39,522 nt of DNA from Pseudobdellovibrionaceae bacterium. GTDB lineage: Bacteria > Bdellovibrionota > Bdellovibrionia > Bdellovibrionales > JAMPXM01. Below are positions 1-39,522 of the stretch, one piece after another (position 1 is the first letter of the stretch; every line of letters begins with the position of its first letter). The notes under the pieces were generated by a model. It saw nothing but the letters and a program-made list of their open reading frames with translations. It was not told the origin of the DNA and ran no database searches. Location of the stretch: the NCBI GenBank assembly GCA_016791465.1, contig JAEUWE010000515.1, forward strand, positions 1 through 39,522. The letters are read 5' to 3'. The translations under genes and the position numbers were made by a program.

Positions 1-649
1 AAAGCTCCCGCCATAGATTCACGGTGAGTGCCGCTGGAACAAAAACTTCCGCGCCCTCTTCACCCGTGTATCCTGTGCGAGCCACGATCACTGTGCCCCC
101 CGCAAAAGCGTAGGGCTTGTGCGTGAAGCTCTTCATCGCGGCCGCTCCAGGAAATAGCCGTCCGAGCAACTCAAGCGCCTTTGGCCCCTGAACCGCAATC
201 TGGCCCCAATCCGAGCTCTCATTGCCGACATCGGCGCCGCGATTGTTGGCGCAGACAAACGCAAAGTCTTTCTCGATATTCGCAGCGTTCACGCAGAGGA
301 GGTACTCCTCACCAGGCTTCACACAGTAGACGATGAGATCGTCGACAATACCGCCATCCGCATTTGGAAAAAGCGAGTAGTGCGCCTCACCGGCATTCAA
401 TTTTGAAACATCGTTAGTCGTGATCCACTGAAGTGTCTCAAGCGACTTTGGTCCGCGCACACGAAACTCACCCATGTGCGAAACATCAAAAAGCCCAACG
501 CCCGAGCGACAGCTCAAGTGTTCCTCTTTGAGACCACGGTACTGAACCGGCATCCACCAGCCCGCAAAATCAACCATGCGTGCACCAAGCGCTTCGTGCT
601 CTGCCGCCAAAGGGGTGCGTTTCGGTTGACCAGATGTATTCGCGCTCAT
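1..649 (-). CDS. gcvT: Aminomethyltransferase (glycine cleavage T protein), N-terminal ~216 aa; the 3' part runs off the window
   Basis: Absent from the ORF track because it is open at the window edge. My reverse-strand translation from the ATG at 649..647 gives MSANTSGQPKRTPLAAEHEALGARMVDFAGWWMPVQYRGLKEEHLSCRSGVGLFDVSHMGEFRVRGP...VIVARTGYTGEEGAEVF. It carries GcvT hallmarks (FAGW.MPV.Y, GLFDVSHMG, RTGYTGE.G.E). Confidence 0.85.
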   Translation of the reverse strand, partial: MSANTSGQPKRTPLAAEHEALGARMVDFAGWWMPVQYRGLKEEHLSCRSGVGLFDVSHMGEFRVRGPKSLETLQWITTNDVSKLNAGEAHYSLFPNADGGIVDDLIVYCVKPGEEYLLCVNAANIEKDFAFVCANNRGADVGNESSDWGQIAVQGPKALELLGRLFPGAAAMKSFTHKPYAFAGGTVIVARTGYTGEEGAEVFVPAALTVNLWREL

Positions 650-654
650 GGCAA

Positions 655-830
655 TCTCCAGAAGAACGGAAAATTCAATGTGTGGGCGACACTTTTGCCG
701 CCAGTGCCTAGGGAGTCAAGGCAGCGCCGCGCTTCCAAAACCGCCTTGCGAGCGGCTTTCAGGCCAATCGCCGGCCCCAAGCGCCGGGAAACGTCACTGC
801 GAGCCTCCAGGGCTCCCGCGGCGGTCACAC
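655..830 (-). promoter_or_regulatory. Long GC-rich structured 5' leader of gcvT; candidate glycine riboswitch (unconfirmed)
   Basis: About 200 nt of non-coding sequence lies between gcvT and the divergent gene. Read on the minus strand it contains GGGAG / CCCTGGAGG near the 5' end. Near the 3' end it has CTCCCTAGGCAC followed by GGCAAAAG, resembling the glycine-aptamer CUCUGGAGAG ... CUCUCAGGCAAAAGGAC signature. Internal hairpins are present (CCGGC..GCCGG, GCCGC..GCGG). The central CCGAAGG(G/A)GCAA box is not clearly present. Confidence 0.25.
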
Positions 831-849
831 AAAACCTAGTATTTTCAGT

Positions 850-2829
850 ATGTTACATTGCGCCACTGAGGAGCTAAACGGCAGCACTGCACTTGCATTG
901 AAGTTTATGTGGAGGTCTCACGTGAGCTGGTTCCGCACCGGTCATTTCAAAACTGCCGTACATTTCGGCACTCTCGCCGCGACCATCATGTCCGCGGCAT
1001 TGACCGCCTGTGCACCGGCTCCCAGTGCAAAGAATGAGTTCTTCCAAGCCACAAATCAGACAGGCCTCAAAACCGACGACGGCCGCGCCTTCACCGGTGC
1101 CGGCAAATCCACGGAACTTCAAACCTTAAAGGCCGACGCCGCGGTCAGCGGCAGCAACGAGCAAGACCGCGAACTCGCGTCTCGCATCCTCGTGGCGTCA
1201 ATCGACCGCACCAACAAAGAGTTCCTCCGCGTCGTACTCTCCATCCGCTACATCGGTCGCATCTTTTTTGATTTTTCAGCAAACAATCTGCAGGCTGGTT
1301 CGGACCGTCAATTCACCGCTCAAACTGGAAAAGCACCGAGCGGAGACGCCGTTCCCTTCGAACTCTCGCTTCAGTGCAATACCGCACCCGCCGCAAAAGG
1401 CACGCTCCCCACTTGCGCCATAGCAACGCTTTCACTCAAAGAAACTCGCGGTGCCGGAGCCCGCGCCGGCCTCATCGTGCGCACACAAGACAGCTCAGTC
1501 ATCGCACGATCAACAAAGAACACAGTGAAGATTCCGGCCCTAAAGCGTCTACTCGACACGTTTAAAACAGCCCAAACGCGTACGCTTCAAACCTTCGAAG
1601 TCGCCTGGGGCCCATCGGGCTTTGACCTGCAGCTCGGCGACAAAGAACTCTGCCCAGCAGGGCGTCTTGTTGAAACAAACGAACTCGACGAACCGCTTCG
1701 CATTGGTTGCCCCGGCGTGACCGCCCCTGAGGTTTCCGGTCGAATGCTCGGCAACACCACGCGCGGCGAAGTCTTACTTGAGTTCAATGGAACGCACCGC
1801 CAGTTCATTCTTCCCAACGAAGAGGAGCAGGTCTACGTCGTCGTTCAAAAGCTCAAAGCAACGCCGACAACAAAACCGACCGCGACATCAAATGCTACGA
1901 CCGCTCAAGCAAAACCGCAGCCGGCGCTGATTCCAGTCCCGGCACCCGCGCTTTCTGACGACGAGATCGACACCGAGGACGACGGACCCACGGCCGTCCC
2001 CGAGGCGCCCATCGCTGCATCAGAAAAAGTCGATACCGCAAAACAGAATCCAGCTCCTGCTCCGCCGACAATCAAAATTATCGTTCCACCACAAACTGGA
2101 ACCGGCTGGCTCATTCCGACAAATCCCGAACACCCCGCCACCAAGGTTTGGAATAAGGACCGATCAAACCCGATTATCGATAGCGCTGTGAAAGCGTGGC
2201 TGGCGCTGCCACGTCTGAAAAAGTTTGCGACCAACTTTTTACCCAATCGCGACCTTGTTGTGGGGCAAATCACTAGCCAGGGTGCTCCTGCCGAAACGGC
2301 GGCGCTCACGCTGATCGAATCCACATTCTTCATTGAGGAAGGATACCCGATTCAGATTGGCGGAGCTGGCGAAGTCGGCCCTTGGCAGTTTATGCTTGGC
2401 ACCGCCAAAAGCCCTCTCCTGAGCCTTCCCTTTGTCAAAGCGGCCGTTCGCCCTTCCGGAAAAAAACCAGGAAGCTTCGACCCTTGCGACTCGCGCGCAA
2501 ACCTTGAGCTTTCATCTCGAGCTGCCGGCCGCTACATGAACTATCTGATCAAGATGTTCCCACGCGATCCCAAACTCGCTGTCCTCTCCTACAACTGGGG
2601 CGAAGGAAACACCGATCGCGCCATGGACAAACTCACAGCCCGAATGACTGAAATTAAAAATATCGGTTTAAACTACTGGGCCGTCCGCAAATTCAACATG
2701 GCCCCCATCGGCCCCATTCAATACGTTGAAAAGTTCGTTTCCGCCCATCACGCCTTCCTTGAAATGGAACCGATTAAAGCTGACCCGCGCATCGCGCCCT
2801 GGAAAGCACCAGCGCAGTGCGCGCGCTAG
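850..2829 (+). CDS. Lipoprotein with C-terminal lytic transglycosylase (SLT, goose-lysozyme-like) domain
   Basis: 659-aa ORF. The N-terminus has a lipobox-like AALTAC. A Pro/Thr/Ala-rich linker follows (KPTATSNATTAQAKPQPALIPVPAPA). The C-terminal region carries SLT motifs: LIESTF (catalytic Glu-Ser), GGAGEVGPWQFMLGTAK and LSYNWGEGN. The start is uncertain (850 or the ATG at 907). Confidence 0.7.
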   Translation: MLHCATEELNGSTALALKFMWRSHVSWFRTGHFKTAVHFGTLAATIMSAALTACAPAPSAKNEFFQATNQTGLKTDDGRAFTGAGKSTELQTLKADAAVSGSNEQDRELASRILVASIDRTNKEFLRVVLSIRYIGRIFFDFSANNLQAGSDRQFTAQTGKAPSGDAVPFELSLQCNTAPAAKGTLPTCAIATLSLKETRGAGARAGLIVRTQDSSVIARSTKNTVKIPALKRLLDTFKTAQTRTLQTFEVAWGPSGFDLQLGDKELCPAGRLVETNELDEPLRIGCPGVTAPEVSGRMLGNTTRGEVLLEFNGTHRQFILPNEEEQVYVVVQKLKATPTTKPTATSNATTAQAKPQPALIPVPAPALSDDEIDTEDDGPTAVPEAPIAASEKVDTAKQNPAPAPPTIKIIVPPQTGTGWLIPTNPEHPATKVWNKDRSNPIIDSAVKAWLALPRLKKFATNFLPNRDLVVGQITSQGAPAETAALTLIESTFFIEEGYPIQIGGAGEVGPWQFMLGTAKSPLLSLPFVKAAVRPSGKKPGSFDPCDSRANLELSSRAAGRYMNYLIKMFPRDPKLAVLSYNWGEGNTDRAMDKLTARMTEIKNIGLNYWAVRKFNMAPIGPIQYVEKFVSAHHAFLEMEPIKADPRIAPWKAPAQCAR

Positions 2830-3677
2830 ATCTTTCCTCCAGCCAATCGAAACGTATTCTCAAGTAGCATTTGAATCGTCATTGGCCCCACTCCGCCAGG
2901 CACCGGCGTCATCGCCTGAGCCCAACCATGCAGCTCATCCAAGCGCACATCACCACAAAGACCCTTCTCGCCTCGATGCATTCCAACGTCCGCTATGACC
3001 ACGCCTTTTTTAAAGGCCGATTTGCCAAGGAGATGTCGCTGCCCCACAGCCACGACGACGATATCCGCTTCGCGCGTCACGGCTTCAAGGTCATGCGTCT
3101 TCGAATGCGCCATCGTCACCGTTGCATTTGCTTGAAGTAAAAGCTGAGCCATCGGCTTTCCTACGATATTGCTTCGGCCAATCACCACTGCGTTCTTACC
3201 CGCAACATCGATCTTGTAGTGCTCAAAAATCTTCATCACTCCAAACGGCGTGCACGGAGCCACTCGAGTACGGCCCGAAAACAAAAGCCCAAGGTTCGCA
3301 CTCGTCAAACCATCCGGATCCTTCTCACCTCGGATTCGCTCCAAAGCTTCCGTCTCATTCAAGTGCTTCGGCAGCGGTAGCTGCACCAGAATGCCATCGA
3401 CATCAGTTCTCGCATTGAGTTCATCAATCGCCTTGTGCAAATCGGCCTGCGTCAGCGTCGCTGGCTTCTCCAAATGGAAACTCTCAATTCCTGCCTCCGC
3501 ACACGCTTTGATCTTATTCTTCACATAGATCTGGCTCGCAGGGTCATGTCCGACGATCACCACCGCCAGGCCCGGAGCTCGACCCTTCGTTTTCGTAAAT
3601 TCTGCCACTTTTTCGCGAAGAATCGCTCGGCGCGCCTGCGCCACCGCTTTTCCGTCAAGAATGAGAGTATTGGTCAT
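2826..3677 (-). CDS. folD: Bifunctional methylenetetrahydrofolate dehydrogenase / methenyltetrahydrofolate cyclohydrolase
   Basis: 283 aa. Shows typical FolD features: ILDGKAVA, PGLAVVIVGHDPASQIYVKNK, DGILVQLPLP, GKNAVVIGRSNIVGKPMAQLL, PVPGGVGPMT. Confidence 0.95.
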   Translation of the reverse strand: MTNTLILDGKAVAQARRAILREKVAEFTKTKGRAPGLAVVIVGHDPASQIYVKNKIKACAEAGIESFHLEKPATLTQADLHKAIDELNARTDVDGILVQLPLPKHLNETEALERIRGEKDPDGLTSANLGLLFSGRTRVAPCTPFGVMKIFEHYKIDVAGKNAVVIGRSNIVGKPMAQLLLQANATVTMAHSKTHDLEAVTREADIVVVAVGQRHLLGKSAFKKGVVIADVGMHRGEKGLCGDVRLDELHGWAQAMTPVPGGVGPMTIQMLLENTFRLAGGKI

Positions 3678-3765
3678 ACCTTGTTTTAAAGGGTTTCACG
3701 CCTTCGAGGCAAAGCGAGTCTTGACTCAATTTAGAGCTCCGCATTAGTCTCCGCTCAAGTACGCA

Positions 3766-4035
3766 GTGAAACGCCTGGAGGCCAAATTGAAGAAACCCGA
3801 AAAAGTTAAGCTCTCGAAAGACGGCAACTCGATCGACTTCGTTGCGAGCGACAGCCTCCCGACGTCTTCAAAAAAGTTCCGCCAAAGCCCTGAAATCGAA
3901 GGCTTTTATCGCTTCGTCTACGAAAACGATCTGCGTGTTGAATCCTATGAAATTCTCGGCCGTATCCTGATTCGCCGCAAAATCGAACGCGAAGAACAGG
4001 TCCGCGCCGCTCGCGCCGCCAAGAAAAAAGGCTAA
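3766..4035 (+). CDS. Small highly basic hypothetical protein (89 aa), GTG start
   Basis: ORF in the track with a Lys/Arg/Glu-rich sequence and no signal peptide. No clear Shine-Dalgarno. A TTGACT box lies at 3721..3726 upstream. No family recognised. Confidence 0.4.
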   Translation: MKRLEAKLKKPEKVKLSKDGNSIDFVASDSLPTSSKKFRQSPEIEGFYRFVYENDLRVESYEILGRILIRRKIEREEQVRAARAAKKKG

Positions 4036-4128
4036 CCACCCTATCCGACGGCCGGACCGCTTTCAGCGTTCGGCCCGCAAAGACGCAATTGCACCATTGC
4101 GCGCCCTTCCGTCACATTTGCAGTCTCC

Positions 4129-4148
4129 GCCTCCTCATCCAAGGAGGC
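4129..4148 (+). promoter_or_regulatory. Hairpin that pairs the flp Shine-Dalgarno with an upstream anti-SD
   Basis: GCCTCCT (4129..4135), loop CATCCA, then AGGAGGC (4142..4148). This is a perfect 7-bp stem, and the right arm is the AGGAGG RBS 5 nt before the flp ATG at 4153. Confidence 0.35.
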
Positions 4149-4152
4149 CAAT

Positions 4153-4434
4153 ATGCCAAAGCCAATCGCTCACAAGGTCAAAAATCCCCTTCGCAACTCT
4201 CGCGGCCAGGGGCTCGTTGAGTACCTGATCATCGTCGCTCTCGTCGCTGTCGCCGCCATTGGTGTGGTGCGTGTTATGGGGCAAGCCGTAAACTCCCGCT
4301 TCGCCACCATTAGCTATGCTCTTCAGGGCGTCAAAAAGAAGCCCGCCGTAGATGCGATCGACGAATCACAACTCAAAAAGAAAGACCTCGGTGACTTCAT
4401 GGATGGCGTCGGCCAGTCGCAGGGCCGAGACTAA
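4153..4434 (+). CDS. flp: Flp/Fap family type IVb pilin
   Basis: 93 aa with a strong RBS. The N-terminus NSRGQGLVEYLIIVALVAVAAIGVV matches the Flp prepilin motif (Gly, then Glu at +5 and Tyr at +6, then a hydrophobic helix). Confidence 0.8.
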   Translation: MPKPIAHKVKNPLRNSRGQGLVEYLIIVALVAVAAIGVVRVMGQAVNSRFATISYALQGVKKKPAVDAIDESQLKKKDLGDFMDGVGQSQGRD

Positions 4435-4436
4435 GT

Positions 4437-4817
4437 ATGTCGTTAAAACCGGCGCTTCTCAGCTCGAACAATGGCTCCGCAGCCGTTGAGTCCGCAATCG
4501 CACTCGCCCTTTTTTGCCCGGCGCTGATCGTCGGTCTCGGCGTCCTTTACGGCGCATTTGCAAAGGGATGGGTCGGTCGCAGCGCGCGAGAGGCCGCCGT
4601 CTGTTTAACAACGCCAAGCCCCCCACTGAATTGCCGTCGAAAACTAGAAAACACGCTCGCCACCGGCTTGCCGTTTGGAGAAACCACGATTGTCCAGTTT
4701 CACGGCGATCGACTCGGCTCAACGGTCCGAATCAAGCTTCAGTGGATTGCTGGCCAGTCCACTGAACTCAAGGGCGTCGTTCGACGTCCAGTCTATTATC
4801 CTCGAGGACGACAATGA
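4437..4817 (+). CDS. tadE: TadE-like pseudopilin
   Basis: 126 aa, starting 3 nt after the flp stop. The N-terminus GSAAVESAIALALFCPALIVGLG matches the TadE-like motif (G.a.vE.a...P.l). Confidence 0.6.
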   Translation: MSLKPALLSSNNGSAAVESAIALALFCPALIVGLGVLYGAFAKGWVGRSAREAAVCLTTPSPPLNCRRKLENTLATGLPFGETTIVQFHGDRLGSTVRIKLQWIAGQSTELKGVVRRPVYYPRGRQ

Positions 4818-5557
4818 TCGGTAACAACAAAGGACAAATTAGCCTCGTCGCTCTCGTACTCCTGCCAGTCGTCCTCGCAGTCATTGGTGGTCTTTTCCTA
4901 CTCGCAGTCGGTCTGAAAACAGAGGCCCGCGCTGTCGCCAAATGTCGATTGCAGATGGAAAAAAGCCAAGCCGAAGCAGCTCAACATCTCAACGAGCTGA
5001 TCAAACTGAACCCCGAGGCCAAACGCCTTAAACAACAGCAGAAGACCGCTCAGAAGCTTGCCGATGCCGCCGAACTCACGCGCGTCCCTCATCTCATTGC
5101 TGCTGCAAAGACCTATCTGCTCTATGTGAAGATTAGGCGAGGCATGCTCGCCGTCAAACAACAGAAGCTCATCTTTAAGGGGCGCGCTGCCACAAACGAC
5201 GCCACTCGCCTGGCCGAACAATCAATACGCTCCTCTTTTGGCCAATCGATCTCCAGTGTCGTGGCGGACATAAAAAGCGGGCCCCAATCTAAACGCAACG
5301 GCTTCTTTGCTGTTCGGCCAAAGCCCATCGGCGATATCGCGCCAGAGTATTTTCCGGTTCCCGGATTTAAGTATCTGCAGAAGTCATCTCTCGAATGGAA
5401 AATCAAGATGGGGCCGGATTCCCTCCTTGCATCGCAGAAAGCTGACCAAACTCTTCCCGCATTCGATGTCGGCTGCTCAGTCACCCTTGTACCAACAAAT
5501 AAAAAGGAAACGGAATGGAAGCCACAAATTGTCGAGGACAAGCTCTTATCGAATTGA
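4814..5557 (+). CDS. TadG-like Flp pilus assembly protein (Tad N-terminal domain)
   Basis: 247 aa, with a 4-nt ATGA overlap with the preceding gene. The N-terminus KGQISLVALVLLPVVLAVIGGLFLLAVGL resembles the TadE/G-like N-terminal helix, followed by a helical region. Confidence 0.5.
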   Translation: MIGNNKGQISLVALVLLPVVLAVIGGLFLLAVGLKTEARAVAKCRLQMEKSQAEAAQHLNELIKLNPEAKRLKQQQKTAQKLADAAELTRVPHLIAAAKTYLLYVKIRRGMLAVKQQKLIFKGRAATNDATRLAEQSIRSSFGQSISSVVADIKSGPQSKRNGFFAVRPKPIGDIAPEYFPVPGFKYLQKSSLEWKIKMGPDSLLASQKADQTLPAFDVGCSVTLVPTNKKETEWKPQIVEDKLLSN

Positions 5558-5706
5558 TTCTTGTTCTTACCCTATTTGTCGCAAGTATCGCGGCCTGCGC
5601 ATGGAGATGGAATGAAATTTCTGATGAAATTCAAGATACCGGGTACCGACACATTCGCTCAGTTCCGAAAGTCCCTGCTCGGAAACCTGCGAGCCGCTCT
5701 CGCTGA
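5515..5706 (+). CDS. Possible small pseudopilin-like ORF (63 aa) overlapping both neighbours
   Basis: The N-terminus MEATNCRGQALIELILVLTLFVASIAA has Gly, then Glu at +5, then a hydrophobic helix (class III / prepilin-like signal). It overlaps the tadG-like gene by 43 nt and the next gene by about 95 nt in another frame, so its reality is uncertain. Confidence 0.3.
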   Translation: MEATNCRGQALIELILVLTLFVASIAACAWRWNEISDEIQDTGYRHIRSVPKVPARKPASRSR

Positions 5707-6268
5707 TCGATTCTCCAGTGAAGTACTGAAGGACAACTCGATCGAAGGTCAGGCGAGAACATTTCGTCTCTGGGTTCTCATCTCTGGCGTTACTTTGCTT
5801 ATTTGTGCTTTATCGAACAGCTCGGCAACGACCGGATCATCCCCCGTTGCACCTCAGTCAGAATCGATCGATATCACAGCACAGATTCCAGCCGGGCTGC
5901 TCGTTGTTCCTATACAGGCCGCAAACTATTCAACACTCGACCCCCTGCTCAATCAACACTCCTGGGCCGATATTTACCTTCCCAGTCTCGATGGCTCGCG
6001 AGGTCTACGGATTGCTGAATCTATTCCCGTTATTCGCACCTCTCAGAATCGACAACATCTTGCGGCCCTCATTCCTGAGGGAGAACCGTCGCCGCTGCTG
6101 TCGATCTCCGACCCAGTCATCGTGATTCTGCGCAGCTCGCCAAAGAAACGCGCCGGACGTGGTCAACCAGCGACACTCGACCGAAAGCAAGCAGGCCCTC
6201 TCAGACGCGAAACCCGGAGTCAGCTTCACCTGATCGAAGAAACGGAGATCACAAATGAAACAGAATGA
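5612..6268 (+). CDS. CpaB/RcpC-like Flp pilus assembly protein (short form, no obvious SAF domain)
   Basis: The track ORF is 5561..6268. The ATG at 5612 follows GGAGA with a 4-5 nt spacer. One TM helix (FRLWVLISGVTLLICAL). The segments IPAGLLVVPIQAANYSTLDPLLNQHSWADIYL ... IPVIRT ... VIVILRS resemble the CpaB C-terminal pattern (ip.G.r.v.i ... pgd.vDv ... l.l.LR). Confidence 0.4.
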   Translation: MKFLMKFKIPGTDTFAQFRKSLLGNLRAALADRFSSEVLKDNSIEGQARTFRLWVLISGVTLLICALSNSSATTGSSPVAPQSESIDITAQIPAGLLVVPIQAANYSTLDPLLNQHSWADIYLPSLDGSRGLRIAESIPVIRTSQNRQHLAALIPEGEPSPLLSISDPVIVILRSSPKKRAGRGQPATLDRKQAGPLRRETRSQLHLIEETEITNETE

Positions 6269-7340
6269 ATGGCGTAAAAACGTTACTGTCATTGTCGGTC
6301 TTCTGCTGGCAAGCATCGCCAATACGGCACAGGCCGCTCTCATCCAAAGTACAGAACTACAAAAGGACGAATTTGCCGGAGTGGCCCGCGCACTCAATCA
6401 AGAAACTTGGACCGAGTACTATATCTCTCGGTACCAAACGCGTGAGCAGACCAACCCCGCCATCCTTAGGGCTTTCACCAATGCTCAAAAGGAGTGGCTC
6501 GATTTTTCTAACAACAAGGCAACAGGACAGCAGAGCAAGTGGCCAATGCATCAGGAACTTTGGCGTCAGGCGAACGAGCTCGATGCGGATAACCGCCAGC
6601 GCGCGCTCGCCGCTAAAATGTTTGATCGTCTGACGACTGAACAAACGCACCTTTCTTCTGACCAACAAAGTCAGTGGCGGCAGCGCAGCCAAACGCTAAA
6701 TCCCCTGCTCGAAACAGGTTCAAACTCAACCAATATGGATCAGAAGAAAGACGTCACCGCCGATATTCGGCGTTGGCTATTAACTTGGGACGCCGTCCTG
6801 ATCGATGGAACGGCATTTCGGCAAAGCGCTCTCCCGCAAGGCGTGCGACTACCGCCAACTGAGCACCGAGTTATCTTCGTCAGCAACAGCCTGAAAACGG
6901 TCGCCACAACGATACTGGTCGAAAAATTCCAAACCTATGAGCCTCCGCAGGTTCCGCTCCTCAGTGGCCGATGCCGAAATGGTCAGATTGCACAACTCGA
7001 CTCCTCTCTCTTGGAGAGTGATCCCACTCTGCGAGAGGCATACGAGAGCCAGACTCTTCGCGCCGTTGGCTCAGGGCTTTGTCAAATGTCGATCAGACCC
7101 GTCCATTCCGATCGAACTGCCACTACATCTGAGAAAGAGGAAGCCGACATTCGTGCGTTTGGACTTGAGCGAGGAGCGGACGGGATCTACATGCCGTCGA
7201 AAGAGCCCGACCGCATACAAGGTCGATCAAATCTATGGATCGGAATTGCCGTCGGAGTATTGGCCGCTGGAGCTTACGCATTTTGGAGACAGCAACAACA
7301 GCAAGACCCTGCTCCCGCCGTTCACCATCAAGGATTTTAA
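6255..7340 (+). CDS. Hypothetical secreted protein with C-terminal membrane anchor, last gene of the flp-proximal block
   Basis: 361 aa. Signal peptide VIVGLLLASIANTAQA. Gln-rich helical N-terminal half. C-terminal TM helix LWIGIAVGVLAAGAYAFW followed by QQQQQ. Overlaps the previous gene by 14 nt. No family recognised. Confidence 0.5.
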   Translation: MKQNEWRKNVTVIVGLLLASIANTAQAALIQSTELQKDEFAGVARALNQETWTEYYISRYQTREQTNPAILRAFTNAQKEWLDFSNNKATGQQSKWPMHQELWRQANELDADNRQRALAAKMFDRLTTEQTHLSSDQQSQWRQRSQTLNPLLETGSNSTNMDQKKDVTADIRRWLLTWDAVLIDGTAFRQSALPQGVRLPPTEHRVIFVSNSLKTVATTILVEKFQTYEPPQVPLLSGRCRNGQIAQLDSSLLESDPTLREAYESQTLRAVGSGLCQMSIRPVHSDRTATTSEKEEADIRAFGLERGADGIYMPSKEPDRIQGRSNLWIGIAVGVLAAGAYAFWRQQQQQDPAPAVHHQGF

Positions 7341-8425
7341 AGAGAAGGTTTATAGGCCTCAAAAAAACGATCCAGCACCATCGGCGTCAGGCGATAGCCA
7401 TCAAAGTCTTTCATCGTGTTGAGAGATTCATTGAATCCCCCTTGGCAACGGGCCCATAAAATAGAATCGAGAGCGAAATAGGCTCGAGTCAACAGCGAGC
7501 GATCTGTGTCTGCTGCGCTCGCAAGCAGCAGACCGGTCCGTGGAACAGTCCGAATGAGGCCGGTACGAAAGTAGTTGGCCGCATCGCACGCCAGAATGCC
7601 AACAATCTTTGGTGGATGAGCGGTCGTCTGAAGCGCCGACAACATTTTGTCATAACCAGAGCGATCACGCTGATACTCTTCGTAGGCGATTGAACCGTTC
7701 GCACGACGAGCGGCAGGCGTAAAGCTTGGGCCACCACCTTTTCGAGCGTGGCCCGCATAGAGAACAACATCGGCGTCGCGAAGAGCGCTATGGAAAAACT
7801 TTTCTGCTTCATGAGACGCGCGCGCTTGCGCGCTGGGCCCCTCATCACTGCTGCTCCCGCTGATGCGAAGTTCAACCGTGTGTGTGCGACCGCTGGGACC
7901 GACGATCTCCTTGGTGAAGAGATTCATATCGGATTCGGAACGTTTAAAGTCGCAAGCTCGAACATTGGACTCGCAAAGATCGGGATTGCTTGCGGCCTTT
8001 GCTCCTATGCACTCGGGCAGGCGCCTCACGCAGGGGCGAATCAATTGTTCAATAAGGACGGCGCGCAAGAGGCTATCGTCTGATTTCTTTGATGTCTCGC
8101 TATCGATAAAACCAAATGCAATTCGAATATCAATTTTGTCTTTTGAATAGAAATCGGCCCAGGCCTTACTGCAGATGGTCTTTGGATCACTCGCGTCGGA
8201 CGGTGTCGCTTCTCCGGCCGAGAATGCGTCGCAGTCGGGGCACTTGTGACGAAATGAATCCATCAGATCATGTGCATACTGAATCATTTCCGGAAGCTTC
8301 ACCTCTTGCGAAATCGTCTGCGGCGACTTCGCGTTTGCAGACTTCGCTACTGGTTTTGTCTCCGCGGCACTTCCGCCGACGACCGAAAGGATGACACCCA
8401 AGAAAACAACCAGATGTGGCATCAT
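7337..8425 (-). CDS. Secreted Cys-rich hypothetical protein with a caspase/CHAT-like His...Cys pattern
   Basis: 362 aa. Signal peptide MMPHLVVFLGVILSVVGGSAA. Has DVVLYAGHARKGGG (His226) and KIVGILACDAANY (Cys280). Each follows a hydrophobic strand, and they lie 54 residues apart. The ATGA overlap with the upstream gene suggests translational coupling. Confidence 0.55.
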   Translation of the reverse strand: MMPHLVVFLGVILSVVGGSAAETKPVAKSANAKSPQTISQEVKLPEMIQYAHDLMDSFRHKCPDCDAFSAGEATPSDASDPKTICSKAWADFYSKDKIDIRIAFGFIDSETSKKSDDSLLRAVLIEQLIRPCVRRLPECIGAKAASNPDLCESNVRACDFKRSESDMNLFTKEIVGPSGRTHTVELRISGSSSDEGPSAQARASHEAEKFFHSALRDADVVLYAGHARKGGGPSFTPAARRANGSIAYEEYQRDRSGYDKMLSALQTTAHPPKIVGILACDAANYFRTGLIRTVPRTGLLLASAADTDRSLLTRAYFALDSILWARCQGGFNESLNTMKDFDGYRLTPMVLDRFFEAYKPSL

Positions 8426-9267
8426 GGCGTCTCCAGGCTATCAAGACAGGCACGACGAACTTCGGCATCACCGAGTCGCTGACAATAGAGGAGTGGTTTT
8501 TTCTCGCTCGACCAATATTTGGCTTTTTGAGATTCGGGAAGCGACGCCAAAAGCGCGTAGGCGCTGATTTTCACCTGCTTGGTTTTGCCTGTGGCGGCCT
8601 CTTTAATAAACACCAGTATGTTTTTCTGATGCTGATCCTGATCTCGCGTCATCCAATCGACCGCGAGCATTCGCAGCTCGGGCTGATTGGCCCGAAGAAG
8701 CGCATTCAATTCTGTAAAAGTCGGTCGATAACCAACAGCGGATAGACCACCGAGTATGCCGAGGCGAACAGAGAGTGCCGCTTCCGGTTTTAACGCGCGT
8801 GCCATAAATGTCGGCCCTGAGAACGTTTTCGCACATTTGGAGTCGAGTATGACTTCGAGCTGCGAGAGCTTTGCCGTTGAAATATCCGGCTCCTGATTGA
8901 GTTGAGGCCACGAGCTCTTGAGTCGCTGACTGAGGTCACAACTCCAGAGCGAATGTCCATCGACAAGGGTGCGAGCCGTGATAATGGCCAAGTCGTGTTC
9001 TGATATCGTCGGATTTTTTATCCAAGTGGCCAAGGCACCAGTGGCCCTCTTGAGATCTGCTTCAGAAAGATTGATGAGTGCTTTCGTGCGCGCAGCACTC
9101 GCGTCCTCATCTTGTCCTACTCGTGTGACCTTCTTCAACCATTCGCAATCAGCACAGTCCGATGTCTTGGCTTGCACCTGCATCTGCGCTTGTGCCACGT
9201 TGGAAAACAACGCAAACACAAGCGCGGAGAATGAAACGGCATAAGCTGTCGAAATCGATGGCTTCAT
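8422..9267 (-). CDS. Secreted all-helical hypothetical protein (possible HEAT/ARM-like repeats)
   Basis: The track ORF extends to a TTG at 9444. The ATG at 9267 gives a clean signal peptide (MKPSISTAYAVSFSALVFALFSNVAQA) and avoids overlap with the terminator and the upstream gene. 282 aa. Confidence 0.55.
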   Translation of the reverse strand: MKPSISTAYAVSFSALVFALFSNVAQAQMQVQAKTSDCADCEWLKKVTRVGQDEDASAARTKALINLSEADLKRATGALATWIKNPTISEHDLAIITARTLVDGHSLWSCDLSQRLKSSWPQLNQEPDISTAKLSQLEVILDSKCAKTFSGPTFMARALKPEAALSVRLGILGGLSAVGYRPTFTELNALLRANQPELRMLAVDWMTRDQDQHQKNILVFIKEAATGKTKQVKISAYALLASLPESQKAKYWSSEKKPLLYCQRLGDAEVRRACLDSLETP

Positions 9268-9315
9268 AGCTATCTTATCGGATTGATTGGATTCGTTTTG
9301 AATCACTCTAAAGTA

Positions 9316-9343
9316 AAAAGCCCTCGATTTCTCGAGGGCTTTT
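9316..9343 (-). terminator. Rho-independent terminator after the 875-aa gene
   Basis: AAAAGCCCTCGA / loop TTTC / TCGAGGGCTTTT, a perfect 12-bp stem starting 4 nt after the stop codon (9347..9349). On the minus strand the stem ends in a T run. Confidence 0.6.
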
Positions 9344-9346
9344 CTG

Positions 9347-11974
9347 CTATCTCGTTCGTCCCGGAGTCGTTCCCGACGTTGGGCCGGAGCCCCCTGGCAA
9401 AGTGCCTGAGCCAGATCCAGGCGAGAAGATAATATCTCCGCCAACTCCGCCGCTTCCGAAATACTGGTTCCACTTCGTTTGGAACTGCATGTATTCCTGC
9501 ATGAAGCCCTGGTACAGCCTTAAACGAGACTGCGCCTGATCTTGATAGCGACGTTGCGCTTCGATTTGCAGATTGTACTGTTGCATCTGGAGCTGCAGAT
9601 ACTGCTGCTGTGTATAGGCGTCGGTCCCACCACCTGGGAATGGTGCAAGGAAACCACCACCGGCCATGCCCGGCATTCCCATGTAACCACCGGCAATGCC
9701 GCCAGCCATTCCTGGCATACCCATGTAACCACCGGCAATGCCGCCAGCTAACGCGCCCGCCATTCCCGGCGCACCCATATAGCCCGGCATACCCATGTAA
9801 CCACCTGCGATGCCGCCAGCTAACGCGCCCGCCATTCCTGGCGCACCCATATAGCCCGGCATACCCATGTACCCACCCGCAATACCGCCAGCCAATGCGC
9901 CCGCCATTCCTGGCACACCCATATAGCCGCCAGCCATTCCTGGCATGCCCATGTAACCACCCGCAATACCGCCAGCAATTCCACCGACAAAGCCGCCAGC
10001 ACCGGGATATCCTCCCGGCCAACCGCCGGTACCCCACGGGCCATTCATACCCCACGGGCCAGCACCCGGCATGTACATGCCGCCGCCGATTTGCGGATAG
10101 CCATAGCCCTGCGGATAACCGAATGGTCCACCGACTCCGCCGTAGATGCTGCCGCCCATTCCATACGGACCAGCCATGCCCATCGGTCCAAAGACCGAGC
10201 CGCCGCCGCCCATCATCGGTGAGCAACCATACGAACCATTCATGCCGCCATACATACCGCCGTACAACATCGCCGTGTTATAGGGGAAGAAGCCGCCAAT
10301 GTTCGTCGCGTATGGTAGAGCCTGATTGCCAGTTCTTGCGTTCCATTCGTTGGCTTTGTTGGCCACTTTGTAGTTCGCAAAAATAGAGAGAGCATCAAGG
10401 CCGACCGCGAGCAATGTCTGCCCAGTCGATGGACCACGTGAACGACTCGAACGCTTAAAGCCCGATTCGTAGCACGTTCCAGATGGACAATCGGCCTCCA
10501 TGTCGCGGTCAAGGCGAGCCGCCATTTTGAGATCGCCAATGCGGAAGCCAATGTCAGCGATGTCGTTTTCCATCTTGCCGACTTGCTGTTTCGCGCGATC
10601 GATCTCTTTGGTGATCTTGCGATAGCGCTCAAGCGAACGCGAACAGTTCTGTGCTTGTGCTCCACGAATGTCGCCCTGCTGGAAATAACGATTGCGGCAA
10701 AGCGTTTCCGAAACACCGCCGTCGCTCTTACAGATCGCCTGGAACGGAGGCGACATCACTGTCTCTCCGGGATTGGCAACGTAAGGACGTTTGCTCTCGT
10801 AGCACAGTGTCTTTCCGCCATCGGCGCTGCTCGCTGGGCCTGAGAAGTTCGTAAGATCTCCCCAGTTGTCGCTCGCACTCTCACTCGCCGTGCCGCCGCC
10901 AATGGTCGCCTTGATGCTCACGCGCTCTTGGGCCGGCATTCGGCCGCCGCCAAGTTCGCTTGCCGGCATTCGGCCGCCACTCGGCTGCTCAAGAGCCGAA
11001 AGACAAACCCCATCAGAGTTATACTTACCCTTCTTGCCTTTATTCTTGCCCTTTTCAATAGTGCAAGGATCGCCCGGGTTCTTTGATGGGCTTGGATTTT
11101 TGGGTTCCTCTGGTGGCTTGCTTGGTGGCTTCACCGCTGGCGGTTTGGCCGCTTGCTCTGGAAGCGGACGTTCTTCAATTTTCTCCGGCGGTTTCACCGG
11201 AAAAGTCTGTGCAACTGGAGCTTTTGGTTGTTCGCGAATAACTGGTTTGGGCTCGCGTGTTTCAACCGGCGCTGGCGGTTGCGTCCAGAACTTATTGTTT
11301 GTCGGATCTGCCGATTGCTCAGGTGCAGGAGCTGGCGCCGTCGATGGCATTTTGATGACCACACGCTCAGTCTCGGTGCGTTCACGACGAATCACCTCAG
11401 GTCCTGGATCTTGTGCGACCGGTGGACGCTGCTCTGGTTCCTGCTGCACAGGAGGACGCTGTTGAACAGGAGGACGCGGGGGCGGCTCTTGTGCAACTGG
11501 TGGCTCTTGCTGAACCGGCGGCTGCTGTTGAACAGGCGGAGCCGGAGGAGGACGCTGTTCCGGAGGACGTGGCGGCGGCACGGGCGTCATCGGCGGCTGT
11601 TGCTGAACAGGCGGCTGTGCGCCGACGATGCAACAGTTCATGCCGTATTCCATGTGATAGATCGCGACTTCAGCCCACGCTGGCTTAACGGTCGAATCGA
11701 TCGCCTCTTTCAAGCGTTCGCGATCGCGCTCAAGCTGACTGATCATCTTTTCAAGACGGCGTTTTTCTTGGCGAAGCTCGATGCGATCTTGCTTTAGTTC
11801 AGCAAGCTCATCGTCTTCGTCAGAAGCACCACTCGCCGCGCCTCCGCCCCAAGGACAAGGCTGCATGCCGCCATACATACCGACGCCCCAGTTGCCTTGC
11901 ATCTGAGCGCCAGAAACAGATGAGAACACCATGGTGCCCGTCATCAGGAGTTTTGCCCACTCTTTGAGCTTCAT
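9347..11974 (-). CDS. Large secreted low-complexity protein: coiled coils, Pro/Gln-rich spacer, Cys-containing core, uncharged Gly/Met/Tyr-rich repeat region
   Basis: 875 aa, with RBS GAGGAG and signal peptide MKLKEWAKLLMTGTMVFSSVSGA. Coiled-coil-like charged heptads lie at aa ~55-95 and ~445-490. (Q)QPPVQQEPP-type repeats span aa ~119-190. There is no D/E/K/R from about aa 548 to 784. Tandem units of the form AGALAGGIAGGYMGMPGYMGAPGM are present. The C-terminus is Gln-rich and helical. Confidence 0.8.
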   Translation of the reverse strand: MKLKEWAKLLMTGTMVFSSVSGAQMQGNWGVGMYGGMQPCPWGGGAASGASDEDDELAELKQDRIELRQEKRRLEKMISQLERDRERLKEAIDSTVKPAWAEVAIYHMEYGMNCCIVGAQPPVQQQPPMTPVPPPRPPEQRPPPAPPVQQQPPVQQEPPVAQEPPPRPPVQQRPPVQQEPEQRPPVAQDPGPEVIRRERTETERVVIKMPSTAPAPAPEQSADPTNNKFWTQPPAPVETREPKPVIREQPKAPVAQTFPVKPPEKIEERPLPEQAAKPPAVKPPSKPPEEPKNPSPSKNPGDPCTIEKGKNKGKKGKYNSDGVCLSALEQPSGGRMPASELGGGRMPAQERVSIKATIGGGTASESASDNWGDLTNFSGPASSADGGKTLCYESKRPYVANPGETVMSPPFQAICKSDGGVSETLCRNRYFQQGDIRGAQAQNCSRSLERYRKITKEIDRAKQQVGKMENDIADIGFRIGDLKMAARLDRDMEADCPSGTCYESGFKRSSRSRGPSTGQTLLAVGLDALSIFANYKVANKANEWNARTGNQALPYATNIGGFFPYNTAMLYGGMYGGMNGSYGCSPMMGGGGSVFGPMGMAGPYGMGGSIYGGVGGPFGYPQGYGYPQIGGGMYMPGAGPWGMNGPWGTGGWPGGYPGAGGFVGGIAGGIAGGYMGMPGMAGGYMGVPGMAGALAGGIAGGYMGMPGYMGAPGMAGALAGGIAGGYMGMPGYMGAPGMAGALAGGIAGGYMGMPGMAGGIAGGYMGMPGMAGGGFLAPFPGGGTDAYTQQQYLQLQMQQYNLQIEAQRRYQDQAQSRLRLYQGFMQEYMQFQTKWNQYFGSGGVGGDIIFSPGSGSGTLPGGSGPTSGTTPGRTR
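9656..9994 (-). repeat. In-frame tandem repeat, about 72-nt (24-aa) period plus shorter 30-36-nt sub-units
   Basis: Near-identical copies of GCCAGCTAACGCGCCCGCCATTCC(C/T)GGCGCACCCATATAGCCCGGCATACCCATGTAACC occur about 72 nt apart (around 9744 and 9816). Degenerate copies lie on both sides. They encode GGIAGGYMGMPG(YMGAPG)MAGALA. Confidence 0.8.
11405..11620 (-). repeat. Degenerate coding repeats for a Pro/Gln-rich segment
   Basis: Repeated CTGTTGAACAGGAGG / CTGCTGTTGAACAGG-type units encode PPVQQ(Q/E/R)PP repeats (aa ~119-190). Confidence 0.55.
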
Positions 11975-12364
11975 TTCGTCTCCTCAGAATGACCGCGAAT
12001 TCTGATACGAATTCGAAGCCATACACTTTGCTAAACAGTCTCTCTCATGTCTCATCTCGACATTTTTCGGTCTCAACTTGAGCTGGACTGGACGATCGAA
12101 AACTAGACCAGCACAACGTCGAGAAGATCCGATTCAAATGTCTCGACCATGGGATGGAGAAACGCAGACTGATTTCAAAGCGCCGGCCAATAGGCCAGGA
12201 ATGTCCGCTTATGTGTGGCACGCAAATAACTTCGTGTGCCGATCTCTCGTTCACCATCCATGGTCATTTTCATCCTGCTTTTCGCTTTGAAAACTCTCGC
12301 GAAAACTCGCTTCACAAGAGCTCCAAACTGAAAGAACAGGTGAAAATCGAGCCTTCGGCTTTTC

Positions 12365-12394
12365 TTGCCGCAAAGCTCTCTTCAATCTTACAAT
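12365..12394 (+). promoter_or_regulatory. Candidate sigma-70-type promoter of the REC-kinase / cpaC / cpaF unit
   Basis: TTGCCG (12365..12370), an 18-nt spacer, then TACAAT (12389..12394). Only 11 nt separate the -10 box from the ATG at 12406, and no SD is visible, implying a near-leaderless transcript. Confidence 0.3.
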
Positions 12395-12405
12395 AGAAAA
12401 CAGAA

Positions 12406-13527
12406 ATGAAGCACACCATTCTTTGCGTTGATGACGAAGTCGACAATGTCGATGCCCTAGAGCGCCTGCTGCGAAACAAGTACCGAGTCCTCAAGGCTGT
12501 TTCCGGCGATGCTGCGTTGAAAATCCTCGACCAAAATCGGGTCACAGTGATCATTAGCGATCAGCGAATGCCGCAGATGACGGGCGTCGAATTTTTATCT
12601 CAGTCCCTCCGCACGCACCCAAACGCTATTCGCGTTCTGCTCACCGGCTACGCCGACATCGAAGTCGTGATCGAGGCGATCAATAGCGGCCACATCTATC
12701 GCTACGTCACGAAACCATGGGACCCAGTTGATTTGGTCAACACCATCGATAAAGCGGTTGAACGCTATGAACTGGGCGAGGCCCTAGTTGAAACCAATCG
12801 GAAGCTGAGCGAAGCGCTGGTTGAGCTGCAAACGCTCGATCAAGCGAAGAACCAGTTTATGGTTCTGGTGAATCACGAATTAAAAACTCCGCTCACTACG
12901 ATGCTTAGTTTTTCGGATCTTCTTTCCGAAACCAAACTTGATGTCGACCAAGAGCGCTACTTAAGCCGCATCCGCGCCGCCGCCCATCGCCTGCAGGAGA
13001 TGATCAATGACTCACTCGAACTTGTCTCCGCAGAAACGCAGCAAACCAAACTGAGTCTCGCGCGCCTTAAAACCAAAGAGCTATTTGCCACCGCAGCACT
13101 CCCAGAGGCCATTCACAAGCTGCTTGCCGAGAAACACCTTGAGATGAAACTCGATATCGACAATCAGGATGTCGTTGCCGACGAACGGCTGATCCGAAAT
13201 GTCTACCGTCGACTTCTTCATAACGCCGTAAAATTTGCCGACGCAAACACCGAGATTTGTATCAAGGGACAAAGTCAGGGCGGCCTCTACCACCTTTCGA
13301 TAACCGACACCGGCAAAGCTCTCGATGAATCGAAGGTCAAATCGCTCTTGAAGCCATTCACCTTGAATGAAAACACGCTCAATCACTCGGTCGGCACAGG
13401 GCTTGGACTCAGTATCTCCAATGCACTCTTGAAACTTCACTCCTCTGGACTCGAGTTTAAAACGACTGGCAACACGGTCACAGTCTCGTTTCAACTCGGA
13501 CGAGATCCCGACAAAATCGAGCCGTAG
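12406..13527 (+). CDS. Hybrid two-component protein: N-terminal receiver domain, HisKA, HATPase_c; no sensor or TM domain
   Basis: 373 aa. REC features: ILCVDDE, VIISDQRMPQMTG, YVTKPWD. A coiled linker follows. H-box VNHELKTPL. N-box LLHNAVKFA. DTGKAL (imperfect G1 box). G2 box GTGLGLSI. Confidence 0.85.
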   Translation: MKHTILCVDDEVDNVDALERLLRNKYRVLKAVSGDAALKILDQNRVTVIISDQRMPQMTGVEFLSQSLRTHPNAIRVLLTGYADIEVVIEAINSGHIYRYVTKPWDPVDLVNTIDKAVERYELGEALVETNRKLSEALVELQTLDQAKNQFMVLVNHELKTPLTTMLSFSDLLSETKLDVDQERYLSRIRAAAHRLQEMINDSLELVSAETQQTKLSLARLKTKELFATAALPEAIHKLLAEKHLEMKLDIDNQDVVADERLIRNVYRRLLHNAVKFADANTEICIKGQSQGGLYHLSITDTGKALDESKVKSLLKPFTLNENTLNHSVGTGLGLSISNALLKLHSSGLEFKTTGNTVTVSFQLGRDPDKIEP

Positions 13528-13606
13528 CTTCAGCTCTTGTCTCTCGTTCTTGCATTGATGCCGGATGGCCTCATCAGGCCCCACTCACTGCAAGGAGACG
13601 TTTACC

Positions 13607-14938
13607 ATGTCCGAGCCGCGTCCGCTCCGTCGCATCGGCCTTCAGTTTTTCACTTTCATGACTCTCACGCTGCCAAGTCTCACCTTTGGATCGCCCGCCG
13701 ATTTTGTCGTCGTCGGTCTTGGCGAAAGCCGGCGCATCGAAATCGAGGCTGGCCGACAAGCCCACCTGAGCGATGGCAGCATCGTCAGAAGTCGCGTCTC
13801 GGGGCGCGAAATTATTTTCACCGGCCGACGTATCGGACGTGCCAATCTTCGAATTTTTGGAGGACACGAAAGTGCCGATCGCATGATCTACGTCGTCGAT
13901 CGCAAGGTCGCACGCGGAATCGAAGAGCTGATGGGCCGCCTCGAGGACATGCGAGGTCTCTATCTCGATGCGAATGCACTTCCCGCGCTTGTCGTTAGTG
14001 GTGAACTTTTACGCCTGCAGGACTGGGAAACAATCGCCAAACTTGCTCGTGAACGCGATCTCAACTGGCTGTTTAAACCAACGCTTGCGCCCGCAATGAA
14101 TCGCGCTCTCACGAATGCAATGCGCACTCAGCTTGAGAACACTCAGGCCCAGGCTTATCCGCTTTCCATTGCGGAACAGCGAATTACAATCGCCGTTCCA
14201 GAAACCCCTTCTCCAGGAAACCCAGGCCTGACGCCCCAGCAGAAGAAACATATCGGAGCCATGGGAATCGAGATTCTTCCTGTGTCATCGGTCACGTCGC
14301 TTGAACCACTTGTTCGAACTCGAATCGTCATTGCCGAGATTCGAAAAAGCGAAGCGCGACGCCTTGGGATTAAGCCACCTGACAGCGTTGAAGCCGAACT
14401 CTTGCCTGCATGGAAACTAGGACTGACCGCTCGCATTGAGGCCATGGAACAAGTCGGAGACGGAAAAATTCTCGCAATGCCCAACCTGCTCTGTCGCTCT
14501 GGTGGTGAGGCCAAGTTTCTTGCAGGTGGAGAAATTCCAATTAAGATCGCGACCACAAAGACCTCTCATGTCGACTGGCGAAAGTACGGAATTCAACTGA
14601 TGGTTAAGCCCATCGCCGACGCCAAAGGCCGAATGAAGATAGAGCTCACGACTGAGATCTCAACAATTGATGGAGCCGCGGCAGCCGACGGTATTCCAGG
14701 TCTGCTAGTCAATCGCATTGAGACGCAGTTCAACCTATCCAGCTCCAGAACAATCGTGCTGTCGGGGCTCTTGAAACGGGAAGAATCAAAATCGGCGAGC
14801 GGCCTCCCCCTCCTTCGGTCACTGCCGATTCTTGGTCGTCTTTTTGAAAGCCGATCCTTCAATGACGGCTTGACCGAGCTCATCGCCTTCGTCACTCCCG
14901 AAGTTATCTCCCCTGACTCGGCGGCACTCTCATGGTAA
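13607..14938 (+). CDS. cpaC: Flp pilus secretin (CpaC/RcpA family)
   Basis: The track ORF starts at 13565. The ATG at 13607 follows AAGGAGA with an 8-nt spacer and gives a signal peptide. It has an N-terminal pilus-formation domain pattern (VVVGLGESRRIEI ... GRANLRIF) and a C-terminal secretin domain (GGEIPI, GIPGLLVNRIET, SGLPLLRSLPILGRLF, LIAFVTPEVI). Confidence 0.85.
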   Translation: MSEPRPLRRIGLQFFTFMTLTLPSLTFGSPADFVVVGLGESRRIEIEAGRQAHLSDGSIVRSRVSGREIIFTGRRIGRANLRIFGGHESADRMIYVVDRKVARGIEELMGRLEDMRGLYLDANALPALVVSGELLRLQDWETIAKLARERDLNWLFKPTLAPAMNRALTNAMRTQLENTQAQAYPLSIAEQRITIAVPETPSPGNPGLTPQQKKHIGAMGIEILPVSSVTSLEPLVRTRIVIAEIRKSEARRLGIKPPDSVEAELLPAWKLGLTARIEAMEQVGDGKILAMPNLLCRSGGEAKFLAGGEIPIKIATTKTSHVDWRKYGIQLMVKPIADAKGRMKIELTTEISTIDGAAAADGIPGLLVNRIETQFNLSSSRTIVLSGLLKREESKSASGLPLLRSLPILGRLFESRSFNDGLTELIAFVTPEVISPDSAALSW

Positions 14939-16077
14939 ACGCAATCGCTGTCACGAACGTGATTCAAGCTGTTCTCGATGCTATTCAGAAAATTCCGAGT
15001 CATCGTCACGTCACGATCCTTGAACGTGCCGACTTCAATACAGATCGTGCTCTGCTTGAATGCGTCGAGCGCGTTCTAAAAAATGAATCCGCGGAAATCC
15101 AAGAACGGGTTCGAGCGGAGATTTTCGGGTTCGGCCCACTGGAACGCCTCATTCTCGATATCGACGTGACCGAGATTCTTATTCTCGGACATCGGACGAT
15201 CTGGATTGAAAAATATGGTCGGCTTGAACCTTACGATGATCGTTTTCACGACGAACTCACCTATCGAAACGCGGTCTCTCGGCTTGCGAAAAAAGCACGT
15301 ACAGCTGTTGATCACTCGATCCCGTTTGCCGACGGACGCTGGCGCGGATTTCGTGTTCACTCCGTCGGTGAGCCCATTGTGCAGTCTGGTCCACACATGA
15401 CTCTCAGACGAATCCGCTCGACCCCCTGGACTCTCAACGACCTCGCGGAGCGGAATTGGGCACCAGCCGACGGCCTAGCGCAGCTTCAGAAGTTGATCGA
15501 CGATCAATGCAATATCCTTGTCGTTGGAGGAACAGGCTCAGGCAAAACATCGGTCATGGGAGCATGCCTGAAAAGTTTGGGAGAGAAGGAGCGGTGCTTA
15601 ATCCTCGAAGACACTGACGAACTGCCATGTCCAAATGCCATGAGCGCAAAGCTCCTGACAAAACGGGCTCGAATCAGTGGCGATACCGCCTACGATCTCG
15701 ATTCGCTTTTGAAACAAGCGCTGCGCATGCGACCTGACCGATTGATCTTGGGCGAAGTACGTGGAGCTGAAGCGAAGGATCTCTTGATGGCTTTTGCGAC
15801 GGGACACCGGGGCTGCATGGGAACATTGCACGCAAATAGTCCGCGGGAAGCCTTACTCAGGCTCGAGATGCTCGTGCAGATGGGAGCACCGCAATGGAAC
15901 GAGAAAACGGTAAAGCAGTTGATTCATAGCGCGATCGACGCGATCGTCTGTGTTTCACGGACAGAAAATGGCGAAAGGCGGCTCGAGTCTATCTCTCGAG
16001 TCGCCTCACTAGAAGAAATCGGATTTTGCTTCACACCGCTTTATGCGCGGAAGTTGATGAAGCTTCCCTTTGGGTAA
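14932..16077 (+). CDS. cpaF: Flp pilus assembly ATPase (CpaF/TadA family, secretion NTPase)
   Basis: 381 aa, with a 7-nt overlap with cpaC. Walker A VVGGTGSGKTS. ILEDTDEL (Asp box). RPDRLILGEVRGAEA (Walker B region). GHRGCMGTLHANS (His box). Confidence 0.9.
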   Translation: MVNAIAVTNVIQAVLDAIQKIPSHRHVTILERADFNTDRALLECVERVLKNESAEIQERVRAEIFGFGPLERLILDIDVTEILILGHRTIWIEKYGRLEPYDDRFHDELTYRNAVSRLAKKARTAVDHSIPFADGRWRGFRVHSVGEPIVQSGPHMTLRRIRSTPWTLNDLAERNWAPADGLAQLQKLIDDQCNILVVGGTGSGKTSVMGACLKSLGEKERCLILEDTDELPCPNAMSAKLLTKRARISGDTAYDLDSLLKQALRMRPDRLILGEVRGAEAKDLLMAFATGHRGCMGTLHANSPREALLRLEMLVQMGAPQWNEKTVKQLIHSAIDAIVCVSRTENGERRLESISRVASLEEIGFCFTPLYARKLMKLPFG

Positions 16078-16547
16078 AGTCCTTCAGGCTGAACGGCCTC
16101 AGGCTCTGAGCCGCCTGGGCTCAGGTCATCCATGCCACCGACGTCGTCTGCGCTTACGCTGCCGGCAAACATTCCTGATCCCGTGACGCGATCAAGCGCC
16201 TCTGTCTTAAAACCGCTCGGCCTCGACTCGACAGCCTCAAAAGGAATTGCCTGCGGAGTATCGATATCGACAACAGCTTCGGCGGCCTTTTGATTACCTT
16301 TAAAAAAGCGATCAGCCACATCACGCACCATTGCTGCATTTTGCATATCTTTTGACTTCCAATCGAGCCGCTCGCGACTCAGCGAGGCCGCGGCACTTGC
16401 CGTCTCACCGATTTTTGCTTTTCTGAGCGAAGAGACACCTTCCGGCCGACCAAAAGTCGGCGTGCCCGGACGCACCGGCGCAGCCTCTTTCATATCGACG
16501 GACGAAACTCGCGGGGAACTCGGAAGAATTCCGCTGATTTTTTCCAT
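16041..16547 (-). CDS. Hypothetical, predicted disordered protein (168 aa)
   Basis: Strong RBS AGGAGG 5 nt before the ATG. The sequence is Pro/Ser/Gly/Ala/Asp-rich with no TM helix or signal peptide. Its 3' end overlaps the cpaF 3' end by 37 nt (convergent). No family recognised. Confidence 0.6.
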   Translation of the reverse strand: MEKISGILPSSPRVSSVDMKEAAPVRPGTPTFGRPEGVSSLRKAKIGETASAAASLSRERLDWKSKDMQNAAMVRDVADRFFKGNQKAAEAVVDIDTPQAIPFEAVESRPSGFKTEALDRVTGSGMFAGSVSADDVGGMDDLSPGGSEPEAVQPEGLYPKGSFINFRA

Positions 16548-16612
16548 GCCAACCTCCTGTCAGCCGGTGAAGAGATCACATCGTGTGATCCCATTCGATC
16601 CGTTACGCTCTC

Positions 16613-16640
16613 TTGTCGGCTCATAACGAGACGATCTTGA
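16613..16640 (-). promoter_or_regulatory. Candidate sigma-28 (FliA)-type promoter
   Basis: The minus strand reads TCAAGATC-N12-GCCGACAA, against the enterobacterial consensus TAAAGTTT-N11-GCCGATAA (7/8 in the -10 box). It lies about 65-90 nt upstream of the 168-aa ORF. The palindrome GATCACA-TCG-TGTGATC (16574..16590) falls in the predicted 5' UTR. Confidence 0.3.
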
Positions 16641-16668
16641 GAGGCCAGAGGTGGTTCTGAGGAATCTA

Positions 16669-16696
16669 GCCAGAGGTCTTGCTCTCGACCTCTGGC
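16669..16696 (-). terminator. GC-rich hairpin 22 nt downstream of aspS (possible terminator or processing site)
   Basis: GCCAGAGGTC / loop TTGCTCTC / GACCTCTGGC, a perfect 10-bp stem. The tail on the minus strand (TAGATTCC) is only weakly T-rich. Confidence 0.4.
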
Positions 16697-16717
16697 CGCT
16701 GGGCTATGCCCTTGGCA

Positions 16718-18562
16718 TTACGCTTTGATATCTGTCGGAGCAGGCGAAGCCGCGGCGGTTTCGCCAACGCCTGGAGCCAGACGAATTCCAAGCTCGATCA
16801 ATTGGTCTCGAGAAACCTGGCTTGGCGCATCCGCCATGAGATCGGTCGCCTTCGCTGTTTTTGGAAACGCGATAACGTCGCGAATCGCGTCGGTGCGACA
16901 GAGAATCATTGTCAGACGATCCACGCCCCACGCGATACCCGCGTGCGGAGGTGTACCGTACTGAAGAGCCTCCATGAAGAAACCAAATTTGTCTTTCGCA
17001 TCTTCAAGCGTAAAGCCAAGTGCCTTAAACATCGCGGCCTGAAGATCGCTTCGGTGAATACGCACCGAGCCGCCGCCGATCTCATGACCGTTGCAGACAA
17101 GGTCGTAGGCTTTAGCGAGGCTTTCGCCGTAGCGCTTGTCTTCGCCGTTCTTAAGAATATCCATGTGCTGATTCTGCGGAGACGTGAACGGATGGTGGCG
17201 TGCAGCCCAGCGACCACCCTCGACATCGTACTCAAAGAGTGGAAAGTCGACGACCCAGAGGAACTTGTCCTGCGTTTCGTCAATGAGCTTCAGCTCGCGA
17301 CCAAAATGCAGACGAAGCGACGAGAGCGCCGCACAGGCTGTATCGAATGTATCTGCAACAACAAGAGAAAGCCCGCGGCCCGATGGGCAAAGCTTCTTAT
17401 GAATCGCTTTGACCTTCTCCTCAGGAAGCGCCTTTGAAACGGCCGATGTGAGTTTGCCTTCTGCATCCGTTTTGATCCAGATCAAGCCTTTCGCTCCGGC
17501 CTTCTTGGCAAGATCAACGAGCTTGTCGATCTGTGCGCGCGATAGATCGCCCGCCTGTTCAACGCCAAGGCCTTTGATCACTCCGTTTTTAGCAAGAACA
17601 TCGTCGAAGACTTTAAAGCCGGTGCCCTTCGATTCGTTTGTGAGATCTTGCAGTTCAAGACCAAAACGCAAATCCGGTTTATCACAGCCATAGCGATTCA
17701 TCGCCTCCATAAAGGACATGCGCGGAATGGGCCCCAGATCAACGCCGCGGAACTTCTTCCAAATCACCTGCGCTAGACGCTCATTGACGGCCATGATGTC
17801 ATCTTGATCGACAAAGCTCATCTCCATGTCGATTTGCGAAAACTCCGGCTGACGATCAGCGCGAAGATCCTCATCGCGGAAACAACGTGCGATTTGGAAA
17901 TAGCGATCCATGCCACCGATCATCAGGAGCTGCTTCAGAGTCTGCGGTGACTGCGGTAGAGCGTAGAACTGCCCTTGGTTCACACGCGACGGCACAAGAT
18001 AATCGCGAGCTCCCTCGGGCGTCGACTTGTAGAGAATCGGCGTTTCGATTTCAGTGAACATTTCGTTTGAAAGAAAATCGCGAACAGTGCGCACGATATC
18101 GTGACGCATGCGCAAGTATTTGCTTAGCCGCTCGGAACGAATATCGAGATAACGATATTTGAGGCGAAGGATTTCGCTGACGCTATCATCATTGATTTGA
18201 AACGGTGGCGTGGCCGCTTCTGACAAAATCTCAACTTCTGTCGCCTCAACTTCGACTTCACCCGTTGCAAGTTTTTTGTTGGTCATGCCGCTTGGGCGAA
18301 GTCGAACAGTCCCCTGTACAGCGACGACGTACTCACCGCGAAGGTCCTTCGCCTGTGCCATCGCCGCTTGGCTTGGATCGAGCACGATCTGCACAATGCC
18401 GTCACGATCGCGAAGATCGATAAAAACAAGCCCACCGTGATCGCGACGACCACCGACCCAACCCATCAGAACGACATTTTGTCCTGCGTGATTCGCGCGC
18501 AAACTGCCCGCAAGATGGCTGCGTTTTCGTTCAGAAACAAATCGACCTTGTGTTTTGGACAT
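16718..18562 (-). CDS. aspS: Aspartate--tRNA ligase (possibly non-discriminating type)
   Basis: 614 aa. N-terminal OB fold (VVLMGWVGGRRDHGGLVFIDLRDRDG). Class II motifs: FRDEDLRADRQPEFSQIDMEMSF, GGGSVRIH, PPHAGIAWGVDRL. Confidence 0.97.
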   Translation of the reverse strand: MSKTQGRFVSERKRSHLAGSLRANHAGQNVVLMGWVGGRRDHGGLVFIDLRDRDGIVQIVLDPSQAAMAQAKDLRGEYVVAVQGTVRLRPSGMTNKKLATGEVEVEATEVEILSEAATPPFQINDDSVSEILRLKYRYLDIRSERLSKYLRMRHDIVRTVRDFLSNEMFTEIETPILYKSTPEGARDYLVPSRVNQGQFYALPQSPQTLKQLLMIGGMDRYFQIARCFRDEDLRADRQPEFSQIDMEMSFVDQDDIMAVNERLAQVIWKKFRGVDLGPIPRMSFMEAMNRYGCDKPDLRFGLELQDLTNESKGTGFKVFDDVLAKNGVIKGLGVEQAGDLSRAQIDKLVDLAKKAGAKGLIWIKTDAEGKLTSAVSKALPEEKVKAIHKKLCPSGRGLSLVVADTFDTACAALSSLRLHFGRELKLIDETQDKFLWVVDFPLFEYDVEGGRWAARHHPFTSPQNQHMDILKNGEDKRYGESLAKAYDLVCNGHEIGGGSVRIHRSDLQAAMFKALGFTLEDAKDKFGFFMEALQYGTPPHAGIAWGVDRLTMILCRTDAIRDVIAFPKTAKATDLMADAPSQVSRDQLIELGIRLAPGVGETAAASPAPTDIKA

Positions 18563-18803
18563 CGGGAGCTCCCGCTTCGCTTTAACGAACTGATTTGGAA
18601 GAATTTAGAATAGTGAGAGTTTCAAAAAAAGCCAATCATGAAAAGGGTTTGGGCGCCCCAAAGCGCAGCTGATAGGTCCCTGTTTGGAACCATTCGGCCG
18701 AATTAAAAGCGCCGGCCCGACGCAACACAGAGCGCCGAACTCCTGACGAATCGGGAGAAGAGCTGTAGCATTTGGCCTGCAACACCTCGACAGGAGAGAA
18801 ATC

Positions 18804-19109
18804 GTGCCCACAGTGAAGGTTGAGAAATCCTGCGGCTTAAGCCGCGAGGAAGCTTATAAACGCGTCAAACAACTGCTGGAAACAGATAAGGACCTCAAGA
18901 AAATGGATCCAAGTTGTCAGTTTAACTTCAATGACACGGCGGCGACCGGCTCGGCGAAGGGGTCGATGTTCTCTGCCGACATGAAGGTCGGGACCAGCGG
19001 CGGCTCGTCGCTGGTCACCATTGAGGTTCAACTGCCGATTATGCTGTCGATGGCCAAAGGTATGGTTCAATCAACCCTAGAGAAGAAACTCCAGGCGGCG
19101 CTGGGCTAA
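18804..19109 (+). CDS. Small protein resembling the polyhydroxyalkanoic-acid-system family (TIGR02610-like), GTG start
   Basis: 101 aa, with RBS AGGAGAG. The pattern 'V.V.......REEA..RVK.LL ... VTIEVQLPIMLSMAKGMVQSTLEKKL' fits my recollection of that roughly 90-100-aa family. Its stop lies 7 nt before the sigma factor gene. Confidence 0.45.
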   Translation: MPTVKVEKSCGLSREEAYKRVKQLLETDKDLKKMDPSCQFNFNDTAATGSAKGSMFSADMKVGTSGGSSLVTIEVQLPIMLSMAKGMVQSTLEKKLQAALG

Positions 19110-19116
19110 CCCAAAG

Positions 19117-20256
19117 ATGAAAAAACAGAGCTCAAAAGCAAAACCTCGAAAAAAGACGACACGTCCGACGGCGCGCGCGGTGGAGGCCGAAGTCGTCACA
19201 GATGCGGCATCTGGGGCCGCCGCGAGCGTTATTGCCGATGACTCGACCGCTGGGATCGAGACTGATTCCGATCTCGACGAGCTTGGGACTGCGGACTCCA
19301 ACGTCGCCGAACGCGCCCGAAGCGAGGCGGCCGAATGGAGTTCTCGCGGCTGGACGCCATCGGACTCACTCGATGACTTTGATCGTTCAAATCTTCCGAT
19401 GCTGGCTTCAAGCGAAAAGGGGCTGGTCACGGCCGACCCCGTGGCGCTGTATATGGCCGAGGTCAAACGCTACCCACTCCTCACTCGCGAACAGGAAGAG
19501 GAACTCGCCAAGCGTTACAAAGAGACCGGCGACCCGAGGGCGGCCGAGATGCTGGTCACAAGCAATCTTCGCTTTGTCGTGAAAGTCGCAGCCGAGTATT
19601 CGAAGTTTGGCGCACGTCTGATTGATTTGATTCAAGAAGGCAACGTCGGCCTCATGCACGCCGTTCGCGAGTTCAATCCCTATCGCGGCGTTCGTCTGAT
19701 CACCTACGCCGTGTGGTGGATTCGCGGCTACATTCAAGACTACTTGATGCGGCAATATTCAATGGTCCGCATCGGAACCACCCAAGCTCAGCGAAAACTC
19801 TTTTACCGTCTACAGAAAGAGAAAGACCTTCTTGAGTCCATGGGACAAGAGGCCACCGTTAAGCTCCTCTCCACTCGCCTTGGCGTAACAGAGGACGAAG
19901 TGACCTCGATGGCACAGCGTCTTCGCGGTCGCGATGTGTCTTTGCAACAAACGGTCGACGAGAGTGGTAAAACCACGCTCCTCGATCTTGAGCCGTCAGA
20001 GGATGAGCCCGTCGACGACCGCATGGGCCGCGAGGAGATGCTCGCACTTCTTCAATCTGGCATTGAAGAAATCAAAGATGATTTGAACGAGCGCGAGCGC
20101 GAACTCTTAGAGAACCGTCTCTTGGCCGACGAACCCCTGACTCTCCAAGAAATTGGTGAAAAGTATGGCGTGACCCGCGAAGCTGTTCGGCAGATGGAAA
20201 ATCGCCTGATGCTCAAAATCAAAAAGGCACTCGAGGCGCGACTGAAACATCGATAG
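19117..20256 (+). CDS. rpoH: RNA polymerase sigma factor, RpoH (sigma-32)-like, with possible ~94-aa N-terminal extension
   Basis: Region 2: LIDLIQEGNVGLMHAVREFNPYRGVRLITYAVWWIRGYI. RpoH-box-like TTQAQRKLFYRLQKEK. Region 4: LTLQEIGEKYGVTREAVRQMENRL. Alignment with E. coli RpoH begins near Met95 (19399). Residues 1-94 are basic, then strongly acidic. Confidence 0.85.
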   Translation: MKKQSSKAKPRKKTTRPTARAVEAEVVTDAASGAAASVIADDSTAGIETDSDLDELGTADSNVAERARSEAAEWSSRGWTPSDSLDDFDRSNLPMLASSEKGLVTADPVALYMAEVKRYPLLTREQEEELAKRYKETGDPRAAEMLVTSNLRFVVKVAAEYSKFGARLIDLIQEGNVGLMHAVREFNPYRGVRLITYAVWWIRGYIQDYLMRQYSMVRIGTTQAQRKLFYRLQKEKDLLESMGQEATVKLLSTRLGVTEDEVTSMAQRLRGRDVSLQQTVDESGKTTLLDLEPSEDEPVDDRMGREEMLALLQSGIEEIKDDLNERERELLENRLLADEPLTLQEIGEKYGVTREAVRQMENRLMLKIKKALEARLKHR

Positions 20257-20295
20257 TCATGAGAGTCTTCGCAACTGAGCGGTCAGGCCTTATGG

Positions 20296-20574
20296 CTACC
20301 GAATTCCCCCAACAGGTCCAGCACTGAAAGCCAAACCATCCACTTCTTGGATCTGTCCCTGCCTATTTTTGTATATCAGACGATAAATCGTGGATCCTGG
20401 AACCAATGCATCTTCATTTTCCAGAAGTCCAATTACGCGACCGCCCTGCACTTGGATCTCCTGCTCCAACTTTTGAACATCTGGTGCACTAGCAAGAGCG
20501 GCGATACTCTTTAAACCACCAGCAAAAGCAGTTTGACCTACTACCAAAGTCGCAAAACACACCATCTTTCTCAT
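20296..20574 (-). CDS. Small secreted hypothetical protein (92 aa)
   Basis: RBS AAGGAG. Signal peptide MRKMVCFATLVVGQTAFA. Lies in the lower-GC segment. Confidence 0.5.
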   Translation of the reverse strand: MRKMVCFATLVVGQTAFAGGLKSIAALASAPDVQKLEQEIQVQGGRVIGLLENEDALVPGSTIYRLIYKNRQGQIQEVDGLAFSAGPVGGIR

Positions 20575-20710
20575 CTCTTACTCCTTGTTTGTTTTGGCGA
20601 TGCCCATTTCGCTTAGACAGATACGTCTCAAAGAGGCACAAGTCGAATGTTCTGAATTCAAAAAGGAGCTCTCATTTTGTTTCTCAAACAAGAACAAATC
20701 GACGTCGCTC

Positions 20711-21520
20711 CTAGTGGAAATGCCCCCGGCAGCTAAACCTCACAGTTTCAGCAGGATGATCTTGTTGAATGGCGACGGTACCGGTAAATGGCGTTCCTGG
20801 CCAAACGTCAAAGTGAACCATGATTCCGCCGCTCAGGGGATTATTTTTCATAATCAGTGACGATCCCGTCGTCCCAATCATCGATTTGATCTGCCCCTCC
20901 GAGTACGTCACTTTCATTCTATCCGCCGAAAGCGTCTCTGAGTTTCCATCTGGAAGGCCATTCAAATAGACCACCGCTCGAAACTCATTGTGGCTCTCTA
21001 CGCGATACTCAAGAAGTTCGAGAGTATAGTGAGATGCATTTGAGATGGAGGATCCCGTCAAAAAGGGACAACTCACCCGGTTGATTTCTATTCCAGGGCC
21101 ATTCAAAATTTTATTCGAAATCGAAAATGTTCGGTCGTCGTATCCCATTAATCCCAAGAACTCGTGCAGAACCAACACATACTTAAGCTTGGGAGTTTCT
21201 AACAGATCCTTCCAACGAGTTTGAGAAACACGGATCTCTTGCAGAGAGGGAGTATTGATCGCACTGACTTCATCTTTTCCAAGATAAACTTTTTCTTGCG
21301 AGAATATCTCTGCGTTCTCGATGGTCGTTGCAAAAAGGTCAACATTAACGGACTTGTGTTTCTGCTGAACGAGCATCCTGTGAATGCTTCTCGCAATATC
21401 AAAAACTTCGGAGACGACTCCGTCGCCCCCGTTGCTTGAAATTCCACCCCTAGCCTGCGCCGGTGTCTGCTGAATAAAAACACATGCTACAGCAATAAAA
21501 TGAGCAAAGAACTTCTTCAT
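20711..21520 (-). CDS. Secreted hypothetical protein (269 aa), two-domain
   Basis: Signal peptide MKKFFAHFIAVACVFIQQTPAQA, followed by GGISSNGGDGVV. The C-terminal ~113 aa are bracketed by Cys residues (VSCPF ... RFSC). No family recognised. Confidence 0.55.
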   Translation of the reverse strand: MKKFFAHFIAVACVFIQQTPAQARGGISSNGGDGVVSEVFDIARSIHRMLVQQKHKSVNVDLFATTIENAEIFSQEKVYLGKDEVSAINTPSLQEIRVSQTRWKDLLETPKLKYVLVLHEFLGLMGYDDRTFSISNKILNGPGIEINRVSCPFLTGSSISNASHYTLELLEYRVESHNEFRAVVYLNGLPDGNSETLSADRMKVTYSEGQIKSMIGTTGSSLIMKNNPLSGGIMVHFDVWPGTPFTGTVAIQQDHPAETVRFSCRGHFH

Positions 21521-21561
21521 TGAACATCCTCACGTCGATCAGGTTATGGGCGAGTTAGCAT

Positions 21562-21972
21562 CTACCACAAAAGGCAGGAGAACAGCGATGTGACTGTTTT
21601 ACCGAGAACACTTTCAGAAATTTTTATCTGACCATTGGCCTCGTCAATATAGAGTTCAGCACTCACTGACGGATTGACCGATCGATACTGATCTTCCGCA
21701 GAGTTTGCAGCTGTAAACTCATGACTGAACGGAGCCTCGTCTCCCACTCGAAAGACAAAGTTGGCACGACCCGGCTGGCCGTCTACCGCACAAAAGATCC
21801 CCTCGACCGGAAACGGTGAATATGTCGGCATGCCTCCGTTCTCACGCATCTCAATCAAACTACATCGTGCCATCTGTGCCTTGGCACTCGGGCACTCCAG
21901 CATCGCGGCTTGAGCGGTTTGGTGTGCGGACAAAATAACGGCAGCTGAAGCGAGGATAACTGAACTTTTCAA
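21562..21972 (-). CDS. Small secreted Cys-containing hypothetical protein (136 aa), TTG start
   Basis: RBS GGGAGAG. Signal peptide KSSVILASAAVILSAHQTAQA. The mature part is bracketed by LECPS ... LFSC, similar to the C-terminal domain of the neighbouring 269-aa protein. Confidence 0.5.
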   Translation of the reverse strand: MKSSVILASAAVILSAHQTAQAAMLECPSAKAQMARCSLIEMRENGGMPTYSPFPVEGIFCAVDGQPGRANFVFRVGDEAPFSHEFTAANSAEDQYRSVNPSVSAELYIDEANGQIKISESVLGKTVTSLFSCLLW

Positions 21973-22037
21973 AAGCTCTCCCTTGGTTTAAGTTGAAGCG
22001 AACGTATCAGCGGGAGTTCCCGTCGCCTATTGAGTAG

Positions 22038-22053
22038 TTGACAATTTGACAAT
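22038..22053 (+). promoter_or_regulatory. Perfect tandem TTGACAAT-TTGACAAT in the divergent promoter region
   Basis: Two abutting 8-mers, each containing a consensus -35 hexamer TTGACA, lie 16-31 nt upstream of the ATG at 22069. No good -10 box sits at 17 nt spacing, so this may be an operator rather than a promoter. Confidence 0.3.
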
Positions 22054-22068
22054 TTAGATGTTGTTTTT

Positions 22069-22887
22069 ATGGCAATGAATATGCCAAGTCTCTACCACTT
22101 TGATGAGTACATCGACTTCCTGGCAGCACTCGTGGAGGCCAACCGAGAGCAGAGAGGGTTTCAGTCGCACTTATGTCAAAAAATAATGTGCCAGCCAGCT
22201 ACACTCTCCAGGGCGCTTGGTCGACGCGTTGACCTCACGCGGGACCAAGTTGCAAACCTTTGTCAGGTGCTAAAACTTGGAGACCATGAGGCCGAATACT
22301 TGCTTTCAATTTACGATGCTCGATTGTCGAGCTCGGCATACTTACGACAACGGTCAAGCGGAAAAGCAAAGAAGCTGAAAGTCAGCGCTACAAAAATTGA
22401 GTCGCAATTAAGAGATATTTCCGAACCTCTCGATACCTCCATTGCATACGAGTACTACTCTTCCTGGATCTATTCGGCGGTCTACGTGTTGCTGATGATC
22501 CCTGAGTTTCGAAGTTTTGAAAAAATTAAGGCTCGCTTAAAGGTGGATGAGGAGGAGCTCCAGAATGCGATCAGCAGACTCGTGTCCTGGGGACTTGTCC
22601 AAAAAACGAAGATTGGGTTTGAAGCGAACGAGAAGTCTCTACATTTGGACAGCGGACATCCGGTTTCAAATCATGATCACATGAATTGGCGGCTAAAAGC
22701 GATTGAAGATATCCAGAAAAAGAAGGAGTCGTCGATTCACTACTCCGCGATTTTTTCTATCTCGAAAACTGACTATGAGCTTCTTAGAGAAACCATAGTG
22801 AATGACCTAAAAAAACACAGAAAAATCATCACTGACTCAAAGTCAGAGGAACTTTGCGTCTGCAATATCGATCTCTTTCAGCCTTAG
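22069..22887 (+). CDS. TIGR02147/DUF4423-like putative HTH regulator
   Basis: 272 aa. The N-terminus YHFDEYIDFLAALVEANREQRGFQSHLCQKIMCQPATLSRALGRRVDLTRDQVANLCQVLKLGDHEAEYLLSIYD fits the family pattern as I recall it (Y.dYr.fL ... fS.r.fa ... s...l..il.G.r.L ... L.L...E..Y). I recall this family as multi-copy in Bdellovibrio and Fibrobacter. Confidence 0.65.
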   Translation: MAMNMPSLYHFDEYIDFLAALVEANREQRGFQSHLCQKIMCQPATLSRALGRRVDLTRDQVANLCQVLKLGDHEAEYLLSIYDARLSSSAYLRQRSSGKAKKLKVSATKIESQLRDISEPLDTSIAYEYYSSWIYSAVYVLLMIPEFRSFEKIKARLKVDEEELQNAISRLVSWGLVQKTKIGFEANEKSLHLDSGHPVSNHDHMNWRLKAIEDIQKKKESSIHYSAIFSISKTDYELLRETIVNDLKKHRKIITDSKSEELCVCNIDLFQP

Positions 22888-23077
22888 TGACCCCGGCAAA
22901 ACAACAAACTCGCGACCGGGCGCTTGCCGCCGATCGTGACTCCATTCGCCAATTAAACCTATCGGGCATTAAGATTTGCGCTGAAGCCACTGCGAATATC
23001 TGACGCCACTCAACTTCCGGCGGCGGAAGCTGAGCTGTGTCATCCGTATTCCGGACATATGACAGAAAATAAAAATG

Positions 23078-23103
23078 AAGAGCCCGGGATTGTCCGAGCT
23101 CTT
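23078..23103 (-). terminator. Rho-independent terminator of the 118-aa secreted-protein gene
   Basis: Minus strand: AAGAGCTCGG / loop / CCGGGCTCTT (one mismatch), followed by CATTTTTATTTTCT. It begins 13 nt after the stop codon at 23116..23118. Confidence 0.55.
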
Positions 23104-23115
23104 TCCGAATTATCC

Positions 23116-23472
23116 TTATCCAGCCATCCGTTCCCAGATTGCTGATATCACATTGCCCTGACGAATATCGACAGTTAAACGATATACAGATACGATCGAG
23201 TTCTCATCACTACTCTCAGTGTGGTATACATCGACAACGCAAATATCGTGTCCTGCTGCACGATCGCACTCCATCGGTTCAAACTTCGCCCTCCCGGTCT
23301 CAAGCGCTAGCTTAAGTACCGAACGAGCATCGCGATCAACAAGCTTCTTGTTGATAACCGTTTTTGCAATAACTTCGACCCCAACTTTGGAAGCGTACTC
23401 AGCCGCCGTTGATGCTTGCGCCACTGAAAAAGTCGATAGCGCCGCCACTAGAACTAAACTCGCAAATCTCAT
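23116..23472 (-). CDS. Small secreted hypothetical protein (118 aa)
   Basis: The track ORF extends to 23502. The ATG at 23472 follows AAGGAGAG and gives the signal peptide MRFASLVLVAALSTFSVAQA. Two Cys residues (MECD ... DICV). Confidence 0.55.
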   Translation of the reverse strand: MRFASLVLVAALSTFSVAQASTAAEYASKVGVEVIAKTVINKKLVDRDARSVLKLALETGRAKFEPMECDRAAGHDICVVDVYHTESSDENSIVSVYRLTVDIRQGNVISAIWERMAG

Positions 23473-23637
23473 ACAAACTCTCCTTCTACAAATTCCATCC
23501 AACGTTATGCCGTCGACTTGATTGCAAGCTCAAGACCAGATAAGCGCGACTATATTGGAGATGAAGGCGGTATCATGAAGTTATTTTAGGCCCCGGAATG
23601 TAAACTCAGGCGAATGCGATAGCGTGCCTGAAAGTCG

Positions 23638-23662
23638 CCAAAAGGTACAATGTACCTTTTGG
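23638..23662 (-). terminator. Hairpin terminator after fliA (end of the flagellar operon)
   Basis: CCAAAAGGTAC / AAT / GTACCTTTTGG, a perfect 11-bp stem 14 nt downstream of the fliA stop (23676..23678). Confidence 0.55.
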
Positions 23663-23675
23663 CTTCCTGTCCCGA

Positions 23676-24458
23676 TTAGCTCGCTTCGTTGTTCTGTTCT
23701 TTGAAGAACGCGGTGAGCTTTGAGCGGAGGCGGCTGATGGCCTGAGCGTGGAGCTGAGAGACACGGCTCTCGGTGACGCGCAGAACTTTGCCGATCTCTT
23801 TGAGGTTCAGATCTTCGTAGTAGTAGAGCGAGAGAACGAGACGCTGACGCTCGGGAAGCTCTTCGATTGCGCCGCTGATCACGTCTTTGACGGACTTTGA
23901 GCTCAGCTGGATGAACGGGTTTGCGATCTTGACGTCTTCAAGGAGAGACATCAGCGATTTTTTGTCGACGTTTGAGAACGTCGCAATCTCGTCGATCGAG
24001 AGAACAGAAACCGGGCGAACTTGGTTCACGAGCTCGAAGAACTCTTCGAGGGTCATGTTGAGTTTTGCCGCGACCTCTTCGTCGCTGGCCTGACGGCCGA
24101 GTTCGACTTCAAGATCCGATACGGTTTTATCGAGAAGCTTTGCCTTATCGCGAACCGAACGTGGAACCCAATCCTGCGCGCGCAATTCGTCAAGAATTGC
24201 ACCGCGGATACGGAATTCCGCATAGGTTTTAAACTTGTTGTCGCGCGAGGGATCGTACTTCTCGATCGCATCCATGAGGCCAATGACGCCGCTGGAGATG
24301 AGATCATCGAGCTCGATATTCGACGGCAAACGCACGGCAATTTTTTGAGCGATGAACTTGATCAGCGGAGCGTACTCTTTGATGAGTTCTTCGCGATCCT
24401 TCGGCTTCAACCGAGCGGGCTCATCCTTGTACTTCTTCAGCAAGGAATTATTCTGCAT
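23676..24458 (-). CDS. fliA: Flagellar sigma factor sigma-28
   Basis: 260 aa. LIKEYAPLIKFIAQK. Region 2: DDLISSGVIGLMDAIEKYDPSRDNKFKTYAEFRIRGAILDELR. Region 4: LNLKEIGKVLRVTESRVSQLHAQAISRLR. Last gene of the flhF-flhG-fliA arrangement. Confidence 0.95.
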   Translation of the reverse strand: MQNNSLLKKYKDEPARLKPKDREELIKEYAPLIKFIAQKIAVRLPSNIELDDLISSGVIGLMDAIEKYDPSRDNKFKTYAEFRIRGAILDELRAQDWVPRSVRDKAKLLDKTVSDLEVELGRQASDEEVAAKLNMTLEEFFELVNQVRPVSVLSIDEIATFSNVDKKSLMSLLEDVKIANPFIQLSSKSVKDVISGAIEELPERQRLVLSLYYYEDLNLKEIGKVLRVTESRVSQLHAQAISRLRSKLTAFFKEQNNEAS

Positions 24459-24562
24459 TTAGTTCCCTCTCCAAACGACACATTCAGAGTATCAAGCCCT
24501 GAGCCCCCTTTAAAGTCCTGAGTCTTTCATGCCAGACTACAGGACCTAGGCCCAAAGCGGTT

Positions 24563-25453
24563 TTACGCTGCTCCGATGAGTTGACGCCAAAAGAACTGTA
24601 AATTTCCTTTACACTCGACCTCAGAAAATCCCTGCGAAGTCGAATGTCCTGGACCATACTCGAGACCCGGAAGAGCGAGATCGCGAGCCAAGCGGGCAAT
24701 CGCTCGCGACGACTCGGCCTGTGGCACCGACTTTGTCACCAATTGCTGACCGCGAGTGCAGTGTCGAAGATGGGGATCCGCTGGAACAAATCCGCGATAC
24801 TTGAGTGAAACCGGAAGAAACTGTGCTGCGACAGATTCGAGTCGATGAAAGATTCTCCAGCCATCCGCCTCGTCGCGAACTTGATTGGTAACGACGCTGA
24901 ATTTCGTCTCGCGCTGTCGCTGATGCAAAACCTTGATAAGCGCATAGGCATCAGTGAGTGACGACGGGTCTGGCGTCAATACCACGAGAATTTCTTGCGC
25001 GGCTGAATTGAGATACAAAACATGATCGGCAATGCCGGGAGCTGTATCAATCAGCATCACATCGTATATCGTGCCAAGGTCGCTCACCTGATCGAGCAAC
25101 ACCTGCTTTGCGTGTGGAGCCATCCGCTGCAGCTCAAATACGCCGCTTCCACCGGGAATCAGACTGATCGAGGGAGAAATTGGAACGATGATATCTCGGA
25201 TGTCGGCTTCGCCACTCAGCACGTGCGAGATATTGAGCTGTGGACGAACCTGAAAAAAGATATCGAGGTTCGCCATTCCAAGATCGCCGTCGAATAGAAG
25301 AACACGCTTACCTTGCTTCTCAAGTTCAACGGCAAGGTTTGCGACGAGTGTACTTTTGCCGACGCCACCTTTGCCGGAGGTCACTGAGATAACTTGGGTT
25401 GATCGGCCTGTGCTTGGCATACTTTGGTTCTGACTCGTGAATGAATTGGCCAT
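24563..25453 (-). CDS. flhG: Flagellar number/placement regulator, MinD/ParA-type ATPase
   Basis: 296 aa. Deviant Walker A SGKGGVGKST. LLFDGDLGMANL. MLIDTAPG. C-terminal amphipathic helix LQFFWRQLIG. Abuts the flhF stop. Confidence 0.9.
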   Translation of the reverse strand: MANSFTSQNQSMPSTGRSTQVISVTSGKGGVGKSTLVANLAVELEKQGKRVLLFDGDLGMANLDIFFQVRPQLNISHVLSGEADIRDIIVPISPSISLIPGGSGVFELQRMAPHAKQVLLDQVSDLGTIYDVMLIDTAPGIADHVLYLNSAAQEILVVLTPDPSSLTDAYALIKVLHQRQRETKFSVVTNQVRDEADGWRIFHRLESVAAQFLPVSLKYRGFVPADPHLRHCTRGQQLVTKSVPQAESSRAIARLARDLALPGLEYGPGHSTSQGFSEVECKGNLQFFWRQLIGAA

Positions 25454-27049
25454 TTATTTCTCCGTGGATCTTTTCAGTGAACTCAGTTTAAAAAGAAGAT
25501 CGAGAACGCGCTCTTTCGTTGCAGCCTCAAAGTCCTCGGGAACACGAGGGCCGACTCCGAACGAATGAAGGGGTAATCCCGATCGCACCTGCACGGTCGC
25601 AATAACGCCGTGGTTAACACTCAAATCAAGACCGGTAAAAATGAGATCTGTCGGTTGCGTCACGCGGAAGCGACGGACAGCATCGAGAGCGTCGGACTCT
25701 TTCATGGACGACGAAAGGCACATGTGAACTTGCGACTGCTCGTGCGACGGCATGAGCGCGCGAAGACGCGAGATCTCGTCGGCTTCTTTTAGACTCAGGC
25801 CTGGCATGTCGACCAACACATGATCGACAGCGGCAAGGTGTGCCTCAAGCCACCGCCAATCTTCTGGACCGCGAACGATCGCAAACGGAACATTGAGGAT
25901 CTGGCAGTAGATCTTGAGCTGATCGACAGCGCCGACTTTTGAAGTGTCAGTCGAAACAATTGCGATCTTCTTTTTATCGCGAATGATCAGCTGCGATGCG
26001 GCCTTGACCAATTGAGAAGTTTTACCTGACCCCATCGGGCCGGTGAAAACCTGAAACCGCGCCGAGAACGGGCGCTCGCAAACGGAAATATTCTGCAGGA
26101 ACCACTTGGCGACCCAAGCTTCGACGATGGCTTTCTTCTTTGCCTGCATCGGATCAATTTCGCTCTGCGCCCGAAGGCCCACTTCGGCAGCCAGTTCGGC
26201 GGAGACGCCGGTCTCGACGAGTTTCTGAAAAATCGAACTGAAGTCATAGGAAAGACCGTACTCCGCCCCCGGATAAGTGGCCGCGTGGACCGGCGCGTTC
26301 GACGGAGCCTGCTGAAACGACTGCGGCACTTGCGTGAAGCCACTCAGAATCGACTGCAGACGCTGAATCTCACCCTTTAGGCTCTCTATCTCTGTACTGG
26401 CGGTCGGCGCCGTCGCGGGAGCCTGCGCATTCACCTGACGCCTTGGCGCTGGCGCGACTTCCGTAGCGCGTCCCGCTTCCCAGGCTTCTTTTGCAAGCGA
26501 GCGAATTTTATTTCTCACGTCTGCTGGGCGTGGCTCGGCCGCTCGTTCCGCCGCAGTTTGGGGACGTTGCACAGGCGCAGATGCCGATTGTCGCTGCACA
26601 CTGCCGCGACCGTATGACTCTTGAACAAACTCAAGTCCGCCCTGAATACCCTGACGGCGCGCATAGACGGGCTGGTCATCCGGAATATCAATATAGCTGA
26701 CCGATGTGATCGGGCGCGGATTCGCTGCGCGGTCGGCCTGCTCGCGGGCGTTTCGCTGCTGTTGCTCACGGCGCTCGACGATTTTCTCAATCATCTCTTT
26801 CTGGCTTCGAGCTTGCGACGAGCGAAACTTCTCACGATCATCCGGGCGCATTCGCGATTCAACAAAGCGCTTCTTCTGAAGCGTGATATCCGACACCGCG
26901 GCTGTGACCTCAAAAGAAGTTTCACCGCCAAGACCAAATGACTTTTTGTTCTCTCGGGCACCGAGAATGACCGCGTCGGGGCCAAGCTCAGACTTCACCA
27001 TCTTGAGAGCATCTTTCATCGTTTTGGCTTCGAACTTTTTAACCCGCAT
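25454..27049 (-). CDS. flhF: Flagellar biosynthesis SRP-type GTPase FlhF
   Basis: The track starts at a TTG at 27055. The ATG at 27049 follows GGAGA with a 6-nt spacer. B domain MRVKKFEAKTMKDALKMVKSELGPDAVILG. About 200 aa of low-complexity linker. NG domain FTGPMGSGKTS, DTSKVGAVDQL, LVDMPG, FTGLD. Confidence 0.9.
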   Translation of the reverse strand: MRVKKFEAKTMKDALKMVKSELGPDAVILGARENKKSFGLGGETSFEVTAAVSDITLQKKRFVESRMRPDDREKFRSSQARSQKEMIEKIVERREQQQRNAREQADRAANPRPITSVSYIDIPDDQPVYARRQGIQGGLEFVQESYGRGSVQRQSASAPVQRPQTAAERAAEPRPADVRNKIRSLAKEAWEAGRATEVAPAPRRQVNAQAPATAPTASTEIESLKGEIQRLQSILSGFTQVPQSFQQAPSNAPVHAATYPGAEYGLSYDFSSIFQKLVETGVSAELAAEVGLRAQSEIDPMQAKKKAIVEAWVAKWFLQNISVCERPFSARFQVFTGPMGSGKTSQLVKAASQLIIRDKKKIAIVSTDTSKVGAVDQLKIYCQILNVPFAIVRGPEDWRWLEAHLAAVDHVLVDMPGLSLKEADEISRLRALMPSHEQSQVHMCLSSSMKESDALDAVRRFRVTQPTDLIFTGLDLSVNHGVIATVQVRSGLPLHSFGVGPRVPEDFEAATKERVLDLLFKLSSLKRSTEK

Positions 27050-29135
27050 GGGCAATCTCCACCGTCGCTACGGACCGAACGTTCACATCACTTGCAATCT
27101 CGTTGTGCGAGAGCACGACGAGCTGTGGAATAAACCGATTAGTAAGACGCGCGATATGCCGACGCGCGGTCGGGCTAGTCAGCAGGATCGGCTGACCGGC
27201 GATCTCAGGATGCGTCTCGATAGTTGAAGCAATTCCCTCAATCATATCGTGCGCCGTTCGCGGATCCATCACCAGCTGAACGCCCTGTTCAGTCTGCAGA
27301 AGCGAGTTTGAAATCAATTCCTCAAGCTTCGGATCGAGATTGATGACATTCACACGGCTCGAATCGTCTTTGTAGCGACTCGAAATTCCACGAGCGAGAG
27401 CCCGACGAACTGATTCCGTGAGAAGTTCGGCATCTTTTGTGCGATGGGCCTCGTCAGCCAACGTCTCAAAGATGGTCAGCAGATCGCGAATCGAAACCTG
27501 TTCACGCAGCAAGTTCTGAAGCACTCGCACCACAGCCCCAAGGCTGAGCGTGTCGGGAATAAGCTCTTCGACCACTTTTGGATACGCCTTCTTGAAGTTG
27601 TCGATAAGACTCGAAGCTTCTTGGCGACCGAGCATTTCGTGCGCGTGGGTTCGAATGATTTCGGTGAGGTGTGTTGCCATAACTGTTGGCAGATCGACGA
27701 CGGTGAAACCAGCAAGCTCAGCTTCCTCGCGTGCGCTGCGCGAAATCCAAAGCGCATCAAGACCGAATGCGGGCTCTTTTGTTGGAATGCCGTCGACACG
27801 TGCTGTGGTGTTACCCGGGTCCATCGCCAACAGATAGTCGGGACGCAAAGTGCCTCCAGCGACTCGGTTTCCTTTGATGAGAACGCGGTATTCGCCTGGC
27901 CCCAGTTGCAGATTGTCACGGATGTGCACACTTGGAACTATGATTCCCATGTCGAGTGCGAACTGTTTACGGATCGAGACAATGCGCTCGAGAAGATCGC
28001 CACTGCTCTGACTTTCGACGATGTTGATCAAACCATAGCCAACTTCGAGCTCAACCATATCAAGCGGCAAGAGATTCTCGATCTTCTCTTTTTCTGGCTT
28101 CGCCGCGATATCATCGGCCTTCTTCTTCGCCTCTGTTTTTTCTTCTTCTTTGTAGCGCGTGACTAGCCATCCAAGACCACTCATCGCAATCGCAGTGGTG
28201 AAGAACGGAACACCAGGAAGACCTGGGATCGCACCCATAAATGCGATCACGCCGGCGCCGATATAAAGAGCACGCGGGTTCATGAAGAGCTGACTGACGA
28301 CCTCTTGTCCCATGTCGTCTTCGCTGCCCGAACGGGTGACGATAATACCAGCGGCCGTCGAGATAATCAGGGCTGGAATCTGACTGACAAGTCCATCACC
28401 GATTGTCAGCTTCGTATAAGTCTCTGCCGCAGCGGCAATATCGAGGCCATGCTGCAGAACTCCAATCAAAAGTCCGCCGACAATGTTGACGCCCATGATG
28501 ACAATGCCGGCGATCGCGTCACCGCGGACAAACTTCGAGGCACCGTCCATGGCTCCGTAGAAGTCTGCCTCGTTCTCGATCTCTTTACGGCGCTTGCGGG
28601 CCTGCTCTTCGTTGATAAGGCCTGCGTTCAGATCGGCGTCGATCGACATCTGCTTACCGGGCATGGCGTCCAAGGTGAATCGGGCCGCGACTTCCGCCAC
28701 GCGACCAGAACCCTTGGTGATGACGACAAAATTGATGATGATCAAGATCATGAACACGATGAAGCCGATGACATAGTTGTCGCCGACAACGAAACTTCCG
28801 AAAGCATGAACAACCGCGCCTGCCGCTGATGATCCATTGTGTCCTTCGCTAAGGATCAAACGCGTTGTAGCGACGTTCAATGACAGACGAAACAGTGTCG
28901 TCAGAAGCAAGAGACTTGGAAAAACCGAAAATTCAAGAGCCTTCTTGGCGTAAAGAGCAACCAAAAGAATAAGAATTGAGCTCGTTAAACTGATACTCAA
29001 CGAAAGGTCGAGCAAGATCGGTGGCAATGGAACAATCATGACCGCCAAGATCGCGAGAATCGCGACGGCAATGAGAAGGTCCATATTTTTAGCGTACTTC
29101 TCGTATCGCTTGAAGAGTTGAAAGAGTTGCTCCAT
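27039..29135 (-). CDS. flhA: Flagellar type III export gate protein FlhA
   Basis: 698 aa. FPSLLLLTTLFRLSLNVATTRLIL, FVVITKGSGRVAEVAARFTLDAMPGKQMSIDADL, GAMDGASKFVRGDAIAGI, and a C-terminal cytoplasmic domain. Confidence 0.97.
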   Translation of the reverse strand: MEQLFQLFKRYEKYAKNMDLLIAVAILAILAVMIVPLPPILLDLSLSISLTSSILILLVALYAKKALEFSVFPSLLLLTTLFRLSLNVATTRLILSEGHNGSSAAGAVVHAFGSFVVGDNYVIGFIVFMILIIINFVVITKGSGRVAEVAARFTLDAMPGKQMSIDADLNAGLINEEQARKRRKEIENEADFYGAMDGASKFVRGDAIAGIVIMGVNIVGGLLIGVLQHGLDIAAAAETYTKLTIGDGLVSQIPALIISTAAGIIVTRSGSEDDMGQEVVSQLFMNPRALYIGAGVIAFMGAIPGLPGVPFFTTAIAMSGLGWLVTRYKEEEKTEAKKKADDIAAKPEKEKIENLLPLDMVELEVGYGLINIVESQSSGDLLERIVSIRKQFALDMGIIVPSVHIRDNLQLGPGEYRVLIKGNRVAGGTLRPDYLLAMDPGNTTARVDGIPTKEPAFGLDALWISRSAREEAELAGFTVVDLPTVMATHLTEIIRTHAHEMLGRQEASSLIDNFKKAYPKVVEELIPDTLSLGAVVRVLQNLLREQVSIRDLLTIFETLADEAHRTKDAELLTESVRRALARGISSRYKDDSSRVNVINLDPKLEELISNSLLQTEQGVQLVMDPRTAHDMIEGIASTIETHPEIAGQPILLTSPTARRHIARLTNRFIPQLVVLSHNEIASDVNVRSVATVEIAHAG

Positions 29136-30202
29136 TAGCGAATAACCTTTCTCTTAAGGCGATAGACGTAAGACAGAACTTGAGCGACCGCTGTAAACAG
29201 CTCGCGAGGAACGAACTGGCCAATTTTCAAACTTTTAAACATCGCTCGAGCCAGCGGCTTGTTTTCAAGAACCGGCACGCCATTTTCACGCGCGATCTCT
29301 TTGATTTTTTCTGCAATCAGGCCGCTGCCTTTGGCAACAAGGCGCGGCGCCGGCATTGTCTTCGGATCATAGATGAGAGCGCAGGCGATGTGCGTCGGGT
29401 TTGTCACAATGACGTCGGCCTTTGGCACATCCTTCATCATGCGCTTACTGGCCATCTCGCGCTGAATCCGACGAATGCGCGCCTTGATCATCGGATCACC
29501 TTCGCGCGACTTGTGTTCTTCTTTGATCTCTTGCTTGGTCATGCGCATCTGCTTTTCGAGATCCCAGCGCTGAAAGAAGTAGTCGGCAGCAGCGATCATC
29601 GCCATGAAGACACCAAGACCGCCGAGAAGTTTAACGGTCAAAGAGCCGGCGTAGGAAAGAATCTGTTCAACCGACCAGAACGTCAGCTGCGGCAACAAAC
29701 GAACTTCGTCTTTTACAAGCGAGTAGACGACCGCGACGACCAACATCAGCTTGATACAAGACTTCAAACCCTCGACAAGGGCGCGCATACTAAAGATACG
29801 TTTTAGACCGTTGAGGGGGTTGATCTTCTCAAGATCAAACTCCAGAACTTCTTCGTTGTAGAGAAAGCCGACCTGAACAACCGTCGAGATAATCGAAAGG
29901 AGGAGCAGCATCCCCACGATCGGAGTGGAAACGAAGAGGATCTTCTTGGATATAAAGAGCATCAATGGGGCATAGCTCTGCGATTTGACGGCCGTGATCA
30001 GCTCTGGCCCCAAGCAATACATGAGAAGCTCAGACACTTGCTGTAAACAAAAGCGGCCCAGCCCCCAAAAGATCAATGCTGAGCCAAGCAAAACGAAAAC
30101 GCTTGCAAGCTCTCGCGTCTGTGCGACCTGACCACGCTTGCGAAAATCGTCGCGTCGCTGCTGCGTGGCCTCTTCTGTCCGTTCCTGCTGATCTTCAGCC
30201 AT
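29135..30202 (-). CDS. flhB: Flagellar type III export switch protein FlhB
   Basis: 355 aa. EKTEEATQQRRDDFRKRGQVAQTRE-type N-terminus, four TM helices, MTKQEIKEEHKSREGDP, and the autocleavage site VIVTNPTH (NPTH). Confidence 0.95.
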   Translation of the reverse strand: MAEDQQERTEEATQQRRDDFRKRGQVAQTRELASVFVLLGSALIFWGLGRFCLQQVSELLMYCLGPELITAVKSQSYAPLMLFISKKILFVSTPIVGMLLLLSIISTVVQVGFLYNEEVLEFDLEKINPLNGLKRIFSMRALVEGLKSCIKLMLVVAVVYSLVKDEVRLLPQLTFWSVEQILSYAGSLTVKLLGGLGVFMAMIAAADYFFQRWDLEKQMRMTKQEIKEEHKSREGDPMIKARIRRIQREMASKRMMKDVPKADVIVTNPTHIACALIYDPKTMPAPRLVAKGSGLIAEKIKEIARENGVPVLENKPLARAMFKSLKIGQFVPRELFTAVAQVLSYVYRLKRKVIR

Positions 30203-30275
30203 TCTCGACCCGTCCTGGGTTCAAAGTTCCGCCCAAGGTCCATCCTGAACCCCGCACCTATCAAACAATCCGTTC

Positions 30276-31058
30276 CTAGATTGCTCGCAGATACTTGAAA
30301 AGCAGGTCGGCAAACTGCGCGAGATCTCGGTCGAGTCCCAAGATCAGCGCCGGAAGAGTGACGATCATGACCAAAAGTCCCGCCACGATATTGACGGGAA
30401 GTGAAGTCACAAGAACGTTAATCTGCGGCACCGCGCGGCCGACGATTCCCATAGCGACGTTCAAGAAGAAGATAACCACCATTACTGGGGCCGACATCTT
30501 CAATCCTGCGATCGTCACCATCTGAACCATCTCACCTCCGCCCTTCTGATTACTTATGGCAGCAAGATCAATGCCTGCCGGAGCAATCGGAACGGCCGAG
30601 AAACTCTCGACCAACGCCGAGATAAACGCGTGGTGAACATTCAGTGACAAAATCAAAAGCGTGAGCAGCACAATGTAGAAACGTTCAATGATCGTCGATG
30701 TGCTGCCACTGGCAGGATTGAAAACCGTTGCACTGGACAGTCCCATTGCCGTTGAGATCATACTGCCGCCAAACTCGACAGCAAAGAAGAGGAGCCGACT
30801 TAGAAAACCAAGAAACAGACCAATAAAGGCCTCTTTCACCGACAACCACATCAGCGTCAGTTCGAGCGTTTCTTTGGCAACTCCACTGCGGTCAATCACC
30901 GGAAACACACAGGCCGTCACCGCAACCGAGAACAAAACTTTGACAGGTGTCGGAAGAACTGCCTGTGAGAAAAGCGGCCACGTGAAGAAAAATGAGGTGA
31001 TTCGAATCAGCGCGAGGCTAAAGACGATCGTTTCGGTCTCGTTGAACAAGAACGGCAT
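30276..31058 (-). CDS. fliR: Flagellar export apparatus protein FliR
   Basis: 260-aa polytopic membrane protein between fliQ and flhB, with a typical FliR hydrophobic pattern (RITSFFFTWPLFS ..., GIVGRAVPQINVL). Confidence 0.9.
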   Translation of the reverse strand: MPFLFNETETIVFSLALIRITSFFFTWPLFSQAVLPTPVKVLFSVAVTACVFPVIDRSGVAKETLELTLMWLSVKEAFIGLFLGFLSRLLFFAVEFGGSMISTAMGLSSATVFNPASGSTSTIIERFYIVLLTLLILSLNVHHAFISALVESFSAVPIAPAGIDLAAISNQKGGGEMVQMVTIAGLKMSAPVMVVIFFLNVAMGIVGRAVPQINVLVTSLPVNIVAGLLVMIVTLPALILGLDRDLAQFADLLFKYLRAI

Positions 31059-31070
31059 GACGTCCTCCGG

Positions 31071-31343
31071 TTACTCGCGCACAAAGACCGAAATGCCCTC
31101 GAATAGCGTCGTCGTGTATGCAGTGATCACATCGATCATCCATGGCCCTGCGAGAATAAGAACGAGAGCAATCACGATCATCTTTGGCACAAACGTTAGC
31201 GTCGCTTCGTTGATCTGCGTGATCGCTTGAAAGATACTGACCAAAAGGCCCACAACGAGAGCCGAACCCAGAAGCGGGGCTGAGACCATCGCCGTGGTCT
31301 TCAACGCATCCTGCCCTAAGCGCATGACAAGTTCTTCCGTCAT
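31071..31343 (-). CDS. fliQ: Flagellar export apparatus protein FliQ
   Basis: 90 aa. Two TM helices and the conserved QAITQINEATLTFVPK motif. Confidence 0.92.
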   Translation of the reverse strand: MTEELVMRLGQDALKTTAMVSAPLLGSALVVGLLVSIFQAITQINEATLTFVPKMIVIALVLILAGPWMIDVITAYTTTLFEGISVFVRE

Positions 31344-31353
31344 TTGAATCCCC

Positions 31354-32133
31354 TCAGCCGAAGCTCTTGACCATCGAACCGATTAACAACGTCCATCCAT
31401 CAACCAGAACAAAAAGCATGATCTTAAATGGAAGCGAGATCACCACCGGTGGTAACATCATCATACCCATTGCCATCAGCACGCCCGCGATCACCATGTC
31501 GATCACCAGAAAGGGGAGATAGATAACAAAGCCAATTTGAAAAGCGGTCTTGAGTTCCGAAATGATAAACGATGGAACGAGAACCATTGTCGGAATATCT
31601 TGGCGCGTCTTTGGAGCCTCGATTTTTGATAGTTTCACAAAGAGAGCCAGATCCGTATCGCGCGTCTGGTTGAACATGAACCGACGAAGCGGAATCAGCG
31701 CCGCATCGGCCGCTTGTTCCTGATTGATCTTGCTGGCCAAGAACGGCTGCAGCGCATTCTGATTGATCTCATCAAACGCAGGCCGCATCACGAAAAATGT
31801 GAGAAAGAGCGACAAGCCCACAAGCAACTGGTTGGGCGGCATTTGTGGCGTGCCCATAGCCTGTCGAAGAAATGACAGCACCACGATAAAACGCGTAAAA
31901 CCCGTCATCATGATCACAATGGCCGGTGCAAGTGTCAGCACCGTCATCAACAGAATGATCTTCACTGTATTGACGACCTCATTCGGATTCTGTGTCGTCT
32001 TAAAACCCAAATTCACCGATGGCAGCGTCATCTGCGCCTGAGCGGCCGACGTCCAACCGAGAACAAGAAACAATGCCATTCCGAAAAACAGTCCGAGTGG
32101 AAGTCCCCGGCGATCAGCCGCCGCACGTTTCAT
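31354..32133 (-). CDS. fliP: Flagellar export apparatus protein FliP
   Basis: 259 aa. Signal peptide. LLMTVLTLAPAIVIMMTGFTRFIVVLSFLRQAMGTPQMPPNQ. FVIYLPFLVIDMVIAGVLMAMGMMMLPP. Confidence 0.95.
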   Translation of the reverse strand: MKRAAADRRGLPLGLFFGMALFLVLGWTSAAQAQMTLPSVNLGFKTTQNPNEVVNTVKIILLMTVLTLAPAIVIMMTGFTRFIVVLSFLRQAMGTPQMPPNQLLVGLSLFLTFFVMRPAFDEINQNALQPFLASKINQEQAADAALIPLRRFMFNQTRDTDLALFVKLSKIEAPKTRQDIPTMVLVPSFIISELKTAFQIGFVIYLPFLVIDMVIAGVLMAMGMMMLPPVVISLPFKIMLFVLVDGWTLLIGSMVKSFG

Positions 32134-33221
32134 TGAAGGTTCCTCAGGGTTTTGAGTCGCGTACTCACCAAATCGCGAACTTCGCCAAGGCCTTTGAGAG
32201 CAAAGTTCTCCTCTTCGTTTTCTTCGCCGTCGTCATCACCGTCATCGCGAGCTCCGGCAAAGCCGAAGTCCTTCTCCATTTCGTCGCTAAAGTTTCTGGG
32301 GACAACCCCTGGAACTTCGTCGTCGATCAACGCGAGTGTCTTGAGCATTGAGATATTGTGATCGGTGATCCCAACCAGAAGCGCCTCACCAGCGACTTGT
32401 ATAATCGCGATGCTTTTCTTGGGGCCGAGGTGATGCTGAGTGAGAATCTGAATTTTCGTATTGGGCTTCTGCTTCGATTTTTTCTCCGCCCACTTCTTAA
32501 TCGCAAACAATGCGCCACCGAGCAACGCACAGAGCACAAAGAGCGTGAGAACAAGTTTTTCAAGACCGGCCGAAGCTTCCTTCTTCTCGCCTTTTGCTGT
32601 GGTGAGCACTGGAATCTCACTCTCAGCGCGAGGTTTCTTTTCAGCCTCTTCGGTTTTGGCAAAAACCGGGGTCTGCTCAGTTTCTTTACCCGCCATCGCC
32701 TTACCCGTCTCGGCTTTGAGCGCAACACGTTCCGGAGTCTCAGGCGCCGGACTGTCGCCACCATTTGGAATAGCGATTGTTTTCGGCTCAGTCAGAGCCA
32801 CCTTTTGACCGGCTTCTGCCTCTGACAACAGAGGAAACTCGACCCTGACGCGACCATTCTCACGACTGAGGACCACCAGATCTGCCGCCGCACCTGCGAT
32901 CTTGCTCTTCAGCGCCATGCGAACAATACCCGTTGTTCCATCTTGCGAGAGCGATGCGACTTTCACCGCGCCATCTTCAAATCGAAACAGCTGCTTTTTC
33001 CCGTCGACCGCGAGATCGGCACCAGGAACGCGAAGCTCGATCGTGCTGACATCAGTTGAAAGCACTGTTGCTTCGTTCCCTTGAAAGTCGGCTTGGGTCG
33101 CAAACTTCGCGACCAAAGACTCACCTTCAACAGCCGCTTCAAACGAGGCTGCAAATGTCGATGCCGGTACCGCAATCGATGCAAAAACAAAGATCGGGAC
33201 AAGCGAGAATATCTTACGCAT
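32130..33221 (-). CDS. fliO: FliO-like flagellar export protein with a long N-terminal periplasmic extension (AMIN-like domain)
   Basis: The track ORF starts at 33236. The ATG at 33221 follows GGAGGG with a 7-nt spacer. The C-terminal third has one TM helix (LVLTLFVLCALLGGALFAI) plus IQILTQHHLGPKKSIAIIQVAGEALLVGITDHNISMLKTL, a FliO core pattern in the fliN-fliP position. The N-terminal ~230 aa comprise a signal peptide, a beta-rich ~100-aa domain and a charged linker. The tail is acidic. Confidence 0.7.
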   Translation of the reverse strand: MRKIFSLVPIFVFASIAVPASTFAASFEAAVEGESLVAKFATQADFQGNEATVLSTDVSTIELRVPGADLAVDGKKQLFRFEDGAVKVASLSQDGTTGIVRMALKSKIAGAAADLVVLSRENGRVRVEFPLLSEAEAGQKVALTEPKTIAIPNGGDSPAPETPERVALKAETGKAMAGKETEQTPVFAKTEEAEKKPRAESEIPVLTTAKGEKKEASAGLEKLVLTLFVLCALLGGALFAIKKWAEKKSKQKPNTKIQILTQHHLGPKKSIAIIQVAGEALLVGITDHNISMLKTLALIDDEVPGVVPRNFSDEMEKDFGFAGARDDGDDDGEENEEENFALKGLGEVRDLVSTRLKTLRNLQ

Positions 33222-33248
33222 CGGATAGCCCTCCATGGCTGACCAATA

Positions 33249-33599
33249 TTACTTCAGCTGCTCAACTCGCTCAGCTTGAGAAATAATGTCAGTCAATCGA
33301 ACACCGAACTTTTCGTTTACGACAACGGCCTCGCCGCGAGCCACAAGCTTCTCGTTGACCAACACTTCCATCGGCTCGCCGGCAAGCTTTGCTAGCTCGA
33401 TCACACTTCCCTGACCAAGATTCAAAAGCTCGCTCACCAACATTTTGGTACGACCCAATTCGACGGTCACCTTGAGCGGAATGTCCATGATCAGATCAAG
33501 ATTCCGATCTGATTTTGCTTGTTTCGCACGCGCCGGATCGGCCTCTGCAATGCTCGTCACATTGTTCTTCTCATCGGCCATGACTGCCTCCTTTTCCAT
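33249..33599 (-). CDS. fliN: Flagellar motor switch protein FliN
   Basis: 116 aa. LDLIMDIPLKVTVELGRTKMLVSELLNLGQGSVIELAKLAGEPMEVLVNEKLVARGEAVVVNEKFGVRLTDI (SpoA domain). Confidence 0.92.
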   Translation of the reverse strand: MEKEAVMADEKNNVTSIAEADPARAKQAKSDRNLDLIMDIPLKVTVELGRTKMLVSELLNLGQGSVIELAKLAGEPMEVLVNEKLVARGEAVVVNEKFGVRLTDIISQAERVEQLK

Positions 33600-34590
33600 C
33601 GCCCCCAGGGGCCTTGGTCAGCTGCATCGCCACTGATCCATGGTTGATTCCGTAAAACCCTTTAAACTTTGGTACACCTTCGACTTGGACGTCGAACTCA
33701 CCACTGGAGTCCTGATCAAGCGCGATCACGTCACCCGGCTTAAGCGTCATCAGATCCGCCAGCGTGATCTCTGTTTGACCAAGATCAACCTTCACTTCGA
33801 CCTCAGTCGAAAGTAGTTGATGTTGAATAATACCGGCCCAGATTTTTTTATCGGCCTGATCACTCTCAACCTGAAAACCGCTCTGAAGCTTCTGCTTGAT
33901 CGGCTCAATCGTCGAATAGGGGATCACCAAAGTGATCGTGCCGTTCGCGTTTTCAAGTTCGACGTCAAAGGTCGATGCGATGACGACGTCTGTTGGCGGA
34001 ACCAAGCCCACGAACTGAGGATTCACCTCTGTACGAACAAAGCTACAATCGATCTTCGCAATCGAGATCCACGCCTGCTCAAGGTCATCGATCGCAAGCT
34101 GAACGACTTTTTGAATGATCGTGAGCTCAATTGGCGTAAAATCTTTGCCTTCGACCTTATTGTATGGACGATCATCGCCGCCAAAGAAACTATCGACCAA
34201 CGCGTATGCGAGCTTCGTCTCGATAACGAGAAGGGCCGAGCCGCGAAGTGCGTTGAAACGCAGAACTGACATGCACGTTGGCATTGGCAACGTATTGATG
34301 AACTCGCCGAACTTCAAAAAGTCGGTCGAAGCGTGGTTCAGTGTTGCGATTTTACGGAGTTGCGCAGACAGCGAAACCCGAAATGAGCGCATGAACTTTT
34401 CATAGATAACATCGAGCTGCGGCAAGCGGCCGCGAATAATCCGGTCTTGACTGGTTAAGTCGTAGACAACGACGACACGATCATCACCAGGAACACCCGA
34501 CGACTCGCCGCCACCACTCTCGGCGACTTCGCCTTCGTTCACGGCGGCAAGCAGTGCATCAACTTCGCTTTGCGATAAGACCTGATTCAT
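33571..34590 (-). CDS. fliM: Flagellar motor switch protein FliM
   Basis: 339 aa. The N-terminal LSQSEVDALL CheY-P-binding-type motif. The middle domain RLPQLDVIYEKFMRSFRVSLS. The C-terminal SpoA-like part LMTLKPGDVIALD. Confidence 0.92.
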   Translation of the reverse strand: MNQVLSQSEVDALLAAVNEGEVAESGGGESSGVPGDDRVVVVYDLTSQDRIIRGRLPQLDVIYEKFMRSFRVSLSAQLRKIATLNHASTDFLKFGEFINTLPMPTCMSVLRFNALRGSALLVIETKLAYALVDSFFGGDDRPYNKVEGKDFTPIELTIIQKVVQLAIDDLEQAWISIAKIDCSFVRTEVNPQFVGLVPPTDVVIASTFDVELENANGTITLVIPYSTIEPIKQKLQSGFQVESDQADKKIWAGIIQHQLLSTEVEVKVDLGQTEITLADLMTLKPGDVIALDQDSSGEFDVQVEGVPKFKGFYGINHGSVAMQLTKAPGGDGKGGSHGR

Positions 34591-34600
34591 CGATATGACC

Positions 34601-35131
34601 TCAGTTGTAGATGAACTCGGTGAAGTGAACGTGCTTGATCTTTCCTTTGGTCAGGAAAGAATTCACGGCATCTTTAATTTCGTCGCGAAGGCCTTCCTTG
34701 CCCTGCTTCGACTCCAGATCTTTGAATGTCTTCGACGATAGGATAATAATGATGATATCGCGAATCTGCGGCTTTCGCTTGTCGATCTCTTCGATCACCT
34801 TTTCGCTTTCGACTTCTAACTCCATATTGACCTTGAGAAGTCGATTGCCGCGGTTGCCGGCAAGATTCACATAGAAGGTCTCCATCGGAATCATCTTGCC
34901 GACGAACTCATCTGGTTTCTCATGCTCCTCGTGCTGAGCCTGGGCCTCGCCCTCAACGACCTTGTCGATTGTCGCGTGCTCGGCCTCTTTCTTTTTGCCC
35001 ATGTAAACCATGGCACCGACACCGCCGACGACGATCATATTGAGCACGACCAACGCGTAGAGGAGAATCGGTTTTGAGCCGGACTTCGATCCAGCTTCTG
35101 CGCTGGGTGCTGCTGCTTTTTCTTCTGCCAC
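34601..35131 (-). CDS. fliL: Flagellar basal-body-associated protein FliL
   Basis: The track ORF starts at a GTG at 35158 with no SD. The GTG at 35131 follows AGGAGG with a 5-nt spacer. One TM helix (ILLYALVVLNMIVVGGVGAMVYM). FliL domain FYVNLAGNRGNRLLKVNMELEV ... LRDEIKDAVNSFL. Confidence 0.85.
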   Translation of the reverse strand: MAEEKAAAPSAEAGSKSGSKPILLYALVVLNMIVVGGVGAMVYMGKKKEAEHATIDKVVEGEAQAQHEEHEKPDEFVGKMIPMETFYVNLAGNRGNRLLKVNMELEVESEKVIEEIDKRKPQIRDIIIIILSSKTFKDLESKQGKEGLRDEIKDAVNSFLTKGKIKHVHFTEFIYN

Positions 35132-35188
35132 GTCCGCCTCCTGCTTCAGTGGAAACACTTCATCACTTTGCTGACAGCAACGAAGTGG

Positions 35189-35205
35189 TGCAATCGAAGT
35201 GCCAA
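35189..35205 (-). promoter_or_regulatory. Sigma-54 (RpoN) promoter of the fliL operon
   Basis: The minus strand reads TTGGCAC-TTCGA-TTGCA, an exact match to TGGCAC-N5-TTGC(A/T). The -12 element lies about 30 nt upstream of the first possible fliL start. Coordinates were verified against the track ORF starting at 35168. Confidence 0.65.
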
Positions 35206-35318
35206 TAAAGACGCATCGGAACGAAGACCCAGAACGTCGTCATCTGGGTTAAAACGCGGTTTAAACTCGGCCGAACATTCGACTCAGGACAAAGGGCGTG
35301 CAGGATTTTTGACTCCCG

Positions 35319-36182
35319 TCAGCGCCGACTCACTCGCTTCATATGTTGCAGTACATGTTCGTGCTGTGCTGGTGGAGCGCAGAGTACCGATTTGTAAGTG
35401 GGGACAAAAGGCCGGCCCGAGAAGTCCGTCGCGACTGCGCCGGCCTCTCTTGCGATCAAGACACCGGCGGCCGTATCCCAGGGCTGAAGATTCCTCTCCC
35501 AGAATCCGTCAAAAACACCTTCTGCAACCATACACAAATCAAGCGCAGCAGCGCCAAGGCGACGAATGCCACGTGCCTTTCGAATCACTTCGAGCAGCAA
35601 CTCCATCTGTTGATCGAGAGTGTTATCGGAATTCGAAAACCCCGTCGCAAACAAACCTTCGCGAAACTCGGTACGCCTTGAAGCCTCGATCGGACTGCTG
35701 TTCAAAAATGCACCCTGCCCTCGAGCCGCATGATAGCGCCAGTTCATCAGCGGCGCATCGACAACCCCGACCAGCAGCTCTCGACGTCCATGAATTTCAA
35801 TTTCAAGCCCCATGCTGATACAGAAAAACGGGACACGGTGCACGTAGTTGGTCGTTCCATCCAGTGGATCGATCATCCACAATGCCTTCCAAGTGCCACC
35901 CGAATCGGCACTCAAACCCGTCTCCTCTCCCAAAATTTGGTGGTCGGGGAACTGACCATGAATCAGACGCTTAATTGTATCTTCTGACTCCCGATCGGCC
36001 TCACTCACCAGTCCAGCTTGAAATTTCTCATCGACCGATTTGAGGCGACCGTAATGTTTTTTAAGCACCGCACCGGCCTCGTCACAGGCACGAAAAGAGG
36101 CCTTGAGCGCTGTCTGCGCCAATTCTATTGCTTCTCGCGGTAAAACAACCGGTGGTGCACCTGGACCAAGGATTGGAGTCAT
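35319..36182 (-). CDS. suhB: Inositol monophosphatase family protein (SuhB-like)
   Basis: 287 aa. LGEETG, WMIDPLDGTTNYVH, GAAALDLCMVAEGVFDGFWE, WDTAAGVLIAREAG. Confidence 0.88.
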   Translation of the reverse strand: MTPILGPGAPPVVLPREAIELAQTALKASFRACDEAGAVLKKHYGRLKSVDEKFQAGLVSEADRESEDTIKRLIHGQFPDHQILGEETGLSADSGGTWKALWMIDPLDGTTNYVHRVPFFCISMGLEIEIHGRRELLVGVVDAPLMNWRYHAARGQGAFLNSSPIEASRRTEFREGLFATGFSNSDNTLDQQMELLLEVIRKARGIRRLGAAALDLCMVAEGVFDGFWERNLQPWDTAAGVLIAREAGAVATDFSGRPFVPTYKSVLCAPPAQHEHVLQHMKRVSRR

Positions 36183-36228
36183 GCCCCATCAGCCGAATGT
36201 CTCACCTCTTTGTCAAGGATTTGACACG

Positions 36229-36257
36229 TTGACCCCCGAGCCGTTGGTTTCTAACAT
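36229..36257 (+). promoter_or_regulatory. Candidate sigma-70-type promoter of the SPOR-domain gene
   Basis: TTGACC (36229..36234), a 17-nt spacer, then TAACAT (36252..36257), 22 nt upstream of the ATG at 36280. The inverted repeat TGTCAA-GGAT-TTGACA lies just upstream at 36211..36226. Confidence 0.3.
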
Positions 36258-36279
36258 AGAAAGAAGCAGGAGAAATCGG

Positions 36280-37149
36280 ATGTACAAGTTGAATCAAAAA
36301 GGCGCCTCGAGCTGGGATCTTGTTCTTAAAATTTTGTCGATCACCCTCGTGTCTCTTTTCGCCTTCTCTTCAGGTGTTTGGTTTGGAAAGAAACTTTCAG
36401 ACAGCGATTATCAACGTCTCGCCCTCGAAGGTGAGTTCGATCGCGAGGTCGGCAAAGGTCAGACGGCCAGCAAAGAGTCAGACCCGACCGATGATGCTGC
36501 ACACGATGCAGAAGCCCTGACGGAAGAAGAAGTCGCGGCCGCGACAGACAAGGCGATTCACGGCCAGAAAGCCGCCGATGCTAGCGAGCACGAGTCTGCC
36601 GCCACAGGTCACGGCGCAGAGCCCGCTAAACCAGCTCAAGTGGCCGGTGGACACGGCGCTGCCACTGAGAAGCATGAGGCCGCAGCTCCGGCCCATGCTC
36701 CAGAAAAAGCTCGCTCGGTTGCCTCAACCGCGCCCGCGGCATCGGCCCATAGCGCCGCCCCTGCGAATAGCGGCAAACCGGATCTCTCGGCAGCGCACCA
36801 AGCTGCTGCTCGTGTCGCCAGCAACGCGGCTCCGGTCGCGAAAGAACAACCGAAAGCCGAAAGCCGGGTTCCATCGAGCCTACCAAAAACTGTCGGCGCG
36901 ACAAACGACGTCGAATTCACTGTTCAGGTGGCCTCTTATCCAACAGCTGAAGCCGCGAAAGAACATGTCGATTCACTCGTGAAAAAAGGCTTTCCGGCGT
37001 TTCCGGTTGAAGCGAGCATCAACGGCAAAGTTTGGTATCGCGTCAGCGTCGGAAGCTTTAAGTCTTTCAACGATGCCTCGAAGTACCGCGCTCAACTCGT
37101 GAAGCAGACCGATCTGCCTTCGGCGATTGTCAGTAAGATCTCTCGCTAA
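36280..37149 (+). CDS. SPOR-domain (septal peptidoglycan-binding) membrane protein
   Basis: The track ORF starts at 36103 inside suhB. The ATG at 36280 follows AGGAGA with a 6-nt spacer. One TM helix (LVLKILSITLVSLFAFSSGVWF). Ala/Glu/His-rich linker. The C-terminal SPOR pattern FTVQVASYPTAEAAKEHVDSLVKKGFPAFPVEASINGKVWYRVSVGSFKSFNDASKYRAQL. Confidence 0.75.
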   Translation: MYKLNQKGASSWDLVLKILSITLVSLFAFSSGVWFGKKLSDSDYQRLALEGEFDREVGKGQTASKESDPTDDAAHDAEALTEEEVAAATDKAIHGQKAADASEHESAATGHGAEPAKPAQVAGGHGAATEKHEAAAPAHAPEKARSVASTAPAASAHSAAPANSGKPDLSAAHQAAARVASNAAPVAKEQPKAESRVPSSLPKTVGATNDVEFTVQVASYPTAEAAKEHVDSLVKKGFPAFPVEASINGKVWYRVSVGSFKSFNDASKYRAQLVKQTDLPSAIVSKISR

Positions 37150-37169
37150 AAATGAGTGCAGCCGGCTCG

Positions 37170-37841
37170 CTAATTCAGATGGCCAAAAAGATACTGTAAA
37201 CTCAAAGCGACGCCCAGCCGGGCGTCGTTTGTTTTTAGCTCTTGAGCTGTTTCAAAACGCGCCTCAGCCCGGAGCCGCAGGGCCGCATTCCAGGCCGCGA
37301 GGACGCCAACGCGAGCGGCTCCGACTGGCAACCACAGTCCCGTAGACTTTTCTGTCATGCCACTCAACTGTGTTTCAGCCGTCAAACGACTCACACCAAA
37401 GCCGCCGCCGACATAGGGGACGAAACTTCCTTCTCGCGAAAACCCGAGATCGGTCCATGCCAGCAACGACTCGTTCAAACTTGCAACCTGAATTGTCTGA
37501 TTGCCATCGGCTGAACCAAAGCGACCATACTCAACACCGAAGCCAATGGTGGACGACGCCAGCGCCCATTCGATATCGGCCCCAGCTAAAAATGAAAGCC
37601 GCGCGATATCGGCCTTGGTGCTGTTGGATTTTTCAAACAACATTCCGCGCCCAATTCGCACACCCCAGCGTCGGCGAACCGTTGTCTCAGTGAGCTCTCC
37701 GGCCAAAGGCTCTGTCACAGTCGCTCCGTCACTGACCTCAAGACCGTCGGCATCCAAAACAACGTCCGAGGCAAAGGCGGAAGCCGAGCATAAAACCGCA
37801 CACAGAAAAGAGACTGATCGCAGCAGCATCTTCTTGTTCAT
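37170..37841 (-). CDS. Small outer-membrane beta-barrel protein (OMP_b-brl-like)
   Basis: 223 aa. Signal peptide LLRSVSFLCAVLCSASAFA. Alternating hydrophobic strands with Gly/aromatic girdles (GFGVEYGRF, PYVGGGFGVS, ARVGVLAAW, LGVALSLQYLF). ATGA overlap with the upstream gene. Confidence 0.6.
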   Translation of the reverse strand: MNKKMLLRSVSFLCAVLCSASAFASDVVLDADGLEVSDGATVTEPLAGELTETTVRRRWGVRIGRGMLFEKSNSTKADIARLSFLAGADIEWALASSTIGFGVEYGRFGSADGNQTIQVASLNESLLAWTDLGFSREGSFVPYVGGGFGVSRLTAETQLSGMTEKSTGLWLPVGAARVGVLAAWNAALRLRAEARFETAQELKTNDARLGVALSLQYLFGHLN

Positions 37842-39178
37842 GGCTGCACCTCTGCCGGAACCGCACAGGCAATCGTATTGAAACTCGAAACCGGCACGAG
37901 CTGTTGCAGACGCTGACAGAGTTTCTCCGTTCGGCCCTGAAGATGTCTTGATTTCAGCAGGATGCGCGCCAGCGGAGCCGCAAAAAATTCCGGCTCAATC
38001 TCTGACTGAAGCCACACGGCGCTCACATGTTCACCGAGCCCGCTCAACGAAGAGGCCAGAGCACGACGCACTTCGATCGTCGACTCATAGCGAGGCACAC
38101 CGGAATCCACCATCGTCTCAACCAGCGATCGCAAAAAGCGGCTGTAGTACGTGCCAAAGCGATAGGCGAGCATGATGCGCTCGCGATCAGACTTGCGATT
38201 GACAAGCTGGGCACGGATTTCGTCCTTCGTCAGAAGCGGTTGCGCAGGTGCATCGAGTCGACGCGCTTGATCCTCAACATGACCAAGAGAGCGGCCAATA
38301 AATTGATCATCCATCGAGTACGACCATCCCCAAAAATCGGCCAGACCCTCGTTCATGGCGCGCAGAACAACTTGATTCAATACTTTTGCTGACACTAGCT
38401 GCCGACTGGTCTCTGGCTTAATCGCAATGATGGTCTCCTTCGACGCCTCTTTGAGTGGCTCCCCTCGCGCCGAACGTACGCCGTGAACAGAGCAGCCGAG
38501 CGCCGCTATTCCACCAAGGTCGCGAACCGACTTTAAAACTCCGCCTTGAAAAATCCGATGAAAGTGCTCATGCGCAATGACACCGGCATTGAGCGAAATC
38601 GGCAATTCAGCGCGGTCGTAGGGAACAATAAAAAGCGCATCAAGGCGGCCGTCAAAAATAGCGTTATTGTAGACCAAAAACGAGGACTCGGGAGATTCGA
38701 TGATGCGCGATTGAATCGCGATTTTCTCCGGTCCCTTCATCAGGTTTTTTAATCCAAGAGTGCGATCGATATCCAAAAGTCGTTCAGCGTGAGCATAAAG
38801 CGTCGCCGCCTGAAGGGTCGCAAAATCAGCTGGCGTCCACACTGAGCCTTCTTTGACAAAACGGCCAATCGGTTCTTTAAGGCTCAGCGCTCCACCTTCA
38901 ACACTGGGATCGACGAGAATAATCGCCGCATCACCGCGGAGCTTCTCTGGCTCCCGAAAAGTCGAAAGCGTAACCGTCTGCAGCTCATAACGAGCGCTCA
39001 ATTCATTGAACATCGGGAGACGAAACTGACCCGAACCTGCCCCCTGCTCGTCCTGAACTGGCGCACAGGCGCTCAGAGCCGCAACAAGGCCAAAACCGCC
39101 CAACAATGCAGAGCACCGTGTCCGAATTGCAGAAACAGCCTGTTTTCGGGCCATCTTTTCCTGTTCCAACGGAGCCAT
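37838..39178 (-). CDS. Lipoprotein with HEXXH zinc-metalloprotease motif
   Basis: 446 aa. Lipobox LSAC (aa ~35-38). AHEHFH (aa 202-207) and a downstream MNEGLADFWG (Glu277), a possible third zinc ligand. The start could be 39178 or 39154. Confidence 0.6.
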   Translation of the reverse strand: MAPLEQEKMARKQAVSAIRTRCSALLGGFGLVAALSACAPVQDEQGAGSGQFRLPMFNELSARYELQTVTLSTFREPEKLRGDAAIILVDPSVEGGALSLKEPIGRFVKEGSVWTPADFATLQAATLYAHAERLLDIDRTLGLKNLMKGPEKIAIQSRIIESPESSFLVYNNAIFDGRLDALFIVPYDRAELPISLNAGVIAHEHFHRIFQGGVLKSVRDLGGIAALGCSVHGVRSARGEPLKEASKETIIAIKPETSRQLVSAKVLNQVVLRAMNEGLADFWGWSYSMDDQFIGRSLGHVEDQARRLDAPAQPLLTKDEIRAQLVNRKSDRERIMLAYRFGTYYSRFLRSLVETMVDSGVPRYESTIEVRRALASSLSGLGEHVSAVWLQSEIEPEFFAAPLARILLKSRHLQGRTEKLCQRLQQLVPVSSFNTIACAVPAEVQP

Positions 39179-39280
39179 CTCCGCTAAACCCTTCCAGGGT
39201 CGTTCATTGTCGAGGTTGGGTTTAGCACGCCTCGGGCCGACCCCACCAGAGCGCAGGCATCAAACGTGACGGAATTGAGC

Positions 39281-39522
39281 ATGAATCATAGGGAAAACCA
39301 GGGCTTAGGCCACGAACATTTTTCAGGTCAGGTTGAGGCGATTACACACGCCATAACGGCTCCGCTCAACCCACCACAGAAACTCGCGGTTGAGACCATC
39401 GACGGTCCTCTTCTCATTCTGGCGGGCGCCGGCTCTGGAAAGACCCGGGTTCTCACCCATCGAATCGCCAATATTATCGCCACCGGATCAGCAACACCGG
39501 AGCAGATTCTGGCTGTGACTTT
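39281..39522 (+). CDS. UvrD/PcrA/Rep-family DNA helicase, N-terminal 80 aa (runs off the window)
   Basis: My translation gives [69 protein letters not shown]. This contains the Q-motif-like LN..Q..AV and helicase motif I AGAGSGKT. Confidence 0.85.

Follow-up and report, generated by a model that had tools for sequence, protein, structure and literature searches.

The window studied here, i.e. the whole 39,522-nt stretch of contig JAEUWE010000515.1 (Pseudobdellovibrionaceae bacterium), contains an ORF on the minus strand at 9347..11974, which starts with ATG and encodes 875 amino acids plus a stop; the minus strand is a correction to the first-pass annotation, in which the strand went unstated. 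Neighbours in the window include Tad-like, two-component, tRNA-synthetase, sigma-factor and flagellar genes. The ORF and the features close to it are as follows.

4153-4434, plus strand: Flp pilin (Flp_Fap 28 bits, below the Pfam cut-off of 32.2; Class III signal peptide 25.4 bits)
4437-4817, plus strand: TadE-like ORF, convergent neighbour
4153..7340, plus strand: block that holds the Flp pilin, the TadE-like ORF and three unknown ORFs, convergent
9347..11974, minus strand: whole ORF, member of the Bd3304-type family (ORF list, dN/dS and family alignments)
11980..11985, minus strand: Shine-Dalgarno GAGGAG, 5 nt 5' of the ATG (read from the sequence)
12406-13527, plus strand: response-regulator/histidine-kinase (RR-HK) hybrid, divergent neighbour (Pfam and NCBIfam)
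13565-14938, plus strand: short secretin, divergent neighbour (Pfam and NCBIfam)
14932-16077, plus strand: TadA/VirB11-like ATPase, divergent neighbour (Pfam and NCBIfam)

Directly downstream of the ORF there are two secreted ORFs, as compared to an amidohydrolase in B. bacteriovorus. The ORF is a real gene under strong purifying selection. Compared to the L001 orthologue (86% identical), this frame has 283 synonymous and 50 non-synonymous differences, and the dN/dS is 0.035 overall at a dS of 0.73 (0.039 in the Gly/Met repeats and 0.045 in the Pro spacer). The repeat region also contains several long overlapping ORFs in other frames, which could be taken as a sign that 9347-11974 is not a genuine gene, or that a GC-rich repeat was misassembled. 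Against this stand the low dN/dS of the studied frame, hundreds of homologues of the same architecture (including those in complete genomes of cultured strains), the synonymous-site differences between repeat copies, and an orthologue with a Tn-seq phenotype and measured transcription (see below); we count the artefact reading as already refuted by these points, with practically no probability left to it.

Homologues and shared hallmarks

Judged by sequence, the window protein belongs to a large family without a name, which is confined to predatory bacteria of the Bdellovibrio type. The first-pass annotation knew of no characterised family with this composition and called for a homologue search. 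Using an exhaustive HMM search, we were able to identify 330 clusters at E<=1e-3, of which 222 remain at a cut-off of 1e-10 and 78 at 1e-30; they form a large Bdellovibrionota-only family. The absence of a characterised relative held: searches of Pfam, NCBIfam and PDB gave no match for the window protein, and the named members are all Bdellovibrionota 'hypothetical protein' entries, including those from the cultured Bdellovibrio sp. HCB209 and B. bacteriovorus s4, Bd16, kdesi, YOA24 and Bd5. Scanning 185,579 species genomes for the motif yielded 69 matches, among which 56 genomes contain a family ORF (all Bdellovibrionota, except two MAGs labelled only 'Proteobacteria') and 12 matches from other phyla come without one. 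Whatever the mechanism of the protein, the GGGMYxPGxGPWG motif provides a specific sequence marker for Bdellovibrionia in metagenomes.

The window protein shares with the family a signal peptide and, after it, the motif [WF]GxG[ML]YGGMQxC, whose Cys is invariant (aa 1-40), and all eight family cysteines (C40, C426, C444 and C584 are invariant; C114/C415 and C496/C501 are covarying pairs). It also has GGGMYxPGxGPWGxxGPWG (aa 630-648) opening a Gly-rich run of 100 aa or more without D/E/K/R, a Gln-rich helix (aa 786-839) followed by a Gly/Ser tail ending in Arg (...GRTR), and a gene position between the Flp/TadE-like and the RR-HK/secretin/TadA-ATPase genes. The uncharged run is present in all members, with a length of 100-330 aa (median 207, vs 237 here). 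The C-terminal Arg is found in 101 of 106 complete genome ORFs and in 107 of 126 representatives; we note that this near-invariant residue is unexplained by the elastomer/gel model set out below.

Protein anatomy and the charge-free region

The ORF can be divided into the following parts.

11906..11974, minus strand: putative Sec-type signal peptide, aa 1-23 (MKLKEWAKLLMTGTMVFSSVSGA, then Q), with an inferred cleavage site
11807..11905, minus strand: mature N-terminus, aa 24-56, in which the W-G-x-G-M-Y-G-G-M-Q-x-C motif (C40 invariant) precedes an acidic patch, GASDEDDE
11618..11806, minus strand: charged helix 1, aa 57-119, ending at conserved H107 and C114
11075..11617, minus strand: Pro/Gln-rich spacer with PPVQQ repeats, aa 120-300, a sub-lineage-specific insert
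10334..11074, minus strand: Cys-containing core and helix 2, aa 301-547, with conserved C415, C426, C444, C496 and C501
9986..10333, minus strand: sequence-conserved part of the uncharged region, aa 548-663, with invariant or near-invariant columns
9623..9985, minus strand: variable Gly/Met repeat array, aa 664-784, GGIAGGYMGMPG(YMGAPG)MAGALA units, 19 Met
9714..9928, minus strand: 72-nt tandem DNA repeat, 3.0 copies, 93% matches (Tandem Repeats Finder)
9663-9748: 42-nt repeat, 2 copies, overlapping the 72-nt repeat (Tandem Repeats Finder)
9455..9622, minus strand: Gln-rich helix, aa 785-840, conserved across the family
9347..9454, minus strand: Gly/Ser/Thr/Pro tail, aa 841-875, ending ...TPGRTR

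This anatomy (signal peptide, two long helices, Pro/Gln spacer, uncharged run and Gln-rich helix) is as described in the first-pass annotation, and the motifs named there were all found (GGMYGG at aa 572, GYGYPQ at aa 623, GPWG at aa 639 and 645, and five PPVQQ), together with the Gln-rich tail QQQYLQLQMQQYNLQIEAQRRYQ. The N-terminus is signal-peptide-like throughout the family, and in the window protein a Lys-rich n-region precedes a hydrophobic core, with S-G-A at -3 to -1; A23 is kept in 85% and Q24 in 79% of 115 family members. Together these features point to export of the protein. G30, G32, G35, G36 and C40 are conserved in 73-99% of members (C40 in 114 of 115), and among the same 115 members H107 is conserved in 95% and C114 in 70%.

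The mature part has an even number of cysteines in 102 of 115 members. C114 and C415 occur together in 77 members, are jointly missing from 32 and are found singly in 6 (n=115); for C496 and C501 there are 107 members with both, 8 with neither and none with only one (n=115). These counts suggest disulfide pairing in the window protein. AF2 predicts helices at aa 51-110 (pLDDT 78-96), aa 438-494 (77-94) and aa 786-839 (61-73), and the rest has pLDDT below 50, with the Gly-rich region at ~30 and without secondary structure; the alignment used consists of 6 sequences, and low pLDDT is no proof of disorder. The spacer at aa 120-300 (P 32%, Q 12%), also with pLDDT below 50, has an occupancy of only 5-45% in the family alignment.

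The longest D/E/K/R-free run was recovered at exactly the positions reported before, aa 548-784 (237 residues), and consists of 38% G, 13% M, 11% A, 10% P and 8% Y, with no His; by our own arithmetic, a run of 237 residues has a chance of ~1e-22, given ~19% D/E/K/R in the remaining protein. Its first part (aa 548-663) contains the conserved elements YGGxYGG..FGC (with the invariant C584), FGxP and GGGMYxPGxGPWGMNGPWG. The array at aa 664-784 is remodelled between close relatives; the repeat units are 12-24 aa long, GGIAGG occurs five times in the window protein, and the earlier count of 19 Met in aa 664-776 was reproduced exactly. The near-identical 72-nt repeats in the DNA are likewise borne out by Tandem Repeats Finder. 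The two full copies are told apart by 5 synonymous differences while their peptides are the same, which rules out an assembly duplication. The expectation that such repeats are prone to copy-number change also agrees with the homologues: in pairs with a flank identity of 93-95%, neither the length of the array nor the number of its units is the same. Across ~115 diverged members, the composition of the uncharged run is conserved (medians: Gly 33%, Met 12.7%, aromatic+Met+Leu 30%, His 0%) while the repeat sequence varies freely.

Predation phenotype of the positional orthologue and candidate roles

By gene order, the B. bacteriovorus equivalent of the window gene is Bd3304 (EP01_RS01730 in 109J); the HD100 locus tag Bd3304 was assigned from gene order, not from sequence. 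The order in 109J is four hypothetical genes, a metal-dependent hydrolase, EP01_RS01730 (Bd3304), a hybrid HK/RR, a pilus assembly protein and the Flp ATPase (PMC6561027), identical to the B. bacteriovorus s4 locus. In the published Tn-seq screen (Duncan et al. 2019), which used pooled mutants in a host-independent 109J background, Bd3304 mutants lost predatory fitness (W 0.004-0.08; mini-Tn-seq 0.0009-0.0099), and the gene is among the top predation matches (PMC6561027 supplements; Bd3304 is absent from the main text and appears only in the supplementary tables). The mutants still attach to prey (score 0.72+-0.11) and round prey (score 0.89+-0.65, with a large SD), and Bd3304 is induced 11.7-fold in the attack phase (PMC6561027). 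The hydrolase downstream of Bd3304 has a W of only 0.17-0.65 (PMC6561027), so polarity does not explain the Bd3304 defect. Over the conserved core, the window protein shares only ~30% identity with orthologues from the genus Bdellovibrio (A6 alignment, with P0040 of Bdellovibrio sp. HCB209 as its lead sequence), and because of this low identity we infer, rather than conclude, that the predation phenotype also holds for the protein of the window organism.

The large Bdellovibrionota-only family, its fixed place in a Tad-like pilus region and the published Tn-seq phenotype of the positional orthologue had all been missed by the first-pass annotation. The tables of PMC6561027 label Bd3304 as 'PE family protein' (RAST) with Phyre matches to collagen and colicin Ia, and these labels fit a Gly-rich domain and long helices. 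We note that the entry 'No Signal Sequence' for Bd3304 in the same source conflicts with the reading of the N-terminus given here.

We tentatively propose, with a confidence a little short of even, that the window protein is an exported structural protein that self-associates into an elastic or gel-like material needed after prey attachment. After Sec export the signal peptide would be cleaved, and the helices at aa 51-110 and aa 438-494 would probably pack as an antiparallel hairpin stalk of ~9 nm, with likely disulfide staples C114-C415 at its tip and C496-C501 at its base; the invariant C40, C426, C444 and C584 may form two more disulfides. The Pro/Gln insert of this lineage would be at the hairpin tip, and both Gly-rich segments (the N-terminal WGxGMYGGMQxC and the 237-residue charge-free domain) at the base. 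The charge-free domain is expected to be disordered, with Gly as spacers and Met, Tyr, Phe and Trp as weakly hydrophobic 'stickers', and it would be followed by the Gln-rich helix. With helices associating on both sides, this would be the layout of a network-forming (telechelic) elastomer or hydrogel, and self-association, within the envelope or at the cell surface, could produce a gel-like or elastic material, which attack-phase cells would need for the predation step after prey attachment. Among the ideas of the first-pass annotation, the analogy to elastomeric or phase-separating domains fits best: what is conserved is the composition (uncharged, Gly-rich, aromatic+Met+Leu), not the sequence. 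A more specific version, which we regard as speculative and rather doubtful, is that this could be the first bacterial Gly/Met 'rubber' or hydrogel protein, akin to abductin or cohesive FG domains, exported, disulfide-cross-linked and deployed from the attack-phase cell as a mechanical predation element (e.g. a seal or gasket at the predator-prey junction or entry pore, or a deformable protective layer for the invading or growing cell). Such a role would explain mutants that attach and round prey but fail to propagate.

Gene position suggests another role, as an accessory part, gate/plug or cargo of the adjacent Tad-like (Flp3-type) pilus/secretin machine, with the Gly-rich domain in or at the secretin channel. 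At ~50 loci the family gene lies between the Flp/TadE-like set and the RR-HK/secretin/TadA-ATPase set, these syntenic loci span members only 25-30% identical, Flp and TadE are at the same place on the P0001 contig, and no TadB/C platform genes were found near the secretin/ATPase pair, which makes the machine unusual. However, the housekeeping genes that flank the block (AspS, an RpoH-like sigma factor and FolD) are equally syntenic, so the linkage may be core-genome synteny, and second paralogues are found at unrelated loci. Neither the prepilin G/xxxxEY motif nor a Tad Pfam domain was found in the window protein. In 109J, the RR-HK, secretin and ATPase genes are dispensable for predation (mutants with W 1.4-1.9) and W is 0.8-2.0 for the four small ORFs at the opposite flank (PMC6561027), in contrast to the fitness loss of Bd3304 mutants; the pilin of the locus, flp3 (bd3297), is reported to be silent and dispensable (PMC5430801). 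With these results, we consider a role in the Tad-like machine quite unlikely.

Three other roles have been considered for the methionines. Methionine bristles are known from the SRP54 M domain and the Sis1 G/M region, and the Gly-Met region might similarly be a flexible, promiscuous hydrophobic binding surface for unfolded exported proteins, lipids or prey-envelope parts. In most members Met is ~5 times as frequent as in typical proteins (median 12.7%, up to 36%) and always in a Gly context, with the extreme in B. bacteriovorus orthologues with GGMMGMPMG units, and the Gly-Met tail of GroEL provides a literature precedent for such a surface (PMC11978752). We find this role unlikely: the known examples are 13-60 residues on folded chaperone cores as compared to 100-330 here, flanked by putative oligomerising helices, 25 of 115 members have less than 5% Met, and domain searches of the window protein gave no chaperone-type domain. 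The Met-rich domain of yeast Pbp1 is a precedent for redox sensing, and high Met in a putatively exported protein and the attack-phase induction of Bd3304 would suit a periplasmic redox buffer or sensor in which Met oxidation, sacrificial or reversible, shifts solubility or assembly. This appears very unlikely, given that family members have anything between 0 and 36% Met in the uncharged run (some Met-poor lineages are rich in Leu, with GLSGLNG and GLGGLGG units), no msr genes were found in the window or annotated related loci, and the Tn-seq phenotype comes without any tie to oxidants. The first-pass annotation had suggested Cu(I)/Ag(I)-binding Mets motifs, and the window protein does contain 7 MxM and 3 MxxM. 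The suggestion did not hold up against the family: the same lack of conservation of Met makes copper or silver binding unlikely, the run has no His and by definition no Asp/Glu co-ligands, no cop, cus, pco or multicopper-oxidase gene was found nearby, and the phenotype known so far concerns predation rather than metals; we give metal binding a very small probability.

If the material of the preferred reading, a self-associating exported structural protein, is indeed gel-like or elastic outside the cytoplasm, the protein would represent a new class of structural proteins in bacteria and add a new component to the means by which a predator gets into, seals or exploits prey, which is relevant as predatory bacteria are under development as 'living antibiotics'. 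The family would also be a natural, genetically tractable source of Met-rich elastomer-like sequences, which to our knowledge are otherwise known only from mollusc abductin. Hypothetical genes account for 41 of 104 (~40%) genes needed for Bdellovibrio predation (PMC6561027); one such 'hypothetical' family now has a definable architecture, a Bdellovibrionota-only boundary and testable predictions.

Comparison with known systems

The closest known system is Bd3304, which belongs to the same family with the same architecture (as seen in B. bacteriovorus strains) and occupies the same genomic slot beside the hybrid HK/RR, secretin and Flp ATPase genes; it differs in the low core identity given above, and the 180-aa Pro/Gln insert is missing from B. 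bacteriovorus, which has far more Met-rich repeats. The Mets motifs of Ctr1, the Met-rich CopA/PcoA/CueO segments and CusF resemble the window protein in clustered MxM/MxxM, but here Met is unconserved in homologues, there is no His/Asp, and the gene context has no copper-handling genes. Mycobacterial PE-PGRS proteins (compare the RAST label of Bd3304) have similar Gly-Ala-rich GGxGG-type repeats, whereas the window protein has a putative Sec signal rather than ESX/type VII export and comes from a different phylum; PE/PE-PGRS membership was rejected (no PE domain, PF00934, and no Pfam match at E<=1). A collagen-like assignment (PF01391) was also rejected, with a longest Gly-X-Y run of 6 triplets (family median 5) and no Pfam match for the window protein. 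The PF01391 flag on one homologue (P0004) is probably an effect of composition.

Abductin, the elastomer of the molluscan hinge ligament, is secreted, Gly/Met-rich and random-coil, and is built on the repeat [GGFGGMGGGX] (PMC9999432); the likeness lies in secretion, Gly/Met richness with aromatics, predicted random coil and Cys/Tyr near the ends (PMC9999432). Abductin itself is a 116-aa animal protein with 58% Gly, 1% Pro and some Lys, whereas the window protein has no sequence homology to it, 38% Gly, 10% Pro, zero charge over 237 aa and large helical flanks. Membership in the abductins was rejected: the units (GGIAGGYMGMPG(YMGAPG)MAGALA) are different, and the likeness is in composition only. 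For the uncharged region, cohesive FG-nucleoporins (GLFG type) and prion-like sticker-spacer domains offer a further analogy. As compared to these domains, the window protein is bacterial, putatively exported and disulfide-bonded, with Met as a major sticker and no pore or barrier role indicated. What it has in common with these domains is an uncharged, Gly-rich sequence with regularly spaced aromatic/hydrophobic residues, attachment to coiled-coil helices, and a composition that is kept while the sequence drifts.

The gene and its product

The 875-aa ORF (the family gene) reads on the minus strand, and all the features that the first-pass annotation listed for it were reproduced on translation, including the 19 Met in aa 664-776.

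Features of the family gene and of the window protein
9347-11974, minus strand: family ORF, 875 codons, ATG start
5 nt upstream of this ATG, minus strand: GAGGAG ribosome-binding site
N-terminus: signal-peptide-like, followed by a charged helix
Spacer of 180 residues: Pro/Gln-rich (P 32%, Q 12%; PPVQQ five times)
Middle part: Cys-containing, with a second long helix
aa 548-784, 237 residues: run free of D/E/K/R (G 38%, M 13%, A 11%, P 10%, Y 8%, no His)
Tail: Gln-rich

Tandem Repeats Finder recovered the 72-nt tandem repeats noted earlier as 3.0 copies at 9714-9928 (93% matches), together with a second unit of 42 nt in 2 copies. The two complete 72-nt copies encode identical stretches of 24 residues and differ by five synonymous changes, which argues against a collapsed or duplicated assembly. 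L001 (MAG contig JADJOF010000002.1, Bdellovibrionales) is collinear with the window over 1-21.8 kb at ~86% nucleotide identity and encodes an orthologue of 874 aa. Between the two genes, counted in the 875-aa frame, there are 283 synonymous and 50 non-synonymous changes (dS 0.73, dN/dS 0.035), and dN/dS stays equally low across the Gly/Met repeats (0.039), the Pro spacer (0.045) and the helices. This comparison of sequences shows strong purifying selection on the ORF, which is a real gene, and the ORFs that overlap it in other frames are a side effect of the repeat; an artefact is so improbable that we set it aside.

AlphaFold2, run on a 6-sequence alignment, predicted three helices (aa 51-110, pLDDT up to 96; 438-494, 77-94; 786-839, ~65), with pLDDT below 50 everywhere else. 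A membrane anchor was considered and rejected, the best 19-residue hydropathy window (1.26, aa 520-538) lying below transmembrane level. Scans for sigma-70 promoters and terminators around the gene did no better than on shuffled sequences, and a sigma-28 (FliA) type motif was found upstream of 1 of 35 family genes, against a shuffled expectation of 2%.

A family restricted to one phylum

The earlier statement that no characterised bacterial family has this composition held up in every search. Pfam and NCBIfam returned nothing for the window protein beyond coiled-coil noise below threshold. Two family profiles run against PDB sequences matched only weakly, through coiled coils or low complexity (E>0.04), and Foldseek of the mostly low-confidence AlphaFold2 model against the PDB gave nothing below E=4.7. 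A word-index search found 4-5 relatives only; making the profile more diverse did not help, since its candidate list fills up with low-complexity words. When the N-terminal 650 residues alone were run exhaustively as an HMM against 1.84 billion representatives, 330 clusters were identified at E<=1e-3, with 222 at E<=1e-10 and 78 at E<=1e-30. All named members are 'hypothetical protein' entries from Bdellovibrionota, one of them from the cultured Bdellovibrio sp. HCB209.

Three genome scans (one genome per species, 185,579 species) located 138 loci with a family ORF, corresponding to 103 distinct ORFs; one locus search took its patterns from an 11-sequence alignment, a 35-sequence alignment being too diverse to yield any. 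Complete genomes with a family ORF include B. bacteriovorus s4, Bd16, kdesi and Bd5, strain YOA24 and several Bdellovibrio sp. HCB isolates, and one member is present in a Pseudobdellovibrio MAG. A degenerate DNA motif for GG-M-[YF]-xx-G-xx-PWG matched 69 places, 56 of them with a family ORF and all of these in Bdellovibrionota except two MAGs labelled only 'Proteobacteria'. The family ORF was absent from the 12 matches in other phyla, a number close to chance expectation. The window protein is one member of a phylum-restricted, uncharacterised family, and no known family or system accommodates it.

Hallmarks of the family, from N- to C-terminus (residue numbers of the window protein)
a: signal peptide ending A-Q, then [WF]GxG[ML]YGGMQxC
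b: acidic patch and charged helix ending at H107 and C114
c: variable insert; the Pro/Gln spacer (alignment occupancy 5-45%) is specific to the window's sub-lineage
d: W411, G419, C426, C444, second long helix, then E493 and C496...C501
e: G549 and P/Y, then YGGxxGG..FGC (C584), FGxP, GGGMYxPGxGPWGxxGPWG
f: charge-free low-complexity array, its repeat unit differing by lineage
g: Gln-rich helix
h: Gly/Ser tail with terminal Arg (101 of 106 complete genome ORFs)

Four cysteines (C40, C426, C444, C584) are invariant. The pair C496/C501 is complete in 107 members and missing altogether in 8, with no member carrying a single one; the pair C114/C415 is complete in 77, missing altogether in 32 and reduced to one Cys in 6. 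The number of Cys in the mature part is even in 102 of 115 members. Even counts and pairwise covariation are as expected, on sequence, of a protein that is exported and has all its cysteines in disulfides. The terminal Arg, usually in ...GR, ...SR or ...TR (last codon of the window gene, 9347-9349), is also found in 107 of 126 family representatives, and we know of no nameable sorting or processing signal that fits it.

Array units vary by lineage (GGxAGMPG, GGMMGMPMG, GMGMGSPFG, GLSGLNG, GLGGLGG), and the charge-free run has family medians of 207 aa, 33% Gly, 12.7% Met (range 0-36%), 30% aromatic+Met+Leu and 0% His. The copy-number change expected for the repeats was indeed observed: in pairs with 93-95% identical flanks, both array length (e.g. 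173 vs 151 aa) and unit number differ. Selection keeps the composition and length of the block (dN/dS 0.04 in close relatives, composition kept family-wide) while the repeat units turn over.

Genomes usually carry two paralogues. The second was not identified in the Tn-seq hit tables of PMC6561027. In one clade a conserved secreted helical ORF of 147-154 aa lies before it, at the following loci from other genomes.

Secreted helical ORF before the second paralogue
L009: 9512-9955
L012: 5030-5488
L013: 9457-9900
L014: 5788-6252
L017: 7041-7505

This ORF had no Pfam match; it carries 'LTQEQISAIK', which is LTxxQ-like, and the LTxxQ motif is that of the CpxP/Spy periplasmic chaperones.

Genomic position and published predation data

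The family gene sits between two sets of Tad-type genes.

Tad-type genes flanking the family gene
4153-4434, plus strand: Flp pilin, motif RGQG|LVEY (Flp_Fap 28 bits, below the Pfam cut-off of 32.2; Class III signal 25 bits)
within 4153-7340, plus strand: TadE-like ORF and three unknown ORFs beside the pilin, convergent with the family gene
12406-16077, plus strand: response-regulator/histidine-kinase (RR-HK) hybrid, short 457-aa secretin and TadA/VirB11-like ATPase, divergent from the family gene

The order AspS > p168 > < ATPase < secretin < RR-HK / family gene > ... < minor-pilin-like ORFs < Flp / FolD > recurs in ~50 loci, down to members 25-30% identical, and also on the homologue contig P0001. 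Since housekeeping genes lie within the same conserved block, synteny alone is no proof of a functional link. The RR-HK/secretin/ATPase trio is an orphan set conserved in ~50 Bdellovibrionia loci, TadB/C platform genes being absent nearby. By position, the genes at 4153-7340 (plus strand) match the HD100 flp3 (bd3297) locus, reported silent and dispensable (PMC5430801). No genes have diverged further from L001 than ORFs 5561-6268 and 6255-7340 (80% and 74% aa). Variable minor-pilin 'tip' proteins are described for Myxococcus Kil pili (PMC12075869), and these two ORFs could encode proteins of that kind.

The family gene is followed immediately downstream by two ORFs (7337-8425 and 8422-9258, minus strand) whose starts resemble signal peptides and which may form an operon with it; neither had a significant Pfam match, and both were found in the window and L001 only, B. 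bacteriovorus having an amidohydrolase there. Next to FolD (2826-3677, minus strand) is a gene (850-2829, plus strand) whose 659-aa product has an SLT lytic transglycosylase domain; in many loci both belong to the conserved genes that flank the Tad-like block. Segment 21001-21814 is 99.4% identical to L001, against 78-94% over the other 21 kb, and could be locally conserved or recently exchanged; it overlaps the end of an ORF without Pfam match (20711-21520). A DUF4423/HTH protein follows (22069-22887, plus strand). A flagellar block (23676-31058, minus strand: FliA-type sigma factor, ParA/MinD-like FlhG, the SRP54-type GTPase FlhF, FlhA, FlhB, FliR) lies ~12 kb from the family gene, as in HD100 (fliA = bd3318; PMC5430801).

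Locus L032 of B. bacteriovorus s4 runs from four small ORFs through an amidohydrolase and the family gene to RR-HK, secretin and ATPase. The same order is found in strain 109J: four hypotheticals, a metal-dependent hydrolase, EP01_RS01730 (= Bd3304), a hybrid kinase/regulator, a pilus assembly protein and the Flp ATPase (PMC6561027 supplements); HD100 is annotated with pilQ at bd3306 and cpaF at bd3307 (PMC3818213). The descriptors of Bd3304 (RAST 'PE family protein'; Phyre collagen I and colicin Ia; PMC6561027) fit a Gly-rich domain plus long helices. From shared order and fitting descriptors, Bd3304 is very probably the positional orthologue of the family gene, the HD100 link being made by gene order. 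The hit-locus protein Bd0109, whose gene also adjoins Tad genes, was rejected as counterpart, being a 65-kDa RHS/YD-repeat protein at another locus.

In the Tn-seq data of PMC6561027, the predation fitness (W) of Bd3304 is 0.0036 on planktonic V. cholerae, 0.060 on V. cholerae biofilm and 0.036 and 0.083 on E. coli, comparable with pilB (0.0036), and 0.0009-0.0099 in mini-Tn-seq; the gene is induced 11.7-fold in attack phase. Its neighbours in 109J are not required for predation (RR-HK 1.5, secretin 1.9, ATPase 1.9, trio range 1.4-1.9; small ORFs 0.8-2.0). The effect in the downstream hydrolase is mild (W 0.17-0.65), so polarity does not explain the defect. Scores for attachment (0.72±0.11) and prey rounding (0.89±0.65) are both above the paper's defect thresholds, and these data place the requirement for Bd3304 after both steps. 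The same paper's table marks Bd3304 'No Signal Sequence', which reading it as an exported protein does not explain. In the papers searched for Bd3299-Bd3308 and Bd3304, PMC6561027 included, no main text mentions Bd3304; the phenotype is published but unexploited. The finding is real and wider than the first-pass annotation saw, comprising a phylum-restricted family, an unusual domain, a fixed genomic position and a predation phenotype.

Possible roles of the protein

We tentatively prefer to see the window protein as an exported structural protein in which a long flexible charge-free Gly/Met/aromatic block would act by a cohesive or elastomeric mechanism. This block would be flanked by a disulfide-stapled helical stalk and the Gln-rich helix. 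The two long helices would pack antiparallel as a hairpin that carries the variable insert at its tip and both Gly-rich segments at its base. Its predicted disulfides are C114-C415 and C496-C501, with two more bonds expected among C40, C426, C444 and C584 that may be intermolecular.

Other roles are less probable. The charge-free block as a promiscuous hydrophobic binder, like the GroEL GGM tails, is unlikely, and an accessory or cargo of the Tad machine slightly more so, given that predation does not need the neighbouring genes and that there are paralogues at other loci. We consider a methionine redox buffer or switch improbable. The Cu(I)/Ag(I) binding earlier suggested from Mets motifs is very improbable: Met is not conserved, His is absent and there is no copper gene context.

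The earlier analogy with elastomeric or phase-separating domains stands in part: the pattern of composition fits, and only compositional analogies exist. Conserved composition with turnover of units is typical of low-complexity domains that are cohesive or elastomeric. Network-forming gels are designed as a flexible block with associating helices at either end, and the closest compositional analogue of the charge-free block is abductin, the secreted Gly/Met rubber of scallops.
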